Positions 1-64,000 of a stretch of 64,000 bases of DNA are shown piece by piece (position 1 is the first letter of the stretch; the number at the start of each line of letters is the position of its first letter). This DNA comes from Gammaproteobacteria bacterium. Its GTDB lineage: Bacteria > Pseudomonadota > Gammaproteobacteria > UBA4575. Below the pieces are notes generated by a model that made no database searches, was not told the origin of the DNA, and saw only the letters and a program-made list of their open reading frames with translations. Both the position numbers and the translations under genes were made by a program. Location of the stretch: assembly GCA_965214675.1 (NCBI GenBank), contig OZ243969.1, forward strand, positions 1,666,482 through 1,730,481. Reading direction: 5' to 3'.

Positions 1-1368
1 ACTATGCGGCGTTTCATGCTCCTGAACCTTGATGAAAAGCACCTCATTCCGGTACCCGTCAATTCGCAGTCGATCGCCGGACTGGACGGTCTGGGGCTCA
101 CTCAGGCGCCGGTCATTGAGCCTGATCTTGTAGTTTTTCAGGTGGCGCAACTCGATGCGCATGCCTTTTTTCTGGATCCTGCAGACCCCGCTTTCGTTGC
201 ATACCGGGTCCAGTGCCAGACGTATCTCGTGGTGGTCCTTGGTGAGCTGCAGTTCCTGTTTTTCGCCAAGCGGCCAGGCATGACTGCCGATCAGCAGGTG
301 GGTAGGGCAGTTGGGCAGGCTTGCCAGCAGCCCGGAATTGGGTTCGAGGAGTTCGACACGGGTGGACTTGTCCCAGCTCAGGGTCGTGGTGTAATGCACA
401 GCCTCATCCCCGGCGCAGATTTGCTCGCGATAACGCAAGGCCTGGCGGGCGATGCGGGTCGGGTCTGTGCCCAGTGTGGCACAGCCTGGCAGAGTTTTTA
501 AGAACTCGTTCAGACCGAAGACCTGGTTGCAGGTGGGAGAGCATACGATCGCGACCTTGTGGTCGGGAAGGAGTTCACTCAGGCAAATCGCGATCTCCTC
601 GAAGACGGCCTGGTTGATCCCTAGCACCTCTTTTCTGTGCAGTTGAATGCGGTGGCTTTGCCCTTCCGTGTGCAGCTCACAACCGACGGACTCCAGCGAT
701 TGCAGTGTCGCCAGCCAGTGCGGAAGCCGTTCATAAAGGAGTTGCTCGTCTTCGCCTTTTTGCAGGGGATCAAAGCGGGTTTCCCTGACAAACGCCGCCG
801 CAACCCATTTGGCCTGTGCCTGGATCAGTGACTGAAGCCCGTAGGGAATGACTTTGCCCGGGCGGCTGGCGGACACCTGCTTGCGGTCCTGGGCCACCAG
901 GGACAGGATGGTCCGCTCCTGTAAAACTGCGAGCCAGACGAGCCTGGCCTCGGGAACCGGCCCGGGGATGGCAAGCACCGCCTTGTTGACGATCCCCAGC
1001 ACCGAGATGTCGAGCTTTTCACAGATACCGAGTGCCAGCCCCAGTTCCCGTTTGCGCAGTGTGCCGGATACGGCCAGCAGTGCATCGTGGTCCTGGCGGT
1101 CGAGCAGGCTCCAGGCGAACTGCAGGTGATGCAGTGCAAGCTCGGCATGACTGACGGCATGCCGGGTCGTGCTTTGCCCGCCAAGGTCTGCCCAGAACCC
1201 GGTGTTGATATCCTGTGGGCGCAGATGCATCTGCTTTTCGGTTGCGTTTCCGACCAGGATGTCGGTCGGCGTATCCACCAGGGCACAGGCCGGGCTGTTG
1301 GCCAGGATGCGTTTGCCGTCGCTGATCAGGATGCCGCTTTCGTACAGATCGATGACTACCGTGGACAC
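1..1368 (-). CDS. Divergent Hsp70/DnaK-like ATPase, partial; the C-terminus lies beyond the window start
   Basis: Open minus-strand frame with no stop from 1368 down to 1 (>=456 codons). GTG start at 1368-1366 sits behind a perfect AAGGAG Shine-Dalgarno at 1384-1379. The N-terminus, VVIDLYESGILISDGKRILANSPACALVDTPTDILVGNATEKQMHLRPQDINTGF, aligns to the DnaK N-terminus, GIDLGTTNSCVAV..RVLENAEGDRTTPS..LVGQPAKRQAVTNPQNT. It is absent from the supplied ORF track, apparently because its stop lies outside the window. The plus-strand ORF 4..501 is its antisense shadow. Confidence 0.45.
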   Translation of the reverse strand, partial: MSTVVIDLYESGILISDGKRILANSPACALVDTPTDILVGNATEKQMHLRPQDINTGFWADLGGQSTTRHAVSHAELALHHLQFAWSLLDRQDHDALLAVSGTLRKRELGLALGICEKLDISVLGIVNKAVLAIPGPVPEARLVWLAVLQERTILSLVAQDRKQVSASRPGKVIPYGLQSLIQAQAKWVAAAFVRETRFDPLQKGEDEQLLYERLPHWLATLQSLESVGCELHTEGQSHRIQLHRKEVLGINQAVFEEIAICLSELLPDHKVAIVCSPTCNQVFGLNEFLKTLPGCATLGTDPTRIARQALRYREQICAGDEAVHYTTTLSWDKSTRVELLEPNSGLLASLPNCPTHLLIGSHAWPLGEKQELQLTKDHHEIRLALDPVCNESGVCRIQKKGMRIELRHLKNYKIRLNDRRLSEPQTVQSGDRLRIDGYRNEVLFIKVQEHETPHS

Positions 1369-1384
1369 GAGGGAGAGTGCTCCT

Positions 1385-2185
1385 TTACTTGGGTTGCAGG
1401 TGGCGGATCAGGTTATGGTTGCAGTAGTTTTGTGTATCCAGGATCAGGCGCTCCTGCAGGAGCTGGAGCTGGTACACGATGAACATCAGCACGATACTGA
1501 TACACAAGGCGATCAGGGTGGAGTTGAAGGCTACACCCAGGCTTTCCGTGACTCCGGCAATGTCCCCTTCCACGGCCTTGTGCGCCTGACCCAATGCATC
1601 GCCGATACCGCGCACAGTTCCGAGAAACCCGATGGAGGGAATTGCCCAGGTGATGTAACGGATGATGGACAATTCGGAGTCGAGGCGCTCGGCTTCGGAT
1701 TCGCATACGATCTGGGTGGCGGTGGAGACATCCTGGATGCTGCACGTGGAGTTGAAGCGGTGCAAGGCGACCAACAGGGCACGCGGCAGCAGGCAGTCCT
1801 GCTGTTCTTGCGTCAGGGCCTGGATCTGCCGGGTGAGCTTATGCGTGTCCTGTGGCAGGAACTTGATGCCCTCCTTGGCGTGCAGCAGGTTCATTTCCAG
1901 CATGCCTCTTTCGCGCAGCAGGTGGGCGCTCTTGTAGCTCATGATCACCAGGGCCCACAGCATGAGAATGAAGCAGGCCTCCTGTTCGTAGTCGCGCACC
2001 AGCACATACACCGAGCGTTTCGGCACGTAGTCCTGGTCCAGGTTGATCTGGGCGGCCTGGTACTCGAGTTCAGCTTCGGCATTGGGCCGGATCACGGTGA
2101 CATAGGCCGTGTGCACGACGATCATGATCAGCAGCAGGCTGAAGACCTGATAGGTAAGCTCGGAGGAAAACGGTTTTATTGTCAC
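1385..2185 (-). CDS. MotA/TolQ/ExbB-family proton-channel protein
   Basis: 266 aa with multiple TM helices and the family signature IPSIGFLGTVRGIGDALGQA. Its start overlaps the stop of the upstream small gene in an ATGA arrangement. No ExbD/TolR/MotB-like partner is encoded in the window. Confidence 0.6.
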   Translation of the reverse strand: MTIKPFSSELTYQVFSLLLIMIVVHTAYVTVIRPNAEAELEYQAAQINLDQDYVPKRSVYVLVRDYEQEACFILMLWALVIMSYKSAHLLRERGMLEMNLLHAKEGIKFLPQDTHKLTRQIQALTQEQQDCLLPRALLVALHRFNSTCSIQDVSTATQIVCESEAERLDSELSIIRYITWAIPSIGFLGTVRGIGDALGQAHKAVEGDIAGVTESLGVAFNSTLIALCISIVLMFIVYQLQLLQERLILDTQNYCNHNLIRHLQPK

Positions 2186-2187
2186 GT

Positions 2188-2427
2188 TCAGATGTCCGTT
2201 GGAAAACTGACCGGCTTGTCGGCCGAGACTTCTTCGCTGGGCACGAACTCCTCCAGGGGCGGGAGCTGAAATCTGCGGTCTCGCGAAAACCTCACGTCGG
2301 TGGCGCTCTCCTCACCTTGTTCTGCTGCAACCGTGCCGACGTTTTCAGGAAGATCGTCGATGTGCTCGGATGCCCCTGCCAGTGCCGGACACAGCGCCAT
2401 CCACAGCACGGCCGTGTGAAGTCTCAT
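2188..2427 (-). CDS. Small secreted acidic protein (signal peptide)
   Basis: 79 aa. N-terminal MRLHTAVLWMALCPALAGA looks like a signal peptide, and the mature part is Glu/Asp-rich. It is tightly packed between the FHA/PEGA gene and the MotA-like gene. Confidence 0.4.
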   Translation of the reverse strand: MRLHTAVLWMALCPALAGASEHIDDLPENVGTVAAEQGEESATDVRFSRDRRFQLPPLEEFVPSEEVSADKPVSFPTDI

Positions 2428-2433
2428 CGTACA

Positions 2434-4821
2434 CTAGTCCAGGTAGCGTGCAATTCGAAAGCCAAGATCGACATGTCTTTTATTATCCTGATCCCGGTAA
2501 CTGAGTCGAGTGTTGCTGAGGTCGCTTCGCTTCCAGGAAGCGCCACGAACCACATGCTTGGTGCCCGTCGCAGGCCCTGTAGGATCCACATAGACGGCAT
2601 CGCTCAGGGCAGGATACAGGCCATGGTAGTCATGACTCCATTCGGCAACGTTGCCATCCATGTCAAACAGTCCCAGTGGGTTGGCCCTGAAGCTGCCCAC
2701 CGGTGCCGCCACTGCAAAGCCATCATCATACTCGTCCAGGGTGACCTCAAGAATGCCGGCCGCTGCGCGATCGGCATAGTTGCCCGTAATTTCAACCGGT
2801 GGATAGTTCTCGCCCCAGGCGTATTTCGCCAGCGTGCCATCGGCCTGCCAGCGGGCTGCCCATTCCCATTCACTTTCCGTGGGCAGGCGATACCCTGACG
2901 GGATCGGATTCTTGGCCATCCAGTTTCCGTTTCTTTCTTCGTACACGGCGTTCAACCCTTCCTGTTCACTCAGCCAGTTGCAATAGCGTACCGCATCGGC
3001 CCAGGTGATGTTGACTACCGGCAATTCAGGTGCTGACAGGTCATACCCCCTGTAGCTGCCGGAGTGATGAGAGGCCATGAAGGCTGCAAAACGGCCGTTG
3101 GTCACTTCGGTGGTCGCCAGATAGAACGGGCGTTGCAGTGAGACCGTGTGCAGGGTCTCGTTGGTGCGCCGCCCCTGCTCGCGCCTCGGAGCCCCCATGG
3201 AAAACTCGCCACCCTGCAGGCGTACCAGTGTCTCACCCAGATGATTGCGGATGCGCGCGGGCCCGGTACGGGGTCCATGGTCTGCCGATGGCTTCAACGA
3301 AACCTCGATCACTTGAGGGGCCTGCGGTTTCGGAGTCATGGTCTGTGAGTGGCTTTCGTAACCGGATTTTCGTACCTCAAGGCGATGCGGTGCACTCGGC
3401 AGGCTGAGCCGGAGTCTGCCGTGACCTGCCGACTGGCCCTGGACCAGTACCTCGGCGTCTTCAGGCACCGGGTGCACGATCACGGTCCCGAGGATCGCCT
3501 CGAGGCGGGCATTCACCGTCTGTTGCTCGCCGGGCCGGATACGAAGGCTTTGCCGGCTCGGGCGGTACCCGGGCTTGGTCAGGGTCAGGCGGTGTTGGGC
3601 ATTGGGTGCCAGGGCGATGGTCAGCGGAGTGGTGCCTTTTTCAACGCCTTCGATGAACACATGGGCACCTGAAGGCCTACTGGCGATCAGCGCATGGCTG
3701 GTTCCTGTCTGCAAGTGCACGGGTGCCAGCGCGAGTGGCTGGTCCGCCAGCACCCGGAAATCCGAAGTATGGGTGAGGTAATCTGGATGGCGCAGGTCCA
3801 GCCGGTACTCTCCCGCCATCAACTCCAGGCGCACGGGCGTTTTGCCTCTGCGGACACCGTTCAGCCAGACCTCGGCCAGTTCCGGTCGCGAATCGATGGA
3901 CACCTCGGACCATCCTGGCTGCAACTGTATCCGGAGATCCTGTTGAACCAGTTCGCCCTGCATGACCAATTGCGTCGTATACGGAAGGTAGCGCTCGGCG
4001 AGCGCCTGCAGCGTATAGGTCCCCGCCGGCAACTCGATGCGTTCGACCGGGGTGACTCCGAAGGGTTTGTCATCGATCAGCAGGTGCACGCCATGTTCGG
4101 GGACGCTGGTAATGTTCAGGTAGCCGGAATGTTTGAGCAGGGTGAAGGCGAGGGTCTGGGATGCGTGTGTACCGACCCGGATCTCATGGTCCAGGGGGTG
4201 GTACCCGGCCCGGGTTGCCTGCAGGCGGTATTCGCCCGGACGTACCAGATAGCGCCCGCGTATCTTGAGTGGCCACGGGGTGCCTTGCAGGCGGACCGAA
4301 TCCGCGGCTGGATCAATCTCGATTTTCAGGCTCTTGGCCGTAAATACATGGACCACGAGCAGCACCAGGGTGATCAACACGGCCGCACCTGCAAGGGAGA
4401 GAGCGCCGCGCAACCGCCACCCTGATTTTCTGGCAGCCATTTTGGGAGGCACCAGCGGCGAAATCACCTCGCCATGAGGCACCACAGGACGCGTATCGCT
4501 GTCCTGGCCGCAGGGCCCGTCCACTACGGAAATCGAGAAGGTATTGCCGACATGTGCGATCTGAAAGTGGGTCGCCTCGATTTGCAGTATGTCCCCGGGG
4601 TGCAATGCCGTTGGAACTTCCACGCGGTGGTGGTTCAGCCGCACCTCAATGTCCGCATCCTGAGGTTCGATATAGACCTGGTTGGCATGGATACTCAGAA
4701 GCGCTGCCGTTGCGCCTGCATGGACCTTTGATGCAAGCTTCAGTGGAAAATCGGCCGGAGTGTGCTGCCGTTGTCCTTGCGCATCCGTGACGAGGATCTG
4801 CTGGATGACTTTATTTGACAT
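2434..4821 (-). CDS. Multidomain envelope protein: FHA-like N-terminus, one TM helix, about 5 PEGA repeats, and a C-terminal FGE-sulfatase (SUMF1/PvdO-like) domain that lacks the catalytic Cys pair
   Basis: 795 aa. The N-terminus has an FHA-like motif (SKVHAGATAALLSIHANQVYI...HPGDILQIEATHFQI). A hydrophobic helix (LSLAGAAVLITLVLLVVHVF) is followed by repeated PEGA-like units, for example PSGAHVFIEGVEKGTTPLTIALAPNAQHRLTLTKPGYRP. The C-terminus carries FGE-sulfatase motifs (GGEFSMG, TEVTNGRFAAF, RLPTESEWEWAAR, GNVAEWSHD, VVRGASW) with only one Cys in the whole domain. Confidence 0.6.
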   Translation of the reverse strand: MSNKVIQQILVTDAQGQRQHTPADFPLKLASKVHAGATAALLSIHANQVYIEPQDADIEVRLNHHRVEVPTALHPGDILQIEATHFQIAHVGNTFSISVVDGPCGQDSDTRPVVPHGEVISPLVPPKMAARKSGWRLRGALSLAGAAVLITLVLLVVHVFTAKSLKIEIDPAADSVRLQGTPWPLKIRGRYLVRPGEYRLQATRAGYHPLDHEIRVGTHASQTLAFTLLKHSGYLNITSVPEHGVHLLIDDKPFGVTPVERIELPAGTYTLQALAERYLPYTTQLVMQGELVQQDLRIQLQPGWSEVSIDSRPELAEVWLNGVRRGKTPVRLELMAGEYRLDLRHPDYLTHTSDFRVLADQPLALAPVHLQTGTSHALIASRPSGAHVFIEGVEKGTTPLTIALAPNAQHRLTLTKPGYRPSRQSLRIRPGEQQTVNARLEAILGTVIVHPVPEDAEVLVQGQSAGHGRLRLSLPSAPHRLEVRKSGYESHSQTMTPKPQAPQVIEVSLKPSADHGPRTGPARIRNHLGETLVRLQGGEFSMGAPRREQGRRTNETLHTVSLQRPFYLATTEVTNGRFAAFMASHHSGSYRGYDLSAPELPVVNITWADAVRYCNWLSEQEGLNAVYEERNGNWMAKNPIPSGYRLPTESEWEWAARWQADGTLAKYAWGENYPPVEITGNYADRAAAGILEVTLDEYDDGFAVAAPVGSFRANPLGLFDMDGNVAEWSHDYHGLYPALSDAVYVDPTGPATGTKHVVRGASWKRSDLSNTRLSYRDQDNKRHVDLGFRIARYLD

Positions 4822-4835
4822 CGGCGCTTGTTGGA

Positions 4836-6395
4836 TCAGATCGTCTCTTTACACGAAATATGCACGCGTCCGTTTTTCATGTCCGGGGTCACGTTGAGAG
4901 TTTTTCGAACGTCTCGATAACCTGGTCGAGAGCCGAGGATCGTGTAGCGTCCTGGCCGAAGTTGCACGTCGTAGTGCTCGAATCGTCCGAGCTGGCCCAC
5001 CCGGAAGATGCTCACGTCGGTCTGGTTGTCCGAATACAGGGCAATTGAGACGGGCTGGCGGGCCTGTTCGATCACATCTTGCAGGGCGTTGGCTGCTTGC
5101 AGGATTCGCCGACCCGGACTTTCGTCAAGTGATACGATTTCATCCAGCAATGTCTGCACCTCAGCCGATACTTCAGCCGAGTACAGGCGCTCGCTGTGCT
5201 CAAGATAACCCCCCAGCATTGCCAGCAAGGCTGCACGGGATCTTGATCGCTCGGCGGCCTCCCTGGCATGGGCGGTCTGCGGGGCGAGCGCCAGAAGCTG
5301 CTGCCAGCTTTGTGCGGCATGTTCCCAATCCTCGCGTTCCTCAAAATGAAGAGCCTCGACTTCCAGTTTCGCGATTTTTTCCTCGAGCTCAATCTGGTCG
5401 ATTCTGAGCAGCCCCTGCGCCGGCCGGTCCGAATCAGGAACCAGAGCCTGCGCCTTGTGAAAGGCGGTGCGGGCATCATCAAACTGGCGGTCCTTTAGCG
5501 AGTCGTACGCGCGAGTCATCCACCGGGAAAACTCCTCCTGGTTCAATTGCTCAGTTATCCGGTTTAGAGCCGCCACCGCCTCGCCCGACAGCGGGTCCAG
5601 GGCGACGGCCTCCCGGTAGACCTGTTCAGCACCCTGAAGATGGTTGGCCGCTTCGAGGTTGCCGCCCCTGTCCAGCAAAGCGAAAAGTTCACTGAGCGTC
5701 GCCGCTCGCGAAAGGCCATCGAGAGCCTGGCGGTTCTGGGAATCCACGGCGAGTGCCAGGTTGAAATGATGTGCAGCCACCTCGCCCTGGTTTCTCGACA
5801 GGGCCTGCAGGCCCTGCTCAAGGGCTTCATCCAGCACGGCGGCGGCCTGTTTTTGAAGTGCTTCAAGGAGGTCAATCGCCTGTTCATAGTGATCGGCTGC
5901 CTCGGCAAACGCCTGCTCGCGAAAATGAGCATCGCCGTCGTGTCCCCTCGCCATTGCCTGGTCGTAGCCATCACGGGCCCACAACTCAACCCCCTGTTGT
6001 TGCAGGGCCTCCTGTTTTTCAAGCAGGTCCAGGAGCAGCTTTTCCGCATGCAGTTTCAAGGCCGTAATCTCCGGATCTGAAACCCCAGCCTGATTTTTGG
6101 CAAGCGCCTCTGGCATGCCGCTTGGCTCGGACAGGGGCTCCGGGGGCTCGAGCAGGTGTACGGGGGGCTCCTCGCTCAGCGGGCCATCCGTTCTTTCGCG
6201 ATCGACCCATTCAGGCAACGCCAAGAACACGAGTGCCGCGACGGCCACCAGTACGAAGAACAGGACAGTCGGCAGGGCTGCACTGCGCGCATCCTTCGAC
6301 CGTGTCCCGGCCGCAGACGGCGTTCGCACGGTGTCAGGGTCAATCTTTTTAACAGGGGTGGAATCGTCTTTTCGCATGGCAGGTAAAAATCGCAC
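4836..6395 (-). CDS. Transmembrane TPR-repeat protein with a Pro/Glu-rich linker and a C-terminal PEGA domain
   Basis: 519 aa. A TM helix (LPTVLFFVLVAVAALVFLAL) is followed by a TonB/TolA-like Pro/Glu linker (EEPPVHLLEPPEPLSEPSGMPE). Then come long TPR-like helical repeats and a C-terminal PEGA-like segment (LRPGRYTILGSRPGYRDVRKTLNV). Confidence 0.5.
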   Translation of the reverse strand: MRFLPAMRKDDSTPVKKIDPDTVRTPSAAGTRSKDARSAALPTVLFFVLVAVAALVFLALPEWVDRERTDGPLSEEPPVHLLEPPEPLSEPSGMPEALAKNQAGVSDPEITALKLHAEKLLLDLLEKQEALQQQGVELWARDGYDQAMARGHDGDAHFREQAFAEAADHYEQAIDLLEALQKQAAAVLDEALEQGLQALSRNQGEVAAHHFNLALAVDSQNRQALDGLSRAATLSELFALLDRGGNLEAANHLQGAEQVYREAVALDPLSGEAVAALNRITEQLNQEEFSRWMTRAYDSLKDRQFDDARTAFHKAQALVPDSDRPAQGLLRIDQIELEEKIAKLEVEALHFEEREDWEHAAQSWQQLLALAPQTAHAREAAERSRSRAALLAMLGGYLEHSERLYSAEVSAEVQTLLDEIVSLDESPGRRILQAANALQDVIEQARQPVSIALYSDNQTDVSIFRVGQLGRFEHYDVQLRPGRYTILGSRPGYRDVRKTLNVTPDMKNGRVHISCKETI

Positions 6396-6430
6396 GCCTC
6401 CCTACAACATTGTCGCGTACTGCGTGCAGT

Positions 6431-7603
6431 TTAAATACTGTCCTGGAGGATCTTGTCCGCAGGCAGGCCCGTCTCTTGCAAATAGATTTCGCGCAACAGT
6501 TCGCGCCACTGGCGGTACTGTTCTTCAAGGGTGCCCGTGATCTCAACCGTGCGGCCCTGAATGTCCAAGACCAGGGGTTTCACCTCGGCCTTGAGGGAAT
6601 CTCCGAGTTCGCGGATGGCATCATCGTGAATCTGTGCTTCCCTGGCAATGTCGATGCCATCCTTGTACAACATGGCGCCGGTCGTCACAACGCCCGGGTA
6701 GTCTCTCAGCAGGCCCACAATCATGATCGCGGTGGCGGCAAGCTTGGTCCGGTTCGCGCGGCGTTCAATGGCCCGTTTTTGCTGGAGTTCAAGAAGGTAA
6801 TACCGGCGCCAGTTCGTATAGGGCCAGTGCATCACACTGTGAAAATTTGCGTAGTGCTCATTGATCGTATCGACGAACAGGTAGTCGCGTTCGCGGATCT
6901 TGCGTACCCGTTGCAGCATGGGATCATTCTTGGCCGGCAAGCGAGCCAGTTGCACCTGTCCGTTTGGCAGCCACACAAGATAGCCGGAAAACGAGTCGGG
7001 CGAGATGCTGGCGGCATAGCGCAACTCGGAGGTGTTTCGTATGCGGAGCAGTTGCCGGGCCGCCAGTTTCTTGCGGTGCCGGTAAATGTCATTGGCGATG
7101 CGGTTGTAGACGTGTTGGTAGACATCATCCCCTGGCTGGATGTCGACGTAGTCGTGTTCTGTCAGCTTGGCCTTGTACTTCCTGTCGAACCACAGGGTGC
7201 CGGTACTGTCCGAGACATGAGTGTGCAAAACCAGCGTCTCACCGTTTGAGATGATGATGGTGGCGCGTACGATGACATCCGCAATATGGGAGGCGGCCGG
7301 CAGCACCCGGATGGCGCCCCAACCGTAGGCGTGCTGCAAGGTCTCTTTCAGGTGATAGGCCATGTAACGCGCTTCGGCCGCACGGATATCCTCGTGGATA
7401 TTCTCCTCTTCCTGTTCTGGGGTAATCTCACCTTCATCGAACAGGAGCACCCCGACGTCCAGCAGAAGACTGTCCTGCAATTGCACCGTCTGCGATTCGA
7501 TTTCTTCCCCGCCTGAAACCCGTACCGTGTTCAGCGAACAGCTGCTAACCAACATGGCGATGGTCAGCCACAGGCACACCATCGAGTTTCCGGGCAGGGT
7601 CAT
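6431..7603 (-). CDS. Lipoprotein of unknown function
   Basis: 390 aa with a signal peptide and a lipobox (LVSSC). It has no recognisable catalytic motif and overlaps the upstream gene by 4 nt. Confidence 0.45.
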   Translation of the reverse strand: MTLPGNSMVCLWLTIAMLVSSCSLNTVRVSGGEEIESQTVQLQDSLLLDVGVLLFDEGEITPEQEEENIHEDIRAAEARYMAYHLKETLQHAYGWGAIRVLPAASHIADVIVRATIIISNGETLVLHTHVSDSTGTLWFDRKYKAKLTEHDYVDIQPGDDVYQHVYNRIANDIYRHRKKLAARQLLRIRNTSELRYAASISPDSFSGYLVWLPNGQVQLARLPAKNDPMLQRVRKIRERDYLFVDTINEHYANFHSVMHWPYTNWRRYYLLELQQKRAIERRANRTKLAATAIMIVGLLRDYPGVVTTGAMLYKDGIDIAREAQIHDDAIRELGDSLKAEVKPLVLDIQGRTVEITGTLEEQYRQWRELLREIYLQETGLPADKILQDSI

Positions 7604-8277
7604 TCGACTTCAGAGGAGGTCGAGGGCGTTACGCTCGCCTGTTGCTTCTTGTATTTGCGGTACTCGTCCCACAACTTCTCCCTGAGCACAGGATCGCGCT
7701 CGTTTTGTGCGGCTTCTCGAAGCTGGCGGGCGACAACATCGTCATCATCACCGCTGGGGATGTCGGCCGGTGGGGGTACCCGGTGCGCACCTCGTGTTCC
7801 ATGCTCGTCACTGCCTTCATCCGGATCGTCACCGGGTCCGCCGGACTCCGGGTTGCCCGCCTTGGCTACGGACCGGTCGGGCAGGCCTGCATCTGCCGGG
7901 TGTTCAGCCCCGTGCATATCTTCTGACCCGGATTCAGGCGCTTGTATATCTCCTGCAGCGGACGGCTGGTGGGCTTGTCTTTCGGCTTGCGCTTTTTCAA
8001 ATTCCTCGTGAATGGCTTCATCGTAGCGGCCCAGCGCCTCTTCGAGCTGCTGATCCAGCACAGCCACTTTTTCATCTTCGGTAGTGGCCGCGGCTTGCTT
8101 GTCTTTGGATGGCCGTTCATCCGGGGACCGTGCATTGTCTTCGGTTTGATTTTCAGTGGAAGGTGGCGAGTCAGGTGTCTGTGTGCGTGACTGGCGCTCC
8201 GGCTCCAGTGTGCTGCAGGCACCAAGCCAGACACCGAGCAACAAGATCAACAGGCACCGGAGGTCATGTGTTGTCAT
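7600..8277 (-). CDS. Acidic low-complexity lipoprotein
   Basis: The track ORF 7600..8433 starts at a far-upstream alternative codon. An internal ATG at 8277 gives MTTHDLRCLLILLLGVWLGACS, which is a signal peptide plus lipobox. The rest is Asp/Glu/Pro/Ser-rich. It is the first gene of the operon, after the 8278-8480 intergenic region. Confidence 0.45.
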   Translation of the reverse strand: MTTHDLRCLLILLLGVWLGACSTLEPERQSRTQTPDSPPSTENQTEDNARSPDERPSKDKQAAATTEDEKVAVLDQQLEEALGRYDEAIHEEFEKAQAERQAHQPSAAGDIQAPESGSEDMHGAEHPADAGLPDRSVAKAGNPESGGPGDDPDEGSDEHGTRGAHRVPPPADIPSGDDDDVVARQLREAAQNERDPVLREKLWDEYRKYKKQQASVTPSTSSEVE

Positions 8278-8480
8278 TGTTCTGCAATTCTGCCCGGCAC
8301 GTATTTCTGGGTCCGGATGAGATCTATTGAATATCACTATACTTGAATTGAGATCAGGTAGGGTAGCCTGCACCCGCGCCCGACAGAGGGCAAAAACGAT
8401 TGATTGGAATCCCTTATAGGGTCCATAGGTCACCGTGGAATTTGATTGACAAGCTCATGCATGGCGCCTAGAAAGGTGAC

Positions 8481-9293
8481 ATGCTATCCGCATTTTCATT
8501 GAATACCGAAGTGCTGGTTCGCCTGTCGAGCTTTGCGGGCCTGTTTGCGCTGTTCGCGGTGTGGGAACTCGTTGTCCCACGCCGCACCTGGCAGCATTCG
8601 AAAAGTGTGCGCTGGCTCAACAACCTCGCCATCATGGTACTGAACGGACTGATTGTGCGTCTCGGGATACCCCTGGCTGCGGTGGGCACGGCCGTCGCTG
8701 CACAAAACCAGAATCTGGGCTTGCTGAATATCGTTGACATGCCTGCGGTGATGGCAATCGCTGTTGCGATCCTCGCACTGGACTTCGTTCTGTATCTCCA
8801 GCACCTGGTGTTTCATCACGTCGATTTTCTGTGGCGGCTGCATCGCATGCATCATGCGGACCTGGATGTGGATGTCACCACCGGTTTGCGTTTTCACCCC
8901 ATCGAGATCGTGCTGTCCATGGGGATCAAGATGGCGGCCGTGCTGGTGTTGGGAGCTCCGGTCCTGGCGGTGATCGCGTTTGAAGTGCTGTTGAATGCAA
9001 GCTCGTTATTCAATCACGCAAATATCTACATTCCCGAAAAAGCAGATCGCATCCTGCGGTATTTCATTGTGACACCCGACATGCACCGCGTGCATCACTC
9101 GGTCGTGCGACAGGAAACCAACAGCAACTTCGGATTCAATGTTCCCTGGTGGGACTACCTGTTTCGAACCTACCGTGCTGCACCGCAGGCGGGGCAGACC
9201 GGCATGAACGTCGGGATTGAATACTTCCGTACCCGGCGCGACCTGTGGCTGGATCATTTGCTGATCCAGCCGTTTAGAAAACGGACCGGCTAG
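8481..9293 (+). CDS. Fatty acid hydroxylase / sterol desaturase family membrane protein
   Basis: Histidine boxes HHVDFLWRLHRMHHAD and HRVHH in a multi-TM protein. Confidence 0.6.
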   Translation: MLSAFSLNTEVLVRLSSFAGLFALFAVWELVVPRRTWQHSKSVRWLNNLAIMVLNGLIVRLGIPLAAVGTAVAAQNQNLGLLNIVDMPAVMAIAVAILALDFVLYLQHLVFHHVDFLWRLHRMHHADLDVDVTTGLRFHPIEIVLSMGIKMAAVLVLGAPVLAVIAFEVLLNASSLFNHANIYIPEKADRILRYFIVTPDMHRVHHSVVRQETNSNFGFNVPWWDYLFRTYRAAPQAGQTGMNVGIEYFRTRRDLWLDHLLIQPFRKRTG

Positions 9294-9402
9294 TCTGTCA
9301 GGCGCCGGTGAATCTTTGTGGGACCACGGCTGGCGAGCGCCTGCACACCCTGCAGTGGATACACAGGACCCTTATCGCCGTGGGCCGGGGCAAGAACCTG
9401 GG

Positions 9403-9918
9403 TTACTTGTGCAGGATTCCGCATGCAATACGGGGTCCAGCCGCTCCTGCAGGATCCGATTTGTAATCATCTGCGCCCTCGTGAATCACGATGGCCGCGC
9501 CGTCTTCATCGAACAACGCCGTATCCAGTACAAGCTGGGTATTCAGGATCTCGATCTCCAGACTCCCCGATTCCGGTACGTGGATATTCGGCATGTCGCC
9601 GGCATGCATTCCATCCTCGCCCAGGATGCCATGGTTGCGACCCTCCGGGTTGTAATGGCCGCCCGCTGACTTGAATGGTGGTTCGCATTTTCCGATGGAA
9701 TGCACATGGAAGGCATGGGCACCCGCTGGCAGGTCGTGCAGCTTCACGTGCAGGAGCGTGCCATGCGAAGTCCTGTGAAGGGTGGCCATCCCCACAGCGT
9801 CTCCGTTTGCGTTTTGTAATTTGGCGTATGCCTGTTTTGCGGCGCCGGCAAACTGCGGCATCACGGCCAACGCAAGGATGACGAGCAGTGCGGATACTGT
9901 GCGGTATCGGATAGTCAT
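9403..9918 (-). CDS. sodC: Periplasmic Cu/Zn superoxide dismutase
   Basis: Signal peptide followed by the motifs HAFHVHSIGKCE, GGHYNP, HAGDMPN, DDYKSDPAGAAGPRIACGIL. Confidence 0.8.
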   Translation of the reverse strand: MTIRYRTVSALLVILALAVMPQFAGAAKQAYAKLQNANGDAVGMATLHRTSHGTLLHVKLHDLPAGAHAFHVHSIGKCEPPFKSAGGHYNPEGRNHGILGEDGMHAGDMPNIHVPESGSLEIEILNTQLVLDTALFDEDGAAIVIHEGADDYKSDPAGAAGPRIACGILHK

Positions 9919-10012
9919 ATCTTTCCCCTTACCAATCTACGAAGATCGGTGATAATGGAAAGGCGATTCTAACACCGGGATTGATGATTACGAAAACGGA
10001 GCCCGAAGGCAT

Positions 10013-10537
10013 CTATCGAAGGACCAGGCTCAATATCAACAGACCGCTCAGGATCGCGCTCGCGAGCTTCCAAAAAGTGCAGGGTGCCTCTCCAGCAGGG
10101 GTGCTGACCCGGCACGGCGGACCAGATTCTGCATCCAGAGTAGAAAGATCGGCGATGAACTCTGACAAGGTTTCATATCTGTCGGACGGGTTTTGCGCCG
10201 TCGCCTTGGCCAGTGTCAAGTCAATCTACTTCGGCAGGCCGCCACCCTTTGCGAGCGGGACATAGGCGCGGTTCACGTACGCGCGCGCATCACGTGCCAG
10301 CGGCGGGCGGTACGGCAGTTTACCGGCTAGCATTTCGCAGGCGACGATGCCCAGGGCATAGAGGTCTGCGCTGTGCGTTGCAGGCTGACCCTGCAGGCAT
10401 TCCGGGGCGACATATCCGACCGATCCAGCAGGACAGGACTCCCGGACCACGGAATCGAGTTCGTCAAGGCCCTGTACATAGGCGGTGCCGAAGTCGATGA
10501 TCAGTGAATCAATAAATTTGTTTTTAAAGACGTGGCT
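10013..10537 (-). pseudogene. Ser/Thr protein kinase remnant: subdomains VII-XI plus the C-terminal TM helix only, interrupted by an in-frame TAG
   Basis: Frame reads IIDFGTAY...SVGYVAPE...DLYALGIVACEMLAGKLPY, then a stop at 10228-10226, then ...NPSDRYETLSEFIADL and a TM helix. There is no N-terminal catalytic half. The frame begins immediately after the TGA of the upstream Fe-S gene at 10540-10538. Confidence 0.65.
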
Positions 10538-12256
10538 TCAGTGACCTGAAAGCGGCACGCCTACGGCCGGATTGGCGGCCAGGCCGATATCTCGAGCGTG
10601 CTGCTCGAAAGCCTTGTTCTTCCAGAAGAATGCACCCGGTATCGTCGTGGGGGTAACCACCACGTAAAACAGCGCGCGACCCGAGACTGCAACAAGCAGG
10701 CTGAGCGTGGCTGCGAGCATCCACGGCAGTGGATGGGTGATGCCGGCCAGGCCCAGCACGACCACGAGCAGCAGGGCACTGGCCAGAAGCGCGTTCCTGA
10801 GGTAGTAGACACGGCTAAAGGTTGTGGTCTGCACATAGTGCGAAACCGCGCCTTCGTGCGATGCGCCGGCCATGTCACCCCGGTGCCCGATCAGGCCCAG
10901 CGATTCCAATGCCAGGCCAGCGGCGATTGCAATCACCACGGGCAGGGATACTCCGGGAGTACTGGCAAGAGCCACCCAGCCGCCCAATGCCAACGACGTT
11001 CCGACAAAGGCGGTGGCAGTCTGCCAGTGGTTCCAGAACGGTCGAGCAGGAATCGTGTAGCAGCGCACCATGAAATAAAGTGTTGCAATGCCTGCAGCAA
11101 CTGCAAACAGGCCTGACAGGAGCGCTGTACTGTCGTAGCCTCCCAGGTGGGCGAGGAAAAACAGGCCGGTAGCTGCGCCGAACAAGGCACTCGCCAGCGC
11201 TTCGCGGCTCAGGTTCGAGTGGCGCAGGTTATTGAAACCACGGTAGAACCGCATTTTCTTGCCAAGATGCGCCGTCGAAGCCAGCATGCCGACGACTACG
11301 AGTGCGAGTGCAGCGAATGCGATCCAGCCCCCGGCCACCCCGGCAGCAAACGCGACTGCGAAGGCACCCACGCCGGCCTGCACTGCCAAGGTGAAGGCCA
11401 CCAGCGGGGTTTCCCGCGATGACAGGCGCGCGAGATTCCAGCGTTTCCGTACCCCCTGTTTGGGATCGATGACCGGGTGGAACGAGCGATCATCACCCTT
11501 GCGGTACTTGATGGGTTCCGAGTCCGGTCGTGTGACTTCAAGTGGTGCCTGTTTCACTTGCTGGAAACGGATATTCGGATTCGTGATCCCGGGGTCGGGA
11601 AACCCGGGGATGCATGTCTCGACTTGCTCGCGGCCCCTCGGCACGTTCTCGACCACGCCAAAATCCAGGGCGTTGCCCACGCAGGCGGACACGCAGGCCG
11701 GCTTCAAGCCGACCTCCAGTCGATCCACGCACATGTTGCACTTTTCGACCTGGCCTGCCACCGGATCAAGTTGCGGGGCATTGTACGGACAGACCCAGGT
11801 GCAGTAGCCACAGCCGAAGCAGATATCAGGATCCTGAATCACGGCACCATATTCAGGGTGCTTGGTATAGGCCCGCGTTGGACAACCCTTCAGGCAGACA
11901 GGGTCGTCGCAGTGGTTACAGGCCATCGAGAGGTTGATGCGTGTGTAGTCAGGATAGGTTCCCCCTTCCACGTAACCCACGGATCGAAAGCTCAAGTGTG
12001 CCGGCAGGTCATTTTTCTCGCTGCATGCAGCCTCGCACGCGTGACAGCCAATGCAGTTGTCCGCGGTGAAGTGGAATGCGTGCTGCTGGGTGCGGTTCGG
12101 GTTGTCACCGATGCCGGCATCGCCATTGATGTGGAGACTGACACCGCGCTCGCCATCTGCCAGCAGCTGGATCGGCTTGCCGTAGCGGTTCAACGCCTGC
12201 GCAGGGGTATCCGAAAGCCTGGCGTAGTCCGGTTCGTCGGTACGTAACGGAATCAC
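10538..12256 (-). CDS. Fused 4x[4Fe-4S] ferredoxin (DmsB/NrfC-like) and polytopic membrane anchor (DmsC/NrfD-like), no Tat signal
   Basis: Four Cys clusters (CIGCHACEAAC, CNHCDDPVCLKGCP, CFGCGYCTWVCP, CNMCVDRLEVGLKPACVSAC) are followed by about 8 hydrophobic helices. It is translationally coupled to the upstream molybdoenzyme gene (start/stop at 12256). Confidence 0.6.
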   Translation of the reverse strand: MIPLRTDEPDYARLSDTPAQALNRYGKPIQLLADGERGVSLHINGDAGIGDNPNRTQQHAFHFTADNCIGCHACEAACSEKNDLPAHLSFRSVGYVEGGTYPDYTRINLSMACNHCDDPVCLKGCPTRAYTKHPEYGAVIQDPDICFGCGYCTWVCPYNAPQLDPVAGQVEKCNMCVDRLEVGLKPACVSACVGNALDFGVVENVPRGREQVETCIPGFPDPGITNPNIRFQQVKQAPLEVTRPDSEPIKYRKGDDRSFHPVIDPKQGVRKRWNLARLSSRETPLVAFTLAVQAGVGAFAVAFAAGVAGGWIAFAALALVVVGMLASTAHLGKKMRFYRGFNNLRHSNLSREALASALFGAATGLFFLAHLGGYDSTALLSGLFAVAAGIATLYFMVRCYTIPARPFWNHWQTATAFVGTSLALGGWVALASTPGVSLPVVIAIAAGLALESLGLIGHRGDMAGASHEGAVSHYVQTTTFSRVYYLRNALLASALLLVVVLGLAGITHPLPWMLAATLSLLVAVSGRALFYVVVTPTTIPGAFFWKNKAFEQHARDIGLAANPAVGVPLSGH

Positions 12257-14439
12257 TAGAACGTCCTCAAGGCTGTGTTTTGCAGCGCGGCTTCATGCTG
12301 GTCGACAGACTCAATGCGCACCGCGCACTGCTTGAACGCCGGCTGTCTCGAATACGGATCGAGCAGGCCCAGGGTCAGCCGATTGACGCACTCGTGGAAG
12401 TGAAACGGGATGAATACCATGTCGTTCGGCACACGCTGGGTGCACTGGACCATCACCACGGCATCGCCGCGGCGGGACACCAGCCGGGCATAGCCCATGT
12501 GGTCCACGCCCAGCTCATCGGCTGCATCCGGGTTCATCTCCATGTACGGTGTCGGCGAAAACTTGTTGCAGTCACCGACCTTGCCGGTCTTGGTTCTGGT
12601 GTGAAAGTGTTCCACCACGCGTCCACTGTTCAGCCAGAACGGGAAGTCTGCATCCGGGCGCTCGTTATTTTCGAGGTACGGCAACGAAAGCAACTTCGCC
12701 TTGCCGTCAGGAAATGCAAAAACACCATCGGTATACAGGCGCGGTGCGCCTTTCACCTCACCTTCCCGCATCGGCCACTGCAGACCGCGTGCGCGCTCGA
12801 TCCTGTCGTAGCTCATGCCTGAAATGTCGAGGTTCCTGGTCTGCCCCTTGGAGAGCTGCTTCATTTCCTCGAACGCGGCCTGCGGTGTCTCGGGCCAGTT
12901 CATGTTCGCTGCACGATCCCAGCGTTTGGCGAGTGCCGTGAAAATCCAGTGGTCCGGTCTCGAGTCCGCGTAGGGCTCGCTGACCGGCCGCGTCAGGTTG
13001 ACGCGACGCTCGGTGTTGGTGAAGCAACCCTCCTTCTCGGCCCACACAGAAGCTGGCAGGAAGACATGGGCGTAGTCCGCGGTCTCGGTGTCCTCGTAGG
13101 CATCCTGTACGACACAGAAGTCGAGCTTTTGCATGGTTTTGCGGATACGCGGCGAATTCGGCATGGAGGTCAAGGGATTCGTGGCGATCACCCAGAGGGC
13201 CTTGATCTGGCCGGTTTCAATGGCGGGAAAAATGTCTGTTTGAAACAGGCCGCGCTGCTTCGGGAAGAACTCCGGATCAACGTTCCAGAACTTCCCGACT
13301 TCCTCGCGATGGGTCGGGTTCTCAAGTTGCCGATAGCCAGGCAAGCCCGAACACGACGACCACTCGCGGGTACCCATGGCATTGCATTGCCCGGTGATCG
13401 ACAGGCTCGTGCCACCGGGTTTGCCGATATTCCCGGTAACGAGATTGAGATTGTTAATCGCGCAGACACCATCGGTACCGTGGGTCGACTGGTTGATGCC
13501 CATCGTCCAGATTGCCATGGCCGCATCGGCATTACCGTACAGGCGAGCCACGTGTCGAATGGTGTCCTCATCAATGCCGCAGATCTTCGCGGCCGTGGAC
13601 GGGTCATAGCGTGCAACAGTGGCTGCGAAGTCCTCGAATCCGTGCGTGTGCGCGCGGATAAAGGACTCATCGTGCAGGCCATCTTCGAGAATGACGTGGC
13701 ACAGGCTGTTGAGTAACACAAGGTCGGTGCCCGGAGTGACGGGCAGGTGGATATCCGCGAACTGCGCGAACATGGTGACACGCGGATCGACAACGATGAT
13801 CGGAAACCGACGCTTCTCAAGCGCCTCTTTCAGGCGCCAGTAGATAATCGGGTGCTGTTCCGGGAGGTTGGAACCGAACGCGAGCAGGCAGTGCGTGTGA
13901 TCGAAGTCGGCATAGCATCCAGGGGGACCGTCTGCTCCGAACGAGCGCTTGTAACCTGACACGGCGGAGGCCATGCAAAGGGTCGTGTTCCCGTCATAGT
14001 TGTTCGTGCCGATCACACCCCTTACCAGCTTTCCAAGCGTATAGAACTCCTCGGTCATGATCTGACCGGTGGATACCACGGCCACGGCATCGCGCCCGTG
14101 CTCGGCTTGAATTCGCTTGAACTCGCCGGCGACACGATCAAGTGCAGTGTTCCAGTCCGTACGCTGCCAGTGTTCATAAATGCGGTTGCGTACTTTGGGT
14201 GAGCCGCCGCGACCGGGCGCTGCAAAAATCTGTGCCTGGGTCAGTCCCTTGATGCAGAGCTTGCCACGATTAACATCGGCACCGCCGAGGCCACGTGCAG
14301 TGACCGGCTTGCCCTCACTATCCACACCGACCTCGACGGAACAACCCACGGAGCAATATCCACAGGTCGTGTATTTCCAGTCGACAACGCCCTTGTCGGC
14401 GATGCGGATGGGGTTTTTGGTGCGGCGACCGAACAGCAT
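12256..14439 (-). CDS. nasA: Assimilatory nitrate reductase catalytic subunit (molybdopterin oxidoreductase, cytoplasmic)
   Basis: N-terminal Fe-S motif TTCGYCSVGCSVEV....KLCIKG with no Tat signal, and MoCo-oxidoreductase family similarity throughout. The track start (GTG at 14529) would overlap nirD by 79 nt. The internal ATG at 14439 overlaps by 13 nt and is preferred. Confidence 0.6.
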   Translation of the reverse strand: MLFGRRTKNPIRIADKGVVDWKYTTCGYCSVGCSVEVGVDSEGKPVTARGLGGADVNRGKLCIKGLTQAQIFAAPGRGGSPKVRNRIYEHWQRTDWNTALDRVAGEFKRIQAEHGRDAVAVVSTGQIMTEEFYTLGKLVRGVIGTNNYDGNTTLCMASAVSGYKRSFGADGPPGCYADFDHTHCLLAFGSNLPEQHPIIYWRLKEALEKRRFPIIVVDPRVTMFAQFADIHLPVTPGTDLVLLNSLCHVILEDGLHDESFIRAHTHGFEDFAATVARYDPSTAAKICGIDEDTIRHVARLYGNADAAMAIWTMGINQSTHGTDGVCAINNLNLVTGNIGKPGGTSLSITGQCNAMGTREWSSCSGLPGYRQLENPTHREEVGKFWNVDPEFFPKQRGLFQTDIFPAIETGQIKALWVIATNPLTSMPNSPRIRKTMQKLDFCVVQDAYEDTETADYAHVFLPASVWAEKEGCFTNTERRVNLTRPVSEPYADSRPDHWIFTALAKRWDRAANMNWPETPQAAFEEMKQLSKGQTRNLDISGMSYDRIERARGLQWPMREGEVKGAPRLYTDGVFAFPDGKAKLLSLPYLENNERPDADFPFWLNSGRVVEHFHTRTKTGKVGDCNKFSPTPYMEMNPDAADELGVDHMGYARLVSRRGDAVVMVQCTQRVPNDMVFIPFHFHECVNRLTLGLLDPYSRQPAFKQCAVRIESVDQHEAALQNTALRTF

Positions 14440-14450
14440 GACAGCATGTC

Positions 14451-14792
14451 TTAATGGCGGACCTGGATCCGACCCGCAATGACGCGAGTCGGGTACGTGC
14501 GGATTGAGACCGCATCGTCCTCGATACACTGGCCCGTTTTCAGGTTGAAGTGTTGTTTATAGACAGGTGAGGCCACCACAAGCTGCCCCTTAAGGTCCCC
14601 GACAATTCCGCGTGAAAGTACGGGCACGTTACTGAACGGATCGATAGCATCGATCACGAAGATGTCGTCAGAGCACGACACGCGAAACACCGCGACCTGG
14701 TCGTCACCTAGCAGCGCTCTTACACCCACATCGGGTATCAGCGCATCGAGTTCACAAACAGTGGTCCAAGGCATGGCTGGCATCCACTTCAT
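14451..14792 (-). CDS. nirD: Nitrite reductase [NAD(P)H] small subunit
   Basis: 113 aa, Rieske-like NirD family, overlapping the nirB stop by 4 nt. Confidence 0.7.
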   Translation of the reverse strand: MKWMPAMPWTTVCELDALIPDVGVRALLGDDQVAVFRVSCSDDIFVIDAIDPFSNVPVLSRGIVGDLKGQLVVASPVYKQHFNLKTGQCIEDDAVSIRTYPTRVIAGRIQVRH

Positions 14793-17329
14793 GCAACTTC
14801 CGAAGCCAGCGCCGGGCGCCGTTGGCTTCGTTCCCGAACGAACACCAAAGACTCGTCACCTTTTTCGCTGTTGACGAACGTGCGAAAGTGCTTGCGTTTC
14901 TCTTCGTCCTCGACCACTGATTTCCACTCGCACTCGTAGGTATCCACGATGTGCGCCATTTCCGCTTCGAGGTCGGTTGCTAGTCCCAGCTTATCGTCGA
15001 TGATGACCGACTTCAGGTAGTCGAGACCACCTTCCAGGTTTTCCATCCACACCGAGGTCCGCTGCAAGCGGTCCGCGGTACGGATATAGAACATCAGGAA
15101 TCGGTCGATGAATTTGATCAGCGTTTCATCATCGAGACCCGTGGCAAACAGGTCCGCGTGCCGCGGGCGCATGCCGCCGTTTCCACAGACGTACAGGTTC
15201 CAGCCGATCTCGGTGGCAATGACGCCGACATCCTTGCTTTGCGCCTCGGCACACTCGCGCGTGCAGCCGGACACCGCAAATTTCAGCTTGTGCGGTGCGC
15301 GTAATCCCTTGTAGCGGTTCTCGATGTGAATGGCCATGCCGACACTGTCCAGCACACCGTAACGACACCACGCAGTACCGACGCAGGACTTCACCGTACG
15401 CACGGCCTTGCCGTAGGCATGGCCCGTCTCAAAACCGGTATCGATCAGTTCCTTCCAGATCATCGGCAACTCGTGAACCTGCGCACCAAACAGGTCAATG
15501 CGCTGGCCGCCGGTAATTTTCGTATACAGGTCATATTTTTTGGCGACCTGACCCAATGCAATCAGCTTGTCCGGTGTGATCTCGCCCCCTGGCACACGCG
15601 GCACAATGGAATACGTACCGTTTTTCTGCAGGTTGGCAAGGAAGTGGTCGTTGGTATCCTGCAGTGGTGCATGGGACTTCTTCAGCACGTGGTCGTTCCA
15701 GCACGCAGCGAAGATGGATGCGGCGGTCGGCTTGCAGATATCACAACCATGGCCTGTGCCGTGTTTTTCGATGAGTTCCTCAAATGTCGTAATGCGATCA
15801 ACGCGCACGAGGTGGTAAAGCTCCTGGCGCGTGTGCGCAAAATGCTCACAGATATCCGTGCTTATTTCGAGGCCGAGGTTTTCGAGTTTGGCATTCAGCA
15901 CCTGCGTTATGAGTGGCGCACAGCCGCCGCAGCCAGAGCTAGCCTTTGTGCAGCTGCGAATGCCCGCAAGGGTAGTCGCGCCGTCGGCAATCGCACCTGT
16001 GATTGCAGCTTTTGACACGTCGTGGCAGGAGCACAGCTGTGCTGTATCCGGGAGTGCCGCAACGGCCCCGGCAGGTAGGCCACCGCCATCGCGTTGCGGC
16101 AGGATCAACGCGTCCGGGTGTTTCGGCAATGCCAGTTCATTGAGCATGGTTTGCTGCAGCATGCCGTAGTCGGCCGTATCACCTACCAGCACGGCGCCGA
16201 GAAGTTTTTTGCCGGTCTTGTTGACGACGATGCGCTTGTAAATGTGATTGCGTTGATCGATGTAGGTATAGGTGTCAGCACCCTTTGTTCGAGCATGTGC
16301 ATCACCCATGCTGCCAACGTCGATGCCAAGAAGCTTGAGCTTGGTACTCATGTCGGCCCCGCGAAAAACCGCATCGGACTCTTTGGCCAGAACACCGGCC
16401 GCCGTTTTGGCCATTTCGTATCCAGGGGCGACCAGTCCGAATATTTGCCCCTCGTAGAGTGCACATTCGCCGATGGCAAGAATGCTCGGATCAGAGGTGG
16501 TACAGAATTCGTCAATGACGATACCGCCACGTTCACCGATCACCAGGCCACATTCGCGTGCGAGCTCATCGCGCGGTCGGATGCCGGCCGAAAAGACCAC
16601 CAGATCAGTTTCAAGCACTTCACCGTCGGCAAACTCCAACCGGTAACGAGCCGATTCTCCGGGCACGATCCGCTGTGTGTTTTTGCCGGTATGCACGGCA
16701 ACACCCAGCGATTCGATCATGGTGCGCAGCATGGCGCCTCCCCCGTCGTCCAGCTGCGTGCTCATGAGTACGGGCGCGAACTCCACGACGTGGGTGGTGA
16801 GCCCCATGTTCTTCAGCGCATTTGCTGCTTCCAGGCCCAGCAGACCACCACCGATCACAACACCAATTTTGGCATCGGTGCCGGATGCCTTGATCGCGTC
16901 TAGGTCCTCAATCGTGCGGTAGACGTGGCAGTGGGGCAGGTCGTTGCCAGCGATGGGCGGAACGAACGGGTACGAGCCCGTCGCCATAACAAGAGCGTCA
17001 TACTCAGTGGTATGCCCGCCACTGCAACGTACCGTCTTCGATGGGCGATCAATTTCCAGGACGCTCACACCCAGATGATACGTGGCAGGGGTACCAGCCG
17101 GTACTGGCTCCAGGGCAAGATCCGTCGCGCTGTGGCCGTTGAAATACTCGCTCAAGTGGACGCGGTCGTACGCACCACGCGGTTCCTCTCCGAATACCGT
17201 GATCCTGATATCCGGGTTATCTGCGGCACGTTCCACGAAACGGTGGCTGACCATACCGTTGCCGACCACCACGACGTGCGTGCTTTCGTGTGGTTTTGTA
17301 CCCATGGCCGATGGAAGTGCAACTTCCAT
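14789..17329 (-). CDS. nirB: Nitrite reductase [NAD(P)H] large subunit
   Basis: 846 aa. It has an FAD/NAD-binding N-terminus (VVVGNGMVSHRF), BFD-like 2Fe-2S segments and a sirohaem/4Fe-4S C-terminus. Confidence 0.8.
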   Translation of the reverse strand: MEVALPSAMGTKPHESTHVVVVGNGMVSHRFVERAADNPDIRITVFGEEPRGAYDRVHLSEYFNGHSATDLALEPVPAGTPATYHLGVSVLEIDRPSKTVRCSGGHTTEYDALVMATGSYPFVPPIAGNDLPHCHVYRTIEDLDAIKASGTDAKIGVVIGGGLLGLEAANALKNMGLTTHVVEFAPVLMSTQLDDGGGAMLRTMIESLGVAVHTGKNTQRIVPGESARYRLEFADGEVLETDLVVFSAGIRPRDELARECGLVIGERGGIVIDEFCTTSDPSILAIGECALYEGQIFGLVAPGYEMAKTAAGVLAKESDAVFRGADMSTKLKLLGIDVGSMGDAHARTKGADTYTYIDQRNHIYKRIVVNKTGKKLLGAVLVGDTADYGMLQQTMLNELALPKHPDALILPQRDGGGLPAGAVAALPDTAQLCSCHDVSKAAITGAIADGATTLAGIRSCTKASSGCGGCAPLITQVLNAKLENLGLEISTDICEHFAHTRQELYHLVRVDRITTFEELIEKHGTGHGCDICKPTAASIFAACWNDHVLKKSHAPLQDTNDHFLANLQKNGTYSIVPRVPGGEITPDKLIALGQVAKKYDLYTKITGGQRIDLFGAQVHELPMIWKELIDTGFETGHAYGKAVRTVKSCVGTAWCRYGVLDSVGMAIHIENRYKGLRAPHKLKFAVSGCTRECAEAQSKDVGVIATEIGWNLYVCGNGGMRPRHADLFATGLDDETLIKFIDRFLMFYIRTADRLQRTSVWMENLEGGLDYLKSVIIDDKLGLATDLEAEMAHIVDTYECEWKSVVEDEEKRKHFRTFVNSEKGDESLVFVRERSQRRPALASEVA

Positions 17330-17433
17330 GCCATTGAATAAATTGAAGTAGAATCAGTGCGTTATCACGTTTCGTAGATGCGGGGTGATACACAGCAGTT
17401 CAGCCACGCACCGCGCTGGCGCATCCAGTGGAC

Positions 17434-17829
17434 TCAATAATCCTCCATATAAAGTGACAACTGGATGTCCAGCCACTGGTCCAGCTTCTTGAGTGATTCC
17501 ATCTGTACGAACAACCGTTTCCCCGCGTCCATCAGCCGCGCGGGTATTTCGTTGTACTGGCGGGGGATGTAACCGAGCTTGTGCCCCCCTGTCGTCAGGA
17601 CTTCGATAGCGAACTTGTCATGCACATTTTTAGGCTCGCGGCGCAAACTGAAGCGCTGTCCGGAAGACAGGCTTTCAACCACATTTTCCGCCTCGTAGTA
17701 ATGGGTTCCCGCAACGTGCATCCGTGCAAGCATGATGTCCTGTGCAAAGGGTATACGAAGAGCTTTTCCGGTAACGCTTTTCTGGAGAAGCTGTTCAACG
17801 AGTTCGGTTTTCTGAAGCGCCTTGTTCAT
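17434..17829 (-). CDS. HIRAN-domain protein
   Basis: HIRAN-like core MHVAGTHYYEAENV...LSLRREPKNVHDKFAIEV...GHKLGYIPRQYNEIPARLMDAG. Its ATG at 17829 sits immediately 3' of the stop of the J-domain gene, which suggests translational coupling. The track ORF start at 17949 is an upstream alternative start inside the neighbouring gene. Confidence 0.5.
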   Translation of the reverse strand: MNKALQKTELVEQLLQKSVTGKALRIPFAQDIMLARMHVAGTHYYEAENVVESLSSGQRFSLRREPKNVHDKFAIEVLTTGGHKLGYIPRQYNEIPARLMDAGKRLFVQMESLKKLDQWLDIQLSLYMEDY

Positions 17830-17831
17830 AT

Positions 17832-18671
17832 TCAGTGGGTGGGGCCAGAAGGCGGAAGCAGCATTTCGTACCGACCCTGCAATTCCACCCGATGTTGCTT
17901 GCGACCGGCAATCTCCTGCTGTAGCTCTTCCTGCTTGGCCTGAATCCACTGGGAGTCTTCAAGTTTTTCCCGATAAGAGAACGGAGGCTTGGTGAGTATC
18001 TTGGCAAGCCGATTGCTCTGTTTTTTGACCTGGGAATTCAGTCGTTTGATTTCCGAGTTGAAATCGTCGGATGCCTTCAGCAGTGGCTTCCCGGAAAGAT
18101 CCAGCGTTTCGGCCAAGGCTTTAAGAAGATCAAGATCTCCCTCTCGATAGGCGTGCTGCAACGTGGACCAGATCTGCTTCCCGCGCTCCGATTTTTCCCC
18201 ACCCACGTCGGGGTGGTAATGCTGGCAAATCCGGCGGTACAGGCGCTTCAGTTCACGGTAATGCTCCGGCTTCATCCATTTCACGGTGTCCAACAGGCCG
18301 ATGGAGTGGCGCAGCTCGCGCTCCTTCTCCTTGAGCGCAACGTGAAATTTCTCAAACTCTATACGGATTTCCTCATTGAGGCGTTCAAGCCGTTCAGCGG
18401 TAACGGTTTTGCCGCGGTTAATGTCCGCTTGCAAGATCGAGATGCGCCGCCTCAGTTCCGCCAATTCGACGTCCAGAAGAAATAGCTCATGTTCCAGGTA
18501 TCCAATATCACGGTTGTACTTGGCCATGAGCAGGTCTCGTTCGTTGTAAAGCAGAGATTCATGTTCTTCTATGAGCGCACTGAGCTTCTTGCGCAGCGCA
18601 TCGATCTCCTCGAGTTTGGCAGACACGGAAGGGTGCAAGATTAGATCACTACGTTCTTCGCTGACACCCAC
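17832..18671 (-). CDS. Coiled-coil J-domain (DnaJ-like) protein
   Basis: Central J-domain with HPD motif (YRELKRLYRRICQHYHPDVGGEKSERGKQIWSTLQHAYREGDLDLL), flanked by heptad-rich coiled-coil sequence. Confidence 0.55.
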   Translation of the reverse strand: MGVSEERSDLILHPSVSAKLEEIDALRKKLSALIEEHESLLYNERDLLMAKYNRDIGYLEHELFLLDVELAELRRRISILQADINRGKTVTAERLERLNEEIRIEFEKFHVALKEKERELRHSIGLLDTVKWMKPEHYRELKRLYRRICQHYHPDVGGEKSERGKQIWSTLQHAYREGDLDLLKALAETLDLSGKPLLKASDDFNSEIKRLNSQVKKQSNRLAKILTKPPFSYREKLEDSQWIQAKQEELQQEIAGRKQHRVELQGRYEMLLPPSGPTH

Positions 18672-18837
18672 TACTTACATCTCCCTTAGCGTACAGGTCA
18701 CTTCACTATCCGATGTCTCAGTACCAGGATGTGAGTCATCAGGTAAAGGATATTCAACGTGTCAGTTTTCCGTGAACGCTTACAATACAGTCTTGCTTGT
18801 GCCGATACTTGGCTCTTGAAATGCATATTGAATAAAT

Positions 18838-18913
<76 letters not shown>

Positions 18914-18976
18914 ACTGATTGGGTTTATAACGCGCCTGGGCGGGTGTTGTACAGTTGCAGTGAGTGCCTTTCGGCC

Positions 18977-19002
18977 AAAATCATCGGAACGGATGATTTT
19001 TC
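18977..19002 (-). terminator. Intrinsic terminator downstream of thiO; symmetric and possibly bidirectional
   Basis: AAAATCATC-ggaacg-GATGATTTT hairpin with A/T runs on both sides, 60-90 nt past the thiO stop. Confidence 0.4.
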
Positions 19003-19065
19003 GACCCCTCGCACCTTCATAAGTCATCCTGTACCCGCAAGGCCGGGTTGAAAGGCACCAAGCAT

Positions 19066-20148
19066 CTACCAGCCGTAGGGAACCATTTGAGGTGGGACGG
19101 AGGGGCTGGCCATCAGCTTGCACACGAGGTCGGCAGAGGCGATGCTCATCGCAATCCCGGACCGGAAATGCCCGGCGTTCATGTACAGGTTCTCGTATTC
19201 CGGGTGTGCACAGATGTAGGGGGTCTCGCGCATCGTTCCGGGCCGCAGCCCGGTCCAGTGGTCCACCAGTTCGGCTTCTTCCAGCGCGGGACAACGCTGG
19301 ATGGCCCATGTGCGAATCGCGTCTTTGGCCTCTTCGGTTATGGTGCGGTCAAACCCTACGTGCTCCATCGTGCTGCCACACAAGATATAGGGATCTTCGC
19401 GGGGCACCAGGTAGCGCTTGTCTTGCACGAGGATGTGTGACATCAGGCGCTGCCGGGTTCTGAACAACAGTATTTGTCCACGTACCGGAACGATATCCGT
19501 ACAGGCCTTGCTGAGCGTCTTCAGAAGTTGCTGGGCCCAGGCACCGCTACAGACAACCACCTGGCCGGCCGCCACGGTGCCCTGGGGCGTGTCAGCCCCG
19601 GTGACTTTCCCGGCCCGGACGGGCAATGCCCTGACCTCGGTGCCCTCGAAAATTTTCACGCCGTGCAGGACCAGGGATTCTCTCAGGGCATCCATCAGCA
19701 GGCGCGGCTGCAGCTGCATCGCCGACGGTATCAGAATGGCGCCCTCCAGTGTATTTGCAAGATGGGGCTCCAGGCGTGCCAGTTGCGCCTGGTCAAGGAC
19801 CTCGATCGGGGCATCGTGTTCGCGGGCCCAGGCAAGGGCGCGCTCGCGTTCATCGGTATTGGCAACGAGCATCCCGCAGTGCAGCAGCCCGCAGTTGATC
19901 CCGGTTTCCTCCTGCAGTTGTACTACAAGGTTCGGGAAGGCCGATTCGCTGGCTTCAATCAGTGCGCCCGCGGCGGCATTCTGGCGCCAGGGATGAAATG
20001 AGGCCAGGATCCCTGCGGCGGCCCAACTGGATTCCCCGCCTAACCGGTTTTTCTCAAGCAGGGCCACCTTCAGTCCTGCCAGTTGCAGGGTGCGCGCGGT
20101 CATCATGCCAATTAGACCGCCGCCAATTACAACTGCATCGTAGGCCAT
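19066..20148 (-). CDS. thiO: Glycine oxidase, FAD-dependent (thiazole biosynthesis)
   Basis: MAYDAVVIGGGLIGMM Rossmann start. The ATG at 20148 is preferred over the TTG at 20169. DAO-family similarity throughout. Confidence 0.75.
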   Translation of the reverse strand: MAYDAVVIGGGLIGMMTARTLQLAGLKVALLEKNRLGGESSWAAAGILASFHPWRQNAAAGALIEASESAFPNLVVQLQEETGINCGLLHCGMLVANTDERERALAWAREHDAPIEVLDQAQLARLEPHLANTLEGAILIPSAMQLQPRLLMDALRESLVLHGVKIFEGTEVRALPVRAGKVTGADTPQGTVAAGQVVVCSGAWAQQLLKTLSKACTDIVPVRGQILLFRTRQRLMSHILVQDKRYLVPREDPYILCGSTMEHVGFDRTITEEAKDAIRTWAIQRCPALEEAELVDHWTGLRPGTMRETPYICAHPEYENLYMNAGHFRSGIAMSIASADLVCKLMASPSVPPQMVPYGW

Positions 20149-20222
20149 GTACACTGTTGAACTATTCAAAAAGATTGCAGATTATACCGGGTGTGTATCC
20201 AGCCTGTGTGAGGGAAAGCCGC

Positions 20223-20423
20223 ATGCAAATCATTCTGAATGGCCGTGAAGAAGACATCGCCGATGGGCTGACGGCCGGTGAACTGATTGAAGGGTTGGGA
20301 CTTGGCGGTCGGCGAATCGCCATCGAGGTCAACCGCGAGGTCGTGGTGCGCAGCACGTTTTCCACCCATGTGCTGCAGGCAGGAGATCACGTGGAGATTA
20401 TCCATGCCATCGGCGGCGGTTAG
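20223..20423 (+). CDS. thiS: Sulfur carrier protein ThiS
   Basis: 66 aa, MQIILNGRE..., C-terminal GG(G). It is the C-terminal part of track ORF 19962..20423, and the ATG at 20223 was verified. Confidence 0.75.
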   Translation: MQIILNGREEDIADGLTAGELIEGLGLGGRRIAIEVNREVVVRSTFSTHVLQAGDHVEIIHAIGGG

Positions 20424-20519
20424 GGGATGGTAGGGCAGGAAGTCGGGGGCGCAGGCTCGATCCCGGCGATGAGGACCTGGAATGCGATCAAGGCGAGCGA
20501 TAGAACGAATAGGTAAATC

Positions 20520-21062
20520 TTGAAAAACAGAGGAAAGAAGCCGGCGGCGTGGTCCGCCCTGCTGGACCGTCACGATGTCCTGATCCTGGACACGGAGACG
20601 ACTGGCCTGGGTCAAAGGGACGAAGTGGTTGAAGTGGCCGTGACCAATACCCGCGGCGAGGTCCTGTTCAACGAACTGATCCGCCCGATTCGCGAGATTG
20701 GTGAATCGGCTACCCGGATCCACGGGATTACCAATGCGATGGTGGCGGTTCGGCCAAGCTACCGTCATCTGCATGACCAGCTGATGCAGGTGCTCGGCCC
20801 TGCTTCGGCCGTCTGTGCCTGGAACGCGCCCTTTGACCGTCGCCTGCTGGAGCAGTCTGCATCTCGGTACGGGCTGGAGTTGCCCAATATCCGGTGGCGC
20901 GATCTCGTATCCGACCATCGCAGCATGTTCCCGCATTACACGAGCCATCGCCTGCTGGAAGTGGCGCGAAGCCAAGGCGTTGCCACGGTCCAGGACCACC
21001 GCGCACTGGGAGACTGCAAGATCACGCTGGCCGTGGTCCGGGCGCAGGCGCAGGCCGGCTGA
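20520..21062 (+). CDS. DnaQ-like (DEDDh) 3'-5' exonuclease
   Basis: Exo I motif ILDTETTG, Exo II CAWNAPFD and Exo III H..LGDC. It sits between thiS and thiG. Confidence 0.65.
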   Translation: MKNRGKKPAAWSALLDRHDVLILDTETTGLGQRDEVVEVAVTNTRGEVLFNELIRPIREIGESATRIHGITNAMVAVRPSYRHLHDQLMQVLGPASAVCAWNAPFDRRLLEQSASRYGLELPNIRWRDLVSDHRSMFPHYTSHRLLEVARSQGVATVQDHRALGDCKITLAVVRAQAQAG

Positions 21063-21180
21063 CAGCGATTTCCGATCGCACGGTTTGCAACGCCCAGGCC
21101 GACATTGGGCAGCTCAGACAGTGATATGATAGGGGCCCTGTCCGGCGATCTGATCCGAGCACGCGAAAAACAAGAAACTG

Positions 21181-21999
21181 ATGACTGCGAACCCCTCAAC
21201 AGACTCTGTTACACACGAGCCTGCGGATGTGCTGATGGTCGCTGGCAAGGGCTACCATTCCCGCTTGCTGGTAGGCACCGGAAAGTACAAGGACCTGCAG
21301 GAAACCCGGGATGCGATCGTTGCCAGCGGCGCACAGATCGTGACGGTGGCGATTCGAAGAACCAATATCGGACAAGACAAGGACGCGCCCAATCTGCTCG
21401 ATGTCCTGTCCCCCGAGCAGTTTACCCTCTTGCCGAACACGGCCGGGTGCTACAGTGCCAAGGAAGCCGTGCGCACCTGCCGGCTTGCACGTGAGTTGCT
21501 GGATGGACACGCGCTGGTCAAGCTCGAGGTGCTGGGGGATGAGAAGTCCCTGTATCCGGATGTCGTTGAAACCCTGCAGGCTGCCGATACCCTGATCAAG
21601 GAAGACTTCCAGGTCATGGTCTATACGAATGATGACCCGGTGATTGCCCGCCAACTTGAAGCCATGGGCTGTGTGGCGGTCATGCCACTGGCGGCTCCGA
21701 TCGGCTCGGGCCTCGGCATCAGAAACCCGGGCAATATCCTCGATATTGTCGAGCACGCCCGCGTGCCCATCCTGGTTGATGCCGGCGTCGGCACGGCCTC
21801 GGATGCCTCGGTGGCCATGGAGCTGGGCTGCGACGGGGTCCTCATGAATACTGCGATTGCCATGGCCCGCAACCCGGTACTGATGGCCAAGGCCATGCGC
21901 CATGCCGTGATAGCTGGACGCGAGGCCTTTCTCGCCGGGCGCATGCCGAAACGCCGCCATGCCACGGCCTCCTCTCCCCTGGAGGATGTTCTCGCTTGA
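21181..21999 (+). CDS. thiG: Thiazole synthase
   Basis: [10 protein letters not shown]....[14 protein letters not shown]...[10 protein letters not shown], a canonical ThiG. Confidence 0.85.
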
Positions 22000-22685
22000 A
22001 CCCGGTGGCCCGGCGACAGAACACGCCACTCCCGATTCGCAGCTATGTCCTTCGCGAAGGACGCTTCACAAAAAGCCAGCGAGCCGCACTCAAGAACTAC
22101 TGGCCGGCGTACGGAGTGGACCCGGGACCGGGCACGCTCGATGTGCACGCCCTTTATGCCACCATGCAGCCGCTCGTGCTGGACATCGGCTTTGGAGACG
22201 GAGAGGCATTGGCCCTGTTGGCACAGCACCATCCGCAACTGAATTTCCTGGGGGTGGAGGTCTACCGGCCAGGCATCGGTGCCTTGCTGCAAAGGATCGC
22301 AAGCGCCCGACTTGAAAATGTTCGCGTGGTGCACGGCGATGCGGCGGCCGTGCTGGACGAACACCTTGCTCCCGGGTGTCTGGCAGCCGTACTGATCTGG
22401 TTTCCGGACCCCTGGCCAAAACGACGCCATCACAAGCGCCGCCTGGTGCAGCCGCCGTTCATCCACCAGGTCGGTGAGAAGCTTGCAAGTGGTGGCGAGC
22501 TGAGTGTGGCCACGGACTGGCAGTCCTATGCCGATCACATCCGGGCGGTGCTGTCGGCCTGCAAGGTGTTTGAAAAAGCCAAGGGTCCTGTCCTGATTGG
22601 CGAACGGCCTTCCACGAAGTTTGAACGCCGCGGGCTTCGACTCGGCCACCGGGTGTTCGAGCAGGTGTATCGCAAGCGAGGCTAG
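21996..22685 (+). CDS. trmB: tRNA (guanine46-N7)-methyltransferase
   Basis: [16 protein letters not shown] and the rest of the TrmB family sequence. The thiG-trmB adjacency is conserved. Confidence 0.8.
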
Positions 22686-24484
22686 GCTTTCAGGGGCGTA
22701 TCCACATGCAAACGCCGTGCCGGGCATTCGCGCTCATTGGCCAGCGGGCAGCGTTCTCTTTCGCAGTGCTTGATGTTTTTCCAGGCGAATTCGATGGCAC
22801 GCTCATCCGAGCGGTAGAAATGATCCAGCCAGTCGGGGCCTGCGAAACCCGTGCGCACGAATACATCCATGACCTGGCGCTTGGTGCGTGCAAACACCAG
22901 GCGTACATCCAGTGCCACCAGGCGCAAGGATAGCTGGTGCAGCATATCCTCCCCGGTTGCATCAATATCCGTGATGGCTTCGGCATCGATGATGATGAAC
23001 TTTAGCTCCGGTTTGGCGGCCACGCGTTCCAGCACCTTGGCCTCAAAGTACATGGCACTGGCGAAAAACAGCGGCCCTTCAAAACGCAGTACGGAGATCT
23101 TGGGGCAGGTCTTGAGAATATTGGCCTGCGCGTCCCGCAAGGTGCCATCTGAATGACGCGACAGTACCGAGATATGGGGGTGCATGGTTCGGTACATGAA
23201 AAGACCCAGCGACAGCACGACACCGATAAAGATGCTTTGCTCAAGATGCGGGGCCAGTGCCAGGGTCAGCACGAAGGTCAGGATCGCGATCACGCCGTCG
23301 TGGGTGTGCACGCGAAGGGCATACTTGATCTGTTTGATGCGGATCAGATTGATCACGGCAGAAATGATCACGGCCGCCAGTGTCGCTTGTGGCAGGTAAT
23401 ACAGGTACTGCGCAAAATGCAAAAGAATCAGCGAGAGTGCCACGATGAGCCCGGTCACGATCGCGGCAAACCCGGTCTTGGCCCCTGCGGTCATGTTGAC
23501 TGCAGAGCGTGAGAACGAACCTGCAACCGGATAGGCTCCGGACAGGCCTGAAACGATGTTTCCCAGGCCCTGGCCGACCAGGCCCTGGTTGGCATCAATG
23601 CGCTGTCGGGTCTGTACGGCAATGGCCTTGGCAATGGAGATCGCCTCCATGTATCCCACCACTGCAATGACGATGGCCTTGCCGATCAGGCTGGCCGCGG
23701 TCGCCATGTCGACATCTGGGATGCTCAGCACGGGCAGGCCTGCCGGCACGTTGCCCACTATTTTCCCGCCGAGACCCTCGTAGTCGATCAGCAGGGAAGC
23801 AATACTGGTGACGATGACGGCGATCAGCACACTGGGTACTTTCGGGGCGTAGTGCTTGAGTCCGAATATAATGACCAGGGCCACGATGCCCATGACGAGT
23901 GTCGGGAAGTGGGTGTGCTGGGCGGCCTCGACCAGCACGTTCCAGATCGTAATGTAGAAATGATCGCTGGTTTCTGCGGTAACCCCGAAGAGCTTGGATA
24001 ACTGCGAAGTCGCGATGATGATGGCGGCCGCATTGGTAAAGCCGATGACCACCGGATGCGAGAGAAAGTCGACCAGCACGCCAAGGCGCAACAGGCCCAG
24101 TGACATCTGGAAAACGCCGACCAGGATGGCCAGGATGGCCGCATACACTACAAAGCCTTCCGGGTTGGCTGCCGCCAGAGGTTCCAGTGCGGCTGCCGTC
24201 ATCAGTGAAACCACGGCAACCGGACCCGTCTGCAGTTGACGCGAAGAGCCGAACATGGAGGACACGATGACCGGCAGGAAGGAAGCATACAGGCCGTAGT
24301 AGGGCGGCAGGCCGGCAAGTTGCGCATAGGCCATGGACTGTGGAATCAGTACCAGCGCTACGGTCAGCCCGGCGACACAGTCCTTCCATACGATCGAAGG
24401 ATCCTTGAGTTCCCGGATCCAACTCAGGTAGGGGACGAAGCGACGGATAATCTCGTGCGTGTATTGCTGAGCTGTGATCAACAA
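22682..24484 (-). CDS. SulP-family anion permease with a C-terminal STAS domain
   Basis: 600 aa. Sulfate-transporter signature LIPQSMAYAQLAGLPPYYGLY, 10-12 TM helices and a STAS tail. Confidence 0.8.
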   Translation of the reverse strand: MLITAQQYTHEIIRRFVPYLSWIRELKDPSIVWKDCVAGLTVALVLIPQSMAYAQLAGLPPYYGLYASFLPVIVSSMFGSSRQLQTGPVAVVSLMTAAALEPLAAANPEGFVVYAAILAILVGVFQMSLGLLRLGVLVDFLSHPVVIGFTNAAAIIIATSQLSKLFGVTAETSDHFYITIWNVLVEAAQHTHFPTLVMGIVALVIIFGLKHYAPKVPSVLIAVIVTSIASLLIDYEGLGGKIVGNVPAGLPVLSIPDVDMATAASLIGKAIVIAVVGYMEAISIAKAIAVQTRQRIDANQGLVGQGLGNIVSGLSGAYPVAGSFSRSAVNMTAGAKTGFAAIVTGLIVALSLILLHFAQYLYYLPQATLAAVIISAVINLIRIKQIKYALRVHTHDGVIAILTFVLTLALAPHLEQSIFIGVVLSLGLFMYRTMHPHISVLSRHSDGTLRDAQANILKTCPKISVLRFEGPLFFASAMYFEAKVLERVAAKPELKFIIIDAEAITDIDATGEDMLHQLSLRLVALDVRLVFARTKRQVMDVFVRTGFAGPDWLDHFYRSDERAIEFAWKNIKHCERERCPLANERECPARRLHVDTPLKA

Positions 24485-24891
24485 GTCCTCCTGGTGACGT
24501 CGGTCAGTCCTTCAGTTTCCCTGCTCATCGTGTATGCGCAGCGGGATGTGGCGCCTTGCATACGCATGGCGGCAACGGGCACAACCCGCACGTTGCATGC
24601 AACGACCCGATTCCGTGAATACGGTGGACTCAGGCATGGATGAGTTTACGGGCTATCCATGGAGAAGTCTGGATTTTCCTTGCCGAGGTCGATCACGGAG
24701 TTCCTCCCTGAATCTGGAAAGCAGCATTCCTGATTATACGAAAATATGGACACGAAATATAAGGTTATGGCCGCCCCGGGCCCGGGCGGGATTGTTGAGC
24801 ACATGCAGTCAGCAACGGACAGGGAATACTGTCCTTTGCCTGCCTTGAATCTGCAGCATGCCCACAGGCGATAGAAATGGATTCAGGGGTT

Positions 24892-25682
24892 TCACCCCTG
24901 CTTTTGCCAGCCTGGGTTCGGCAAGGTCGCGACCACCTCGAAACTGATGAGGTCCCGGTAGGTGCGCCCATAACGGTCGGTAGTGGATACGGTCAGCGTA
25001 TGTGCACCTGGAGTCTGCGTTCTCGGCAGGTCGGCTCGCCACAGGTGACTGGAATGGTCGGTGAGGAAGTTGCGTTTGAATCGGGGATAGAGTGAAAGAT
25101 CATCCCCCATGACATCCCCTGTGAAAATCAGGAACTCGGTTGCAGTATTGTCCCGTTCGGCCAGTAGCTTGCCTGCGGTCTCACGCACGTAGCCGAGTTC
25201 GGCAGGGGGCCGGTCGGGGCAATGCCACCGAAGCACAAGTCCGGTGAGCCGGCGATCTTGTGAATATAGGAAAACTGCGGGACCATTTCATCGTTGACCG
25301 GTGTCACATAACCGGCAGGGTTAGTGATGAAAAGATTCATGTCATCATAGGCGGGCAGCGCATAGCCACCGTCGGCACGTGTGGTGACGACCTCACGTCC
25401 ATTTGAGACCATGACCCCTGCGATACCGGTCTCGCCCGCATCGTGCCTGGAATTGCGGTTGGCATCCAGAAACACCGTGCTGCGCGCCTGATCGGCTGAC
25501 GCACCCGTGCGCAGCGCTTCAACGGAACCCCTGTAGGCAACCTCCTTGGCCACCGCTCCAGTGGCGAGCGATGTCGAGTCGCCACTTCTCCTGAACCGCA
25601 AGTCCGCGTAGATCGTGATATTCTTGGAATGACACCCGGGACGCACAAGGCCCGTGGAGTAGGAGGTGCGAACTGTGCTCAT
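24892..25682 (-). pseudogene. Frameshifted gene of unknown function with a Cna-B/SdrD-like beta-sandwich motif
   Basis: Two ORFs (25128..25682 and 24892..25236) overlap by 108 nt in different frames on the same strand. The upstream part contains VFLDANRNSRHDAGETGIAGVMV. Neither half has a recognisable complete family on its own. Confidence 0.35.
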
Positions 25683-25771
25683 GTATGCCAGCCTGAGGAG
25701 GCGATCAATAAATTACCGGCGGGCACTACACATCCTGTCGAAATCCGTTTATTCGCATCCGCAAATGGTGT

Positions 25772-26902
25772 GTGCAGACCATGACTGAACCCTTCAAGTT
25801 TGCCGGCGCATCGGGCCAGTCATCGCGTGAACTGGTCAATGATTGCCTGCGCCAGCTGGGCGATGTGCGCGGTAAGTTTCGGCTGGGATTCTTGTATGCC
25901 AGTGATCACTTGTGCAGTGATCTGGAGAATGTCGTGGGCCGGCTGAAGCAGGAAACAGCGATCCAGGACTGGATCGGGACGGTCGGGGTGGGTCTTTGCA
26001 GTACGGGCTGCGAATACTATGATCAGGCCGCGCTGGTGGTGATGCTGGCGGATTTCAAGCGACAGGACTACTCGATCGTCGGGACCCGGGACCTGGGCGA
26101 GGATCAGTTACTCGAACAGGTGTCCAGCTTCTGCAAGGAAGAATTGCCCCATGTCGGAATTGTCCATGGCGATCCCAGCAATCCCGCCACCCCGGGCCTG
26201 ATCGAAAAAATTTCAGAAGCCGTACCCACGGCCTACCTGGTTGGTGGACTGACTTCTTCGAATTCCCAGAATCACCAGATTGCCGGTGAAGTAATCAACG
26301 GAAGCGTATCCGGGATCTTCTTCTCGCCACAGGTCAATACACTGGTGGGTCACACCCAGGGCTGCACGCCGCTGGATGTGCAGCATGTGATTACCAAAGC
26401 CGATCGGAACCTGCTGCTCGAGCTGGATCACCGTCCAGCCCTGGATGTATTTCGTGAGGATATCGGTGAGGTCCTGGCGAAAGACCTGCACAAGATTGCC
26501 GGGTATATTTTTGCCGGTCTGCCGATCGAGAATTCTGATACGGGGGACTACCTGGTACGCAACATCGTCGGCATCGATGAGCAGGAAAAGATCATTGCGG
26601 TCGGAGATTACCTGGTTGAAGGCAGCAAGTTCATGGCCTGCCGGCGCGACGGAAACAGTGCACGGGAGGACATGCTGCGCATGCTGGGGACCATGAAATC
26701 ACGCATGCAGGGATACCCGCGGGGAGGTGTATACTACACCTGCCTTGGCAGAGGCCGTCATCAGTTTGGAGAAAATTCTGAAGAACTCAAGATGATCCAG
26801 GATACGCTGGGAGATTTTCCTCTGGTCGGTTTTTTTGCAAACGGCGAGATTTTCAACAACCGCCTGTACGGCTATACCGGTGTTTTGACACTGTTTACCT
26901 GA
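25772..26902 (+). CDS. FIST-domain signal transduction protein
   Basis: FIST_N/FIST_C architecture, ending in the typical PLVGFFANGEI motif. Confidence 0.6.
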   Translation: MQTMTEPFKFAGASGQSSRELVNDCLRQLGDVRGKFRLGFLYASDHLCSDLENVVGRLKQETAIQDWIGTVGVGLCSTGCEYYDQAALVVMLADFKRQDYSIVGTRDLGEDQLLEQVSSFCKEELPHVGIVHGDPSNPATPGLIEKISEAVPTAYLVGGLTSSNSQNHQIAGEVINGSVSGIFFSPQVNTLVGHTQGCTPLDVQHVITKADRNLLLELDHRPALDVFREDIGEVLAKDLHKIAGYIFAGLPIENSDTGDYLVRNIVGIDEQEKIIAVGDYLVEGSKFMACRRDGNSAREDMLRMLGTMKSRMQGYPRGGVYYTCLGRGRHQFGENSEELKMIQDTLGDFPLVGFFANGEIFNNRLYGYTGVLTLFT

Positions 26903-26909
26903 GCTTGAT

Positions 26910-27944
26910 ATGCAGTACGCCCCGCTTGGAAATTCCGATCTGAATGTCAGCAGGATTTGCCTGGGGACCATGACCTTCGGTGAGCAGAATACCGAAGACG
27001 AGGCCCATGACCAGTTGGACTGTGCGATTTCCAAAGGGGTCAATTTCATTGATACGGCGGAGATGTACCCGGTGCCGTGTCGCGAAGAAACGCAGGGGCT
27101 TACGGAGCAGTACATCGGTACCTGGCTGAAGAAATTCGGCCGCCGCGAGGAGCTTATCCTGGCCTCCAAAGTAGCCGGGCCGGGCATGATGGAGTATCTG
27201 CGCAACGGGCCGCAGCTTACGCCTGAACATATCGAAGCCGCACTCGAGGCGAGTCTGAAGCGTCTGCAGACGGACTACATTGACCTGTACCAGGTGCACT
27301 GGCCTGCAAGAAACACCAATTTCTTTGGCAAGCTGGGGTATGAGTCCGACCCCGAAGAGTCCGCGGTCCCGATTGAAGAGACCTACGCCTGTCTTTCCCG
27401 GGCAGTGGAACAGGGCAAGGTCCGGTATATCGGGGTCAGCAACGAGACCCCATGGGGGGTGATGCGCTACCAGGCGCTCGCCAGTGAACATGCGTGGCCA
27501 GGTGTGATCAGCGTGCAGAATCCGTACAGCCTGTTGAATCGCACCTACGAAATCGGCCTGGCTGAAATCTCCCATCGGGAAAACATCGGGCTGCTTGCCT
27601 ATTCACCGCTCGGATTTGGCGTGCTCTCGGGCAAGTACCTGGATGGCAATGCGCCTGCCGATGCCCGCCTGACCCGTTATACATACTTTGACCGCTATAC
27701 CAGTGAGGTCGCCGTGCAGGCCACCCGCGCCTATGTGGAGCTGGCGCGCGAACAGGGCCACACACCCAGCCAGATGGCCCTCGCATTTGTGAATTCACGT
27801 CCCTTCCTTGCCGCGAACATCATCGGCGCTACCCGCCTGCAACAACTGGAAGAGGATATCGACAGCATCGACCTGTCTCTCTCCGAAGAGACCCTTGGGA
27901 AAATCGAACAGCTGCACAGCCAACACCCCAATCCCTGCCCGTAA
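26910..27944 (+). CDS. tas: NADP(H)-dependent aldo/keto reductase (Tas-like)
   Basis: AKR motifs FIDTAEMY, LYQVHWP, IGVSNETPWGV; 344 aa. Confidence 0.75.
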   Translation: MQYAPLGNSDLNVSRICLGTMTFGEQNTEDEAHDQLDCAISKGVNFIDTAEMYPVPCREETQGLTEQYIGTWLKKFGRREELILASKVAGPGMMEYLRNGPQLTPEHIEAALEASLKRLQTDYIDLYQVHWPARNTNFFGKLGYESDPEESAVPIEETYACLSRAVEQGKVRYIGVSNETPWGVMRYQALASEHAWPGVISVQNPYSLLNRTYEIGLAEISHRENIGLLAYSPLGFGVLSGKYLDGNAPADARLTRYTYFDRYTSEVAVQATRAYVELAREQGHTPSQMALAFVNSRPFLAANIIGATRLQQLEEDIDSIDLSLSEETLGKIEQLHSQHPNPCP

Positions 27945-27983
27945 AGGGCGGAATGCAAGTAAAGGCACTGCGCTGTGTGTAGC

Positions 27984-28529
27984 TCAGTCCGTATCCTGAG
28001 CAAGCATGAATTCCACAGCTTCGGACAAATCCTCGAAGACCAGCATGTCACGGGGCAACTGCTTGCTGCGCGATGTAACCGACCCGTTCCCGGTTCGCAC
28101 CAGTACAGGCTCAAGACCGTAGGCCAGTGCCGCCTGAATATCGCGCAGTGAATCCCCGATCATCGGCGCCTGCGAAAGCGACAGGCCGGAACGGTGCTCG
28201 ATCTCGGCCAGCATTCCCGGATTCGGTTTGCGGCACTCACCCTCCAGATACGGACAGATGAAAATTCCGTCCAGGTAGCCTCCATAGCGCGCGAGCTCCG
28301 ATAACATTTTCCGGTGAATCTGGTTCAGGTCTCCGTAATCGAGCAGCTTGCGCGCGATTCCGGATTGGTTGGAGGCAACAAAGACCTTGACCTTGGCATG
28401 GTTCAACCGGGTAATCGCCTCAAGGCTGCCCTCGATCGCCACCCACTCCTCAGGGGACTTGATGAACTCATCCGAGTCCTCGTTGATGACGCCGTCGCGG
28501 TCAAGTACAACTATTTTCAGTGCATTCAT
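27984..28529 (-). CDS. gmhB: D,D-heptose 1,7-bisphosphate phosphatase
   Basis: HAD motif VLDRDGVIN and the Zn-binding C..C.P pattern typical of GmhB; 181 aa. Confidence 0.75.
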   Translation of the reverse strand: MNALKIVVLDRDGVINEDSDEFIKSPEEWVAIEGSLEAITRLNHAKVKVFVASNQSGIARKLLDYGDLNQIHRKMLSELARYGGYLDGIFICPYLEGECRKPNPGMLAEIEHRSGLSLSQAPMIGDSLRDIQAALAYGLEPVLVRTGNGSVTSRSKQLPRDMLVFEDLSEAVEFMLAQDTD

Positions 28530-28540
28530 CGATACGGTGT

Positions 28541-30616
28541 TCAGGTTTGCAGTCGCGAGATATCGGCAACATGCATGAACAGGGCATCTATTCTTGCCAG
28601 CAGTGCAATCCGGTTGGATTTAAGCGCCTCGTTATCATCCATGACCATGACCCGGTCAAAAAATGTATCTATCGGCTGGCGCAGCTCTGCGAGCCGAAGC
28701 AATGCCTGCTCGTATTCCCGCTGTTGGAAAAGAGTTTCGACATCACGGGAAAGTGCCTCGATGGCCCGATGCAAAGCGGTTTCTGCATCCTCCTGGAAAA
28801 GTCCTGTTTTGACAGCCCGGGCCTCGCTGGTGCCGGCTTGTTTCAGAATATTGCGGATGCGCTTGCTCGCTGCCGCCAGGGCGTCAGCCTCCTCCAGTTT
28901 GCGGAAGCGGTCCACAGCATCGATACGTGCAGCGATATCACTGGGACTGACAGGACGGTTAGCGAGCACGGCATCAATCACATCGTGTGCAATATCACGT
29001 GCGGAAAAATAGGCGTACAAGCGCTTGATCATGTACTCGTGGATTTCATGGACAACATCGTCGGTATCCGACTTCTTTGGAAACAGTGCGACGGCCTGTT
29101 TCAGGGTTGCGGGAAGATCGATGCTCAGCCCGGATTCCACCAGGATGCGTAACACGCCAAGGGCTGCGCGGCGCAGGCCATAGGGATCTTTCAGGCCGGT
29201 CGGTTTTTTTCCGATGGCAAAAATCCCGGCCAGGGTATCCAGCTTGTCAGCAATGGCGAGTACTTGTCCGGGGACACTTTGTGGCAGGTCACCGCCGGCC
29301 TGCCGCGGCAGATACTGCTCCTCAAGGGCCTGTGCAACCGCATCATTTTCCCCCTCATGCAAAGCCATGTAGCGCCCGGCAGTCCCCTGCATCTCAGGGA
29401 GCTCACCAACGATCTCGCTCAACAGGTCACACTTGCTGAGTTGGGCTGCACGCTGACAGGACTCCCTGTCTGCTCCGACTTCCTCGCCAATCTGCTGGGC
29501 CAGCTTGCCGATGCGCCGGGTCTTGTCGTACAGGCTGCCAAGTTCTTTTTCGAATACGACGGCTTTCAGTTTTTCCAGTCGGGATTCAAGCGGTCGGCTC
29601 AGATCACGTTGCCAGAAAAAGCTGGCGTCTTCAAAGCGCGGGATGATCACCTTTTCATTGCCATGGCGGACCTGCTCGGGGGCGGTGCTGTCGATATTGC
29701 TGAGCATGATGAATTTCGCCAGCAGACTTCCCGCTTGATCGACCAGGGGAATATATTTCTGCTTGTCCTGCATGGTGATGATCAGGACTTCCCGAGGGAC
29801 CTTGAGAAAGCGGTCATCGAACTCGCCCAGCAGGGCCTGCGGCCATTCCACCAGTCCGGTAATCTCATCAAGCAGGGTCTGCGTATGCACGGGTTTCGCC
29901 TTGATGCCGGCAGCGAGTGCATTCACCTGTTTGAGTATTTCTTCCTGTCGCGCGGCAAAATCGGCGAGCACATGCCCTTTGGTTTCCAGTAGCTTGCAGT
30001 ACTGCGCGGGGTTACCCACCTTGAGTGCTTTCTTGCAGTGAAACCGGTGTCCATAGGTCATGGCGCGACTGGCTACGCCAAATGCATGCACCGGTACGGA
30101 CACTGTTCCGTACACCACCACCAGCCAGCGTACCGGGCGGACAAACTCGTCATCGTCCGCATTCCAGCGCATGCGCTTTTGAACCGAGAGCTTGCTGAAA
30201 GTGGCCGCGAGCAGTTCGGGTAAAAGGGCCTGGGTCTCGAGGCCCGCCTGTTGTTCACGAAATACCAGCTTTGGCTCACCGGAGTTCGATTCGATATGCA
30301 GGTGCTCCACCTTCGTGTCACAGGCGCGTGCAAAACCGGTGGCTGCGGCCGTGGGCCGGCCGGCCTCATCAAAGGCAATGGATTTTGTTGGCCCCCATCG
30401 CTCGATGGAACGGTCCGGTTGCCGGCTATCCAGCTGCTCCACGACCACGGCCAGGCGCCGGGGGGTGCAATAGACCCTGTGTCCGCTGAAGCCCAGTGCA
30501 GCCCCGTCGATCTGCTCGCACAGGACTTCACCGAGTTCAGTGGCCTGGTTCAACACCAGCCGAGCAGGTAAGTCTTCAGTTCCAAGCTCGACCAGCAGGT
30601 CCTTCTTGACCGTCAT
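28541..30616 (-). CDS. glyS: Glycine--tRNA ligase beta subunit
   Basis: Full-length GlyS similarity. Start chosen at the internal ATG ([17 protein letters not shown]), which overlaps the glyQ stop. The track start at 30778 lies inside glyQ. Confidence 0.85.
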
Positions 30617-31533
30617 GATGCAGAAGGTTCCAGCAGCGGGAAACCCATGGCTTCGCGGCGCGCAAGATAGGCTCCGGCAACAGCCTGGGCCAGCTTGCGT
30701 ATGCGCAGGATATATTGCTGGCGCTCGGTGACCGAGATGACCTGGCGGGCGTCCAGCAGGTTGAAGGTATGCGAGCACTTCAGGACATGATCATAGGCCG
30801 CTACAGGCAACTCGAGCCCGACCAGCTTGCGGCATTCCTGTTCGCTGGACTCGAATGTCCGAAACAGCAGGTCCACGTCGGCATGTTCGAAATTATATGC
30901 GGATTGTTCGGCCTCATTTTGATGGTACAGATCACCATAGCGAAGGGTGCGTCCACCACTGCTGGTCCATTCCAGGTCATACACACTTGCAACGTTTTGC
31001 AGGTACATGGCGATTCGTTCCACACCGTACGTGATTTCGCCGGTGATCGGCTTGCAATCCAGCCCCCCGACCTGCTGGAAGTAGGTGAACTGGGAGATTT
31101 CCATGCCGTTCAGCCAGACTTCCCAGCCGAGCCCCCAAGCCCCAAGCGTAGGGGATTCCCAGTCATCTTCGACAAAGCGGATGTCGTGGATGAGCGGGTC
31201 GATGCCGAGTGCGGTCAGCGATTGCAGGTACAGGTCCTGAATGGAATCGGGTGCGGGTTTGAGTACCACCTGGAACTGAAAGTAACGCTGCAGGCGGTTC
31301 GGGTTATCGCCGTAACGGCCGTCGGTGGGCCGCCGGCAGGGCTGCGGGTAGGCGGCCCGCCAGGGCTCAGGGCCGATGGCGCGCAGGAAGGTCGCAGGAT
31401 GGAAGGAACCGGCCCCCATTTCCATATCGTAGGGCTGCTCGATCACACAGTCCTGGTCCGCCCAGAACTGTTCCAGGCTGGCAATCAGGTCCTGCAGCGA
31501 TGTGGTGTCGGGTGGTGGCATAGTCTCGATCAC
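30613..31533 (-). CDS. glyQ: Glycine--tRNA ligase alpha subunit
   Basis: Highly conserved GlyQ sequence ([23 protein letters not shown]). Confidence 0.9.
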
Positions 31534-31741
31534 GTGCAGTGCAGGGTGAGTATACTTGCTGCACCCTGCAATTCCGAGCCGCCCATCCGGGAGAAACGCT
31601 CAGCTGTCAGGGACCGCAGACTTCACCGTCCTGGCACGAGGCCGCCGTGCCATGGAAGTGGCAGGATCCCGTTTATCGGATGAGTCGCCGGATCGCACAG
31701 GGGCTTTGAATTCCATAAAGGCCCGCCTTTGTGGGTATAAA

Positions 31742-31779
31742 TGCACCATTTTGGTGAATCAATGCATTAAATTAGTGCA
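31742..31779 (+). promoter_or_regulatory. Tandem NtrC (NRI) enhancer sites upstream of glnA
   Basis: TGCACCATTTTGGTGAA at 31742-31758 and TGCATTAAATTAGTGCA at 31763-31779 match the TGCACC-N5-GGTGCA consensus. They lie about 110-150 bp upstream of the sigma54 promoter. Confidence 0.55.
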
Positions 31780-31865
31780 TCCACAGGCCATCCCGGCACT
31801 GCCTATTCTAAAAAAGCTGCGTATAATGGCGCACTGGCTTCGTTGGAGTGCAAAATTCGGTGTTT

Positions 31866-31880
31866 TGGCACATATTGTGC
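31866..31880 (+). promoter_or_regulatory. Sigma54 (-24/-12) promoter of glnA, glnAp2-like
   Basis: TGGCACatattGTGC has the exact GG-N10-GC spacing, and sits about 90 nt upstream of the glnA ATG. Confidence 0.55.
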
Positions 31881-31969
31881 TTTAACCTACCCATGACGTT
31901 GAGAGTGTGCCGCTCACCTATCGCGATCATAAAAACAATATTTCGAGTTCGTAAGCTAAGGAGTAACCC

Positions 31970-33379
31970 ATGTCTGCAAGCGATGTTATCAAAATGATGA
32001 AGGATAACGATGTTCAGTTCGTTGATTTACGGTTCACCGATACCCGGGGAAAGGAGCAGCATGTCTCCATACCGGCCTCTGTCGCAGATGAGGATTTTTT
32101 TGAAAATGGCAAGATGTTTGACGGCTCATCCATTTCCGGCTGGAAAGGAATTAATGAGTCGGACATGGTATTGATGCCAGACCTTGGCACGGAAGTGATC
32201 GACCCGTTTTACAATGACTCGACCCTGAGCCTGCGTTGTGATGTCCTCGAACCCTCCACCATGGAAGGCTATATCCGTGACCCGAGATCCGCCGCCAAGC
32301 GTGCGGAAGCCTACCTGCGCTCCACGGGGATTGCGGACACGGCCTATTTCGGGCCCGAACCCGAGTTTTTCGTTTTCGATGACGTGAAGTGGTCGAACGA
32401 GATGTCGGGTGCCTCCTATGCGATCGACTCCGAAGAGTCAGCATGGAATTCAAACAAGGGCTACGAAGAGGGCAATATCGGCCACCGTCCAGGCGTGAAG
32501 GGCGGCTACTTCCCGGTCCCTCCAGTAGACTCCCTGCAGGATGTGCGCTCTGCAATGTGCCAGGTGCTCGCCCAGATGGGCGTTGGGGTGGAAGTTCATC
32601 ACCACGAAGTCGGCACCGCCGGGCAATGCGAAATCGGCACGCGTTTCAACACCCTCACCGTGCGTGCGGACTGGAACCAGATCCTGAAGTACGTGGTCAT
32701 GAATATTGCGCATAACTACGGTAAAACCGCGACCTTCATGCCGAAGCCGATTGTCGGCGACAACGGCAGCGGCATGCACGTGCATCAGTCCCTGTTCAAG
32801 GAGGGCGACAACCTCTTTACCGGAGACATGTACGGCGGCATGTCGCAAACAGCGTTCTACTACATCGGCGGCATCATCAAGCATGCCCGTGCGATCAATG
32901 CTTTCTCCAATGCCACCACGAACAGTTACAAGCGCCTGGTGCCCGGCTTCGAAGCCCCCGTGATGCTGGCCTACTCGGCCCGCAACCGCTCGGCGTCCAT
33001 CCGGATTCCACATGAAGCCAATGCCAAGGCGAGGCGCATCGAAGTTCGCTTCCCGGATTCTGCTGGCAATCCCTACCTGACCTATGCGGCTCTGCTGCTG
33101 GCGGGTCTTGACGGTATCCAGAACCAGATCGATCCGGGTGCTCCGATCGACAAGGATCTCTATGACCTGCCTCCCGAGGAAGAAGCCAACATTCCAACGG
33201 TGTGCGCTTCTCTTGACCAGGCACTGGAAGCCCTGGACAACGACCGCGAATTTCTCAAGGCGGGCGGAGTGTTCTCTGATGACCTGATCGACGGTTATAT
33301 CGAACTGAAGATGGAAGAGGTGACCGCGTTGCGCATGTCGACCCACCCCATCGAATTCGATATGTACTACAGCTGCTAG
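31970..33379 (+). CDS. glnA: Glutamine synthetase type I
   Basis: 469 aa, canonical GSI sequence. The adenylylation-site region and catalytic motifs are present. Confidence 0.95.
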
Positions 33380-33401
33380 CCGCACCCCACTCGATCTATC
33401 C

Positions 33402-33431
33402 AAAAACGCCCCGTAATGGGGCGTTTTTGTT
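33402..33431 (+). terminator. Rho-independent terminator of glnA
   Basis: AAAAACGCCCCgtaatGGGGCGTTTTTGTT, a perfect GC stem followed by a U-tract. Confidence 0.85.
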
Positions 33432-33682
33432 AGGGATTGCGCGTTAGCCCCGCTTTCCTGCGGTTTCTTTATTTTGCTCTGATATTCAGCTTTCAGGGTG
33501 CTCTTTGACTTCTAGGGGCGTATGATCAAAGCAACTTTGCACCTATTTAGTGCATTTCAAGCCCGGGCTTTCATTGGCTGCTGGTTCGACAGGCCAACGT
33601 CGCGGGTTGGACTGAAAATTGCACGGTATTTGGGAGACAGCCGCTTTTCTGCAAGGAACGACAACATCCTCGTGCACACGCT

Positions 33683-34735
33683 ATGGAAGTACAAGCCATC
33701 ATAGAGAACCTGACGCTGGCCATCGTTGTGGTCGATCAGGACCTGCGTATCCGCTATCTTAACCCGGCTGCCGAGGAGTGCCTGGGTACGGGGGTCAGGC
33801 ACGCACAGGGGCGATCGCTCACCAGTTTCATCCTGGATGTGGAAGGGGAGTTTATCGACCGCATCCGGCATTCCATTGCTACCGGGAATCCGATGACCGA
33901 GCATGAAGTCGGCGTCCGGCGACCGGGTGCGGACGAGGTCACCATCAATTGTGCCATCACCCCAGTGACCTTCGGCGAAACCAAGCAATGCCTGCTTGAG
34001 ATCACCCGCATTGATCACCTGATCCGTATATCCAGGGAAGAACACCTGCTGGCTGAGAACCTGGCGACCCAGAACATGCTGCGCGGCCTGGCCCACGAAA
34101 TTAAAAACCCGCTGGGAGGGTTGCGCGGTGCGGCGCAACTGCTCGCCAAAGAGCTCACTGAAAAGAACCTACAGATGTATACGGACGTCATCATTGGTGA
34201 GGCGGACCGCTTGCGAAAACTGGTCGACAGCATGTTCGAGCCCAAGCTCACGCCCAGCAAACAGGAGCTCAATATACATAATGTGCTGGAGCATGTGCGG
34301 CGTCTTGCGGTTGCAGAGATCCCGCACGATATCGAGATCAAGACAGACTACGACCCAAGTATCCCGACGTTGTTCGCCGATTATGATCTGCTGGTCCAGG
34401 CGGTATTGAACATTGTCGGAAATGCAGTCCGTGCTGTGGGACTGCAAGGCGAGGTCCGCCTCAAGACCCGGGTGCTGCGGCAATTCACAATCGGGGAAAC
34501 CTGTCATCGACTGGTCGTACTGGTCAGCGTGACAGACAATGGCTGCGGTATACCGGAAGACCTGAAATCGCAGATTTTTTTTCCGATGATCTCGGGAAGC
34601 GCCGAGGGTACCGGCCTGGGTTTGCCCATTGCCCAGAGCCTGGTGCATTTGCATGGGGGCCTGATCGAGTTTGATTCCGATCCCGGCCTGACGGAGTTTC
34701 GTGTGTTGCTGCCCTTGAACGGCACTGCGAATTGA
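33683..34735 (+). CDS. glnL: Nitrogen regulation sensor histidine kinase NtrB
   Basis: PAS-like N-terminus, H-box LAHEIKNPLGG, and N/G1/G2 ATPase boxes. It lies between glnA and ntrC. Confidence 0.85.
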   Translation: MEVQAIIENLTLAIVVVDQDLRIRYLNPAAEECLGTGVRHAQGRSLTSFILDVEGEFIDRIRHSIATGNPMTEHEVGVRRPGADEVTINCAITPVTFGETKQCLLEITRIDHLIRISREEHLLAENLATQNMLRGLAHEIKNPLGGLRGAAQLLAKELTEKNLQMYTDVIIGEADRLRKLVDSMFEPKLTPSKQELNIHNVLEHVRRLAVAEIPHDIEIKTDYDPSIPTLFADYDLLVQAVLNIVGNAVRAVGLQGEVRLKTRVLRQFTIGETCHRLVVLVSVTDNGCGIPEDLKSQIFFPMISGSAEGTGLGLPIAQSLVHLHGGLIEFDSDPGLTEFRVLLPLNGTAN

Positions 34736-34760
34736 TGGCTACAAAACAGGAAGAGATGTT

Positions 34761-36170
34761 ATGAGTGATGCCAATGTTTGGATTGTCGATGATGACCAGG
34801 CCATGCGCTGGGTGCTGGAGCGTGCCTTCGAAAAGGCTGGAATTCCCGTGACGGCTTTCGAGTCCGCAGGGGCCGCTTTACGCACACTGGAGCATCATGT
34901 GCCCGCTGCGATCCTCACAGATGTACGCATGCCCGGAATGGACGGCTTTGAATTTCTGGAACGAATCAAGACGGACCACCCGAAATTGCCGATCATCATC
35001 ATGACTGCCCACTCGGACTTGCAAAGCGCTGTTGGCGCCTACGAGAAGGGTGCTTTCGATTATCTGCCCAAGCCCTTTGATGTAGACGAGGCGGTCGAAC
35101 TCGCCCGTCGCGCCTGCCTGGCAGCCGGTGGTGGAGTGGCGATGACGACCACTGATGATACCGTTTCCGAGCAGCCGGCAAGAATCATCGGCAAGTCACC
35201 GGCCATGCAGGAGGTGTTTCGCGCGATTGGCCGCTTATCAAACTCCAGCATGACCGTGCTCATCAACGGGGCGTCCGGTACGGGAAAGGAATTGGTCGCA
35301 CAAGAGCTGCATGAACACAGTCCGCGGGCCCTTGGGCCATTTGTCGCACTGAATATGGCTGCCATCCCGCGCGATTTGCTCGAAGCGGAACTTTTCGGCC
35401 ATGAGAAGGGTGTCTTTACGGGAGCCCTGGCCATGCGCAAGGGTCGTTTCGAACAAGCGCACAAGGGCACCCTGTTCCTGGATGAAATTGGTGACATGCC
35501 CGCGGATTTGCAAACGCGGTTGTTACGCATCCTGTCGGACGGACACTACTACCGGATCGGAGGTCATGATCCGATCCAGGCCGATGCGCGGATCATTGCG
35601 GCAACACACCAGGACCTGGAAGGACGGGTCCGCAAAGGGGAGTTTCGAGAAGACCTGTACCATCGTCTGAATGTGATTCGCGTCAATATTCCACCCTTGA
35701 ATGAACGCAGCGAAGACATTCCAGTGCTGTTGCAGCATTTCATGCAGGCTTCTGCAAGGGAGCTCGGGACTGAGCCAAAACAGCTGATGGCAGATGTGGT
35801 TCAGTACCTGTGCACGTTGCGTTGGCCAGGGAATGTCAGGCAACTGGAGAATATGTGTCGCTGGCTGACAGTGATGGCGGCCGGCAACGAAATTCACCTG
35901 CAGGATCTGCCGGCAGAAATGCTCAAGGATGAAATTGCCGACGCGGCGAACTGGCAAACCCAGTTACGCGATTGGGCGGACAGGGAATTTTCCAAAGGCG
36001 GTGATGCCATCTGGAACCGGGCCTTGCCGGAATTTGAGGCCATCATGATCGAGGCGGCAATGAAAAATACCGGCGGCCGACGCCAGAAAGCGGCGAAGCT
36101 TCTGGGTTGGGGAAGGAATACGCTGACGCGAAAGATCCAGGAGCTGGGGTTGTTTGAAAAGATTCAGTGA
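34761..36170 (+). CDS. glnG: Nitrogen regulation response regulator NtrC (sigma54 activator)
   Basis: Receiver domain, AAA+ domain with GESGTGKE-like Walker A (GASGTGKE) and GAFTGA-like loop (GVFTGA), and a C-terminal Fis-type HTH. Confidence 0.9.
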   Translation: MSDANVWIVDDDQAMRWVLERAFEKAGIPVTAFESAGAALRTLEHHVPAAILTDVRMPGMDGFEFLERIKTDHPKLPIIIMTAHSDLQSAVGAYEKGAFDYLPKPFDVDEAVELARRACLAAGGGVAMTTTDDTVSEQPARIIGKSPAMQEVFRAIGRLSNSSMTVLINGASGTGKELVAQELHEHSPRALGPFVALNMAAIPRDLLEAELFGHEKGVFTGALAMRKGRFEQAHKGTLFLDEIGDMPADLQTRLLRILSDGHYYRIGGHDPIQADARIIAATHQDLEGRVRKGEFREDLYHRLNVIRVNIPPLNERSEDIPVLLQHFMQASARELGTEPKQLMADVVQYLCTLRWPGNVRQLENMCRWLTVMAAGNEIHLQDLPAEMLKDEIADAANWQTQLRDWADREFSKGGDAIWNRALPEFEAIMIEAAMKNTGGRRQKAAKLLGWGRNTLTRKIQELGLFEKIQ

Positions 36171-37237
36171 CCTGGTGGCGTCAGGCAATTTTGAAACGAT
36201 GCCGCGATATCGTGCAGGATTGTGAAATATGCGTCGGGTCCATCTTCGACTGCTACACCAAGAGGGTCGAGAACACCAATGCGGGCCTGCGTGTTTTCGG
36301 TAATCACCTCTACGAGACGGGTGTCGAACTGGGGTTCTGAAAATACACATATTGCGCCTAATTCCCTGACCCTGTTTCTAAGTTCCCGTATACGAAGCGC
36401 ACTCGGTGAGTGTTCCGAGCCAACGATGATCGAGCCGGCTGCACTCAGGCCGAAGCGGTCCTCGAAATACTGGTAGGCATCATGCAGTACGACGAAAGGC
36501 TTCTGGCGTACCGGTAACAGGGCTGCGTCGATTGCCGCGCCCAGTTCCTCAAGCTTGTGCAGGAGTACCCGGGTGTTGGCTGCATAAATCTCGGCATGGG
36601 CGGGGTCGACCTCGGCCAGGGCCGAAGCAATACTGCGTGCCATGGCTGCCGCATTCACCGGATCAAGCCAGATGTGCATGTCGTAGGATCCCTCTGAGAG
36701 GTGCACGTCCTCGTGATGATCATCTTCAGGATGCTCATGGGCGTGTCCGGTTTCATGGTCGTGGGCCTCAAATGTGCCGCCCTCGCGCAGTCGTTTAAAT
36801 ACCAGCCCCTCGGCATCGGAAAGCATGACCACACGGGCATTGGCTGCGAGCGTGTTGACCGGCTTGGCAAGTGAAACTTCCATGGACTTGTCTACCAGGA
36901 ATACGATCCGAGCGCTCTTGAGTCGTACGGCATCCGAAGGGCGCAGGCTGAAAGTGTGCGGAGAGGTAGCCCCCCTGATCATCAGGTAAGGCTCGTCCAC
37001 TCCAGCCATGACCGCACTCACCAGGGAATGCACCGGTTTAATCGAAGTGATCACGCTGTCGTCGGCAGCCGTTGGCGCCGATATGGAAGGGCTACTGCCA
37101 AATATCATGACGATGGCAAGTACGGTAGACAGGAACCATCGTGCACGGAGTATCTGCTTGGTAGAGGTTGCTTTGCACAGACTGGCTGCTGCAATGAAAC
37201 GCCTGGAGTTGGCTTGGCAAACGGTGGGCAAGTTCAT
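36164..37237 (-). CDS. znuA: Zinc ABC transporter periplasmic binding protein (ZnuA/TroA family) with a His-rich loop
   Basis: Cluster-9 SBP similarity and a His/Asp/Glu loop (EAHDHETGHAHEHPEDDHHEDVH). Confidence 0.75.
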   Translation of the reverse strand: MNLPTVCQANSRRFIAAASLCKATSTKQILRARWFLSTVLAIVMIFGSSPSISAPTAADDSVITSIKPVHSLVSAVMAGVDEPYLMIRGATSPHTFSLRPSDAVRLKSARIVFLVDKSMEVSLAKPVNTLAANARVVMLSDAEGLVFKRLREGGTFEAHDHETGHAHEHPEDDHHEDVHLSEGSYDMHIWLDPVNAAAMARSIASALAEVDPAHAEIYAANTRVLLHKLEELGAAIDAALLPVRQKPFVVLHDAYQYFEDRFGLSAAGSIIVGSEHSPSALRIRELRNRVRELGAICVFSEPQFDTRLVEVITENTQARIGVLDPLGVAVEDGPDAYFTILHDIAASFQNCLTPPGH

Positions 37238-37257
37238 AGGGAGACCGAATCCTTAAT

Positions 37258-37277
37258 TGATATAATATAACTTATCA
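37258..37277 (-). promoter_or_regulatory. Zur-box-like AT-rich palindrome in the znuA promoter
   Basis: TTGATATAATATAACTTATCA sits about 20 bp upstream of the znuA start and resembles the 7-1-7 Zur box and a -10 element. Confidence 0.45.
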
Positions 37278-37584
37278 TATATTGCCCCTGTAAGGCGACT
37301 GGGTTCGTAACCTTGTGCAGAGGGCTCTCAATCAGGAATCCGCCGATGATCAGCAAGGACCAAATAACACGCCGGATATTGTTGCTATAGGCCTTGCTGG
37401 CATTTTGTCCATGCGCAAATTCACCGTGGGTATCACTCATTGGTGGTATCCCGGACTATTCACTGGTGTCAGCAAGGAGGGAATGTAATGCAGGAATGGA
37501 TTCTTAAATCCGGGAATACCCGGCGCCCGTTTGGATATCCAGTCCGACTGCGGTGGTGTTGTGCAGGATCGCGGGCACGACACC

Positions 37585-38541
37585 TCAGGTGTATGCCGAC
37601 GTCGTGGTATGCAGTTCCAGGCTTCCGGTCAATGCATTGACATCGGGCAGATCATTGTTGTCGAGGTGCTCTGCGATACCGCTGCTGATTTCCTTGCAGC
37701 ACAGTGGATCATAGAATAGGCTGGTGCCCAGGCCTACCGCGCTGGCACCCGTCATCAGGAATTCGATGGCATCGTCCGTGCACACGATGCCGCCCTGGCC
37801 GATGATCGGAATCTTGTGTGGCTTGCACACCTGGTATACCTCGTGCACTTTCAGCAATGCGATTGGCTTGATTGCCGGACCGGACAATCCCCCCTGGTTG
37901 TTGTGCAGTACGGGTCGTCGGGTTTCTATATCAATGGCCATGCCCATGACGGTATTGATCACTGCAAAGGCATCACTGCCTGCCTCGATGCAGCGTTTTG
38001 CATTGTGCTGGATATCTGTCTGGTTAGGAGATAGCTTGGTGATCAGCGGTTTTTTGGTGACTTCGCGACAGGCTTCAACCACGCGTGCCGACATGTCCGG
38101 GTCATTACCGAAAGCGACCCCGCCTTCCTTGACGTTCGGGCAAGATATGTTGATTTCAATCGCATCGATCGGCGAGTCGTCAAACCTGCGCGTAACCTCC
38201 CGGTACTCCTCGACCGTTGAGCCCGAAACATTGGCAATGAAACGGGTTTGTGAGAAATCAAGCTTGGGCAGGATCTCTCTCACAACGGCGTCCACGCCGG
38301 GATTCTGCAAACCGATGGCATTCAGCATGCCGTTGGTCGTTTCAGCCAGGCGGTGCGGGTCATTGCCTAGGCGCGGCTCAAGGGTCGTGCCTTTCAGGCA
38401 GATCGCACCTGCATCCCGGTTGGAAAATCCCTCTATGCGGGTATATTCATCGCCGAATCCGACGCATCCGGACAGCAGGACCAGGGGGGAAGCAAGTTTC
38501 AGGCCGCAAAAATCGACCTTGAGTCTGTGATCGTCGTTCAT
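37585..38541 (-). CDS. Dihydroorotate dehydrogenase-family flavoprotein (class 1 DHOD / PreA-like)
   Basis: TIM-barrel DHOD motifs NVSCPN, GG.SG and IIG.GGI; 318 aa. Confidence 0.6.
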   Translation of the reverse strand: MNDDHRLKVDFCGLKLASPLVLLSGCVGFGDEYTRIEGFSNRDAGAICLKGTTLEPRLGNDPHRLAETTNGMLNAIGLQNPGVDAVVREILPKLDFSQTRFIANVSGSTVEEYREVTRRFDDSPIDAIEINISCPNVKEGGVAFGNDPDMSARVVEACREVTKKPLITKLSPNQTDIQHNAKRCIEAGSDAFAVINTVMGMAIDIETRRPVLHNNQGGLSGPAIKPIALLKVHEVYQVCKPHKIPIIGQGGIVCTDDAIEFLMTGASAVGLGTSLFYDPLCCKEISSGIAEHLDNNDLPDVNALTGSLELHTTTSAYT

Positions 38542-38609
38542 GCCTGGCGCCCAGGGTTCACATCATTTCACTCGTGCCCGTGCACTGCCTAGCCGCACAG
38601 GTATCCAGT

Positions 38610-39605
38610 TCATGCAAGCTCGACTTTCATATCACGGCTCAACAGCTCGGATACGGCACTTTCAAGCGCAGTATCCCCGTTCAGCACATGCCACACTTGT
38701 GAGCAGATCGGCATATCCACCTGGTGATTCTGTGCGACCCGGTGCACCACCTGGGCTGCATGAAATCCTTCCACAGCCTGTCCAAGTTCTTCCATGTATT
38801 GTTGTGCGGTTGTTCCTTGTGCGAGGGCCAGCCCGAGGCGGCGGTTACGGGACTGGTCATCGGTGCAGGTCAGCACTAGGTCACCGACACCTGAAAGACC
38901 CATCAGGGTCTTTGGTTCAGCACCCAGACAATGTCCCAACCGCATCATTTCAGCAAGACCACGTGTGACCAGTGCAGCCCGTGCGTTGGCCCCGAATCCA
39001 AATCCATCGGCGATGCCGGTGGCAATGGCCAGTACGTTCTTGATTGTACCACCCAATTCGACACCGATAATGTCCTCACTGGTGTAGACGCGAAAAGTGC
39101 TGCTGTGAAAATAATCCGCAAGCTCTTTTGCAAAGGCCAGATTTTTGGCAGCCAGAGTAATCGCAGCCGGCAACCCGCTGGCTACTTCGGCGGCAAAAGA
39201 CGGTCCGGACAACACGGCCTTTTTGACCTGATCTCCCAGTACCCGGGTAACCACTTCATGCATCAACAGGCCGTCGGGCTTCTCGAACCCTTTTGTTGCC
39301 CAGACCAGTTTTCCGGGAATATGCACCGTTGCGAGTTGTTCGCACACGGCCCTCATGGCATAGCTCGGGACAGCTACGAGAACAAAATCAGCGTGCTCGA
39401 GGGCCGTGGATAAATCATGGTGTGCTGAGAGTGAATCCGGCAGCGGGTGATCCGGCAGGTAACGGACGTTGCAGCGCGCGCTCTGCAGGGTGTTGATCAA
39501 GTCGGTATCACAATCCCATACCTGCACCCGGTGTTTGTTTCTGGACAACTGGAGCGCAAGCGCAGTTCCCCAGGAACCAGCACCCAATACCGCAGCGATA
39601 GTCAT
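38610..39605 (-). CDS. gpsA: NAD(P)H-dependent glycerol-3-phosphate dehydrogenase
   Basis: GAGSWGTALA Rossmann start and full GpsA similarity. Confidence 0.9.
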   Translation of the reverse strand: MTIAAVLGAGSWGTALALQLSRNKHRVQVWDCDTDLINTLQSARCNVRYLPDHPLPDSLSAHHDLSTALEHADFVLVAVPSYAMRAVCEQLATVHIPGKLVWATKGFEKPDGLLMHEVVTRVLGDQVKKAVLSGPSFAAEVASGLPAAITLAAKNLAFAKELADYFHSSTFRVYTSEDIIGVELGGTIKNVLAIATGIADGFGFGANARAALVTRGLAEMMRLGHCLGAEPKTLMGLSGVGDLVLTCTDDQSRNRRLGLALAQGTTAQQYMEELGQAVEGFHAAQVVHRVAQNHQVDMPICSQVWHVLNGDTALESAVSELLSRDMKVELA

Positions 39606-39611
39606 AGTGTG

Positions 39612-40076
39612 TCAGTGTTTGGTTTGATCGGGGTGGGACTTCTGCTCTTTTTGAGCTTTCAGGTGCTGTTGATACAGCGCTTCAAAATTCACCGGGTTCA
39701 GCAGCAGTTGTGGGAAGCCCCCTTTCGCGATCAGTTCAGCGATGGATTCTCGGGCAAACGGAAACAGCGTATTGGGACAATGGCTGCCGAGCAGCTGGTT
39801 GTGCTGGTCCTGTTCGAAATTTTTGATCAGGAAAATACCTGCCTGTGTAACCTCAACGAGGAATGCCGTGCTCTCGTCCTGGGTCGCGGTTACCTGCACA
39901 GTGATGCTCACTTCAAAAAGATGCTCATCCAGCTTGGATGTTTTCGACTGGATGTGGATATCGGTCTGAGGGTTCCATTTTTCTGTGAATACTTTCGGAG
40001 AAACGGGACTTTCAAAGGAGACATCCTTGAGATAAATCTTTTGAATCTCAAATTGTTTATCCGTTTCCGCACTCAT
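39612..40076 (-). CDS. secB: Protein-export chaperone SecB
   Basis: 154 aa, canonical SecB sequence (FEIQKIYLKDVSFE). Confidence 0.9.
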   Translation of the reverse strand: MSAETDKQFEIQKIYLKDVSFESPVSPKVFTEKWNPQTDIHIQSKTSKLDEHLFEVSITVQVTATQDESTAFLVEVTQAGIFLIKNFEQDQHNQLLGSHCPNTLFPFARESIAELIAKGGFPQLLLNPVNFEALYQQHLKAQKEQKSHPDQTKH

Positions 40077-40122
40077 GAGTCTGGCAAGGTGTTCACATCA
40101 TCTGGCCGTGCCGATGGGCAGT

Positions 40123-40383
40123 TCACTGGGCGAGCAACTCATCCAGCCCGCCGGACTGATTGAGTTCGGAGAGGTCATCAAAACCGCCGACATGCTGTTC
40201 GCCAATGAAAATTTGCGGCACCGTCTGGCGTTGGGTACGTGTCATCATCTCCTCACGACGGACGGGATCCTCATCCACGTTTATCTCCGTGTATTCGACA
40301 TTTTTGCTGTCGAGCAAACGTTTTGCAGCATTGCAGTAGGCACAGCGGTTACCTGAATAGATGACAACCTTGCCGGCACTCAT
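40123..40383 (-). CDS. grxC: Glutaredoxin 3
   Basis: CAYC active site and GGFDDL motif. The ATG at 40383 is preferred over the longer track ORF. Confidence 0.8.
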   Translation of the reverse strand: MSAGKVVIYSGNRCAYCNAAKRLLDSKNVEYTEINVDEDPVRREEMMTRTQRQTVPQIFIGEQHVGGFDDLSELNQSGGLDELLAQ

Positions 40384-40805
40384 TTTTTTACAACCGGAAG
40401 TTGATCGTTTACCCAGGCCGTGATGCCACCCTTCAGGCCAAACACCTGGGAGTAGCTGTGTTTTGCGAGAATCTTGCAGGCTTGCGAGGATCGCAAACCG
40501 GTCTTGCAAAAGACCAGCACGGGCTGTTCCTTGTTTTTCGCAAGGTCGTCTGCTTTTTCCTTGAGCGCGCTGAGGGCAACATGCTTGGCATTGATAATAC
40601 TGCCCTGGCCAAACTCATTGGCCTCGCGCACATCCAGCACAAATGCGCCTTCGCGATTGATCAAGTTGACAGCTTCGGCCGGCGTTATTTCCTTGAACCC
40701 CTTGGTCGCTCGTCTGATCTCGGTCCAGAGAATCATTCCAAGGATTACCGCAAGGGCAATGAACAGGTGATAGTTCCTGATCGCAAAATCTGTAAATTCT
40801 TCCAT
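40380..40805 (-). CDS. Membrane-anchored rhodanese-domain sulfurtransferase
   Basis: N-terminal TM helix plus a rhodanese fold with active-site Cys (VFCKTGLRS). Confidence 0.7.
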   Translation of the reverse strand: MEEFTDFAIRNYHLFIALAVILGMILWTEIRRATKGFKEITPAEAVNLINREGAFVLDVREANEFGQGSIINAKHVALSALKEKADDLAKNKEQPVLVFCKTGLRSSQACKILAKHSYSQVFGLKGGITAWVNDQLPVVKK

Positions 40806-40890
40806 TCCGGGTTATTATCGGATTGTTGTGGCCTGCTCTAGGGTGGAGATTTGAGGCTACTGCGCAAATTCATGAAGCACAGGCGGGTGT

Positions 40891-41211
40891 TCAGGTGTGA
40901 TGGACCGAGCAAAATACCTGTTGCATCATTTCAATCAGCTTCAGTGTGCGCTCATCTTCTACCCTGTAGTAGACGCGGTTTGCATCTTTCCGGGTCGCCA
41001 ATATACCTTTATCACGCAAGATGGCCAAATGCTGCGATATATTACTCTGGGACGTGCCTACACTGCTGACGATTTCCTGTACGCTGATCTCGCGTTTACC
41101 GAGGACACACAGGATTTTCAGTCGCAAGGGATGTGACATGGCCTTGAGCGATCTCGAGGCTTGTTCAATGTCTTTTTCCCGATGGAGGAGTTCTTCGGCG
41201 CTTATGCTCAC
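40891..41211 (-). CDS. ArsR/SmtB-family transcriptional regulator
   Basis: wHTH LKILCVLGKREISVQEIVSSVGTSQSNISQHLAILRDKG; 106 aa. Confidence 0.75.
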   Translation of the reverse strand: MSISAEELLHREKDIEQASRSLKAMSHPLRLKILCVLGKREISVQEIVSSVGTSQSNISQHLAILRDKGILATRKDANRVYYRVEDERTLKLIEMMQQVFCSVHHT

Positions 41212-41326
41212 AATACGTTCTCAGGAGAATTCGATCCCCATGTTTGCTTATAGAGATATAGTATAAGCTAATATTATAAATGTCTAATACATTAATGAAA
41301 GCGTTGGCCCACGCAGGAGTGCAGCA

Positions 41327-42637
41327 GTGAGAAGCACACTCAAAAGGGGGCGAATGCAGGTCGTGATGTTGGTCGGTATTGCGGTATGTACAGCTTCCGT
41401 ATCAGCGGTATCCACCCAGCAGGACCTGGAGCAAAAGCTGGCCCGGGTTCAAACGCAAATTCAAGCCAGCCAGTTCAAGATAGAGAGACACCGCGGCGAG
41501 GCCGGGACTCTGGAGACTGAACTGCGCGAGTTTGAACGCAAACTCGGTCAACTGAATCATCAACTGGGTAAAACCGAGTCCGCACTGAAGCGCCATCGTG
41601 CACAAGTCAAGACTTTGGAGTCCAGGAAACAGGGCTTGCTGGAGCAGCTGTCCCGTCACCGCAATGTCCTGTATGCACAGCTGAGATCCGAGTATCTGTA
41701 TGGCGGCCGGGAAAAGCTGAAACTGCTGCTCAACCAGGAGGAGCATGCCAAGTTGGGGCGCACCCTGGTGTTTTACGACTACCTGCACCGCGCCCGTGTA
41801 CGCGAAATCGAAGAAGCCAATACGATCCTGCAGGATGTCCACCAGGTGCAGGATGAAATCGGGGAAGAGCAAAGGGTGGCGACCCGAACGCGCACACTTG
41901 TGCTTGATCAAAAACAGGAAATCAGCGCACAGCAGATGAAACGAAAGGACGTGCTTGCACGCATCCAGGCACGGGTCAGCGATGAGCAGGCCCGGCTTGC
42001 CAATCTTGAGATCAGCAGGCAGCAGCTCCAGGAACTTCTGGATGAACTGCAGGCAGCCCTGATCAACATTCCCTATATCGACCAGGGTCAGGATTTTCGA
42101 AAGGTGAAAGGCAAGTTATTCTGGCCTGTGGCCGGAAAACCCAGCAACCGGTTTGGCCAAAAACGAAAATTCTCCCGCCGCACCCTGTATTGGCAGGGCG
42201 TGTTTATACCGGGAAAGACCGGCAACGACGTGTACAGCATTTTTCACGGACGCGTAGTGTTTGCGGAATGGATGCGGGGTCTGGGGCTTTTGACGATTAT
42301 TGATCACGGCAATGGATACATGAGCCTGTACGGGCACAGTCAAAGTCTGTACAAGCGACCGGGCGAATGGGTCAAGGCGGGTGAGCGCATCGCCTCGGTA
42401 GGCAACAGTGGCGGTCACAGCCGTACCGGTGTGTATTTCGAGATCCGCAGACACGGCAAACCCGTGAATCCAAGCTCTGGTGCAAGAAACCGGCTCCATC
42501 CGGCCAGACGAGTTGATCTGCCGCGATGCATGAGCACCTGCAGCGCGCACCTGGTGGCTTGCGTGCCGGTATTTTCGTTTCATAATAGGGGTATGATTGG
42601 ACGGAGTTGGACCGTGGAGACTGGCCATGAAATTTAA
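41327..42637 (+). CDS. envC: Murein hydrolase activator EnvC-like: coiled coil plus a LytM/M23 domain
   Basis: Signal peptide, long coiled coil, C-terminal M23 domain (GNGYMSLYGHSQSL...GNSGGHSRTGVYFEIRRHGKPVNP), followed by an about 45-aa tail that overlaps the ctpA start. Confidence 0.7.
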   Translation: MRSTLKRGRMQVVMLVGIAVCTASVSAVSTQQDLEQKLARVQTQIQASQFKIERHRGEAGTLETELREFERKLGQLNHQLGKTESALKRHRAQVKTLESRKQGLLEQLSRHRNVLYAQLRSEYLYGGREKLKLLLNQEEHAKLGRTLVFYDYLHRARVREIEEANTILQDVHQVQDEIGEEQRVATRTRTLVLDQKQEISAQQMKRKDVLARIQARVSDEQARLANLEISRQQLQELLDELQAALINIPYIDQGQDFRKVKGKLFWPVAGKPSNRFGQKRKFSRRTLYWQGVFIPGKTGNDVYSIFHGRVVFAEWMRGLGLLTIIDHGNGYMSLYGHSQSLYKRPGEWVKAGERIASVGNSGGHSRTGVYFEIRRHGKPVNPSSGARNRLHPARRVDLPRCMSTCSAHLVACVPVFSFHNRGMIGRSWTVETGHEI

Positions 42638-43952
42638 GCAATCCTTGAGCCTGTGGCTGATACTGGGCATCACCCTCAGCCTGTCTGCCGGTCTGATTCA
42701 TACGGTTTGGGCAGACAAGCAACAGATCGCTTCACTACCTCTCGATGAGCTGCGCACATTCACAGATATCTACGCAAGAATCAAAAAGGATTACGTCACT
42801 GAAGTCGATGACAGTGAACTTTTGAACAATGCAATCCGTGGCATGCTATCCGGTCTTGATTCACACTCTTCCTTTCTGGACGCAGAACAGTTTCGTGAGC
42901 TTCAGATTGGCACGTCAGGTGAGTTTGGCGGGCTGGGCATCGAGGTCGGGATGGAAAACGGTTTCGTCAAGGTCATTGCTCCCATCGATGATACACCCGC
43001 ACAACGTGCCGGGGTGCAGCCAGGTGACTTGATCATCAAGCTGGATGATCAACCGGTAAAAGGACTGAACCTGGAAGAGGCCGTCGGGCTCATGCGCGGC
43101 AAGATCGGGTCAGCGATCGACCTGACGATTGTACGCGAAGGGGAAGATGTTCCTTTGCAGATGACCATCATGCGCGCCATGATCCGTGTACGCAGTGTGC
43201 GCAGCCGGGTGCTGGAACCGGGTTTTGGCTATGTGCGCATTTCGAATTTTCAATCCAAGACCACGAGTGGACTGCATGAGGCGATTGAAAGCCTGAAAAC
43301 AAAGAACAAAGGCGAGTTGAAAGGCCTGGTGCTGGATTTGCGCAATAATCCCGGCGGGTTGCTGACCGGTGCCGTCGGCGTCTCGGATGTCTTTCTACAG
43401 GATGATGCACTGATCGTTTATATCAAGGGGCGAGCGGGTGATGCAGAATTGAAATACTCGGCAAGTACAGATGACTTGCTGGCAGGCGCACCGCTGGTGG
43501 TACTGATCAACCAGGGTTCTGCGTCTGCCTCGGAAATCGTTGCCGGTGCCATGCAGGACCACAAGCGTGCCACCATCCTGGGCACCACTTCTTTTGGCAA
43601 GGGTTCCGTGCAGACCATATTGCCACTCAGGGACAACACCGCACTGAAACTGACAACGGCACGCTACTACACTCCTTCTGGGCGCACGATCCAGGAACAG
43701 GGAATCGTGCCGGATATCCTGCTGAAGTCCCCGGATGACGATGAAAACAAGGACAGGACTGTCCATGAGTCCATGGAAGCAGTATTGCAATCCCTATCAG
43801 AGGATGAAGGCGAAATTCCCGCAGAAACACGTGAACCTGCAACGGTCATCCTTTTGCCAAAACGTGCAGAAGGCGATACGACGGACCATGAACTGGATGA
43901 AGCGCTCAGGCACCTGAAGACCCTGGCAGGCCCGTCCGTGGCAGCCAATTAG
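42627..43952 (+). CDS. ctpA: Carboxy-terminal processing protease (S41)
   Basis: PDZ domain plus S41 catalytic region (GGLLTGAV, TSFGKGSVQ). Start taken at the ATG at 42627 (MKFKQSLSLW...). Confidence 0.85.
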   Translation: MKFKQSLSLWLILGITLSLSAGLIHTVWADKQQIASLPLDELRTFTDIYARIKKDYVTEVDDSELLNNAIRGMLSGLDSHSSFLDAEQFRELQIGTSGEFGGLGIEVGMENGFVKVIAPIDDTPAQRAGVQPGDLIIKLDDQPVKGLNLEEAVGLMRGKIGSAIDLTIVREGEDVPLQMTIMRAMIRVRSVRSRVLEPGFGYVRISNFQSKTTSGLHEAIESLKTKNKGELKGLVLDLRNNPGGLLTGAVGVSDVFLQDDALIVYIKGRAGDAELKYSASTDDLLAGAPLVVLINQGSASASEIVAGAMQDHKRATILGTTSFGKGSVQTILPLRDNTALKLTTARYYTPSGRTIQEQGIVPDILLKSPDDDENKDRTVHESMEAVLQSLSEDEGEIPAETREPATVILLPKRAEGDTTDHELDEALRHLKTLAGPSVAAN

Positions 43953-44045
43953 GCAATGCAGTGGGCAATGGGTCATCAGCTTTCAAAAGCCCGCGGCCAG
44001 AAGATACAATGAATCACAGCCAAGACCAGTTCAACAGGTGACCTC

Positions 44046-44597
44046 ATGCAAACCGTTCTTATTCCACTTGCCGAGGGTTTTGAAGAGCTTGAAGCGGTAA
44101 CCATTATCGATTTACTGCGACGTGCAGACATCAACGTGGTTACGGCAAGTCTCGGCGATGAGACAGTTACCGGATCACGCGGCACACGGGTGGTCGCGGA
44201 CACCTCCGTGGACGAGGTCCTGGAGCAGGATTTCGATATGGTGGTGTTGCCGGGGGGACTTCCCGGCGCAGACCATCTGGATGCCGATGACCGGATTCAC
44301 AGCATCCTGCAGCGCACCGCGGACAAGGATCGCCCGATCGGTGCAATTTGCGCTGCTCCGAAAGTCCTGGCAAGCGCCGGTCTGCTGGACAATAAAAAAG
44401 CGACCGCCTACCCGGGAGCACTGGATTCGCAGGCGCTGGAAACCACCCAGATCACGGAGGCTGCCGTACAGCAGGATGGCAACATACTGACTTCCCGGGG
44501 CCCGGGTACGGCCATGGATTTCGCCTTGGAGATCATTACCTGCCTGGCAGGCGCACAAAAACGTGATGAGGTGGAAGCGGCACTGCTTCGCAGTTAA
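44046..44597 (+). CDS. DJ-1/PfpI family protein (YajL-like)
   Basis: AICAAP nucleophile-elbow motif and YajL-like length (183 aa). Confidence 0.75.
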   Translation: MQTVLIPLAEGFEELEAVTIIDLLRRADINVVTASLGDETVTGSRGTRVVADTSVDEVLEQDFDMVVLPGGLPGADHLDADDRIHSILQRTADKDRPIGAICAAPKVLASAGLLDNKKATAYPGALDSQALETTQITEAAVQQDGNILTSRGPGTAMDFALEIITCLAGAQKRDEVEAALLRS

Positions 44598-44608
44598 TCA
44601 AGACCCGG

Positions 44609-45118
44609 TTACGTGGGGTGTTTGCCGAACAGGGTGTGTGACAGGATCAGTACCACCCCCAGGAGAATCGCCGAGTCGGCAAGATTGAAGGTCGGCCAGT
44701 GACAGGTGGCATCGCTCAGGCGATAGAAAAATGGCAGGCAGGCATGGCTGGAATGGTAATACCAGTCGATGAAGTCCGTGACCTTGCCGTACAGGATACG
44801 ATCGATCACATTGCCGATCGCACCTCCAAGTATCAGCGCAAGCCCGCAAGCCAGTAGTTTCTCCCGGGCATCGAGTTTTCCAAGCCAGGCAAGGATGAAT
44901 ACACTGACTCCTATGGCAAGAGCGGACAGGAACCAGCGTTGCCAGCCTCCGGCATCACTGAGGAAACTGAATGCAGCACCTTCATTGAAGGTCAATGAAA
45001 AATTGAAATAGGGCAGCAGGGCAAGGGGCTCAAACGGAACCAGAAACAGCAGTGCCGCCTGCTTGCTGAACTGGTCGGCCAGTATGACAAGCATACTCAG
45101 CCATAGCCATTTAAGCAT
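44609..45118 (-). CDS. lspA: Lipoprotein signal peptidase II
   Basis: Conserved NxGAAF, GNxxDR and FNxAD boxes. It overlaps the ileS stop, in the classic ileS-lspA arrangement. Confidence 0.85.
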
Positions 45119-47945
45119 AGCAGCGTGACTCGCCCGAGCCGCCAGGCAAATTGTTCACGCAGCGCACACAAATTTCCGGATGTTGCGGGTCTTGTCCTAC
45201 ATCCTCACGGTAATGCCAGCAGCGAGTGCATTTTGGATGTGGTGACCTGCGTAACTGGATGGAGTACTCGTTGCCATCGGCATCGGCGATTCGGGTGGCC
45301 GATTTGGGCACCGGTTCATCCTGGACAAGCCTGGCACTGGACGTGATGAAAACGAAACGCAGTTCATCATTTTTTATTTTTGAAAGGTAGTCGGGAGCAT
45401 CCCAGATATTTACCTCTGCATCCAGCGATGAGCCGATTGTTTTTTCATTGCGCAGCGTCTCCAGTGCCCTGCTGATGTGCTTGCGTGTCTCTAGTATTCC
45501 CTTCCAGTCTGCATCGGTAATCCCCCCAGGCTTGCTGAACGCCTCGAGGTCATACCAGGTCTGCACGAAAATTGAATCACTTCGTTCGCCAGGCAGTTGT
45601 TGCCAGGCTTCTTCAGCGGTGAAGCTCAGGATCGGCGCTATCCAGCGAAGCAGCGCCTCGGCAATGTGGAACATGGCCGTTTGTGCTGACCGTCGCGCAC
45701 GGCTGTCCGTCTGCATGGTGTACTGTCGGTCCTTAACGATGTCGAGATAGTCACTGCCGAGTTCCAGCACACAGAAATTGTGGACCAGGGTGTAGATTCT
45801 ATGAAACTGGTAGCGTTCGTAGAGACTGACAATCTGATTCTGAAGCTCCCAGGTCTTGTGTACGACCCAGTAGTCCAGGGCAACCATGTCCCGTGGCAAG
45901 ACCTGATCCTGTGCCGGATCGAAACCGTCCAGGTTGGATAACAGGTAACGGGTCGTGTTGCGGATGCGACGATACGCATCCGAGGTGCGGCTCAGTATCT
46001 CGTCGGACACATTGAGTTCACCACCGTAGTCGGTAGCGGCTACCCAAAGACGCAAAATGTCGGCACCCAGGACATTGCAAATCTTTTGTGGTGTGACGAC
46101 ATTGCCGAGAGACTTCGACATTTTCTTGCCTTCTGCATCAACGGTGAACCCGTGCGTGAGCACCTGCTTGTAGGGAGCAATTCCGTACATGGCGACAGAG
46201 GTCTTAAGAGAAGACTGAAACCAGCCGCGATGCTGGTCAGAGCCTTCAAGATACAGGCTGACACGCTCCTTGTTTTCAAGATCCACGCCGAGTCTTTTCT
46301 GCGCCACAGCATAATGGGTCACGCCCGAATCAAACCAGACATCCAGGGTATCGGTAACCTTTCTGTAGTGGTCGCTTTCATCACCCAGCAGCTCTTTCGT
46401 ATCCAGTTCATACCAGGCGTCCATACCCTGCTGTTCAATTTTCTGTGCCACTTTCTCGATGAGACGCACCGTGTCCGGATGGGGCTCTTCCGTAGCCGTG
46501 TGTATGAAAAAGGTAATCGGGACGCCCCAGGTCCGCTGTCTTGAGATGCACCAGTCCGGGCTGCTGGCCAGCATTCCCGCAATGCGTGCCTTGCCCCATT
46601 CGGGAATCCAGTTGGCGTGCTCGATCTGTTCGTTGACCGTTTTCAGCAGATCACGTGCATGCATGCTGATAAACCACTGTGGTGTCGCACGATAGATCAG
46701 CGGGACTTTGGTGCGCCAGCAATGTGCCAGGCTGTGGTGCAGTTCGGCCTGATGCAGCAGTGTTTGCCTGTCAATCAGGACATCAATGATCTTTTGGTCG
46801 ACTTTGAAAACATGGTCCCCTGCAAACATACCGGTATGTTCTGTGAATACACCATGATCATCGACGAGGTTCAGAGTCTCCAAGCCATATTTTTTGCCCA
46901 CCTCGAAATCCTCGACACCATGATCCGGTGCGGTGTGCACGGCACCCGTACCGGTATCGACCGTGACATGCTCTCCAAGGATGATGGGTACAGACTTGTC
47001 ATAAAATGGGTGCTGCAAGTGCACGTGCTCGAGTTGCAGTCCGCGGCACTGGCCAACCACTGCATGGTGCTTGATGTCATAACGCTGCAAACAGGCATCC
47101 AGCAGGGCCTTGGCCAGCAGCAACCGCTGCTTGCCGTGTGCGCCTTCGAACTCCACAATGATGTACTCCAGCTGGGGATTGACACACACCGCCTGGTTGG
47201 CGGGCAGGGTCCAGGGTGTGGTCGTCCAGATGGCAACGGATAGGGGCCCCGTGCCGGCCAGCGTACCGACCCGCTCAGCCAACGCCCCCTCATGAACTAC
47301 GCCAAACCGCACATCGATGGCAGGCGAGGTTTTCTCTTGATACTCCACCTCGGTTTCGGCCAGTGCCGAAGCGTCCACCACGTTCCAGTAGACCGGCTTG
47401 AAGCCCCGGACGATATGACCTTTTGCATACAGCTTGCCAAGGGACCGTACGATGTCGGCCTCAAATTCGAAGTCCATGGTTCGGTAGGGCTTGCTCCACT
47501 CACCGAAAATTCCAAGCCGTTTGAAATCCTCACGCTGTTGGGTGATCTGCTTACTTGCAAACTCGCGGCAGGCTGCACGAAATTCACTCGGAGTCTTTCG
47601 CGTTCCAGCCTTGCCAATCTTTTTCTGAACCTGGTGTTCAATGGGCAGGCCATGGCAGTCCCAGCCCGGCACGTAGGGCGCGTCGTAGCCCGCCAGGGTT
47701 TTACTTTTTACAATGATATCTTTGAGGATCTTGTTGACTGCATGGCCGATGTGAATGTTGCCGTTGGCATAAGGCGGGCCGTCGTGCAAAATGAATTTTT
47801 CAGCCCCCCTGCGCGCTTTTCGGATCTGCTGATAAACGTCCCTGTGTTCCCATTCCTTCAGCATCTTGGGTTCTCGCTGGGCCAGGTTTCCCCTCATGGG
47901 GAACGCGGTCTTGGGCAGGTTCAGGGTATCTTTGTAGTTACTCAT
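45111..47945 (-). CDS. ileS: Isoleucine--tRNA ligase
   Basis: 944 aa, with HIGH ([11 protein letters not shown]) and KMSKS motifs and a C-terminal Zn finger. Confidence 0.95.
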
Positions 47946-47954
47946 CAGCGGGAT

Positions 47955-48887
47955 TCAGGCTGCGGCCTTGAAGTGTTCTTTCGCAGTTTCGGCATCCAGG
48001 TGGATCTGGTTCTTCAGTTCTTCAAGCGAATCAAATTTTCGCTCAGCCCTGATCTTCTTGCTGAATAATACCGTGAGATGTTTTCCGTAGAGTATTTGCG
48101 AGAAGTTGAACAGATGGACTTCAATCTGGGTTCGTGTGCCGGCTACCGTGGGGCGGTATCCCACATTTGCCACCCCTAATGCCTCAGGTCCATTCTCGAT
48201 CCTTACCTTGGTTGCAAATACGCCGCTGATTGGAGAGAACCTGCGTTTAATCGGGATGTTGGCCGTTGGAAAACCGATACTCTGACCTCGCCGATCCCCG
48301 TGGATGACGCGCCCGGACATGCTGTACACGCGCCCAAGCAACTGCTCCGCAATATCCAGTCGGCCATTGGCAAGATAGTCCCGGATGGATGAGCTGCTGA
48401 CACGGTCTTCATTGACGATGAAGCTTTCAGTATCTTCAACGCTGAAGCCGAGATCATTTTCCATGTGCTTGAGTAATCCGTAATCCCCCTTGCGGTCCTT
48501 TCCAAAACAAAAATTATCCCCTACCGCCAGGTGTTTGATTTTCAGGCCTGCATCCAGGATGTCCGTGACAAAAGTCTCAGGTGGCATGCTGGCAAGCGCA
48601 CGATTGAACGAAAGGCATACGAAATGATCAATTCCAAGGTCTTTGATCAGTTCAAACTTTTCCCTGAAATTGGTAAGTCTCGCGGGTGCATGGCTGCCCA
48701 GGAAAAACTCCTTGGCCGATGGCTCAAACGTAATCACCATGGACGGAATTCCAAGCGCCCGGCTTTTTGAGAGTACTTTATCCAAAACAATCCGGTGGCC
48801 CCGATGCACGCCATCGAAGTTGCCTATAGTGGCCACGCTGGGTTCAGTGTGACCTCCTCCAGTACTGGGGTATCTTGTTAGCTGCAT
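47955..48887 (-). CDS. ribF: Bifunctional riboflavin kinase / FMN adenylyltransferase
   Basis: IGNFDGVHRGH start, with the riboflavin kinase C-terminus. Confidence 0.9.
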   Translation of the reverse strand: MQLTRYPSTGGGHTEPSVATIGNFDGVHRGHRIVLDKVLSKSRALGIPSMVITFEPSAKEFFLGSHAPARLTNFREKFELIKDLGIDHFVCLSFNRALASMPPETFVTDILDAGLKIKHLAVGDNFCFGKDRKGDYGLLKHMENDLGFSVEDTESFIVNEDRVSSSSIRDYLANGRLDIAEQLLGRVYSMSGRVIHGDRRGQSIGFPTANIPIKRRFSPISGVFATKVRIENGPEALGVANVGYRPTVAGTRTQIEVHLFNFSQILYGKHLTVLFSKKIRAERKFDSLEELKNQIHLDAETAKEHFKAAA

Positions 48888-48929
48888 AAATTCAATACCA
48901 GGCGCCCGTTCGTGAACACATGTCGACGC

Positions 48930-50495
48930 TTACTGTTGCAGTACGAAAATATTTTTGCGCACCCCGAGCAAGGCCAGCGCGCCAATATACAGCACTAGCC
49001 CCGATAGCATAAAGCCCAGCAAGGCGATAATGCGTTCTGCCCCATGCCAGTCCAGCCACTGCAGGCTGTCCGGTAATATCCACAGCAGTGCAATCCCCAT
49101 GACGACTGTCGCGGTCATGACCTGGGTCAGATACTTCAGCCAGCCGTCGGGCAGCTGCAGGGCTGCTGATCCTCTCAACTGGTAGAACAGCAGTGCAGCA
49201 TTGAGGTAGGCCGCCAGAGAAGTGGCCAGGGCCAAGGCAGCATGTGGAGCTGCAAGGTCCCATCGCAGCCAAATCCACACGAATGCAAGATTTAAAACGA
49301 TATTACACAACATGGCGATCACCCCGATTTTCACCGGAGTCTTGGTGTCCTGGCGTGAATAAAATCCGGGTGCGAGCACCTTGATGAGGATAAACGCCGG
49401 CAGCCCGAGCGCATAGGCTTTTAGACTGGCGGATGCCATCAGGGTGTCTGCGGCTGTAAACTCCCGGTACTGGATCAGGGATGTCAGAATCGGGTTGGCC
49501 AGCATGATCAGGCCGACCATGGCCGGGATGGAGATAAACACGGAAAGGCGCAATGCCCAGTCGAGCGTCCTGTTGAACTCCTGGGTGGAACGGTTAACGT
49601 ATTGCCTGGACAGACGGGGCAGGATGATGGTGCCCATGGCGACGCCAAAAATTGCCAGCGGGAGCTCCACAAAACGGTCTGAAATGTACAGCCAGCTGAT
49701 GCTGCCGACTGCCAGGAACGAGGCAATCAGTGTGTTGATCAGCAAATTGATCTGTACCACGGAAGAGCCGAAAATGGCGGGTAACATCAAGCGTATGATC
49801 TTGGACACGCCTTCCTTGGCGCCATGCAGTGAAACCTTTGGCAGCACGCCCAGTGCCGACAAGAAAGGGATCTGGAAAGCCAGCTGCACGACGCCTGCAA
49901 TGAAAACGCCCCACGCCAGTGCCACCACCGGTTGTTCCATTTCAGGTGCCAGCCACAAGGTGGCTGCAATCAATGAAAGGTTCAGGAATACAGGTGTGAA
50001 CGCCGGAACCGCGAAACGGTTGTAGGTATTCAGGATACTGGCTGACAATGCCGTCAGCGAGATGAACAATATGTAAGGGAACGTAATGCGCAGCATCTGT
50101 GTAGCTAGATCAAAACGCGTGCTGTCGCCGATAAAGCCTGGTGCAAAGATGTAGATCAGGACAGGTGCCAGCACGACTCCCAGGATGCTGATCAGGAGCA
50201 GTATTATGCTCAGTGTTCCGGTCACATGGTTGATGAGTGCCTGCAGTTCAGGTTGTGAGCGCTGTTCCTTGTACTCGGACAAGACCGGGACGAATGCCTG
50301 GGAAAATGCACCCTCGGCAAAAAGACGCCGCAGGAAATTCGGGATACGGAAGGCCACAAAAAAGGCATCGGTACTGCCTGTGGCTCCCAGGAATATGAAG
50401 ATCACAGCATCCCTGAGATATCCGAAGACTCTCGAGATGGCAGTGATGCCGCCGGTTACGGCCGTAGATTTGAACAAGCCTCGGTGCTCAGCCAT
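48930..50495 (-). CDS. murJ: Lipid II flippase MurJ
   Basis: 521 aa, MurJ/MviN similarity from the N-terminus (TDAFFVAFRIPNFLRRLFAEGAFSQAFVP). Confidence 0.9.
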   Translation of the reverse strand: MAEHRGLFKSTAVTGGITAISRVFGYLRDAVIFIFLGATGSTDAFFVAFRIPNFLRRLFAEGAFSQAFVPVLSEYKEQRSQPELQALINHVTGTLSIILLLISILGVVLAPVLIYIFAPGFIGDSTRFDLATQMLRITFPYILFISLTALSASILNTYNRFAVPAFTPVFLNLSLIAATLWLAPEMEQPVVALAWGVFIAGVVQLAFQIPFLSALGVLPKVSLHGAKEGVSKIIRLMLPAIFGSSVVQINLLINTLIASFLAVGSISWLYISDRFVELPLAIFGVAMGTIILPRLSRQYVNRSTQEFNRTLDWALRLSVFISIPAMVGLIMLANPILTSLIQYREFTAADTLMASASLKAYALGLPAFILIKVLAPGFYSRQDTKTPVKIGVIAMLCNIVLNLAFVWIWLRWDLAAPHAALALATSLAAYLNAALLFYQLRGSAALQLPDGWLKYLTQVMTATVVMGIALLWILPDSLQWLDWHGAERIIALLGFMLSGLVLYIGALALLGVRKNIFVLQQ

Positions 50496-50530
50496 TTTGT
50501 ATTTTGGAATGCAGGGTTAGAAGTGAGGGG

Positions 50531-50559
50531 TTGACATTTATTTATCTTACTACCATAGT
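50531..50559 (+). promoter_or_regulatory. Sigma70-type promoter of rpsT
   Basis: TTGACA, a 17-nt spacer, then CATAGT, about 45 nt upstream of the rpsT ATG. Confidence 0.4.
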
Positions 50560-50602
50560 TCGCAGCCCGAACGCATAAACAGATAACGAAAGCGATTAGA
50601 CA

Positions 50603-50863
50603 TTGGCCAATACCTCCTCAGCAAGAAAGCGCGTGCGCCAAGCGGTCAAGCACCGCCAGCACAATGTTAGTCAACGTACAGAATTGCGCACCAGAATCAA
50701 GGTCGTGGTCAAATCGATTCACGCCGGGGATAAGGCATCCGCTGAAGCGGCATTCAAGCTGGCCCAGCCCTGCATCGACTCGGCTGTTGGAAAAAAACTG
50801 ATCCATGCCAACAAGGCTGCGCGCCATAAAAGTCGTTTGAACGCACGCATCAAGGCCATGTAG
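50603..50863 (+). CDS. rpsT: 30S ribosomal protein S20
   Basis: MANTSSARKRVRQ..., canonical. Confidence 0.95.
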   Translation: MANTSSARKRVRQAVKHRQHNVSQRTELRTRIKVVVKSIHAGDKASAEAAFKLAQPCIDSAVGKKLIHANKAARHKSRLNARIKAM

Positions 50864-50896
50864 TCAGGCACTGCCGGCTGCATACCGTTCCTCAAT

Positions 50897-53070
<2,174 letters not shown>

Positions 53071-53097
53071 TGCGTTCAAACCGGCAATCCGGACAGA

Positions 53098-53358
53098 TCA
53101 GTGTATGGCATCAATGCGTACAAACTTTCTGTTTTTGGGTCCCTTGGTTTCAAACACGACCTGGCCATTCTGTTTTGCATACAGGGTGTCGTCTTTGCCT
53201 CGTCCTACATTGTCACCTGCGTGGAAACGGGTACCCCGCTGGCGCACGATAATGCTCCCGGCAGGTACCTGTTGTCCGCCGTAACATTTGATTCCGAGAC
53301 GCTTGGACTGGGAATCGCGTCCGTTGCGGGTGCTGCCGCCTGCTTTTTTGTGTGCCAT
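53098..53358 (-). CDS. rpmA: 50S ribosomal protein L27
   Basis: [16 protein letters not shown]..., canonical. Confidence 0.95.
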
Positions 53359-53367
53359 CGTCGACCC

Positions 53368-53679
53368 CTATTTCGAAATATCCGTAATTTTAAGTTGTGT
53401 GTAGTGTTGCCTGTGACCCATTCGTCTCATGTATTGCTTTCTGCGTTTGAACTTGATGATATCAATTTTCTTGGCCCTGGCATTGAGCTGGACCTCAGCA
53501 GTAACTTTACCACCATCGACATACGGCGTGCCAATGGAAACATCATCTCCATCCGCCAGTAGAAGTACCTGATCAAACTCGACTTTCTTGCCGGGATCCA
53601 GCTCCAGTGTTTCCACCTTGATCTGGTCACCTTTATGAACAAGATACTGTTTGCCACCAGTGGCAATCACGGCATACAC
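53368..53679 (-). CDS. rplU: 50S ribosomal protein L21
   Basis: MYAVIATGGKQY..., canonical. Confidence 0.95.
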   Translation of the reverse strand: MYAVIATGGKQYLVHKGDQIKVETLELDPGKKVEFDQVLLLADGDDVSIGTPYVDGGKVTAEVQLNARAKKIDIIKFKRRKQYMRRMGHRQHYTQLKITDISK

Positions 53680-53817
53680 CTGGAATTCTCCGGAAATGGG
53701 TTGAAAAGAGGCGCAATTCTAGCGAGCGGACTGGCAAGGGTCAATCAAAACAGCGTTGTGGGGCCGCTTTGGTCCTAAAACCCGCACCGCGCAAAGCGAG
53801 AACAGGTAAAATGCCGT

Positions 53818-54786
53818 ATGGATTTCAAGCGGGTACAGAGTCTGGTAGCGGACGACATGGAGGGTGTGAATGCCGTGATTCGACGATACCTGCATTCCGA
53901 CATCACCCTGATTTGCCAGATCATCAACTATATTCTTGAAAGTGGCGGCAAGCGAATCCGTCCGTTGCTTGCCTTGTTGAGTGCACGGGCCTGCAGCTAT
54001 ACAGGCGACAAGCATCACCTGGTTGCAGCCATCACTGAATTTATCCATACCGCAACCTTGTTACACGATGACGTGGTGGACAGCTCCAGCATGCGCCGTG
54101 GTCACGAAACGGCCAATCTTATCTGGGGTAATGAATCGAGTATCCTGGTAGGAGATTTCCTGTTCTCTCGTTCATTCGAGATGATGGTGGAGGTCGGTGA
54201 GATGCGTGTCATGGAGATTCTGGCACGGGCATCCAACACGATAGCCGAGGGCGAAGTCATGCAGCTTCTCAATTCCAATGACCCGGACTCATCGGAAGAG
54301 CATTACATGATTGTGATACAGTCCAAAACCGCAAAACTGTTTGAAGCCGCCTGCCAGCTTGGGGCCGTTCTGGCAGGGCAGCCGCCCGAGATTGAAGAGG
54401 CCTGTGCAAATTACGGGGTACATATTGGCACTGCATTCCAACTCAAGGACGACGCACTTGATTACCAGTCCTCGCCTGAGGAGATGGGGAAAAATCTGGG
54501 CGATGATCTGACCGAGGGCAGGCCTACTTTACCGCTTATCCATGCGCTGAGAAACAGTGACGCCACTACTGCCGAATTGATCCGGGAGGCTATCATTCAG
54601 GGTGGCAAGCAGCACATGCAGGAAGTCATGAAAGCGATTGAGGAGACCGGAGCAATTGAGCATACCTTGAATGCAGCCAAGGAGCAGGCCCTGATTGCGC
54701 GCCAACATATTGAAAAGCTGCCAGACAATAAGTACCGGTCGGCATTGACCGACCTGACCAGATTTGCTATTTCCCGCACATCCTAG
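53818..54786 (+). CDS. ispB: Octaprenyl diphosphate synthase
   Basis: Two DDxxD motifs (LLHDDVVD, FQLKDDALD), trans-IPPS family. It is divergent from rplU, as in many gammaproteobacteria. Confidence 0.9.
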   Translation: MDFKRVQSLVADDMEGVNAVIRRYLHSDITLICQIINYILESGGKRIRPLLALLSARACSYTGDKHHLVAAITEFIHTATLLHDDVVDSSSMRRGHETANLIWGNESSILVGDFLFSRSFEMMVEVGEMRVMEILARASNTIAEGEVMQLLNSNDPDSSEEHYMIVIQSKTAKLFEAACQLGAVLAGQPPEIEEACANYGVHIGTAFQLKDDALDYQSSPEEMGKNLGDDLTEGRPTLPLIHALRNSDATTAELIREAIIQGGKQHMQEVMKAIEETGAIEHTLNAAKEQALIARQHIEKLPDNKYRSALTDLTRFAISRTS

Positions 54787-54884
54787 GGAATCTCAATCTG
54801 GCACCGGCAATCACAGGGGATGAGGAGTGTGCTAACAGAATAGGAAGAACTTGCAGGAGTCGGGCACGATATATGTACGGATAG

Positions 54885-54961
54885 CGGAGTGTAGCTCAGC
54901 TTGGTAGAGCACTGTCTTCGGGAGGCAGGGGTCGGAGGTTCGAATCCTCTCACTCCGACCA
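54885..54961 (+). tRNA. tRNA-Pro (anticodon CGG)
   Basis: Acceptor CGGAGTG/CACTCCG, D-arm GCTC/GAGC, anticodon stem CTGTC/GGCAG with loop TTCGGGA, T-arm GGAGG-TTCGAAT-CCTCT, and an encoded CCA. Confidence 0.85.
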
Positions 54962-54974
54962 TTATCGGGTCACG

Positions 54975-55193
54975 TCACGCGTTGGCTGAGTCCGGAAAAA
55001 AGACGCGTATGGAGGTACTGAGCTCCGGATGCTTGTTTTTCAGCATTTTCAGAATCGAGTTGAAGCTTTTGGCTTCAAGGTTCAGATCTTCAATGTCATC
55101 ACTTTTTACGGTCCATAGGTTCGCCTGCTTGTCCCAGTTAAAGGTAACCCGCTGATTTTCAAGTTTGTAGGTGATTGCCATTACTTCTCGCAC
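54975..55193 (-). CDS. Small hypothetical protein in an AT-rich insert at the tRNA-Pro 3' end
   Basis: 72-aa ORF (the internal ATG gives MAITYKLENQRVTFNWDKQANLW...) in a segment visibly lower in GC than its flanks. No family recognised. Confidence 0.3.
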   Translation of the reverse strand: MREVMAITYKLENQRVTFNWDKQANLWTVKSDDIEDLNLEAKSFNSILKMLKNKHPELSTSIRVFFPDSANA

Positions 55194-55444
55194 ATAATGA
55201 GTACGAGAATCAGGTTAGGGGAGTAGGGTTAAGATTATGTGAACCCTTGGCTAAGGTTTGATGAGGGATCGATTCGATTCTCCGCGCCCTTGCGAAGGCA
55301 GCCCGTCAATCGAGAGGCACCTGATTCCCTCGCTGTTGGCCGGGCACGGTAAGACAGCCTGGTTGACTACCCAGCTGTAAGGGTCATCCGCCTTCAATGC
55401 CGCCCAATGTATCCGGGTTGCCCCGGAATACACAATGGCACGTA

Positions 55445-56833
55445 TTAATCCAGGTGCGCCAGTACAGCGGACATACTATCCTTGGCATCACCGAACAGCA
55501 TTTCTGTTGAGTCATGGAAGAACAGCGGGTTATCGACTCCAGCATATCCGGAAGCCATGCTGCGCTTGAGGACCACACAGGTTTTCGCTTTCCATACTTC
55601 CAGCACCGGCATTCCTGCAATCGGGCTGTTCGGGTCGGTTTGTGCGCTGGGATTCACGATGTCGTTTGCACCAATCACCAGGGATACATCCGTGTCAGGG
55701 AAGTCATCATTGAGTTCATCCATCTCCAGCACGATGTCGTAGGGAACCTTGGCTTCCGCAAGAAGTACATTCATGTGGCCAGGCAGACGCCCTGCAACCG
55801 GATGAATGCCAAAGCGAACTTCAACGCCTTTCGAACGCAGTTTCTTGGTAATCTCACTGACGATTTGCTGGGCCTGCGCCACGGCCATTCCATAGCCGGG
55901 TACGAAGATCACTCTGCTGGCATCCTTCAGAACCAATGCCACTTCCTCGGCACTGGTTGAGGTGACTTCTCCTTCTTCGGTATCAACAGCGGTTCCAGAA
56001 GAAGTGCCAAAGCCCCCCAGGATAACGGCAAGGAACTTTCGGTTCATTGCGCGGCACATGATGTAGCTCAGGATTGCACCGCTGGAGCCAACCAGGGATC
56101 CAACAATGATCAGGGCCGTGTTGCCCAGCATGAAGCCGGTGGCAGCCGCTGCCCACCCGGAATAACTGTTCAGCATGGAGACGACTACTGGCATATCGGC
56201 ACCGCCAATCGCCATGATCAGGTGTACGCCGATGACAAATGCGATGAGCGTCATCACCAGCAGGGGAACGAGCCCCGCCGTGTGTGATTCCGAACCCAGG
56301 AATACATAACCAAAATACACACAGGCCAGCAAGGCCACCAGATTCATCCAGTGTCGTCCCGGCAGCATCAGGGGTTTGCCGCTGATGATTCCTTTCAGTT
56401 TTCCGAAGGCGATCACCGATCCGGTAAAGGTGATGGCACCGATAAAGACACCGACAAAGACCTCGACTTCATGAATGACTTTTTCAGCCCCGACCAAGTG
56501 GGCATTGGGGTCCAGGTAGCTGGACACCCCGACCAGCACAGCCGCCAGTCCAACGAAACTGTGCAGGATCGCAACCAGTTCCGGCATTTGTGTCATCTCG
56601 ACGCGCGATGCAATAAATGCGCCGATCAGCCCGCCGATGATCATGGCAGGGAACAGTTTTTCGAAGCCGCCGACCTGTCCGCTAAGAATGGTTGCCACGA
56701 CGGCAATCGCCATACCCAGCATGCCGAAGAGATTTCCGCGTCGTGCGGTCTCCTGGTGGCTCAAGCCGTTCAGACTCAGGATAAAGAGAGCGCCAGCCGC
56801 GAGGTATGAGGCAGTTAATAGCTGTAGATTCAT
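55445..56833 (-). CDS. pntB: NAD(P) transhydrogenase subunit beta
   Basis: 462 aa, membrane domain plus a C-terminal NADP(H)-binding domain III. Confidence 0.9.
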
Positions 56834-56847
56834 TGAATGGCTCTCCC

Positions 56848-58410
56848 TTACTCTTCTTTACGGAACATCTGCAGCATGCGCTGCGTGACAAAAAATCCGC
56901 CGCCGATGTTAATCGAGGCGATCAGCACGGAGATGGTCGCCAAGACCACGATCAGCCCGCTGCTGCTTCCGATCTGTAGCAGTGCACCAATGATGATCAC
57001 GCTGCTGATGGCATTGGTTACACTCATCAGTGGTGTGTGCAGTGCAGGAGTCACATTCCAGACCACCCAGTATCCGATGAAGCAGGACAGCACGAATACG
57101 GTGAAATGTTGCATGAATTCGGCAGGGGCATAATTGCCCAGTCCCCACAGGGTGAACGCTGCTGCTGCCAGGGTTAAGGCAACCTTGACGCCACTTTTCT
57201 TCTTCGCGGGTGGCTCTGCAACCGGTTCGGCAGCCGGTGCTTTTGCGGGTGCAGCCGATACTGAGAGGGGGGGTGGTGGCCACGTAATCTCTCCCTGATG
57301 GATGACCGTTGTTCCACGAATCACATCATCCTCCATGTCAACCACCAGGTTACCGTCCTTTTCCGGGGTCATGTCACTCATGAGGTGGCACAGGTTTGAA
57401 CCATACAGCTGGCTGGACTGGGTCGGCAGCCGGCTGGGCAAATCCATGTAGCCAATCAGTGTTACGCCATGTCTGACCACGACCTCACCCGGGCTGGTCA
57501 GTTCGCAGTTCCCGCCTTGCTCGGCCGCCAGGTCCACTACAACACTGCCTTCCTTCATCATCTCGACCATGTCTTCCAGTATCAGCTTCGGTGCAGGTTT
57601 GCCTGGGATCAGGGCCGTAGTGATGATGATGTCCACTTCTTTAGCCTGCTCTCTGAACAGGGCCATCTCGGCTTCGATGAACTCCTTGCTCATGACCTTG
57701 GCATAGCCGCCCGCCGTACCGCCGCTTTCTTCCTCTTCAAATTCGAGTTCGAGGAAGTGCGCACCCATGCTTTCCACCTGCTGTTTCACTTCCGGGCGCG
57801 TATCAAATGCACGCACGATGGCGCCAAGTCCGTTGGCTGTACCGACGGCAGCGAGGCCCGCTACCCCTGCACCAATGACCATGACCTTGGCCGGCGGCAC
57901 CTTGCCTGCCGCTGTAATCTGGCCTGTGAAAAATCGTCCAAAATGATTGGATGCCTCGATCACTGCTCGGTAGCCTGCAATATTGGCCATTGAAGACAGG
58001 GCATCCAGTTTTTGGGCCCTGGAAATTCTGGGTACGGAGTCCATGGCCAGGACGGTTGCCTTACGGGCCTTCAGTTGTTCCATCAGGGCTTCATTCTGTG
58101 CCGGCCAGATAAAGCTGATCAGTGTTCCGCCTTCACGCAGCAATTCGGTCTCATGGATGCCCAGTTCTTCGTTCTGTTCCGGCGCGCGTACCTTGAATAT
58201 GATGTCCGACTCGGCCCACAGCTGTCTGGTATCCGAGACGATGGTGACCCCGGCATCCCGATAGGCATCGTCAGTGAATTTGGCACGTGCACCTGCGCCT
58301 GCCTCGATCGCACACTCATAGCCGAGTTTCTGCAGGCGGCCTGCAGTATCCGGCGTCAGAGCTACGCGATGTTCATCTTTGTGGATTTCATTAGGGACAC
58401 CAATCTTCAT
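56848..58410 (-). CDS. pntA: NAD(P) transhydrogenase subunit alpha
   Basis: 520 aa, alanine-dehydrogenase-like domain I plus a C-terminal TM helix bundle. Confidence 0.9.
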
Positions 58411-58931
58411 TTTCTAAATTTCCTTGAGTGACTCGAGTAAGGTTAAGCTTTGAATCCCGACCGGTTGCGACTTTCAAGTGCAGCAATCGGGGTGCTGCCG
58501 ACAGGTTGACTGGGAAAAGCAGGCTGAGGACTTCGTTGTGTTTCCATCATTAATAACGAGGGGGGCGCTATCATATATAATTATTGCTGCGACGACCATA
58601 GGCCTTATCTGGATAGGAATGGCTATCCCTATGGGCCATTGTTACCGCCCCAAGCAAGGAAGATACCCGGCGCATGCGAACCCGCAAGCCTACAGCCAGT
58701 GCTCCGATATTAGCAGTTCAGCACCGTCCGGCAGTCGGGCAGAATAAAAGCCAACCCTCCGAATTGCCAGCTTGGATGCATTCCGTGCCGTCCTGAACGG
58801 GCGAGGCCCGATCTGGAGCCGGGTGTTCATCGAATCAGCAAAGACCGCAGACCTTCTTTGGGCCCATTGCAATTCATGCACTCGGAACAAAATTTGTTGG
58901 GTCCAAGGGCATTCATTTGATACGCTAGGCG

Positions 58932-60482
58932 GTGTATATGGAAGCGATTTCTCCCGTCCCGTATTCTGAGGACCCGTCGCCTGAAATTTCCTCTGTCATT
59001 GCTGCAGTGGATCTGGGCTCCAACAGCTTTCACATGGTGGTGGCCCATGATCATCATGGGCAGCTGAAAGTCATCGACCGGATTCGGGAAATGGTTCGCC
59101 TCGGTGCAGGCCTGGATGCCTCAGGCAAGATTTCCGAGGAAGCGCAGTCCCGCGCCATTCAATGTTTACAGAGGTTTGGTCAGCGTATGCAGGAAATGCA
59201 TGCTGATTCCGTGCGCGTGGTGGGTACCAATACCTTTCGTCTGGCCAAGAACAGTCCTGAATTCATACAGCGTGCCGAAGAGGCGCTTGGACACCCGATC
59301 CAGGTCATATCCGGAGTTGAGGAAGCACGTCTGATTTACCACGGTACCATACATTCCATTACCGGGCCGCCTGGGAAGTGGCTGGTGGTTGATATCGGCG
59401 GGGGAAGCACCGAGATCATCATCGGGGAGAAAAGTCGACCCATCCTGATGGAGAGTGTCCGAATGGGCTGTGTCGGAATGAGCAAGAAATATTTCGTGAA
59501 TGGCAGCCTGGAGAAGAAAAAGTTCAAGAAAGCCCTCATCGAAGCCAAGCTGCAGTTACAGCCCATCATCGCGTCTGTGAAAAATCTTGGCTGGGACTAC
59601 GTGGTGGGCACCGCGGGAACAATCCGAACGATCGACCAGTTGATGCGCGAATGCGAGTTCAGTGATCGCGGCATCACGTACCGGGGGATCGGGGCACTGA
59701 TCACCGACTTGCAGACAGCGAAAAATATGGAGCATGTCCACTTTGAGTCTCTGGCCAAGGAGCGCAAACCGGTATTTGCCGGTGGCCTGGTGGTGCTGAA
59801 GGCGATATTTTCCGAGTTGGAAATACAGGAAATGAACGCTTCGGAAGGCGGGCTGCGCGAGGGGTTGCTGTATGACCTGGAAGGCCGTATCCATCATCAT
59901 GACACGCGTGACCGGACCGTGCTGTCCCTGATGCGTCGTTATCATGTGGACACCGAGCATTCAGCAAGAATCAAGACCACGGCATTACGGCTGCTGGAAA
60001 AAGTATCCCGCGTCCTCAGGATCGACAAAGAGCTTGCCTACCCGTTTCTGATATGGGCAGCAGATTTGCATGAGATCGGCCTGGACATTTCTCATTCGCG
60101 CTATCATCGGCACGGGGCGTATGTGCTCAACAATGGCGATCTGCCAGGTTTTTCGTGGAACGAACAGCGCCTGCTCGCCTGCCTGGTGGGCAACCACCGA
60201 CGCAAGATCAGTATGGAACTCGTCGACCTGTTGCCAGGCCGCTGGCAGAATCAGGCCAGGTACATGATTGTCATCCTGCGATTGGCCGTGTTGATCAATC
60301 GTGACCGGGTGCCTAAAAAGATTCCTGCCATCAAGGTGCGCAAGTATGCAGGCTATGCGGAAATCGCACTGGCGAATAAATGGCTGCTCAAGAATCCCTT
60401 GACGGTTGCTGAACTCAAGCAGGAAGGGAGTTACCTGGAGATCCTGGGAGTCGACATGAAAATCGCCGAGCCTGAAAGCTAA
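58932..60482 (+). CDS. ppx: Exopolyphosphatase / guanosine pentaphosphate phosphohydrolase
   Basis: Ppx/GppA actin-fold motifs (AAVDLGSNSFHMVV, DIGGGSTE) and an HD-like C-terminus. Confidence 0.85.
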   Translation: MYMEAISPVPYSEDPSPEISSVIAAVDLGSNSFHMVVAHDHHGQLKVIDRIREMVRLGAGLDASGKISEEAQSRAIQCLQRFGQRMQEMHADSVRVVGTNTFRLAKNSPEFIQRAEEALGHPIQVISGVEEARLIYHGTIHSITGPPGKWLVVDIGGGSTEIIIGEKSRPILMESVRMGCVGMSKKYFVNGSLEKKKFKKALIEAKLQLQPIIASVKNLGWDYVVGTAGTIRTIDQLMRECEFSDRGITYRGIGALITDLQTAKNMEHVHFESLAKERKPVFAGGLVVLKAIFSELEIQEMNASEGGLREGLLYDLEGRIHHHDTRDRTVLSLMRRYHVDTEHSARIKTTALRLLEKVSRVLRIDKELAYPFLIWAADLHEIGLDISHSRYHRHGAYVLNNGDLPGFSWNEQRLLACLVGNHRRKISMELVDLLPGRWQNQARYMIVILRLAVLINRDRVPKKIPAIKVRKYAGYAEIALANKWLLKNPLTVAELKQEGSYLEILGVDMKIAEPES

Positions 60483-62557
60483 TAGCTGGATCGTGCCAGC
60501 TGATTCAAAAGCATTTGTTGTGCGCTGCAAGCGTCCGCTTCGTGTCCTTGAAGAGGAGTATAATTGCCGTCGGATTGCAGTATCCACGCTTGTTGGCTGT
60601 CTTTCAGATACACCTCGAGCTCGTCAGTGATGCGTTTGCGCATGGCCGGGTCACGAATCGGCCAGCAGACTTCCACACGGCGGAAGAAGTTTCGATCCAT
60701 CCAGTCGGCACTTGAGCAAAAGACCTTGGGGTCACCGTTGTTATGAAAGTAGCAGGCGCGCGTGTGCTCCAGAAATCGCCCCACGATGGAGCGTACTTCG
60801 ATGTTCTCGGATATGCCCGCAAGCCCGGGTCTCAAGCAACATATGCCTCGCACGATCAGTTGTATTTTTACGCCGGAACCCGAGGCACGATACAGGGCCT
60901 GGATAATCTGGGGCTCAACCAGCGAGTTGAATTTCGCAATGATACGGGCAGGATGACCCTCTTTGGCATGTTCGATTTCGGTGTCGATCAGTTCGATGAG
61001 CAAATTGTACAGGGTAAACGGCGCCTGCAAGACCGTGTTCAGGCTTGGAACCTTGGTGAAACTGGTCAGCTCAAGAAAGATTTCATGGGCGTCCGCGGTC
61101 AGCTCGGTATCACAGGTGAACATGCCGTAGTCCGTATATAAACGGGTCGTCTTCTCATGATAGTTGCCCGTGCCAAAATGGGCGTAGCGCCGCAGGCCAT
61201 CCTTTTCCCGGCGAACAATCAGAATCATCTTGCCATGTGTTTTTTTGCCCACAATTCCATAAACGACATGCGCCCCGGCTTTTTGCAGACGGTTTGCAAG
61301 GGAGATATTCGCAGCCTCATCAAAGCGTGCCATGAGTTCAATGACCACGGTGACCTCCTTACCGGCCCGCGCCGCCTTTACCAGGTTGTCGACGATGGGT
61401 GAGTCCGGCCCCGTCCGGTACAGGGTCTGCTTGATGGCCAGAACCTTGGGGTCCTTCGCGGCTTGTCGCACAAAATCAATGACCGGTACAAAAGACTGGT
61501 ACGGGTGGTGCAGCAGGATGTCGCCCTGCCTGATCTGGGCAAACAGATTGATGTTATGGCTGAACGTTCGCGGAAAGCCTGCCGTAAAAGGGGGATACTT
61601 CAGGTCCGAGCGCTCAACCAGGTCACAGGCCTGACTGAGGCGGTTCAGATTCACTGGTCCGTTTACACGGTACACGTCGACTGCAGTCAGTGAAAACTGT
61701 TGCAGCAGATAAGACACAAGCTCTTCCGGACAATTGTTGGCGACCTCAAGGCGGACGGCATCCCCGTAGCGACGCGAAGCCAACTCGCCTTCCAGGGCAC
61801 GCATCAGATCATCAATTTCCTCATCATCCAGAAACAGGTCGCTGTTGCGTGTCAACCTGAACTGGTAACTGCCTTTGACATTCAGGCCTTCGAACAACTC
61901 ATTGACGAAGGCATGCATAACCGAGGACAGGAAAACATAATTTTCACCCTCTTCCTCATTGATTTTATCCGGCAGGCGAATCAATCGAGGCAGGGATCGT
62001 GGCGCCTGTACAATGGCATATTCTCCCTTGCGCCCGAACGCATCCAGACCTTCCAGCTGAACAATGAAATTAAGCGCCTTGTTGATGATGCGTGGGAAAG
62101 GGTGGGCCGGATCGAGGCCAAGTGGGCTCAATACCGGTTCGACTTCATCCAGGAAATACTGTCGCAGCCAGAGGCTTTGTTCCGGTGTCCACTGCTCGCG
62201 TGCAACAAATCGAATATTCTGCTCATCAAGTTCGGGCTTGAGCTCTTCATTGAAAACCCGGTACTGCTCATCCACGAGCTCGGAAGCTTCCGTGTGTATC
62301 TGCTTTAGAAGTTCGCGCGTAGCAATCCCGTCTGCGGCAATGTGCGCGATGTCCAGGTCAATCTGCTGCTTGACGCCGCCCACGCGGATTTCAAAGAACT
62401 CGTCCAGATTGGTACACGATATGCAAAGGAACTTGAGCCGCTCAAGCAGCGGAGCCGAAGGGTCGCGTGCCTGTTGCAGTACACGCGAATTGAATTTCAG
62501 CAGGCTGAGCTCACGGTTAATGTAGTTTTCGGCCAGTCCAAAATTCTGCTCGTCCAC
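60479..62557 (-). CDS. ppk: Polyphosphate kinase 1
   Basis: 692 aa, PPK1 N, H and two PLD-like C domains. It is convergent with ppx and their stops overlap. Confidence 0.9.
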   Translation of the reverse strand: MDEQNFGLAENYINRELSLLKFNSRVLQQARDPSAPLLERLKFLCISCTNLDEFFEIRVGGVKQQIDLDIAHIAADGIATRELLKQIHTEASELVDEQYRVFNEELKPELDEQNIRFVAREQWTPEQSLWLRQYFLDEVEPVLSPLGLDPAHPFPRIINKALNFIVQLEGLDAFGRKGEYAIVQAPRSLPRLIRLPDKINEEEGENYVFLSSVMHAFVNELFEGLNVKGSYQFRLTRNSDLFLDDEEIDDLMRALEGELASRRYGDAVRLEVANNCPEELVSYLLQQFSLTAVDVYRVNGPVNLNRLSQACDLVERSDLKYPPFTAGFPRTFSHNINLFAQIRQGDILLHHPYQSFVPVIDFVRQAAKDPKVLAIKQTLYRTGPDSPIVDNLVKAARAGKEVTVVIELMARFDEAANISLANRLQKAGAHVVYGIVGKKTHGKMILIVRREKDGLRRYAHFGTGNYHEKTTRLYTDYGMFTCDTELTADAHEIFLELTSFTKVPSLNTVLQAPFTLYNLLIELIDTEIEHAKEGHPARIIAKFNSLVEPQIIQALYRASGSGVKIQLIVRGICCLRPGLAGISENIEVRSIVGRFLEHTRACYFHNNGDPKVFCSSADWMDRNFFRRVEVCWPIRDPAMRKRITDELEVYLKDSQQAWILQSDGNYTPLQGHEADACSAQQMLLNQLARSSY

Positions 62558-62654
62558 GTCTTGCTTCCACGGTGTTATTCACTGCATGAATTATACGCGA
62601 TGCTCCGAGTCCCGTGCAGCCGGGCATCGGGGAACAGCAAGTTCATGAGTCGTC

Positions 62655-63029
62655 CTACCCGAAGAACCTCGCATAGGCGATCACCCCCCAGACCGCAAGC
62701 AGTGCCACCAGGCTGATGCCGACGGCGGCCGAGCCGATATCCTTGGCACGTTTGGAAAGCTCATGATATTCACTGCCGATGCGATCGATGGTCACTTCAA
62801 CACAGGTATTGAGTAACTCAACAATCAAGACGATCAAAACGGATACTACCAGCAGGGCGATCTGCACGCTGTTCTCACCAAGCCAGAAGGCGGCGGGAAA
62901 CAGTACGATGGCAAGAAGCACTTCCTGCCTGAAGGCCTCTTCGTTTTTCCATGCAGCATGAAGACCAGCCATACTGTTGGAAATTGCACTGAGTAGGCGC
63001 TTGAGTCCTGTGTGGGGTGAACCTGCCAT
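62655..63029 (-). CDS. dgkA: Diacylglycerol kinase
   Basis: Three TM helices and DgkA family similarity. The internal ATG (MAGSPHTGLKRL...) is preferred over the track start at 63077. Confidence 0.8.
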   Translation of the reverse strand: MAGSPHTGLKRLLSAISNSMAGLHAAWKNEEAFRQEVLLAIVLFPAAFWLGENSVQIALLVVSVLIVLIVELLNTCVEVTIDRIGSEYHELSKRAKDIGSAAVGISLVALLAVWGVIAYARFFG

Positions 63030-63115
63030 GTTGGTGAACCAAGTGAGAGTCAGAAAAATATATGCGTCAACATACATGCCTCATGGTAAAATTGTTACCT
63101 GCTTCTCAGTAGGCA

Positions 63116-63601
63116 ATGGATGCCAGTGTGACTAAATTGAAACCGGTTTTATTTCTGATATTTCTGGCTGCAGGCCTGGTCTTGGCAGACGAGCAGCGCA
63201 TCATCTACGATTTCGAGTACGGGATATTCTCGCGTGGCATGGAGGAGTTCAAGGAAGGTGATCGTGCGGTGACTAGCGAAGGGCCGCTGGAGCCCGTGAC
63301 CATGATTCCAGCCCGGCTGGGAACCAAATTCGGGGTTCGTTACTGGCTGTCCCGAGGGGGGTTTGTCGGTGAGCCTACACTGCATCTGATCTACCACGTG
63401 CCGACCATGGTCAATCCCAGCACCGGTGAGTACATCGACAAGATTGAAATACTGCAAGAGGAATCCACGCTGGACTACACCCATACCATGGCCTTTGAGT
63501 TTGTCGAACAGTATGAACTGGTCCCAGGCGAGTACCGGTTTTATATTTTCTTTGAAAACCAGAAGCTGCTGGAGCAGGTTTTCCACGTGGTATTGCAGTA
63601 A
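63116..63601 (+). CDS. Secreted hypothetical protein (DUF3859-like)
   Basis: Signal peptide followed by a beta-rich domain of about 130 aa. The family assignment is tentative. Confidence 0.4.
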   Translation: MDASVTKLKPVLFLIFLAAGLVLADEQRIIYDFEYGIFSRGMEEFKEGDRAVTSEGPLEPVTMIPARLGTKFGVRYWLSRGGFVGEPTLHLIYHVPTMVNPSTGEYIDKIEILQEESTLDYTHTMAFEFVEQYELVPGEYRFYIFFENQKLLEQVFHVVLQ

Positions 63602-63609
63602 GCCCCTAA

Positions 63610-64000
63610 TTACTGCTCAGAAGTCCTGATTTGCATCACGGTCAGGGTGCCACTTTTCTCATTGGCGCTGTAAATGTAATGCTGTCCATCCTGCTCATAA
63701 TGAGCCAATCCCTCTGGCGCGTACTGGGTCCCTGAACCAGCTTCCGGTCCAACTGGCTCCACACTGAGCACTTTGGGATGTTCGGGTTCAGCCAGGGCGA
63801 CCAGGGCGATCGCATTTGCGCGCTCTAGGGCTACGGCGGCATACAAATCACCCGCGATCTCAAAACCGACCACACTTTCCGGCTCCGAGCCCTTGTTGTC
63901 GCTGCGCCCATCCGGATATAGCCCTGCTGCATGGGCCATCTGGTCCAGCTGATTGCCGGTGTCCGAAACCAATGTACCGGTCGTCGCATCAAATACACTG
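63610..64000 (-). CDS. Hypothetical protein, partial; the N-terminus lies beyond the window end
   Basis: The minus-strand frame stays open to the window edge. The track ORF 63610..63972 is its C-terminal part. Confidence 0.35.
   Translation of the reverse strand, partial: SVFDATTGTLVSDTGNQLDQMAHAAGLYPDGRSDNKGSEPESVVGFEIAGDLYAAVALERANAIALVALAEPEHPKVLSVEPVGPEAGSGTQYAPEGLAHYEQDGQHYIYSANEKSGTLTVMQIRTSEQ

Follow-up and report, generated by a model that had tools for sequence, protein, structure and literature searches.

A nine-gene operon predicted to encode a trans-envelope machine with a 5:2-type motor powered by the proton-motive force

Several described systems resemble parts of the locus presented here. 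[quoted passage not shown] The Agl-Glt protein GltG is built of an FHA domain, a TMH, a periplasmic extension, and a CTD, and its FHA domain and TMH are predicted to be docked on the AglR pentamer (PMC11761067). FGE-type domains of other bacterial systems have been described as modules for ligand binding or sensing (PMC7159879). The stretch of DNA analyzed here (64,000 nucleotides of contig OZ243969.1 from a gammaproteobacterium; “the window”) contains, at positions 1-8277, genes 1-7 and 17 nt of gene 8 of a conserved nine-gene operon, which most likely encodes a trans-envelope, 5:2-type machine driven by the proton-motive force.

Operon organization and distribution

The open reading frames of genes 1 to 7 are co-directional on the minus strand and are separated by -4, 35, 14, 6, 2, and 16 nt. 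A first-pass annotation of the sequence had given the same coordinates and spacing (gaps of -4 to 35 nt), and most of its domain calls were upheld by profile searches (Pfam and NCBIfam). Its count of seven genes, however, reflects truncation by the window edge, as gene 8 starts at bases 17-1 and two further genes lie downstream of gene 7 in the 96%-identical contig L001, bringing the predicted operon to nine. The intergenic region 8278-8480, which is the sole sizeable upstream non-coding gap and is common to a divergent FA_hydroxylase gene (the hydroxylase neighbor recognized earlier), presumably contains the operon promoter. The single promoter region proposed there was not confirmed, as a sigma-70 consensus scan of the minus strand of 8278-8480 gave no match.

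Similarity to gene 7 was used to gather 84 loci, with identities to the gene 7 of the window ranging from 96% to ~25%. The order lipoprotein, lipoprotein, TPR protein (with or without a kinase), FHA-PEGA-FGE protein, small peptide, MotA-like channel, Hsp70-fold/FHA protein, vWA, vWA is found in ~80 loci, and the individual genes are frequent (vWA1 and vWA2 81/84 each, PEGA/FGE 80/84, and MotA 78/84). The hosts include uncultured Gammaproteobacteria with small chromosome-level assemblies (just ~2 Mb), Steroidobacteraceae with cultured members, and Acidobacteriota. No relative was found on viral contigs, and the gene surroundings of the related loci are housekeeping. The motor genes are the best conserved, with identities of 55% (vWA2), 48% (MotA), and 42% (vWA1) versus 26% for the Hsp70-fold gene. 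The earlier proposal of an envelope-spanning module with a MotA/TolQ/ExbB-type channel is supported.

The predicted motor and the Hsp70-fold protein

Gene 6 (1385-2185, minus strand) was matched to MotA_ExbB (Pfam PF01618, E = 1.2e-13), in agreement with its original annotation as a MotA/TolQ/ExbB-like channel, and carries the motifs IGFLGTVRGIGDAL and AFNST. It is 48% identical to its Steroidobacter orthologue, and its product is predicted to be the pentameric A subunit. The first 17 nt of gene 8 (ATGAAACGCCGCATAGT, MKRRIV...) occupy positions 1-17 on the minus strand, where they overlap the 3′ end of gene 7 exactly as in L001; the remainder of gene 8 and the whole of gene 9 lie past the window start and were read from near-identical relatives (11352-12443 and 12447-13454 in L001). 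These two genes are paralogues, each encoding a basic N-terminus, an Asp-bearing TM helix, a helical stalk of ~110 residues, and a vWA head. The Asp in their TM helix motif, F-S-L-S-F-L-D-V/C...C-G-F-G (SFLD, cf. ExbD/TolR), is kept in 75/76 and 68/70 ORFs, the exceptions being truncated ORFs, and the MIDAS motif DxSxS is intact in 146/146 vWA ORFs. By hhalign, SFLDVM was aligned to PFIDVM of ExbD (D25) and PLLDVL of TolR (D23), with E values (0.28 and 0.05) that are not significant for homology. On the basis of motif, position, pairing, and gene linkage, genes 8 and 9 are predicted to encode TolR/ExbD-type B subunits, and the same prediction was made independently in PMC12204202 for tolQ-like genes accompanied by heterologous pairs of vWA genes with trans-pore helices.

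Gene 7 (1-1368, minus strand) encodes a complete cytoplasmic protein of 456 aa, with just the stop codon outside the window. Its description as a divergent Hsp70 stands at the level of fold for residues 1-~340, which resemble Hsp70 nucleotide-binding domains, especially atypical ones such as Ssz1, at 12-16% identity, but no Hsp70 match was obtained in Pfam, NCBIfam, or PDB sequence searches. Overlooked earlier was a C-terminal FHA beta-sandwich (residues ~355-447, window 28-306), which takes the place of the Hsp70 substrate-binding domain. Its two phosphate-binding loops are short and devoid of Gly/Thr, and Lys or Ala stands opposite the catalytic Glu of DnaK; the ATPase motor proposed earlier is therefore unlikely.

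A kinase pseudogene remnant at ~10067-10501 (minus strand) agrees with the decayed Ser/Thr kinase gene annotated previously. It comprises the 3′ part of a PP2C and Ser/Thr kinase fusion gene, beginning at the DFG motif and covering the kinase C-lobe, is 5′-truncated, and contains an in-frame stop and a frameshift. The intact counterpart in L001 is 82% identical (tblastn), with homology stopping at ~window 10502. Its designation as the cognate kinase is doubtful because, among the window-type loci, the PP2C-kinase gene is limited to the two closest relatives (L001 and L005) and is absent from L002 and L006-L028. The link of the pseudogene to the envelope system is uncertain.

These findings bear on the first-pass reading of an orphan MotA-like channel, without an ExbD/TolR/MotB partner, that is powered or controlled by a genuine Hsp70-type ATPase and by a neighboring cognate kinase. 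The window indeed has no match to the ExbD, TolR, or MotB family profiles, gene 7 has an Hsp70 fold, and a kinase remnant is nearby. An ExbD/TolR homologue had been suggested as one possible gene after the Hsp70-like gene; the gene order does recur, but the genes that follow are the two vWA paralogues, neither of which matches Pfam ExbD. The channel is not an orphan because these paralogues, directly downstream from bases 17-1, carry an ExbD/TolR-like TM helix with an almost invariant Asp. With the phosphate-binding loops of the Hsp70 fold also lost, and the adjacent kinase pseudogenized here and missing from most window-type loci, this reading is highly improbable and already largely refuted.

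Envelope components and a putative phospho-switch

Gene 4 (2434-4821, minus strand) encodes an FHA-TM-PEGA-FGE protein, as identified by Pfam domains and by an FHA profile against the PDB. The FHA-like head claimed for it (residues 1-~100, window 4522-4821), which is cytoplasmic and degenerate, is weak as a single sequence (Pfam E = 0.012) but gains support from an orthologue profile that matched solved FHA domains (PDB, E = 1.9e-4). The TM helix (residues 141-157) ends in a conserved FTA motif and is followed by four Pfam PEGA repeats, in keeping with the several that had been reported, and then by an FGE-sulfatase-like domain (residues 530-792, window 2446-3234; E = 9.5e-48). The only Cys of the FGE region (residue 614) lies outside the C-terminal stretch that we take to be the site of the catalytic Cys pair. 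This pair is apparently absent, as the earlier description of a cysteine-less domain implied, and the domain is probably non-catalytic.

The best NCBIfam match of the FGE domain is GldK/PorK (E = 2.7e-31), which raises the question of a secretion or surface-motility apparatus like T9SS/gliding (GldKLMN) or Agl-Glt, in which the domain would stand in for GldK/PorK and a surface adhesin would be transported or moved by the motor. A 5:2 motor with an Ig-like periplasmic rod is akin to GldLM, and in Agl-Glt the adhesin CglB has a vWA domain and GltG an FHA-TMH arrangement. However, GldK is matched at 109 bits, far under its cutoff of 350, GldJ (NCBIfam) gave no match up to its cutoff, and the cluster has no conserved gene for an outer-membrane beta-barrel, a translocon, or a cargo protein. 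Moreover, the hosts include the ~2 Mb uncultured Gammaproteobacteria, and gliding genes were not seen nearby, making such an apparatus quite unlikely.

Gene 3 (4836-6395, minus strand) encodes a bitopic protein with a short cytoplasmic N-terminus, a TM helix (residues 44-60, by hydropathy), a Pro/Glu-rich linker, and the TPR repeats noted in the first pass (TPR_2, E = 3.7e-12). The PEGA domain also attributed to it is sub-threshold yet recurrent, with PEGA or CarboxypepD_reg matches in 12-13/14 orthologues (best E = 1e-4 to 1.6e-3), which suggests a C-terminal PEGA-like beta domain (residues ~448-519, window 4839-5054). Judged from the N-terminal Pkinase domains of the orthologues in L003 and L072 (E = 1.9e-26 and 6.3e-29), gene 3 is a kinase-less form of a Ser/Thr kinase-TM-TPR protein. 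The kinase and a canonical FHA domain co-vary, both being encoded in 29 loci and neither in 27. The phospho-regulation proposed earlier therefore fits the sister lineages, in which the TPR-fused Ser/Thr kinase and canonical FHA domain may constitute a phospho-switch, but not the lineage of the window, where the kinase domain is absent, the pThr-binding S-R-x-H motif of the FHA domain is deleted, and the switch would have been lost.

The many loci with a TPR-fused kinase and canonical FHA domain may also be read as a transmembrane sensing or signaling module with no force generator, whose FGE-like, PEGA, TPR, and vWA domains would respond to a cue from the envelope or from outside the cell. The MotA-like channel and Asp helices would then form a gated ion path or a perturbation sensor, as proposed for ZorAB, with output via the kinase, the FHA domains, and the Hsp70-fold protein. 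The ligand-binding or sensing role described for FGE-type domains in other bacterial systems (PMC7159879) and a weak ZorA similarity (PADLOC, E = 1.2e-4) are consistent with such a module. On the other hand, ZorB, ZorC, and ZorD are absent, the cluster has no conserved gene for an effector or a transcription factor, the gene contexts are housekeeping, and conservation is highest in the motor genes. The lineage of the window retains the motor and periplasmic parts yet has lost the kinase and pThr-binding residues, and therefore signaling cannot be the conserved core function; a pure sensing module appears unlikely.

The remaining products correspond to the two lipoproteins, one very acidic, and the small secreted acidic peptide recognized at first. 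Gene 1 (7600-8277, minus strand) encodes the acidic lipoprotein (lipobox LGAC, pI 4.5, D+E 23%), whose acidic middle part is disordered and whose C-terminal ~40 aa are conserved (GDDDDVVARQLREAA...LWDEYRKYK); conservation with the 653-aa Steroidobacter counterpart is confined to the C-terminal 42 aa (76% identity). It matched no Pfam or NCBIfam family, and Ser at +2 suggests an outer-membrane location. Gene 2 (6431-7603, minus strand) encodes a 390-aa protein, also with a lipobox, in which an alpha/beta domain at the N-terminus is followed by a long helical hairpin and a small domain at the C-terminus. The 79-aa product of gene 5 (2188-2427, minus strand) starts with a signal peptide, continues with a variable acidic linker, and ends in the motif PSE.V..D..V.FP.D[IT]-COOH, which is conserved in 66/66 orthologues.

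The proposed machine and known systems

The most likely reading is a machine that is very probably driven by the proton-motive force, with a motor of the 5:2 class represented by MotAB, ExbBD, TolQR, AglRQS, GldLM, and ZorAB. A heterodimeric axle, with one copy of each vWA paralogue, would sit inside a pentamer of the channel protein, and protons passing the Asp residues would rotate or pull it. The coiled-coil stalk may extend both metal-dependent adhesion heads ~15 nm into the periplasm, where they would grip an acidic ligand; as a guess, this could be either the conserved, DDD-containing tail of the acidic lipoprotein or the C-terminus of the small peptide, which is invariant. The FHA-TM-PEGA-FGE protein may behave like TolA or GltG, with its TM helix and FHA-like head docked outside the pentamer, its PEGA rod crossing the periplasm, and its FGE domain, lectin-like and probably non-catalytic, binding a partner in the wall or outer membrane. 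The docking of the gene 3 and 4 products on the motor is only an analogy because their TM helices have no conserved charged residue or His. The TM-TPR-PEGA-like protein and the two lipoproteins would complete the periplasmic and outer-membrane side, and the Hsp70-fold/FHA protein would be a cytoplasmic scaffold or clamp rather than an ATPase. We infer the stoichiometry, rotation, topology (from hydropathy and the positive-inside rule only), and outer-membrane site of the lipoproteins. Candidate outputs are outer-membrane tethering or maintenance, or the handling of a surface structure.

In agreement with the first-pass annotation, searches did not identify the locus as a Tol, Ton, flagellar, T9SS, T6SS, or Zorya system. 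It shares with TolQRA-Pal and ExbBD-TonB a MotA/TolQ/ExbB-family channel and a partner helix whose Asp lies towards its cytoplasmic end. Other common traits are bitopic proteins that reach far into the periplasm, one of which has a Pro/Glu-rich linker, and an operon that also encodes lipoproteins and a TPR protein (cf. CpoB/YbgF). However, TolQ and ExbB equivalog scores are far under cutoff (TolQ NCBIfam for gene 6, 28.8 versus 221 bits), a coiled coil and vWA domain replace the periplasmic domain of TolR/ExbD, the peripheral TM helices lack the SHLS-type conserved His, and the cluster has no TolB, Pal, TonB C-terminal domain, or TonB-dependent receptor. The Steroidobacter-type variant, with a membrane Ser/Thr kinase beside a canonical FHA protein, resembles the Thr-phosphorylation switches of T6SS (PpkA-PppA-Fha1) and mycobacteria (FhaA/FhaB), but T6SS and divisome genes are absent, the switch is degenerate in the window lineage, and TagH and FhaB equivalog scores are ~24 bits versus cutoffs of 120-125.

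As in T9SS (GldK/PorK-GldLM), a cysteine-less FGE-fold domain lies in the periplasm beside a 5:2 motor and a single-pass protein bears a rod of Ig-like domains; unlike T9SS, GldL, GldM, GldN, and Sov homologues are absent, the GldK score is below cutoff, and the FGE domain is fused to an inner-membrane-anchored rod rather than forming a lipoprotein ring. Myxococcus Agl-Glt likewise combines a TolQ/R-type motor with TPR proteins, lipoproteins, a vWA protein, and, in GltG, a bitopic partner whose cytoplasmic FHA domain(s) directly precede the TM helix and which extends far into the periplasm. There, however, vWA belongs to an outer-membrane adhesin rather than to motor B subunits, the periplasmic tip is TonB-like rather than FGE-like, and at least 17 proteins are involved, compared with nine genes here. 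Outer-membrane barrels, MglA, and AglZ are absent from the present locus. The FHA-PEGA-FGE protein, TPR/kinase protein, lipoproteins, small peptide, and Hsp70-fold/FHA protein, whose gene here lies between the channel and vWA genes, are not mentioned for the family in PMC12204202 (Fig. 4c-d; prototype Idiomarina loihiensis). By its description, that family is nonetheless alike in having a tolQ-like gene without tolR/exbD and a heterologous, TM-anchored vWA pair with a conserved Asp helix in Proteobacteria; a motor core of this kind was already predicted in 2025, and the other seven components are additional to that paper.

Operon structure, conservation, and hosts

Seven minus-strand open reading frames, located as the first-pass annotation had placed them, encode an acidic lipoprotein (7600-8277, gene 1), a 390-aa lipoprotein (6431-7603, gene 2), a TPR protein (4836-6395, gene 3), an FHA-PEGA-FGE protein (2434-4821, gene 4), a small secreted peptide (2188-2427, gene 5), a MotA-like channel (1385-2185, gene 6), and a protein with an Hsp70 fold and an FHA domain (1-1368, gene 7), with intergenic spacings of -4, 35, 14, 6, 2, and 16 nt. 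The 456-codon frame of gene 7 is complete because its homologues are 445-460 aa long. The operon itself consists of nine genes and is cut by the window edge. Exact-sequence look-ups of the window proteins in the contig index gave no match, and the genomic context was taken from homologues, namely 84 loci (L001-L084) fetched by similarity to gene 7. The closest of them, ENA contig L001, is 95.7% identical to the window at the DNA level across 10.5 kb and carries the same seven genes. Two further genes lie behind them there and encode the von Willebrand A-type proteins vWA1 (gene 8, 363 aa) and vWA2 (gene 9, 335 aa). The nine-gene order also occurs in L002 (42% identity), L003 (28%), and L004, a Vicinamibacteria MAG. 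The minus strand of the window ends ...CAGGAGCATGAAACGCCGCATAGT, with an ATG at bases 17-15 from which MKRRIV is read. This is the N-terminus of the eighth gene product (trans-pore helix, coiled coil, and vWA domain), and window bases 1-17 cover the first five and a half codons of that gene, start codon included. The overlap of this start with the 3' end of gene 7 is 20 nt, including the off-window stop codon of gene 7, exactly as in L001.

The single promoter proposed earlier for 8278-8480 stays an assumption, as a scan found no sigma-70 consensus site or anything else convincing in that interval and no intergenic minus-strand terminator above background. An upstream GTG at 8433 would lengthen the gene 1 frame to 277 aa (7600-8433), and the added part is unconserved and gapped in the orthologue alignment; translation likely starts at the ATG at 8277, from which the product has a signal peptide and lipobox. 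Elsewhere in the 64-kb window, the only Rfam/ARAGORN matches are tRNA-Thr(CGT) at 18838-18913 (minus strand) and tRNA-Pro(CGG) at 54885-54961 (plus strand).

All components were used as tblastn queries against the 84 loci. The order lipoprotein, lipoprotein, TPR protein (with or without a kinase), PEGA/FGE protein, small peptide, MotA-like protein, gene 7, vWA1, and vWA2 is kept in essentially every locus with enough flanking sequence, and the components are present at high frequency (vWA1 and vWA2 in 81/84 each, PEGA/FGE in 80/84, and MotA in 78/84). Chance juxtaposition of these genes is rejected, since synteny over 84 loci is far beyond chance. The only locus with a rearranged order is L073, a Pseudomonadales MAG, in which a stretch of about 3 kb, containing a homologue of a tenth gene, separates gene 7 from the MotA-like and vWA genes downstream. 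This tenth gene follows vWA2 in 44 loci (among the Steroidobacter-type L003 and L031-L084, at about 13.4-14.5 kb in locus coordinates), encodes a product of about 230-306 aa that has a signal like that of lipoproteins and matches no family, and is absent from the window-type clade.

A gene 7 relative was found in 263 species (scan of one genome per species), and the gene 7 profile matches the representatives of 2516 clusters built at 50% identity, of which 1166 score E < 1e-30. Among the hosts are Acidobacteriota, Steroidobacteraceae that include the cultured Steroidobacter flavus, Peristeroidobacter soli, and Peristeroidobacter agariperforans, and uncultured Gammaproteobacteria and Thiotrichales, several of which have assemblies at chromosome level of about 2 Mb. 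A scan of viral contigs found no relatives, and the genes flanking the loci are housekeeping genes (atp operon, glmSU, purH, and nuo). When the two variants of the locus (window type and Steroidobacter type) are compared, conservation is highest for the motor genes and lowest for gene 7 (vWA2 55%, MotA 48%, vWA1 42%, and gene 7 26% identity).

The channel and its predicted vWA partners

Gene 6 encodes a channel of the MotA/TolQ/ExbB family, as had been proposed (MotA_ExbB PF01618, E 1.2e-13, 51.4 bits vs. a cutoff of 22.9). The accompanying claim that this channel lacks an ExbD/TolR/MotB partner does not hold. No ExbD/TolR-like transmembrane motif was found when the window was scanned in six frames with a regular expression, and the predicted partner is the off-window vWA pair, two Asp-helix genes located two positions downstream, the first of which starts at window bases 17-1.

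The two vWA products are paralogues (25-30% identical). At their N-termini, basic residues precede a hydrophobic helix with the motif F-[ST]-[LM]-[SA]-F-L-D-[VC]-[MI]-x-C-[GA]-[FL]-G, and the Asp-bearing SFLD motif after a basic N-terminus was identified in 75/76 vWA1 and 68/70 vWA2 frames, the exceptions being truncated. After the transmembrane helix comes a helical segment of about 110 residues, poor in Pro and Gly and matching only coiled-coil proteins, and both paralogues end in a vWA domain whose metal-ion-binding MIDAS motif DxSxS is present in 146/146 sequences. By the positive-inside rule, the coiled coil and vWA heads are predicted to be periplasmic.

The helix resembles the Asp-bearing helices of ExbD and TolR. 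The E. coli sequences used for comparison, with PFIDVMLVLL (ExbD) and PLLDVLLVLL (TolR) at the helix, were both assigned to the ExbD family by Pfam. In hhalign the Asp residues were aligned at E 0.28 (ExbD) and 0.05 (TolR), the helix being too short for significance, and Pfam gave no ExbD match on the N-terminal 70 aa of the vWA proteins. Given these two results, we claim the vWA helices as putative functional equivalents of the ExbD/TolR helices, not as demonstrated homologues. A protein search with a 46-column profile of the helix matched contig-end fragments only, which gave no link to the Idiomarina loihiensis prototype discussed below.

Accessory proteins and a putative kinase/FHA switch

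The AlphaFold2 model of gene 7 is confident (pLDDT 89.8, pTM 0.85). Residues 1 to about 340 form an Hsp70 nucleotide-binding-domain fold (Hsp70 structures make up the whole of the best 50 Foldseek matches, the lowest E being 5e-16). Residues from about 355 to 447 fold as an FHA beta-sandwich; a Pfam FHA domain is present in distant homologues, and the family profile matches the FHA domain of Ki-67. The first-pass annotation called this protein an Hsp70-family ATPase, of which the fold stands and the sequence-level assignment does not: Pfam, NCBIfam, and phmmer searches of the PDB gave no Hsp70 sequence match, although the family profile reaches Ssb1 in the PDB at E 0.014. The family was aligned by hhalign with the nucleotide-binding domain of E. 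coli DnaK, a query verified at 830 bits against DnaK in the PDB. Compared to canonical Hsp70, the phosphate-1 and phosphate-2 loops (DLGTTNS and DLGGGTFD in DnaK) are each two residues shorter and without Gly/Thr, and the position of the catalytic Glu (E171) is occupied by Lys or Ala. Since these loops and the catalytic Glu are unconserved, the gene 7 product is probably not an ATPase but a scaffold or clamp. The original proposal of an orphan channel working with an ATPase, though right about the channel family and the Hsp70 fold, is less well supported than a motor with the vWA pair as partner.

Profile searches confirmed the PEGA repeats and FGE-like domain proposed for gene 4 (four PEGA stretches and an FGE-sulfatase domain at E 9.5e-48, Pfam) and the TPR repeats of gene 3. 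The only Cys in the FGE region of gene 4 is residue 614, and the C-terminal stretch that would hold the catalytic pair, judging by its position in human FGE, is free of Cys. The proposed FHA head was supported as a fold: the single sequence gave E 0.012, and a profile of 17 orthologous N-termini matched solved FHA domains (Ki-67 at E 1.9e-4, and also KIF13B, EssC, and Rv1747). Its phosphothreonine-binding residues were not recovered: GR is replaced by GG, and SxxH is missing. Gene 4 runs from an FHA-like head through a transmembrane helix and a PEGA rod to an FGE-like tip. In some loci whose gene 7 is 78-83% identical to that of the window (L006-L011), the PEGA/FGE protein is 690 aa long and lacks the head. 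As these proteins keep the juxtamembrane motif (HGE-I-xP / HGEVIRPV), the FHA-like head is dispensable within this clade. The transmembrane helices of genes 3 and 4 end in conserved F-L-x-L-P and FTA, respectively, and neither helix has a conserved acidic or His residue. The C-terminal PEGA domain suggested for the TPR protein is sub-threshold, with PEGA or CarboxypepD_reg seen at that level in 12-13/14 orthologues.

Genes 1 and 2 both encode a lipobox, in agreement with their annotation as lipoproteins, and the gene 1 product is indeed acidic (pI 4.5, D+E 23%). It is conserved only in a C-terminal segment of about 40 aa with a DDD cluster. The 390-aa lipoprotein gave a model of intermediate quality (pLDDT 77.6) and uninformative fold matches. 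The 79-aa gene 5 product has a signal peptide, as expected of a small secreted peptide, and its orthologues (55-120 aa, without family assignment) cannot be aligned except for the last 20 or so residues, where the unusually strict motif PSE.V..D..V.FP.D[IT]-COOH occurs in 66/66. It is plausible that either the C-terminus of gene 5 or the DDD segment of gene 1 serves as the MIDAS ligand of the vWA heads. The vWA, lipoprotein, and gene 7 products are covered by no NCBIfam or PADLOC family.

The two variants of the locus also differ in a putative phosphorylation switch. Loci of the Steroidobacter type encode a TPR-slot protein with a Ser/Thr kinase domain at its N-terminus (L072, E 6.3e-29; L003, E 1.9e-26), and the FHA domain of their gene 7 keeps the canonical G-x-S-R-x-H...N-G (Pfam FHA E 5.7e-11). 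The clade of the window has no such kinase domain, and its gene 7 FHA domain has lost S-R-x-H through a deletion of four residues; accordingly, the window's gene 7 does not have the full canonical set of phosphothreonine-binding residues (Arg, Ser-x-x-His, and Asn-Gly). Across the loci, kinase and canonical FHA co-vary, with both present in 29, neither in 27, and 16 exceptions. Part of these exceptions are truncated contigs, near-canonical motifs such as SHVH, or a frameshifted frame (L081), and others have a kinase outside the operon (L032 and L037) or a separate PP2C-kinase gene (L001 and L005). As a whole, the locus might also be read as a sensing module, which is less well supported than a proton-driven motor.

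The decayed kinase noted at 10013-10537 was confirmed as a PP2C-kinase remnant, comprising only the C-lobe (about 10067-10501) with an in-frame stop and a frameshift. Its interpretation as the cognate kinase is weakly founded because the window-type loci L002 and L006-L028 have no copy of this PP2C-kinase. Homology between L001 and the window breaks at about 10502, within the PP2C-kinase gene, the 5' part of which is replaced in the window by a gene for a Fer4_11+DmsC fusion (10538-12256), followed by a molybdopterin oxidoreductase gene (12256-14529) and, in the same redox cluster, a NirB-like nitrite/sulfite reductase gene (14789-17329). Judging from this comparison, window region 10502-17329 appears to be a strain-specific rearrangement or the insertion of a redox gene cluster.

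A putative proton-driven motor and its relation to known systems

We consider it likely that the locus encodes a proton-driven motor of the 5:2 type built on a vWA1/vWA2 heterodimer. A MotA/TolQ-like pentamer would surround the heterodimer, whose coiled-coil stalk would bear the adhesion heads into the periplasm. Its partners would be the TolA/GltG-like FHA-PEGA-FGE transducer, putatively docked on the pentamer, the TPR protein, the two lipoproteins, and the secreted peptide, with the cytoplasmic Hsp70-fold/FHA protein as a possible adaptor. In the best explanation, an ancestral kinase and FHA gate would have been lost in the window's lineage. A wider reading, put forward tentatively and falling somewhat short of probable, is that the locus represents a distinct and widespread class of trans-envelope 5:2 motors, with a heterodimeric coiled-coil vWA axle that may rotate or pull, dedicated partners (the TolA/GltG-like transducer, the two lipoproteins, the secreted peptide as ligand, and an Hsp70-fold pseudo-ATPase), an ancestral Ser/Thr kinase/FHA gate, and a possible envelope function distinct from what Tol-Pal, Ton, flagella, gliding, T9SS, and Zorya do.

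To our knowledge, only a handful of machines with 5:2 motors are understood (flagellar stator, Ton, Tol-Pal, Agl-Glt, T9SS, and Zorya). With every one of them, a new route by which inner-membrane energy reaches the cell surface came to light. The present locus would add another, with three unusual features: metal-dependent adhesion (vWA) heads on long stalks of the B subunits; a fixed set of seven accessory proteins beside the motor; and, in some lineages, a eukaryote-like kinase/FHA switch together with an Hsp70-fold protein apparently without ATP binding. The cultured Steroidobacter and Peristeroidobacter hosts make genetics feasible, and the natural pairing of kinase-bearing and kinase-less variants lends itself to a comparison of motor regulation. 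Retention in uncultured Gammaproteobacteria with chromosome-level assemblies of about 2 Mb hints at an important role in the envelope. The literature searched contained no description of the full nine- or ten-component system or its regulatory variants.

Several established systems can be set apart from the locus. For Tol-Pal, the TolQ model TIGR02796 scores 28.8 bits vs. a cutoff of 221 and YbgF 15.4 vs. 90, and no TolA, TolB, or Pal domain was found in any locus. Membership in Ton and T6SS failed as well. For Zorya and other anti-phage systems, ZorA is matched weakly (E 1.2e-4) and the remaining matches are generic coiled-coil or kinase matches; the anti-phage reading was rejected as PADLOC detected no defense-system signature. 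The MoxR-vWA ternary conflict systems (PMC7159879), in the description of which MotA is never mentioned, were also rejected, the cluster being without MoxR.

A secretion or gliding apparatus is less well supported than the motor. In comparison with T9SS, GldK scores 109.3 bits vs. a cutoff of 350, and GldL, GldM, and GldN are not present. The GltG-like element of the motor reading refers to the Myxococcus Agl-Glt machinery, where GltG consists of an FHA domain, a transmembrane helix predicted to dock on the AglR pentamer, a long periplasmic extension, and a C-terminal domain (PMC11761067), a layout matched by that of gene 4.

The core motor was predicted computationally in 2025 (PMC12204202). 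That study described membrane-tethered vWA proteins, “predominantly found in heterologous pairs”, the genes of which co-occur tightly with tolQ homologues without tolR/exbD, and the trans-pore helix of which has a conserved Asp; AF3 places these vWA proteins inside the TolQ-like pentamer, and FHA, PEGA, FGE, and Hsp70-like neighbors are unmentioned. The present locus shows the features described for this TolQ-like/trans-pore-helix vWA family (prototype Idiomarina loihiensis). With the 5:2 motors in general (MotAB/ExbBD/TolQR), the locus shares both the A-subunit family and an in-operon, single-pass putative B subunit whose helix has a conserved, protonatable Asp near the cytoplasmic end.

Follow-up and report, generated by a model that had tools for sequence, protein, structure and literature searches.

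At the left edge of the 64,000-nt stretch of gammaproteobacterial DNA analysed here (the window) lies a minus-strand frame that was missing from the ORF list and that an initial annotation, made from the sequence alone, had read as a divergent Hsp70/DnaK-like protein cut off by the window edge. The locus raises the question of whether this frame is a gene and, if so, what a protein resembling a chaperone would do in an operon for an envelope machine. Here, we show that the frame, named gene G, is a real and complete gene whose product combines a predicted Hsp70-type nucleotide-binding-domain (NBD) fold with a predicted FHA domain. Given that its ATP motifs are absent and that it lies inside an envelope-motor operon, G is probably not a chaperone but an adaptor in the cytoplasm. 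Its features are as follows.

1..1368, minus strand: gene G, Hsp70-NBD-like/FHA protein; complete coding sequence of 456 codons, with the predicted stop just beyond window position 1.
349..1368, minus strand: residues 1–340 of G, predicted Hsp70-type nucleotide-binding-domain fold with degenerate ATP motifs (AF2, Foldseek, hhalign).
25..306, minus strand: residues 355–448 of G, predicted FHA-fold beta-sandwich without the canonical Ser-Arg-x-His phosphothreonine (pThr)-binding loop (domain-only AF2, Foldseek).
1380..1385, minus strand: Shine-Dalgarno AAGGAG, 11 nt upstream of the gene G GTG; it shares the final base of the gene F TAA.

The frame runs without a stop from 1368 to 1 on the minus strand. 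At approximately 59.5% GC, where about 3.3% of random codons are stops, the chance that a random frame stays open for 456 codons is about 2.5e-7. The first canonical start is the GTG at 1368-1366, as initially claimed, and the starts of orthologues coincide with it (V/MSTVVIDLYDSG), using GTG in the related loci L005, L007, L009 and L011 and ATG in L006 and L012. The upstream AAGGAG is likewise present (1385-1380), but its spacer is 11 nt and not the 8 nt reported. Homologues of about 445-460 aa are found with E-values down to 2.6e-298 and coverage of 96-100%; relatives align over the full length with 0 frameshifts, and dN/dS against orthologues is 0.12-0.28, which points to purifying selection. 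In L005, which is 96% identical to gene G, a TAA follows immediately after codon 456, and hence the protein is complete. The window edge coincides exactly with the last sense codon, and the gene is missing from the ORF list only because its frame runs off the window end. The leftward extension of the contig proposed for recovering the full ORF is therefore unnecessary. The plus-strand ORF 4..501, described earlier as an antisense shadow of G, has no independent support, and the higher GC3 of the minus frame (0.739 vs 0.627) fits that description. Stop-to-stop frames of G reaching 700-800 aa led us to consider F-G fusion proteins, a candidate we rejected: F is called separately there, and the long frames come from reading through gene F in an alternative frame, the DNA being high in GC. 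An unlisted, GTG-started frame touching the window edge might also be open by chance, or be what is left of a pseudogene at a contig edge. With homologues of such strength, at least 1171 family clusters at E<=1e-30, frameshift-free full-length alignments, low dN/dS and conserved synteny, we give this reading practically no weight.

G was also taken to be the terminal gene of its operon, which is not the case: two more conserved genes, H and I, lie downstream in L001-L003 and in most of 108 loci, and the window holds the first 17 nt of H. The gene order A-B-(kinase)C-D-E-F-G-H-I is held across the 108 loci, bar six without F (6 of 84 loci keep E-G-H-I with F absent), and G sits between F and H/I with start/stop overlap or tight spacing to its neighbours. 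The genes around G are listed below.

1..17, minus strand: start of gene H (ATGAAACGCCGCATAGT), whose product combines a TolR-like Asp helix with a coiled coil and a vWA domain; annotated in L001, L002, L003 and L006.
1385..2185, minus strand: gene F, TolQ/ExbB/MotA-like proton-channel subunit, 266 aa (Pfam MotA_ExbB 1.2e-13).
2188..2427, minus strand: gene E, small acidic protein of 79 aa that carries a signal peptide for secretion and, at its C-terminus, a conserved FPxDI (translation and synteny).
2434..4821, minus strand: gene D, 795 aa, with a weak FHA-like N-terminus, one TM helix, four PEGA domains and an FGE-sulfatase domain.
4836..6395, minus strand: gene C, 519 aa, with a short cytoplasmic tail, a TM helix, periplasmic TPR (Pfam) and a C-terminal beta-sandwich.
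6431..7603, minus strand: gene B, conserved 390-aa lipoprotein without a known domain (Pfam scan, synteny).
7600..8433, minus strand: gene A, acidic low-complexity lipoprotein; coordinates are those of the longest ORF, and translation probably begins inside it, at MTTHDLRC...

Aligned to E. coli TolQ by BLASTP, gene F keeps both the GTV and the T178 threonines. The features of H and I are taken from relatives, in which 20 nt are shared by the start of H and the 3' end of G: in both proteins a TolR-like TM helix, whose Asp aligns with TolR D23, is joined by a coiled coil and by a vWA domain that bears the DxSxS MIDAS motif. Together, F and H/I look like a putative proton-driven 5:2 motor. Gene D scores in Pfam for FGE-sulfatase (9.5e-48), PEGA (1.2e-44) and FHA (0.012), with its TM helix at residues 136-167. 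Gene C is the orthologue of a Ser/Thr-kinase-TM-TPR protein of other clades, and has lost the kinase domain here. A defence-system reading (Zorya-like, or akin to the conflict systems of PMC7159879) was considered and rejected: PADLOC models match none of G, C, D, E, B and A, give only a weak ZorA-type MotA match for F (E 1.2e-4) and coiled-coil noise for H and I, and the set of partners differs.

The motor core has a described counterpart. TolQ-like genes paired with trans-pore-helix (TPH) vWA genes, without tolR/exbD, have been reported together with an AF3 model of such a motor from another species (Mol Biol Evol 2025, msaf138, PMC12204202, section 8, Fig. 4c-d). Compared by described features with that system (Idiomarina example), the G operon likewise has a tolQ-like gene that keeps the TolQ threonines, no tolR/exbD, and a heterologous vWA pair with the TolR D23-equivalent Asp. 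The text and supplements of that paper mention no gene between tolQ and the vWA pair, and no FHA, kinase, PEGA/FGE-sulfatase or lipoprotein partners.

For the N-terminal domain of G, the HMM searches proposed with the initial annotation (PF00012 and actin-clan models) are silent, but structure prediction is not. Pfam and NCBIfam scans of G at E<=1 gave zero matches, residues 1-340 are recognised by no Pfam, NCBIfam or PADLOC model, and the Pfam HSP70 and actin-like models match 0 of 47 family members even at E<=10. In a phmmer search against the PDB nothing relevant was found, the sole match being a chance one to malate dehydrogenase. The AF2 model of G (pLDDT 90.3, pTM 0.86) has the two-lobed fold of Hsp70 NBDs (PF00012; Ssb 5tky, BiP 6asy, Hsc70 NBD 6b1n, DnaK 4b9q), and its best 50 Foldseek matches in the PDB are all Hsp70/Hsp110 (E 1.2e-16 to 2.8e-14). 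Against NBD-only targets the alignment spans ~352 columns, with a target-normalised TM of up to 0.69 and an rmsd of about 4.3 A. Profile comparison agrees: hhalign pairs G with DnaK+HscA at E 2.3e-4 over 257 collinear columns, compared with a 63-column fragment for FtsA (E 0.027) and a 39-column fragment for MreB, and the family profile finds Ssb1 at E 0.024 in the PDB, among mainly FHA matches. The motif-for-motif match to the DnaK N-terminus that had been drawn by hand is recovered by hhalign (IDL/IDL, RILAN/RVLEN, LVGNATEKQ/LVGQPAKRQ, RPQD/NPQN). Over the whole of the collinear alignment (~260 residues) the likeness extends to a VPxxF-type strand, an 'I-I-N-E-P-T-A-A-A'-like helix (I-V-N-K-A-V-L-A in G) and the lobe-IIB 'R-N-D-P-L...RL' helix (T-R-F-D-P-L in G).

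The ATP motifs do not follow the fold. We surveyed them in 191 family members with positions mapped via hhalign, so that the residue equivalences to DnaK come from a weak profile alignment (probability 7-45%) and motif order, not from superposed coordinates. At the phosphate-1 GTTN position the family has N-D-A-G, with a conserved Asp in 182 of the 191 members where phosphate would bind. The phosphate-2 GGG position is Q/H-L-H, the adenosine GG position is S-H or S-P, and the E171 position is Ala, Ser or Lys. For the K70 segment hhalign gives no alignment, and a manual alignment places an invariant Trp59 there. The window protein itself has D7-L-Y-E-S-G at D8-x-G-T-T, K128 at E171, A147-V-L-Q-E-R for D-L-G-G-G-T, and C-S-P-T-C for G-G-Q-T-R (G341-G342-x-T-R in DnaK numbering). 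Its phosphate-2 Asp is additionally replaced by Ala (A147). Most family members keep acidic residues at the DnaK D8 and D194 positions (E7 and D147), and in the wider family the cleft may accommodate a metal or an unusual ligand. Downstream, the interdomain linker, substrate-binding domain (SBD) and lid of Hsp70 are absent; an FHA domain stands in their place and the protein ends at residue 456. Hence, the label 'divergent Hsp70' holds for the predicted fold, a very divergent Hsp70-type NBD that appears to be a pseudo-ATPase, but not beyond it: as judged from its sequence, with no match to the HSP70 model, the ATP motifs replaced and the SBD missing, G does not qualify as a functional Hsp70.

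Residues 355-448 are predicted to form an FHA fold with a degenerate pThr-binding site. The domain-only AF2 model (pLDDT 84.9) has 10 strands, compared with eleven in the typical FHA beta-sandwich, and its best 50 Foldseek matches are all FHA domains (top E 8.5e-4, probability 1.00). Pfam FHA (PF00498) gives no score for the window protein; 27 of 47 aligned relatives pass its gathering score, and the domain of G is contiguous with theirs in the alignment. Of the residues that bind pThr in FHA domains (Gly-Arg, Ser-x-x-His and Asn-Gly loops), the window protein lacks SRxH through a four-residue alignment deletion, as do the 23 kinase-less loci tested, and only the Asn (N418) and the GDRL strand are kept.

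Relatives with a Ser/Thr kinase domain on the C protein (for example L003, in which the gene C product carries the kinase fusion) retain a canonical FHA domain in G. The SRxHC motif is present in 28 of 29 kinase-bearing loci and absent in all 23 kinase-less loci, a correlation that amounts essentially to one clade split and one evolutionary event. The clade of the window has lost the kinase domain of C and the canonical FHA of G together, a paired loss that makes a natural experiment in discarding the phospho-regulation of such a machine. A 'kinase' match upstream of the operon in L005 (38 residues, 39 bits) was dismissed as chance.

Which function, then, fits an Hsp70 fold of this kind? The initial annotation pointed to a J-domain protein elsewhere in the window, implying that G might be a divergent but working DnaK-type chaperone with this partner. 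An HPD motif (residue 153) is indeed present in the ORF at 17832-18671, which also gives a weak Pfam DnaJ match (E 0.0013, below the gathering score), but the gene context does not support a link to G: the ORF lies 16 kb away, next to a HIRAN ORF, and is separated from G by genes on both strands for nitrite reductase, Mo-oxidoreductase, SOD and fatty-acid hydroxylase. Up to 10 kb from G, the Pfam-annotated neighbours in L001, L002 and L003 include no DnaJ or GrpE gene. As G also lacks both the linker/SBD interface on which J domains act and the ATPase that they stimulate, we regard a J-domain-dependent chaperone as very improbable. A strongly atypical yet active ATPase or chaperone, which would bind nucleotide in a non-canonical way and use hydrolysis to assemble or remodel the envelope complex, deserves somewhat more attention, given the well-preserved NBD fold, the purifying selection and the acidic residues that most family members have at two Mg-coordinating positions (E7 and D147). 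The window protein has lost D147 too, however, and across the family the three glycine-rich phosphate/adenosine loops and the counterpart of the catalytic Glu are missing, the catalytic Lys is unaligned (hhalign) or Trp59 (manual), and the phosphate-1 loop holds its conserved Asp (182/191). With neither SBD nor linker, and with no GrpE/DnaJ gene at L001-L003, we consider such an enzyme unlikely.

The same fold superfamily includes actin-like proteins, and G might instead be a polymer-forming cytoskeletal protein (MreB, FtsA, ParM-like) that positions or clusters the envelope machine, for which the weak FtsA fragment (E 0.027, 63 columns) and the precedents of FtsA and PilM could be cited. Yet the best 50 structural neighbours are Hsp70/Hsp110 and not MreB, ParM, FtsA or actin, the only full-length sequence signal is against DnaK, and neither terminus of G shows an evident membrane-targeting amphipathic helix. 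Known actin-like filaments, moreover, are nucleotide-dependent, and G has no nucleotide site, which leaves the filament idea a little less plausible than an atypical ATPase. We favour, with confidence only slightly above even, the reading of G as a nucleotide-independent cytoplasmic adaptor of a putative proton-driven envelope machine.

As such an adaptor, G would be a soluble cytoplasmic two-domain protein and a fixed part of a conserved envelope system of 9-11 genes, with the TolQ-like channel F and the heterologous pair H and I as its core. Its physical docking, binding partner and regulatory role, which we infer, may be pictured as follows. G would sit at the cytoplasmic face of the machine, its pseudo-Hsp70 body offering other proteins a docking platform and its FHA domain acting as a tether. 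The six loci without F suggest that its partner may be H/I, D or C and not the TolQ-like channel. In the ancestral form (Steroidobacteraceae-type loci), the FHA domain would read phosphothreonine made by the kinase domain fused to C. In the lineage of the window, kinase domain and pThr loop were lost together, and with both gone, binding by the FHA domain would be phospho-independent or constitutive. A bolder version, which we put forward tentatively and hold to be doubtful, is that an Hsp70 NBD was exapted, with its ATP site wholly lost, as a permanent cytoplasmic subunit of a hitherto uncharacterised class of proton-driven 5:2 envelope motor with a vWA heterodimer as stator plug; the subunit would serve as clutch, rotor partner or signalling output, switched ancestrally by the operon's Ser/Thr kinase via the FHA domain and hard-wired in the lineage of the window.

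Both halves of this adaptor have precedents at envelope machines. PilM (type IV pili), the cytoplasmic domain of GspL (T2SS) and FtsA are actin-fold scaffolds at the cytoplasmic face of such machines, and the GspL domain has no nucleotide site. G resembles them in that a fold of the actin/Hsp70 superfamily may provide a docking surface on the inner side of an envelope-spanning machine; it differs in that its structural neighbours are Hsp70 NBDs, with FtsA reduced to the 63-column hhalign fragment. FHA adaptors of envelope machines include Fha1 of the T6SS, which works with the PpkA kinase, and mycobacterial FhaA. As with PpkA/Fha1, relatives of G have a membrane Ser/Thr kinase encoded in the same operon, whereas the clade of the window has neither the pThr-binding loop nor the kinase. 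For GltG, a component of the Agl-Glt gliding motor of Myxococcus, prediction places the FHA domain on the cytoplasmic side of the pentamer formed by the TolQ-like AglR (PMC11761067). The likeness to G is a cytoplasmic FHA domain at a TolQ-like motor complex; the difference lies in what the domain is fused to, which is a TM helix with a periplasmic arm in GltG and the pseudo-Hsp70 body of a soluble protein in G. Hsp70 NBDs without the peptide-binding domain and Hsp70s linked to Ser/Thr kinases also occur in bacteria, in GAP1-N2 GTPase conflict systems (eLife 2020, PMC7159879) and as a kinase+HSP70 protein in Pirellula (BMC Genomics 2005, PMC1262709). Those are recognisable Hsp70s with GrpE or DnaJ partners, in a GTPase/tubulin context unrelated to that of G. 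The ATP-site-less fold of G offers a clean case of a chaperone ATPase core turned pseudo-enzyme scaffold.

We found no description of G in the literature on the Hsp70/FHA/vWA/TolQ/PEGA/FGE-sulfatase combination. Within this TolQ-like/vWA envelope system of 9-11 genes, whose motor core came to notice only in 2025 (PMC12204202), G would be the one component that is wholly cytoplasmic. Its family comprises 2854 clusters (50% identity) at E<=0.001, and members are named in databases only as 'hypothetical' or 'FHA domain-containing', with no Pfam model for the N-terminal two-thirds. Taken with the synteny, this describes what appears to be a widespread, unnamed family tied to a conserved TolQ-like/vWA envelope-motor operon. 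The locus also holds a lesson for annotation, in that a GTG-started gene touching the edge of a sequence escaped the ORF track although it was complete.

Gene G, the minus-strand frame at window 1368..1, is a real and complete gene. The initial annotation had reported it as an unlisted, stop-free, GTG-start ORF, which is borne out by homologues, dN/dS and synteny; it is missing from the ORF track only because the frame runs past the end of the window. Translation gives 456 sense codons and no stops, for which we calculate a chance of approximately 2.5e-7 (stops make up approximately 3.3% of random codons at approximately 59.5% GC). The first canonical start is GTG at 1368-1366, at a residue where orthologues in related loci also start (GTG in L005, L007, L009 and L011; ATG in L006 and L012). 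It is preceded by AAGGAG at 1385-1380 (minus), which takes in the final base of the TAA of upstream gene F, and the spacer measures 11 nt instead of the 8 nt first given. The 48 word-indexed homologues (E down to 2.6e-298) are all 445-460 aa long with 96-100% query coverage, and dN/dS against orthologues is 0.12-0.28. In L005 (96% identical) TAA comes directly after residue 456, hence the final sense codon of G is exactly where the window stops and the protein is complete, not truncated at the window edge as previously assumed. The plus-strand ORF 4..501 is, as had been claimed, the antisense shadow of G: no independent support for it was found, and its GC3 is 0.627 versus 0.739 in the G frame. 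A profile search places G in a family of 2854 clusters at 50% identity (E<=0.001), 1171 of them with E<=1e-30, whose members are named only 'hypothetical protein' or 'FHA domain-containing protein' in the source databases. The GTG of G comes 16 nt after the stop codon of F, and the start codon of H overlaps the 3' end of G by 20 nt (window 1-20, minus; L005 11349-11371), an arrangement suggestive of translational coupling between the three genes.

The window protein has no match in Pfam or NCBIfam at E<=1 and none in PADLOC, and phmmer against the PDB returns a chance match only. Among 47 aligned family members, even a cut-off of E<=10 yields no match to Pfam models for HSP70, MreB, FtsA or actin, and 27 match Pfam FHA (best E 1.6e-14). 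Of the checks proposed in the initial annotation, the HSP70/actin HMM search thus came back empty, whereas structure prediction gives an Hsp70 nucleotide-binding domain (NBD) fold. The AlphaFold2 model, for which the family alignment was the input (mean pLDDT 90.3, pTM 0.86), has Hsp70/Hsp110 proteins as all of its best 50 PDB matches in Foldseek, Ssb, BiP, Hsc70, DnaK and Ssz1 among them (E 1.2e-16 to 2.8e-14); with NBD-only targets the alignment spans approximately 352 columns (rmsd approximately 4.3 A, TM up to 0.69 normalised to the target). At the sequence level the signal to Hsp70 is weak but specific: the family profile finds Ssb1 in the PDB at E 0.024, and hhalign pairs the family with E. 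coli DnaK over 257-261 collinear columns (E 0.004-0.005) and with DnaK+HscA at E 2.3e-4, with only a 63-column fragment for FtsA and a 39-column fragment for MreB. The Hsp70 fold proposed at the outset is upheld by these results, and hhalign also reproduces the DnaK motif matches then made by hand. A separate model of residues 347-456 (pLDDT 84.9) has FHA domains only as its best 50 Foldseek matches (KIF13B, KIF1A, FhaA, Ki-67, EmbR and OdhI/GarA among them; best E 8.5e-4, probability 1.00). Together, the Hsp70 and FHA matches give the following architecture.

Residues approximately 1-340: Hsp70-type NBD, then a short linker
Residues approximately 355-448: FHA domain

Judged from its residues, G is probably not a working Hsp70. 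DnaK functional residues were mapped onto a 191-sequence alignment of the G family through the hhalign profile alignment, which is the basis of the equivalences.

DnaK functional residues and their counterparts in the G family and in window G
Phosphate-1 loop: DnaK D-L-G-T-T-N; family E-L-N-D-A-G, Asp in 182/191; window G D-L-Y-E-S-G
K70: DnaK segment unaligned in hhalign; family invariant Trp by manual alignment; window G Trp59
E171: DnaK Glu; family Ala, Ser or Thr; window G Lys
Phosphate-2: DnaK D-L-G-G-G-T; family D-[LVI]-[QH]-L-H-R; window G A-V-L-Q-E-R, Asp lost too
Adenosine: DnaK G-G-x-T-R; family S-H-R; window G S-P-T

The interdomain linker of Hsp70, the substrate-binding domain and the lid are absent as well. 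The lobe-IIB helix 'R-N-D-P-L..RL' of Hsp70 survives as an invariant T-R-F-D-P-L, one Hsp70-specific sequence trait, which favours descent from Hsp70 over other actin-fold families. Acidic residues are kept at two Mg-coordinating positions in most family members, and the wider family may have an unusual ligand site.

The chaperone or ATPase activity implied by the initial annotation does not agree with these replacements. An atypical active ATPase or chaperone seems unlikely, given that all glycine loops and the counterpart of the catalytic Glu are lost family-wide, the catalytic Lys has no aligned counterpart and an Asp sits in the phosphate-1 loop. A filament-forming actin-like protein is a still weaker candidate, since the structural neighbours are Hsp70s and not MreB, ParM or FtsA, and the nucleotide site is absent. 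The suggested link to the J-domain ORF at 17832-18671, which would make G a DnaK-type chaperone with a partner, is highly improbable: that ORF does have an HPD motif, but its Pfam DnaJ match (E 0.0013) is below the gathering score, it lies 16 kb off beyond unrelated redox genes and it is absent from three other loci. A chance ORF or pseudogene is refuted by homology, selection and synteny, and we give it practically no weight.

G belongs to an envelope operon with the order [Z]-A-B-(kinase)C-D-E-F-G-H-I-[J]. Three gene-called loci show this order, as do 108 loci compared with reference proteins by BLAST, except that six lack F. The window contains A to G (8433..1, minus) and, of H, the initial 17 nt, its ATG overlapping the end of G. 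With H and I following it, G is not the terminal gene it was taken for.

A (7600-8433, minus) and B: lipoproteins
C (4836-6395, minus): cytoplasmic tail, TM helix, periplasmic TPR, beta-sandwich
D: weak FHA-like N-terminus, TM helix, four PEGA domains, FGE-sulfatase domain
E (2188-2427, minus): secreted acidic peptide, 79 residues
F: TolQ/ExbB/MotA-like (Pfam 1.2e-13), both TolQ pore threonines kept
H and I: paralogues with N-terminal TM helix, coiled coil and vWA

The TM-helix Asp of H and I aligns with TolR D23, and the DxSxS MIDAS motif of their vWA domains is intact. The F/H/I core matches a class described in 2025, in which tolQ-like genes are tightly linked to heterologous 'trans-pore-helix vWA' gene pairs without tolR/exbD; the proposal made for this class is a new 5:2 motor driven by protons (PMC12204202). 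The text and supplements of that paper mention neither a gene between tolQ and the vWA pair nor FHA, and further full-text literature searches found no description of the G protein. E is followed directly by G in 6 of the 84 loci covering both (L046, L051, L055, L056, L063 and L067; for example, L055 8690-10603); tblastn finds no TolQ-like F anywhere in those six, and H and I are still there. A is an acidic low-complexity protein with a conserved C-terminal DDDxVARQxREAA...LWEEYRKYKK, and E combines a signal peptide with a conserved FPxDI at its C-terminus; as speculation, these acidic exported proteins, both conserved in the operon, might be ligands of the H and I MIDAS sites.

The window's clade consists of uncultured marine Gammaproteobacteria, some labelled Thiotrichales, and in the other sampled clade NCBI assigns the H proteins mostly to Steroidobacteraceae MAGs. 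In the latter, C has an N-terminal Ser/Thr kinase domain and the FHA loops of G are canonical (G-I-S-R-x-H-C and G-T-F-V-N-G). Window C is the orthologue of such a Ser/Thr-kinase-TM-TPR protein (4273-6525 in the kinase-clade locus L003), with a clearly homologous C-terminal beta-sandwich. In the window's clade the cytoplasmic part of C is a 34-residue tail only, the kinase domain is missing in 23/23 loci covering the C N-terminus, and a four-residue deletion in the G FHA takes out SRxH. SRxHC is present in G in 28 of the 29 kinase-bearing loci and in 0 of the 23 that lack the kinase, a correlation that follows essentially one clade split and is one event rather than statistical proof. This co-loss fits a kinase-FHA partnership dropped as a unit. 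The closest relatives (L005-L029) are all uncultured Gammaproteobacteria MAGs, and the complete chromosomes of several measure 1.8-2.1 Mb, which points to a lineage with small genomes, marine or host-associated, as the origin of the window.

By its modelled folds, G is a pseudo-Hsp70 NBD fused to FHA within a barely described envelope-motor system, an architecture that neither Hsp70 nor envelope-motor specialists would expect and a concrete entry point to an uncharacterised machine; structure-based annotation would reach the fold assignment as a matter of routine. G is the sole operon component without a signal peptide or clear TM helix, the one borderline segment picked up by a hydrophobicity scan (residues 109-127) lying inside the NBD fold. 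The analysis shows that the gene is real and complete, and it shows the two folds, the motif loss, the synteny and the co-loss of kinase and FHA loop; for the function of G we infer docking, a binding partner and a regulatory role, and lean, by a modest margin, towards an adaptor that acts independently of nucleotide at the machine's cytoplasmic face. Its pseudo-Hsp70 body would be a docking platform and the FHA domain a tether, switched by phosphothreonine from C in kinase-bearing relatives and hard-wired in the window's lineage. Other envelope machines use actin-fold scaffolds, for example PilM and the cytoplasmic domain of GspL. For the gliding motor of Myxococcus, GltG is predicted to have its FHA seated on the TolQ-like AglR pentamer, on the cytoplasmic side (PMC11761067). 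Both support the adaptor model; the acidic residues at the Mg-coordinating positions count against it, as do the loci without F. Because those loci keep E, G, H and I, the partner of G may be H/I, C or D and not the channel.

Beside the operon, window 8481-17329 holds redox/stress genes: a fatty-acid hydroxylase (plus), a Cu/Zn superoxide dismutase, a 4Fe-4S/DmsC-like fusion, a molybdopterin oxidoreductase and a NirB-like nitrite reductase. Between the left and right ends of the window, G+C declines from approximately 0.60 to approximately 0.53. The J-like ORF has a coiled-coil N-terminus and a short J-like segment that reads YHPDVGG, with HPD at residue 153; it overlaps or abuts a HIRAN-domain ORF (Pfam 1.7e-19), the two lying in window 17434-18671 (minus), a pairing that is unusual and unrelated to G.

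Follow-up and report, generated by a model that had tools for sequence, protein, structure and literature searches.

A conserved cell-envelope operon around a TolQ-like motor encodes a PEGA-repeat protein with an FGE-like head that lacks the FGE catalytic residues

The FGE/SUMF1 fold, a C-type-lectin-like fold, occurs in several described systems with which the protein analysed here can be compared. The catalytic residues of the S. coelicolor FGE (2Q17/6MUJ; human enzyme 1Y1E) are Cys272, Cys277, Ser269 and Trp234 (PMC2459300). PvdO of P. aeruginosa (5HHA, pyoverdine maturation) is a Cys-less periplasmic protein consisting of a single soluble FGE-fold domain, while PorK/GldK (9MZU, 9OTS) has a non-catalytic, structural role close to the outer membrane, in a PMF-motor machine with long periplasmic arms, where it is present as an outer-membrane lipoprotein together with PorN and GldLM. 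In TvpA (T. denticola variable protein 1, 2Y3C) and other DGR or 'FGS' domains the fold is used purely for binding (PMC7159879). A cytoplasmic FHA-fold domain without pThr-binding residues, followed by a single TM helix and tandem periplasmic modules, is found in T3SS YscD/EscD/PrgH. In addition, a motor family was described in MBE in 2025 (Origin and Evolution of Bacterial Periplasmic Force Transducers, PMC12204202), in which tolQ is combined with a heterologous TMH-vWA pair bearing a TolR-like transpore helix, with no tolR; it is present in Proteobacteria and Verrucomicrobia, and its function is given as unknown.

The window, i.e., the whole stretch of DNA that was analysed, comprises 64,000 nucleotides of a gammaproteobacterial contig (OZ243969.1, assembly GCA_965214675.1). 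A first-pass annotation, made from the letters of the window, had placed an ORF of 795 aa at positions 2434-4821; the ORF is real, but it lies on the minus strand. The gene (g4) and its parts are as follows:

2434..4821, minus strand: g4, 795 aa, ATG start; from N- to C-terminus a pseudo-FHA head, a TM helix, five PEGA domains and an FGE-like head of the Cys-less type
4522..4800, minus strand: N-terminal cytoplasmic FHA-fold domain, degenerate, aa 8-100 (family profile, Pfam, AF2 model)
4339..4395, minus strand: single transmembrane helix, aa 143-161 (hydropathy, AF2 model)
3292..4335, minus strand: five tandem PEGA-type beta-sandwich domains, aa 163-510 (family repeat HMM, AF2 model, Pfam)
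2437..3255, minus strand: FGE/SUMF1-fold (C-type-lectin-like) head, aa 523-795 (Pfam, PDB sequence matches, Foldseek, invariant columns)
2494..2547, minus strand: loop that corresponds to the catalytic one of FGE, aa 759-776, RGASWKRSDLSNTRLSYR (HMMER alignment to S. coelicolor FGE)

This domain make-up was established from the sources given in brackets. Homologues of g4 were found in a number of 199, with full-length orthologues reaching down to 34% identity, and all orthologues are named 'hypothetical', 'PEGA domain-containing' or 'SUMF1/EgtB/PvdO family'. The AlphaFold2 model has a mean pLDDT of 79, its low-confidence loops within the FGE-like head being 545-554, 668-699 and 766-773. Conservation within the protein is highest in the FGE-like head, which contains 46 of the 69 invariant columns and is 46-48% identical even in the most distant orthologues, compared with 12-24% in the FHA head; the FGE-like head is thereby shown to be under strong purifying selection.

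Pfam FGE-sulfatase (PF03781) was matched by aa 530-792 with an E-value of 9.5e-48 (163.5 bits vs. a cut-off of 23.3), and the profile was covered end to end (3-255/255). Sequence matches in the PDB included the S. coelicolor FGE (1.6e-21) and also PorK, PvdO and TvpA. When the model was searched with Foldseek, the top match was TvpA (E 3.4e-13, TMt 0.69), followed by FGE (4e-13) and PvdO (7e-13, TMt 0.67-0.70), meaning that TvpA and the Cys-less PvdO match the head at a significance equal to that of true FGEs. The head shares with FGE the fold and the domain length, with 27-30% identity in the structural alignment, and the motifs quoted in the first-pass annotation are present, namely RLPTESEWEWAAR (aa 645-657), GNVAEWSHD (aa 723-731) and VVRGASWKRS (aa 757-766), and GNVxEW, RGxS and YRLP(T/S)ExEWE of FGE are kept.

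C104 and C614 are the only Cys of the protein, and the latter, located in RYCNWL (aa 612-617), is the sole Cys of the last 270 aa, exactly as had been read from the sequence. In the HMMER alignment, the catalytic stretch 'SYLCHDSYCNRY' of the S. coelicolor FGE lies opposite 'SWKRSDL--SNTR' in g4: Cys272 corresponds to R765, Cys277 to a gap and Trp234 to A726 (within 'GNVAEW'), while Ser269 is kept as S762, which is nearly invariant in the family. A Cys in the catalytic-equivalent loop was found in 0/30 aligned orthologues, the active-site Trp is absent from all 30, and in four of them the FGE-like domain is wholly without Cys. Loss of the FGE catalytic residues, the Cys pair of which had already been reported missing, is therefore a property of the family, and g4 was rejected as an FGE (Cys272/Cys277 in S. 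coelicolor, Cys336/Cys341 in human) given that the pair is absent in 30/30 orthologues. With both the Cys pair and the Trp of the active site missing throughout the family, these alignments support the view that the head, while having the FGE fold, would be unable to perform FGE chemistry. Unlike FGE, the domain of g4 is preceded in the same chain by a TM helix and five PEGA domains. No Pfam Sulfatase match was found among the 27 window ORFs scanned, which included every ORF of at least 400 aa, in agreement with the earlier claim that the window has no sulfatase gene, and no such gene was present in the annotated orthologous loci.

The invariant residues of the head are rich in Arg (8) and Trp (5). 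W763, R772 and R776 are invariant in the catalytic-equivalent loop, the invariant charged residues are R546, R551, R552, E555, E572, E651, D684, D700, D731, R759, R772 and R776, and the family has a specific, invariant basic insert (RREQGRRxNE). A conserved pocket with many charged invariants, as in this head, would also suit an enzyme. The orthologue alignment contains no invariant Cys or His in the head, and since 46 of the 69 invariant columns are nevertheless concentrated there, binding or scaffolding would explain the domain most economically. The first-pass annotation had likewise preferred binding or scaffolding, or else a different chemistry, over sulfatase maturation.

Alternatively, the head could catalyse a reaction without the help of Cys, as has been claimed for PvdO, acting on a periplasmic substrate (a g5-like peptide or envelope glycan) and being only positioned by the stalk. 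We consider this improbable, even if the high conservation of the head with its many invariant charged residues, the retention of S762 as the equivalent of the active-site Ser269, and the presence among its best structural neighbours of PvdO, which is Cys-less too and carries the NCBIfam name 'dihydropyoverdine dehydrogenase', speak for it. The orthologue alignment shows no invariant Cys/His/Tyr cluster able to hold Cu or Fe or to serve in redox chemistry, the active-site Trp is replaced by Ala, and Pfam gives only PEGA-type and FGE domains, without the DinB-type iron domain of EgtB/OvoA. Moreover, genes for biosynthesis, redox reactions or cofactors are absent from the operon, the partners being structural, motor or envelope proteins. 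Membership in the known families was rejected as well: the PvdO model (NF051459) scored 71.1 bits against a cut-off of 500, with no pyoverdine genes in the window or the loci, EgtB 48 bits vs. 360, SenA 58 vs. 420 and OvoA 21 vs. 400, and the DinB-type domain of these sulfoxide/selenoxide synthases was not found by Pfam.

The sole hydrophobic helix of g4 spans aa 139-161 by hydropathy (peak 2.58) and aa 143-161 in the AF2 model. Among 30 family members, the 15 residues flanking this helix contain on average 3.7 K+R on the N side vs. 1.2 on the C side, and the N side is the richer one in 26/30. By the positive-inside rule, this excess predicts an N-in/C-out orientation, and together with the signal peptides of the partners it suggests that the FGE-like head lies in the periplasm, where the first-pass annotation had put it. 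The domain is very probably a periplasmic, non-FGE binding head. It resembles PvdO in this predicted location, but it forms the tip of a membrane-anchored stalk. The stalk consists of five PEGA-type units (aa 163-229, 233-301, 304-371, 378-441, and 445-510), each recognised by the family repeat HMM at E-values of about 1e-22 to 1e-25; Pfam PEGA (PF08308) gave an E-value of 1.2e-44 with four stretches above threshold, which like the FGE-sulfatase match cannot be due to chance, and the AF2 model has five all-beta modules with pLDDT 86-94. The number of five repeats given in the first-pass annotation is reproduced by both the HMM and the model.

What the first-pass annotation missed, and what changes the most likely purpose of g4, is the operon context. 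The further members within the window are:

7600..8433, minus strand: g1, acidic low-complexity lipoprotein with lipobox LGAC and a conserved C-terminal helix motif (ORF)
6431..7603, minus strand: g2, 390-aa lipoprotein, lipobox ...VSSC
4836..6395, minus strand: g3, 519 aa, N-terminal TM helix, TPR repeats, C-terminal PEGA-like domain
2188..2427, minus strand: g5, 79-aa secreted mini-protein (ORF)
1385..2185, minus strand: g6, MotA/TolQ/ExbB-family proton-channel protein, 266 aa (Pfam MotA_ExbB)
1..1368, minus strand: g7, cytoplasmic, Hsp70/actin-fold NBD-like with a C-terminal FHA domain, ~456 aa, running to the window edge

The genes are separated by gaps of 2-35 nt or overlap. Synteny was counted in 58 loci with at least 5.5 kb downstream of g4 and in 54 loci with at least 5 kb upstream. 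The operon is syntenic in ~50 genomes from several bacterial classes, with equal gene order across Gamma- and Alphaproteobacteria, Desulfobacteraceae and Nitrosomonadaceae, and its components are also present, partly rearranged, in one Opitutales locus. Upstream, g1 was found in 48/54 loci, g2 in 50/54 and g3 in 52/54. The first has no Pfam match; the second contains a PelC/PqiC/TolB-N/FlgP-type alpha/beta domain with a long helical hairpin, which belongs to the PelC/PqiC/TolB-N/CsgG fold class and has the fold of ring-forming outer-membrane lipoproteins. The TPR repeats of g3 match Pfam TPR_2 (E 3.7e-12), its TM helix is seen in the L001 orthologue, and the PEGA HMM derived from g4 matches its C-terminus (E 1e-5 in the window; 34/63 family members). 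Between g4 and g6, an ORF of at least 45 aa is present in 60/60 loci, and the C-terminal tail of g5, ...FVPSEEVSADKPVSFPTDI-COOH with its invariant FPxDI, was recovered in 44/61 by a strict regex, with variants in nearly all others. Further downstream, g7 is optional, occurring in 37/58 loci. Besides the motor, all operon partners are envelope proteins with lipoboxes, signal peptides or TM helices. Membership of g4 in this operon, and the conservation of that membership, are established by these counts: g4 is a fixed, core part of a conserved, uncharacterised cell-envelope operon of about nine genes around a TolQ-like motor.

The motor module is formed by g6, g8 and g9. The product of g6, located two genes downstream of g4, matches Pfam MotA_ExbB (E 1.2e-13) and weakly NCBIfam TolQ/ExbB, is 85% identical to the L001 orthologue, and occurs in 50/58 loci. 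Since g8 and g9 lie beyond the left edge of the window, their presence here is deduced from a 94%-identical contig (covering the start of g8 only) and from the orthologous loci. Each of these two paralogues combines a TolR-like helix that bears an Asp with a coiled coil of ~100 residues and with a vWA domain whose MIDAS is intact. The N-terminal helix carries an invariant Asp (D15), the TM-Asp motif being present in 58/58 and 53/57 of the orthologous loci for the two members, and the DxSxS MIDAS in 58/58 and 57/57. The pair occurs in 53/58 loci, and together with g6 in 50/58. A sequence profile of the g8/g9 helix did not find ExbD/TolR in the PDB, and no operon product has an ExbD/TolR Pfam match; TolR-likeness rests on the motif, the context and the AF3 models of PMC12204202. 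With a tolQ homologue, no tolR/exbD and two different adjoining genes for TM-tethered vWA proteins, g6/g8/g9 fit the description of that motor family, the identity being by description and not by accession. Neither PMC12204202 nor its supplements mention an FGE, PEGA, FHA or Hsp70-like partner; the link of g4, g1-g3, g5 and g7 to this motor comes from the synteny found here.

Taken together with the fold neighbours of the head, among which are the non-enzymatic binders TvpA (the top Foldseek match) and PorK, this context leads us to regard g4 as probably a non-enzymatic, inner-membrane-anchored and periplasm-spanning docking stalk, a core component of an envelope machine that the PMF would drive. 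We infer its binding role, the identity of its partners, the coupling of force and the matching heights in the following way: g6 and the g8/g9 pair would form a PMF-driven motor of the 5:2 type, the coiled coils of g8/g9 would carry the vWA heads across the periplasm, and the rigid five-PEGA stalk of g4 would bring the FGE-like head to a similar height. Candidate ligands or docking partners of the head at this height are the vWA heads, the tail of g5, the lipoproteins and envelope glycan, and movement of the motor might thereby be coupled to something at the outer-membrane or peptidoglycan level. The FHA-fold head, where present, may provide a phospho-independent cytoplasmic docking surface, as in T3SS YscD. 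On this reading, g4 is neither a sulfatase-maturing enzyme nor a phospho-signalling receptor.

The latter point concerns the FHA-like head, for which the first-pass annotation had proposed a coupling to cytoplasmic phospho-signalling. The FHA assignment itself holds at the family level: the window sequence alone is sub-threshold for Pfam FHA (18.9 bits vs. a cut-off of 20.7), but the family profile matches the FHA domain of Ki-67 at E 5e-6, followed by EmbR, KIF13B, GarA and Rv1747, with six more FHA proteins besides Ki-67 below 0.01, and the AF2 model gives a beta-sandwich with pLDDT in the 80s. The coupling is not supported. A periplasmic sensor or scaffold whose FHA head reads phospho-threonine and connects it to a Ser/Thr kinase is in our view very doubtful, as the pThr-binding Arg ('GR') and the His of 'SxxH' are each present in 0/26 family members (Ser of SxxH in 7/26, structural Asn in 23/26), in the window protein 9 residues are deleted precisely at the pThr-binding loop, and the head is missing in 40/58 orthologues, which have a short cytoplasmic N-terminus of ~30 aa instead. 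Pfam FHA is matched by 11/26 heads, and Yop-YscD_cpl, the phospho-independent T3SS-type model, by 10/26. The genuine FHA fold would be compatible with such a reader, and so would the second FHA domain in g7, two genes downstream: the g7 family profile matches the FHA domains of Rv0020c (1e-6) and EmbR, besides Hsp70 NBDs (3kvg 1e-6, DnaK 4e-6), and 8/23 members match Pfam FHA, some of them canonical by score (down to 9e-14) and with an SRxH-like consensus. However, the g7 of the window itself matches no Pfam FHA model, and no Ser/Thr kinase or phosphatase gene is found nearby: Pkinase and PP2C are absent both from the 27 window ORFs scanned and from the stretches of ±10 kb at three orthologous loci annotated with Pfam. 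With T3SS YscD, g4 shares the layout, but its periplasmic modules are PEGA and FGE folds and not ring-building motifs, other T3SS genes are absent, and most orthologues do without the FHA head.

In the T9SS, a ring that contains an FGE-like protein is met by the long periplasmic arms of a PMF motor (PMC10202324), which is also the logic proposed here, and g4 could be a proteobacterial homologue of the PorK/GldK ring protein, the operon then encoding a cryptic type IX-like secretion or gliding apparatus. GldK (TIGR03525) is indeed the best NCBIfam match (E 2.7e-31), and both the sequence search (E 1e-13) and the fold search (E 7e-8) match PorK structures. Nonetheless, such homology is highly improbable: true FGEs and PvdO outscore PorK in both searches, the GldK model reaches 109.3 bits (cut-off 350) and is matched in its C-terminal half only, and g4 has no lipobox and is anchored in the inner membrane by its internal TM helix, with PEGA spacers. 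Its neighbours are TolQ-like channel, vWA, TPR and Hsp70-like genes, the motor with its vWA partners is unrelated to GldLM, and relatives of GldL/M/N, SprA/Sov or PorV were not seen in the operon. The DGR proteins differ from g4 too, as their targets are hypervariable at the C-terminal face, whereas the equivalent region of g4 ranks with the most conserved ones; the annotated neighbouring genes showed neither a reverse transcriptase nor a template repeat.

Another reading, to which we give limited credence and which we consider rather unlikely, is that g4 attaches to peptidoglycan or another envelope glycan through its head and its PEGA repeats and so serves as the cell-wall anchor (stator tether) of the motor. 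PEGA has been described as a peptidoglycan-associating module (PMC7159879), the C-type-lectin-like fold and the Trp/Arg-rich invariants, typical of sugar or anionic-ligand sites, would suit it, and the motor has no peptidoglycan binder of the OmpA/MotB type (no OmpA-like domain in g6, g8 or g9, the matches of g8/g9 being coiled-coil and VWA only). On the other hand, the peptidoglycan-binding role of PEGA is an annotation, none of the FGE-fold proteins matched here is known to bind glycan, and, judged from typical domain sizes, a stalk of five domains plus the head should overshoot the peptidoglycan layer. The known FGE-fold binders TvpA and PorK bind proteins.

Five loci have a long g4-type ORF without any motor gene (L027, L028, L069, L074, and L081), and three further loci are without g6 only. 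With regard to g1, its true start is probably M53 (nt 8277), and the 94%-identical contig has its orthologue annotated with a length of 229 aa.

The gene under study (g4) is one long open reading frame on the minus strand at 2434-4821, where the plus-strand translation contains stops throughout, and encodes a protein that is anchored by a TM helix and has a stalk of five sandwiches, with an FGE-fold tip devoid of the FGE catalytic residues. In Pfam searches, aa 530-792 matched the FGE-sulfatase model over its full length (E 9.5e−48) and PEGA repeats were recovered as well (E 1.2e−44), and a repeat HMM derived from family members delimited five PEGA-type units (aa 163-229, 233-301, 304-371, 378-441, and 445-510). 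The whole protein has two cysteines (C104 and C614). An AlphaFold2 model, generated with 30 orthologues as input (mean pLDDT 79) and with three poorly modelled loops in the FGE-like head, consisted of the following parts:

aa 8-100: N-terminal beta-sandwich
between the beta-sandwich and the helix: disordered linker
aa 143-161: single helix
after the helix: five all-beta modules, pLDDT 86-94
aa 523-795: C-terminal mixed domain

One TM segment was detected by hydropathy. The 15 residues flanking it contained on average 3.7 K+R before vs. 1.2 after the segment (30 members), and the N-terminal side was the richer one in 26/30 family members. The stalk and head are predicted to be periplasmic because of this agreement with the positive-inside rule, a placement reinforced by the secreted and lipoprotein neighbours of the gene. 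The first-pass annotation had placed the FGE-like domain on this same side of the membrane; all the motifs it quoted were found in the 795-aa translation, and its domain order, its count of five PEGA units and its single Cys within the last 270 aa proved correct by Pfam, repeat HMM, structural model and Cys count.

The best PDB sequence match of g4 was the S. coelicolor FGE (E 1.6e−21), whose active site comprises Cys272, Cys277, Ser269, and Trp234 (Carlson et al., PMC2459300). In the alignment, where 'RGGSYLCHDSYCNRY' of the enzyme faces 'RGASWKRSDL--SNTR' of g4, Cys272 corresponds to R765, Cys277 to a gap, Ser269 to S762 and Trp234 to A726. None of the 30 aligned full-length orthologues (34-94% identity) had a Cys in the catalytic-equivalent loop, C614 was variable, four sequences were devoid of any Cys in the FGE-like domain, and no His in this domain was invariant. 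With no loop Cys in any orthologue and no invariant His, FGE chemistry, which depends on the Cys pair, is excluded for the whole family, and the absence of this pair noticed in the first reading of g4 extends to all its relatives in the alignment. The tip is at the same time the most constrained part of the protein, as it holds 46 of the 69 invariant columns (mostly Arg and Trp, none of them Cys or His) and retains 46-48% identity to the most distant orthologues vs. 12-24% for the N-terminal FHA head.

Foldseek placed the tip equally close to TvpA (E 3.4e−13), true FGEs (4e−13), and the Cys-less PvdO (7e−13), with PorK (7e−8) and EgtB (2e−7) being more distant. NCBIfam scores were all sub-threshold (GldK 109 bits vs. 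350, PvdO 71 vs. 500, EgtB 48 vs. 360), so that, judged by these models, g4 is not a member of any of the three named families. The tip therefore adds a further Cys-less FGE fold to PvdO, PorK/GldK and the ligand-binding DGR target TvpA, while g4 itself is none of these proteins. A PvdO-like, Cys-independent enzymatic activity of the head is improbable, considering that the head contains no candidate redox centre and that the gene is not located in a biosynthetic context. Automatic names carried by the g4 family, such as 'SUMF1/EgtB/PvdO family nonheme iron enzyme' or 'formylglycine-generating enzyme required for sulfatase activity', should accordingly be treated with caution.

The family profile of the N-terminal domain matched the FHA domains of Ki-67 (5e−6), EmbR, KIF13B, GarA, and Rv1747, while the individual heads matched the Pfam FHA model in 11/26 and the T3SS YscD-type model in 10/26 cases. 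Taken as a family, these domains are genuine relatives of the FHA fold by profile comparison, and the earlier description of an FHA-like head holds for the fold, which is degenerate at the phosphopeptide-binding residues: when Ki-67 was aligned to the profile (26 members), the pThr-binding Arg and the His of SxxH were each found in 0/26 heads and the Ser in 7/26, and the g4 of the window has a 9-residue deletion exactly at the pThr-binding loop. The head is also facultative, since the family exists in two forms, one of ~800 aa with the FHA-fold head and one of ~690 aa with only ~30 cytoplasmic residues (orthologous loci L003-L071). Among orthologues with enough flanking sequence, the short form (TM at ~aa 30, n = 40) was commoner than the long one (TM at ~aa 150, n = 18). 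Presence of the head did not correlate with presence of g7, the second FHA-bearing gene of the operon (found with 13/18 long and 25/40 short forms), and BLASTP detected no similarity between the two FHA domains. Neither a Ser/Thr kinase nor a PP2C phosphatase was found among the 27 window ORFs searched with Pfam, nor was there one in the 10 kb on either side of three annotated orthologous loci. Given a head that is degenerate and facultative and the lack of a kinase or phosphatase in these regions, the coupling to cytoplasmic phospho-signalling proposed in the first-pass annotation is not supported, and a model of g4 built on it, missing its defining features, is very unlikely. The order of FHA domain, TM helix and periplasmic repeats resembles that of YscD-type proteins, and the degenerate head, where present, may act as a phospho-independent docking surface, as in YscD.

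The gene is part of a compact operon on the minus strand, in which neighbouring genes overlap or are 2-35 nt apart; the other genes are, in transcription order:

7600-8433 (-): g1, acidic lipoprotein
6431-7603 (-): g2, 390-aa lipoprotein
4836-6395 (-): g3, TM helix, TPR repeats and C-terminal PEGA-like domain
2188-2427 (-): g5, 79-aa secreted protein
1385-2185 (-): g6, MotA/TolQ/ExbB-family protein (Pfam E 1.2e−13)
1-1368, to the window edge (-): g7, Hsp70/actin-fold NBD-like domain and FHA domain
past the left edge of the window (L001:14812-16914 in an orthologous locus): g8 and g9, paralogues of ~350 aa each

A scan with one genome per species provided 80 loci, which were compared by tblastn with the nine operon products, and in other genomes the operon was matched gene by gene. 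The same gene order was present in Gammaproteobacteria (Woeseiaceae, Halieaceae, Porticoccaceae, Steroidobacteraceae, Microbulbifer, Spectribacter, and Methylophaga), in Alphaproteobacteria (Sneathiella and one Rhodospirillaceae MAG), as well as in Desulfobacteraceae and Nitrosomonadaceae; an Opitutales locus (L069) had the motor genes as well, though in a different order and on the other strand. Cultured carriers include Microbulbifer halophilus KCTC 12848, Pseudohalioglobus sediminis, Spectribacter acetivorans P385, and Sneathiella sp. HT1-7. The trio g6, g8 and g9 was found in 50/58 loci with at least 5.5 kb of downstream sequence, and, where at least 5 kb were available upstream, g3 was found in 52/54, g2 in 50/54 and g1 in 48/54. 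The g4 gene is co-inherited with those for the TolQ-like channel and for the two vWA proteins that have an Asp helix and a coiled coil. The g5, g7, g8 and g9 proteins are all 'hypothetical' in NCBI. A reading as a defence system was discarded, as the only PADLOC hits were weak matches of the MotA-like protein to ZorA and noise from coiled coils.

As the window ends inside g7, g8 and g9 are described from the orthologous loci. Each starts with a basic stretch followed by a helix '...FSLSFLD(V/I)xxCGFGA...' with an invariant Asp, continues with a spacer of ~100-130 residues having only generic coiled-coil-type Pfam matches, and has a vWA domain whose DxSxS MIDAS is intact; the Asp motif was found in 58/58 and 53/57, and the MIDAS in 58/58 and 57/57 of the sequences, respectively. 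The operon contains no ExbD, TolR or MotB gene, and a profile of the helix (44 positions) retrieved nothing relevant from the PDB, with no ExbD or TolR detected. A recent study (PMC12204202, MBE 2025) described tolQ homologues without tolR that tightly co-occur with heterologous pairs of TM-tethered vWA proteins in Proteobacteria and Verrucomicrobia; the 'transpore helix' of these proteins bears a conserved Asp that AF3 models seat in the TolQ-like Thr ring, and the function was given as unknown. At the level of description, g6, g8 and g9 match this family exactly, and motif, context and literature together make g8 and g9 candidate TolR-like axle subunits of the TolQ-like channel. FGE, PEGA, FHA or sulfatase are not mentioned in that article or its supplements.

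The remaining genes differ in how regularly they accompany this core. The optional g7 was found in 37/58 loci, being absent from about a third of the operons; its single sequence had no match in the PDB, and the family profile was needed to recognize a relative of the Hsp70/actin-fold NBD (Hsp70 NBD 1e−6, DnaK 4e−6) followed by an FHA domain (Rv0020c 1e−6), which is canonical in some orthologues (Pfam E 9e−14) and too degenerate for Pfam in the window. A small ORF (g5; L001:12395-12643) separated g4 from g6 in 60/60 loci. Its C-terminus is nearly invariant, with F-x-P-[ST]-E-x-[IV]-S-[EA]-D-x-x-[VI]-x-F-P-x-D-I-COOH in 44/61 sequences (e.g., FVPSEEVSADKPVSFPTDI), and a divergent subfamily is cut down to a signal peptide and '...ISLNSPVSFPVDI', so that its mature product may have only ~13-20 residues. 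From its sequence, g5 looks like a dedicated peptide ligand. The idea that FxP[ST]E mimics the CxPxR sulfatase motif was weakened, because the divergent subfamily is without P[ST]E and keeps only the distal ...ISLNSPVSFPVDI. The g2 family profile had no match among PDB sequences, and fold comparison alone gave a lead, a ring-former fold. In g3, the TM helix is N-terminal and the PEGA-like sandwich at the C-terminal end is related to the g4 repeats, hence two operon products have periplasmic PEGA modules. The low-complexity g1 has a conserved C-terminal motif ...DDDVVARQLREAA...DPVLREKLWDEYRKYK; its longest ORF (277 aa, GTG) is probably over-extended, as the signal peptide begins at M53 (~nt 8277), and the orthologue in a 94%-identical contig was called at 229 aa.

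We consider it rather probable that g4 is a non-enzymatic binding or scaffold subunit of the TolQ-like/vWA motor system, while any one specific partner for its tip is much less certain. In such a system, g6 together with g8/g9 would form a 5:2-type PMF motor. Coiled coils rise by ~0.15 nm per residue, which over ~100 residues would raise the vWA heads of g8/g9 by ~15-20 nm, and the five PEGA sandwiches and head of g4 should reach a similar height. The FGE-like tip could then be the docking or ligand-binding counterpart at the level of the vWA heads, with the MIDAS heads of the vWA proteins, the tail of g5, the lipoprotein g2, and envelope glycan as candidate partners. A variant of this binding model, in which g4 anchors the motor to peptidoglycan or another glycan, is plausible given that the motor has no OmpA-like domain of its own, although we regard it as unlikely.

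Beyond the binding or scaffold role of g4, the operon as a whole could, rather speculatively, encode an undescribed PMF-driven trans-envelope machine of Proteobacteria, apparently of an origin separate from that of the T9SS, with a stalk and a gripping head among its parts. Here, the TolQ-like pentamer would turn a heterodimer of the TolR-like helix/coiled-coil/vWA proteins, and the PEGA stalk would present a pseudo-FGE head that has lost the chemistry and kept the peptide-binding groove. This head would grip the C-terminal tail of g5 (...hSxxxxhxFPxDI-COOH) or a ring of the g2 lipoprotein, and the torque of the motor would be put to work at the outer membrane. An inner-membrane PMF motor, long periplasmic arms and an outer-membrane-proximal partner are also what Tol-Pal and GldLM-GldKN have; nevertheless, the operon belongs to neither of them, nor to the YscD-type systems. 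A cryptic T9SS with g4 as its genuine PorK/GldK homologue is highly improbable, as the defining features are missing. If true, the parallel with GldLM-GldKN would be a functional one, and represent a second case in which the FGE fold was independently recruited as a PMF motor's counterpart in the periplasm.

A Cys-less FGE-fold domain alone is not new, since such folds are known from PvdO, PorK/GldK and DGR variable proteins. The novelty lies in its constant presence within a widespread operon whose products are all 'hypothetical' in current databases. It was not until 2025 that the motor core (TolQ-like channel and two TolR-like-helix/vWA proteins) was flagged, without known partners, and its link to g4, g1-g3, g5, and g7 appears undescribed in the searched literature, in which we found no papers on a PEGA/FGE-like and TolQ-like/vWA system (PMC7159879 deals with different, conflict systems). 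Synteny provides a parts list for this orphan motor, consisting of a PEGA/pseudo-FGE stalk that would span the periplasm, a protein with TPR and PEGA domains, a lipoprotein of ring-former fold, a secreted peptide whose tail is invariant, and a cytoplasmic Hsp70-like/FHA protein. With this candidate set, the question of what vWA force transducers act on becomes directly testable in the cultured carriers.

The surroundings of the operon vary. In Pseudohalioglobus sediminis, it is preceded by a 414-aa 'TonB C-terminal domain-containing' (UniRef) protein (L002:4828-6072) and followed by two small unknown genes and an M48 peptidase (L002:16515-19293), all of which are absent beside the operon of the window. 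A fatty-acid hydroxylase-family gene at 8481-9293 (+) adjoins the upstream end, likewise in L001 and L083, and is itself adjoined by a periplasmic Cu/Zn superoxide dismutase at 9403-9918 (-); the latter arrangement is the same in L083, and in L001 the dismutase is located ~13 kb off on the other side of the operon. Further upstream, a respiratory or assimilatory nitrogen/oxyanion cluster occupies 10538-17329 (-) and includes:

14789-17329 (-): NirB-type nitrite/sulfite reductase
12256-14529 (-): molybdopterin oxidoreductase
10538-12256 (-): after the molybdopterin oxidoreductase, an unusual single-ORF fusion of a 4Fe-4S dicluster subunit and a DmsC-like membrane anchor

Follow-up and report, generated by a model that had tools for sequence, protein, structure and literature searches.

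The window analysed here is a 64,000-nucleotide stretch of a gammaproteobacterial genome, and its minus strand holds a nitrate assimilation (nas) operon followed by the remains of a kinase gene (Table 1). The operon begins with nirB, whose product scores 1274 bits against NF011565 (cutoff 883), and continues with nirD, whose ortholog in locus L006 is a 111-aa Rieske_2 protein and which has tblastn matches in L010-L012. The molybdopterin oxidoreductase has 727 aa from its probable start (the longest ORF extends to 14529), as has its L006 ortholog. The protein of the 4Fe-4S/membrane-anchor fusion gene (FeS/DmsC) is 97.7% identical to its L089 ortholog and of the same length as that of L006. With the kinase gene decayed, FeS/DmsC closes the intact part of the operon, and beyond the relic lies sodC, which has the same position in L005, L002 and L004 and provides a synteny anchor.

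Table 1. Positions in the window of the kinase gene relic, its lesions and the neighbouring genes.
Feature	Position	Strand	Evidence
Pseudogene relic, ppkB-like	10013..10502	minus	Pfam Pkinase; P0086 tblastn; blastn to L005, L089
Deletion junction, 2,677 bp missing	10502..10503		L005 839 and 3517, and L089 1773 and 4451, abut
First 35 bp of native FeS/DmsC-to-narK spacer, AT-rich, non-kinase	10503..10537	minus	L005 806-839
Nonsense mutation, TGG (Trp) to TAG	10226..10228	minus	TGG in L005, L004, L002; 10227 is A in window, G in L005
Site of 6-bp in-frame deletion, two codons lost	10245..10247	minus	Multiple and pairwise alignment
+1 insertion (T), frameshift	10126..10126	minus	Absent from L005, L004, L002
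-1 deletion in T-run	10073..10078	minus	Pairwise alignment, gap placed at 10077
C-terminal tail-anchor helix remnant, FWKLASAILSGLLILSLVL	10019..10075	minus	Translation; family consensus
DmsB-like 4Fe-4S / DmsC membrane-anchor fusion gene, 572 aa, intact	10538..12256	minus	Pfam Fer4_11 2e-23, DmsC 6e-15
Molybdopterin oxidoreductase, NasC/Fdh-alpha-like	12256..14439	minus	Pfam, NCBIfam
nirD, nitrite reductase small subunit, 113 aa	14451..14792	minus	ORF; orthologs
nirB, nitrite reductase large subunit, 846 aa, first operon gene	14789..17329	minus	NCBIfam NF011565
sodC, Cu/Zn superoxide dismutase, downstream neighbour	9403..9918	minus	Pfam Sod_Cu 5e-37

The relic retains 164 of the 556 codons of an ancestral gene (393-556), together with the final base of codon 392 and the stop codon, and encodes kinase subdomains VII-XI and a C-terminal transmembrane (TM) anchor. 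Translated on the minus strand from 10537 to 10013, the region reads SHVFKNKFIDSLIIDFGTAY...GSVGYVAPE...DLYALGIV...LPK-stop-IDLTLAKATAQNPSDRYETLSEFIADL...FWKLASAILSGLLILSLVLR-stop, with DFG at 10495-10487, APE at 10408-10400 and the terminal TAG at 10015-10013. The Pfam Pkinase profile is matched over positions 139-198 of 263 (E=5e-11), which as a profile score is far beyond chance, and PK_Tyr_Ser-Thr over positions 144-249 of 258. In tblastn against the window, residues 381-543 of the intact ortholog P0086 align at 78.5% identity (E=1.6e-71), and the amino-acid identity of the relic to intact P0086 and P0090 is 78.5-83%. The first-pass annotation had taken this region for a decayed membrane Ser/Thr kinase of the Hanks type, with the same subdomains preserved, and is borne out by these matches.

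Of the parts of a functional Hanks-type kinase (PF00069), the relic has DFG, APE and subdomains IX-XI. The Gly-rich loop and the catalytic Lys (VAIK; K284 in P0086) are missing, as are the HRDLKPxN catalytic loop, found directly upstream of IIDFG in L004, L005 and L089, and the N-terminal PP2C domain, which is present in the orthologs (PP2C_2/SpoIIE matches) and deleted here. No N-lobe, HRD loop or PP2C sequence was found by tblastn in any frame of the 64-kb window, in agreement with the earlier observation that nothing encoding the Gly loop, VAIK or HRD lies upstream. The reading frame is interrupted and there is no start codon at the junction. At its other end, FWKLASAILSGLLILSLVLR fits the family consensus for a C-terminal TM tail anchor, which over the helix is LFWKLxSxxLxxLLVLxLxL. 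The relic is read in the frame of the 572-aa Fer4_11 and DmsC gene, whose TGA lies at 10540-10538; this had been taken for an in-frame fusion to the stop codon but is a one-in-three coincidence.

Deletion junction and intact relatives

Two independent assemblies of close relatives, L005 and L089 (MKWU01019214.1), are 94-97% identical to the window on both flanks. In blastn, L005 57-839 corresponds to window 11286-10503 (96.7%) and L005 3517-5931 to window 10502-8093 (94.4%); L089 1-1773 corresponds to window 12275-10503 and L089 4451-4711 to window 10502-10242 (97.3%), and the missing segment has the same length against both. The deletion begins 35 bp beyond the stop codon of FeS/DmsC and ends within codon 392 of the kinase gene. 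Its junction is blunt and without filler, and no microhomology, direct repeat or mobile element was found at the endpoints. The remaining spacer agrees with L005 at each of the 34 aligned bases and has a single additional A at 10525. GC content dips only modestly across the junction at this AT-rich spacer (0.54-0.56), to values that also occur in the surrounding 5 kb, and thus gives no hint of foreign DNA. The first-pass annotation had placed a recombination junction here, at the 3' end of the operon: it is right about the rearrangement, but since the spacer is native, this is not the natural end of the operon joined to foreign DNA. Neither was the catalytic half of the kinase replaced; it was instead lost with narK and the PP2C domain in one 2,677-bp deletion within the operon. 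A 24-mer across the junction is absent from the JGI metagenomes and the same junction was found in no other public assembly, and a search with a conserved 32-mer recovered only the intact relative L089. Look-ups of the exact FeS/DmsC and SodC protein sequences of the window likewise gave no record. The blunt co-deletion hit narK and the PP2C/kinase gene and left nirBD, the Mo subunit and FeS/DmsC intact.

The gene order in L005 is DmsC - MFS (490 aa) - PP2C/Pkinase (556 aa) - Sod_Cu - FA_hydroxylase, the MFS protein belonging to the NarK family of nitrate/nitrite transporters (TIGR00886 score 331 bits, cutoff 311.7). Although narK is deleted in the window, both flanks (FeS/DmsC and sodC) keep the order of L005 and L089, in which the kinase gene follows narK, and the six-gene operon is kept in L006, L007 and L008. 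With a full-length reconstructed query we obtained 1,955 relatives, mostly of 556 aa, and the catalytic residues of both the PP2C and the kinase domains are invariant in a 23-sequence alignment. Intact orthologs, which the first-pass annotation had proposed to look for, are abundant, and narK lies immediately upstream of the kinase in every locus examined with a complete fusion gene, those of Pseudomaricurvus, Thalassolituus, a Vibrio MAG and a Colwellia MAG included; the genes downstream of the intact kinase vary between genomes. The contig scan was dominated by the generic HRDLKPEN pattern, true orthologs being 4 of the 80 loci (L009-L012), and in NCBIfam no dedicated model for the bifunctional family was found, only sub-cutoff PknB and Stp1 matches. 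Acidobacterial PP2C-kinase fusions, with about 28% identity and no adjoining narK, were set aside.

In the sister MAG L002 the kinase gene is truncated differently, with another breakpoint, and its contig has the PEGA cluster and no nas genes within 4.9 kb upstream. L004 is a related contig of low coverage (about 2x) with many probable error frameshifts. As judged from the aligned genomes, the deletion and its endpoints, the additional lesions, the ancestral gene order and the pairing of narK with the kinase are established.

Further lesions in the relic

Four lesions of the relic are specific to the window when compared with the three relatives aligned across them (L005, L004 and L002), and the flanking coding sequence (2,078 bp) has zero indels. 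The in-frame TAG had been considered inactivating, and the Trp codon shared by the relatives at this position supports it. Across the stop codon and the 6-bp deletion, KGGRGDLPKW has become KGGGLPK followed by the stop. The reading frame lost at the +1 insertion is regained 49 nt further on through the -1 deletion; near 10126 it is the other frame, NLVRRAGSAPLLERHPALF, that agrees with the homologs, and STLDAESGPPCRVSTPAGEAPCT is out of frame owing to the +1 at 10126 and the -1 near 10077, the true reading being ..PNAELVRRAESAPLLERHPTLF.. The pair of frameshifts (10126/10077), the 6-bp deletion beside 10246 and the N-terminal PP2C domain were absent from the first-pass annotation. The T-run that holds the -1 is a homopolymer, a typical site of sequencing errors.

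Nonsynonymous to synonymous ratios among the differing codons were 11:13 in the relic, 6:19 in FeS/DmsC, 5:17 in sodC and 18:26 in the FA hydroxylase gene, all of them small counts. The nucleotide identity of the relic is 94.9% versus 93.7-96.7% in the flanks, and its substitution divergence is not above theirs. A promoter/terminator scan of 9300-10700 gave nothing on the minus strand, and an Rfam search of the window gave two tRNAs only, both away from the relic; co-option of the relic as an RNA element or a terminator is unsupported by these scans.

Origin of the relic

It is very likely that the feature is a non-functional relic of a PP2C/kinase gene, left by a single deletion within the operon and decayed since. 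The ancestral operon would have been nirB-nirD-(NasC-like Mo subunit)-(FeS/DmsC)-narK-ppkB-like, followed by sodC, and the ppkB-like gene would have encoded a 556-aa protein, anchored in the membrane, in which a PP2C phosphatase is fused to a Hanks-type Ser/Thr kinase. One blunt deletion would have taken narK and codons 1-392, with the PP2C domain, the Gly loop, the catalytic Lys and the HRD loop, joining 35 bp of intergenic spacer to the codons from IIDFG onward. Left with neither a start codon nor the catalytic core, the relic would then have drifted, acquiring the Trp to stop mutation, the 6-bp deletion and the +1 and -1 frameshifts. The intact protein may reversibly phosphorylate NarK or another nas component and in this way tune nitrate uptake. 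The relic is presumably at most passively transcribed as the 3' tail of the operon, and the remaining reductase genes probably depend on another uptake route.

The truncated gene could instead be a conserved functional pseudokinase made of the C-lobe only, or a small tail-anchored membrane protein, kept in the clade. The first homolog search with the 174-aa relic as a query gave only eight short proteins (123-252 aa), which span the same C-terminal part, L002 still has an open frame of 123 codons (annotated as a hypothetical protein), and the +1 and -1 frameshifts of the window bring the TM helix back in frame. However, the short matches differ in their 5' ends and contexts; they are fragments of longer homologous regions, explained by differing breakpoints, deletions and frameshifts or by gene calls begun at an internal Met. 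In the window copy the frame is broken by the TAG and by two frameshifts, the junction offers no start codon, its strand has no promoter-like site, and intact 556-aa orthologs are the rule; a conserved truncated pseudokinase, which the first-pass annotation had raised, is thus highly improbable. It is also very unlikely that errors of assembly or sequencing account for the deletion, the stop codon or the frameshifts and that the true genome has an intact narK-ppkB. While the -1 sits in a T-run, the junction was recovered from no other public assembly and the related contig L004 is rich in probable error frameshifts, five independent lesions fall within the 490-bp relic versus none in the flanking coding sequence, and a collapse would need repeats at the endpoints, where none are present. 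In addition, the sister MAG has a truncated copy with a different breakpoint, so the lineage shows a genuine tendency to lose the kinase gene.

The first-pass annotation had associated the relic, as the cognate kinase, with a nearby FHA system, and the nas operon might have recombined into such a free-standing kinase gene of an FHA/PEGA system, replacing its catalytic half. The relic does lie between the nas operon and a cluster encoding a 795-aa PEGA/FGE-sulfatase protein whose N-terminus weakly matches FHA, and L002 has the PEGA cluster and no nas operon in the 4.9 kb upstream. Such an origin is nevertheless hardly credible, as the FHA match is under the Pfam threshold (E=0.012, 16.4 bits versus a cutoff of 20.7), the spacer after the FeS/DmsC stop is native, and FeS/DmsC and narK are already directly upstream of the intact kinase in L005 and L089. 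The conserved partner is narK and not the PEGA protein: the kinase travels with narK in four further gammaproteobacterial genera (Pseudomaricurvus, Thalassolituus, Vibrio and Colwellia), and the downstream genes vary.

The co-deletion of narK and the kinase may be something other than random decay; together with the L002 truncation, it could mean that selection has favoured the dismantling of regulated nitrate uptake in a host-associated gammaproteobacterial lineage, which we regard as a rather unlikely addition to the preferred reading. In case it were true, the locus would be a natural experiment indicating no role for the PpkB-like enzyme apart from NarK. Expression of the 68-codon tail-anchored ORF at 10219-10013 would be a less likely variant than such dismantling.

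For annotation, these results mean that 10013-10502 is a pseudogene fragment, and neither two small ORFs nor a kinase. The nas operon of this genome is without the NarK transporter and the PpkB-like regulator, which alters predictions for growth on nitrate. The relic is an ordinary pseudogene of a known family and not a new element, and it is unremarkable in itself despite the evidence on the NarK pairing. Still, a functional link between the PP2C/Ser-Thr-kinase fusion and NarK gains further comparative support from this case, because the two are adjacent in the complete loci examined and were lost together here. The narK-kinase pairing has already been noticed in Pseudomonas genomes; an experimental test of it was not found in the literature.

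Comparison with known systems

Control of nitrate transporters by kinases has been described in eukaryotes, in CIPK-NRT1.1 of Arabidopsis and Npr1-Ynt1 of Hansenula (as cited in PMC3596284), and no bacterial experiment on such control was found in the literature. These systems resemble the logic proposed for the intact gene, in which the kinase is encoded beside the nitrate transporter and is presumed to act on it, but they are not homologous and serve as an analogy only. The Hanks-type kinases PknB and Stk1 have the C-lobe motifs in common with the relic, and the kinase domain of the intact orthologs matches NF033483 (PknB_PASTA_kin) at E=8e-50, a score under the cutoff of the model. Unlike PknB and Stk1, the family has no PASTA or other extracellular sensor but an N-terminal PP2C domain and a simple tail anchor, and the window copy is no kinase at all.

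The closest comparison is the PpkB-type bifunctional kinase/phosphatase. In Pseudomonas sp. UW4 the order is nasST-nasA-ppkB-nasDEC-cobA, the Ser/Thr kinase gene ppkB lying directly downstream of nasA (PMC3596284), and in PAO1 PA1783 (nasA), PA1782 (ppkB) and PA1781 (nirB) are given together (PMC6954232); PA1782 is counted among the three Ser/Thr kinases of P. aeruginosa (PMC8560001). On a tested function of PA1782/ppkB or on a DmsC-linked assimilatory nitrate reductase, the literature gave only genome descriptions and expression tables. The narK-kinase pairing of the intact loci corresponds to the published nasA-ppkB arrangement (PMC3596284), Pseudomonas PpkB being likened to the PP2C-fused family by gene order and annotation and not by alignment. 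Although the relic is without the PP2C domain, Gly loop, catalytic Lys, HRD loop and narK, and carries a stop codon and frameshifts, it sits where the intact orthologs do, between the nas genes and sodC, and has retained the DFG, APE, subdomain XI and C-terminal TM anchor of the family.

Results

A dead kinase fragment behind the FeS/DmsC gene

Translation of the minus strand from 10537 to 10013 gave IIDFGTAY, GSVGYVAPE and DLYALGIV, followed after the in-frame TAG (10228-10226) by NPSDRYETLSEFIADL and a C-terminus of hydrophobic residues. The frame runs on from the 572-aa Fer4_11+DmsC gene (FeS/DmsC, TGA at 10540-10538) and ends at a TAG (10015-10013). The Pfam Pkinase match (E=5e-11) covers profile positions 139-198 of 263, PK_Tyr_Ser-Thr carries it on to position 249 of 258, and the match is not due to chance. 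The kinase remnant with DFG, APE and in-frame TAG described in the first-pass annotation was thus borne out. The relic (10502-10013) is a dead kinase fragment: it is without start codon, catalytic Lys and HRD loop, is interrupted by a stop and changes frame. Elsewhere in the 64-kb window, neither an N-lobe nor an HRD loop nor any further kinase sequence was found. A scan found no promoter-like or terminator-like site on the strand of the relic and no Rfam family matched it; the only gathering-threshold Rfam matches in the window were two tRNA genes.

Positions of features in the window and in compared loci
Sequence	Feature	Position	Strand	Remark
Window	6-bp deletion	beside 10246	-	relic versus L005
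Window	TGG->TAG	10228-10226	-	relic versus L005
Window	+1 T	10126	-	relic versus L005
Window	-1 in T-run	near 10077	-	relic versus L005
Window	FeS/DmsC and Mo-subunit pair	10538-14439	-
L006	FeS/DmsC and Mo-subunit pair	4599-8500
L008	FeS/DmsC and Mo-subunit pair	39-3264
L089	FeS/DmsC and Mo-subunit pair	20-1735
Window	Mo subunit, longest ORF	12256-14529	-	757 aa, GTG at 14529, overlaps nirD
Window	nirD	14451-14792
Window	conserved cluster	1385-8433	-	downstream of sodC and FA hydroxylase gene; collinear in L002
Window	acidic low-complexity protein, 277 aa	within 1385-8433	-
Window	390-aa protein	within 1385-8433	-	no family match
Window	TPR protein, 519 aa	within 1385-8433	-
Window	795-aa protein	within 1385-8433	-	four PEGA repeats, FGE-sulfatase domain, sub-threshold N-terminal FHA match
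Window	79-aa ORF	within 1385-8433	-
Window	MotA/ExbB-like protein	within 1385-8433	-
Window	glnA, PAS-HisKA-HATPase kinase (NtrB-like), sigma-54 activator response regulator (NtrC-like)	31970-36170	+
Window	tRNA gene	18841-18913	-
Window	tRNA gene	54885-54958	+
L001	5'-truncated 252-aa kinase copy	7466-8759
L002	kinase relic, with 800 bp of seemingly non-coding DNA (44% GC) ahead of it	4091-4900
L003	decayed nas tail	1-8522

A single deletion and later decay

The intact protein nearest to the relic (P0086, 79% identity) is encoded on L005, where the order DmsC - MFS (490 aa) - PP2C/kinase (556 aa) - Sod_Cu - FA_hydroxylase is that of the window plus two additional genes. L005 57-839 corresponds to window 11286-10503 (96.7% nucleotide identity) and L005 3517-5931 to window 10502-8093 (94.4%); as the window has these blocks directly side by side, L005 840-3516 (2,677 bp) is absent from it. 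The same 2,677 bp are missing against an independent second assembly (L089, GenBank MKWU01019214.1), whose positions 1-1773 and 4451-4711 correspond to window 12275-10503 and 10502-10242. The first-pass annotation had the catalytic half replaced at a recombination junction beside a cognate FHA system, a model contradicted by both loci, which show one deletion instead. The junction is blunt (...TTGATTCACT / GATCATCGAC...), and comparison with L005 revealed no microhomology, filler or repeat at the join. The AT-rich 35 bp after the FeS/DmsC TGA are the native spacer normally ahead of the next gene, and GC over the junction (0.54-0.56, inside the range of the surrounding 5 kb) dips only modestly at this spacer. 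The deleted MFS gene encodes a NarK-family nitrate/nitrite transporter (TIGR00886, 331 bits versus cutoff 311.7), and the deletion thus took narK together with the first 392 codons of the PP2C/kinase fusion gene. The relic is in frame with the FeS/DmsC stop codon only because the deletion happened to have a suitable length.

Besides four lesions, which the alignment shows to be missing from L005, L004 and L002 alike, the 490-bp relic differs from L005 by 25 substitutions; 2,078 bp of flanking coding sequence (FeS/DmsC 3' end, sodC, FA hydroxylase) have zero indels. Differing codons split nonsynonymous to synonymous as 11:13 in the relic against 6:19 in FeS/DmsC and 5:17 in sodC, but 18:26 in FA hydroxylase; on such small counts, relaxed constraint on the relic is at most suggested. 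Its overall identity (94.9%) reflects divergence not above that of the flanks, which makes the deletion young when set against the 3-6% by which these strains diverge.

Relatives and rival explanations

With the relic as query, a protein search found eight proteins, all short (123-252 aa), and from these alone a conserved truncated gene was thinkable; their loci ruled it out. In L004, the C-terminal portion of a PP2C phosphatase domain is joined to an entire kinase domain (Gly-loop-like ASGTRSHLYLV, LVLKTP, HRDLKPEN, DFG, APE, TM), and several frameshifts at ~2x coverage interrupt this fusion. The contig, 1.65 kb long, aligns to the window from position 10502 on at 92.7% identity and has the same sodC downstream. 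L003 (ENA ERZ25071132, 153-kb contig) holds the whole PP2C-kinase gene with one frameshift. In its nas tail, the PP2C/kinase gene is accompanied by a fragment from the 3' end of DmsC (177 aa, 68% identity to window 11104-10540) and by an MFS gene called as three pieces. IS66 transposase, DruA and ParB-like genes adjoin this tail, and AbiEi lies downstream. The copy in L001 (5.66-Mb circular contig of the same ENA record) begins only at subdomain V and has unrelated surroundings (enoyl-CoA hydratase / DHDPS); ahead of it, a repeat element of roughly 40 codons (..GLDHLNYVESRSGTPFFQQLIICSVRVVNPAFAGP..) occurs twice in tandem.

In a sister MAG (L002, NCBI Gammaproteobacteria, GCA_026710875.1, JAPOQE010000119.1), 94.9% identical to window 10407-2024, the kinase is cut near the APE motif, 95 bp further in than in the window, homology starting at L005 3612; judged by this alignment, the truncation of this gene is distinct from the one in the window. 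Further upstream lies a divergent 1,125-aa biotin carboxylase gene, and no nas genes were found within 4.9 kb. Such varying breakpoints, together with the disabling lesions, exclude that the relic is a functional truncated pseudokinase. A junction 24-mer search of JGI metagenomes did not recover the join elsewhere. An assembly or sequencing artefact is nevertheless unlikely, as disabling lesions are concentrated in the relic alone, the deletion endpoints are without repeats and L002 has its independent truncation. The relic is a real, ordinary pseudogene fragment, correctly spotted.

When the full-length sequence rebuilt from L003 was the query, 1,955 relatives were obtained; among the best 120 listed, most have ~556 aa and combine a PP2C_2 with a Pkinase domain, and some bear the name 'bifunctional protein-serine/threonine kinase/phosphatase'. 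Kinase K284, H375, D377, K379, N382, D395 and G397 are invariant in a 23-sequence alignment, as are the PP2C aspartates.

The surrounding operon

The window is chromosomal, carrying glnA-ntrB-ntrC, glyS, ileS, ribF, murJ and proB. The glnA/NtrB-like/NtrC-like genes lie ~15-19 kb from nirB, the first gene of the damaged nas operon, and general nitrogen control appears intact from gene content. In this otherwise assimilatory nirB-nirD operon, the molybdopterin oxidoreductase (Mo subunit) is NasC/Fdh-alpha-like, below every NCBIfam cutoff, with no obvious twin-arginine signal by eye; as its orthologs have 727 aa, the true start is probably the ATG at 14439 (MLFGRRTKNP...). Next comes the 572-aa protein in which a DmsB-like 4Fe-4S domain is fused to a DmsC membrane anchor, an arrangement that suggests a membrane quinol-linked, cytoplasm-facing nitrate reductase. 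The pair is conserved in the clade and absent from the Pseudomaricurvus, Thalassolituus, Vibrio and Colwellia nas clusters; a literature search brought up no description of a DmsC-linked assimilatory nitrate reductase.

Discussion

Three loci of ~75% nucleotide identity (L006, L007, L008) have nirB-nirD-Mo subunit-FeS/DmsC-narK-PP2C/kinase in one block, with varying genes downstream. Likewise, narK (68-71% identical) lies directly upstream of PP2C/kinase in all four true orthologous loci from reference genomes (Pseudomaricurvus sp. HS19, Thalassolituus sp. LLYu03, a Vibrio MAG and a Colwellia MAG), three of which have nirB-nirD ahead. As for the FHA system earlier proposed as partner, the FHA match of the PEGA/FGE-sulfatase protein is below threshold (E=0.012) and the PEGA cluster is unlinked to the kinase in other genomes; by conserved neighbourhood, the partner of the kinase is narK.

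It is possible that the intact PP2C/kinase is tail-anchored in the inner membrane beside NarK, where its opposed activities would toggle phosphorylation of NarK or another nas component. Loss of transporter and regulator in one event would be consistent with both working as a unit. The relic may now at most be transcribed passively, as the 3' end of the nirBD-Mo-FeS/DmsC transcript. Since nirB, nirD, Mo subunit and FeS/DmsC are all full length, nitrite, or nitrate via another uptake route, may still be assimilated.

The chief value of the relic is annotation correction, and it adds a modest comparative argument for NarK-PpkB coupling. It is what a deletion left of a gene from the PpkB-like kinase/phosphatase family, which is known and widespread, in the known genomic setting of that family. 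In Pseudomonas sp. UW4, ordered nasST-nasA-ppkB-nasDEC-cobA, the Ser/Thr kinase gene ppkB lies directly downstream of the NarK-family nasA, and the authors, drawing a parallel to plant and yeast systems, proposed that its product phosphorylates this transporter (PMC3596284). In P. aeruginosa, PA1783 (nasA), PA1782 (ppkB) and PA1781 (nirB) are consecutive and grouped as co-regulated (PMC6954232, PMC7214821), PA1782 being counted as one of its three Ser/Thr kinases (PMC8560001). The intact relatives of the relic share this order, narK and then kinase, with the Pseudomonas nasA-ppkB of PpkB-type nas clusters.
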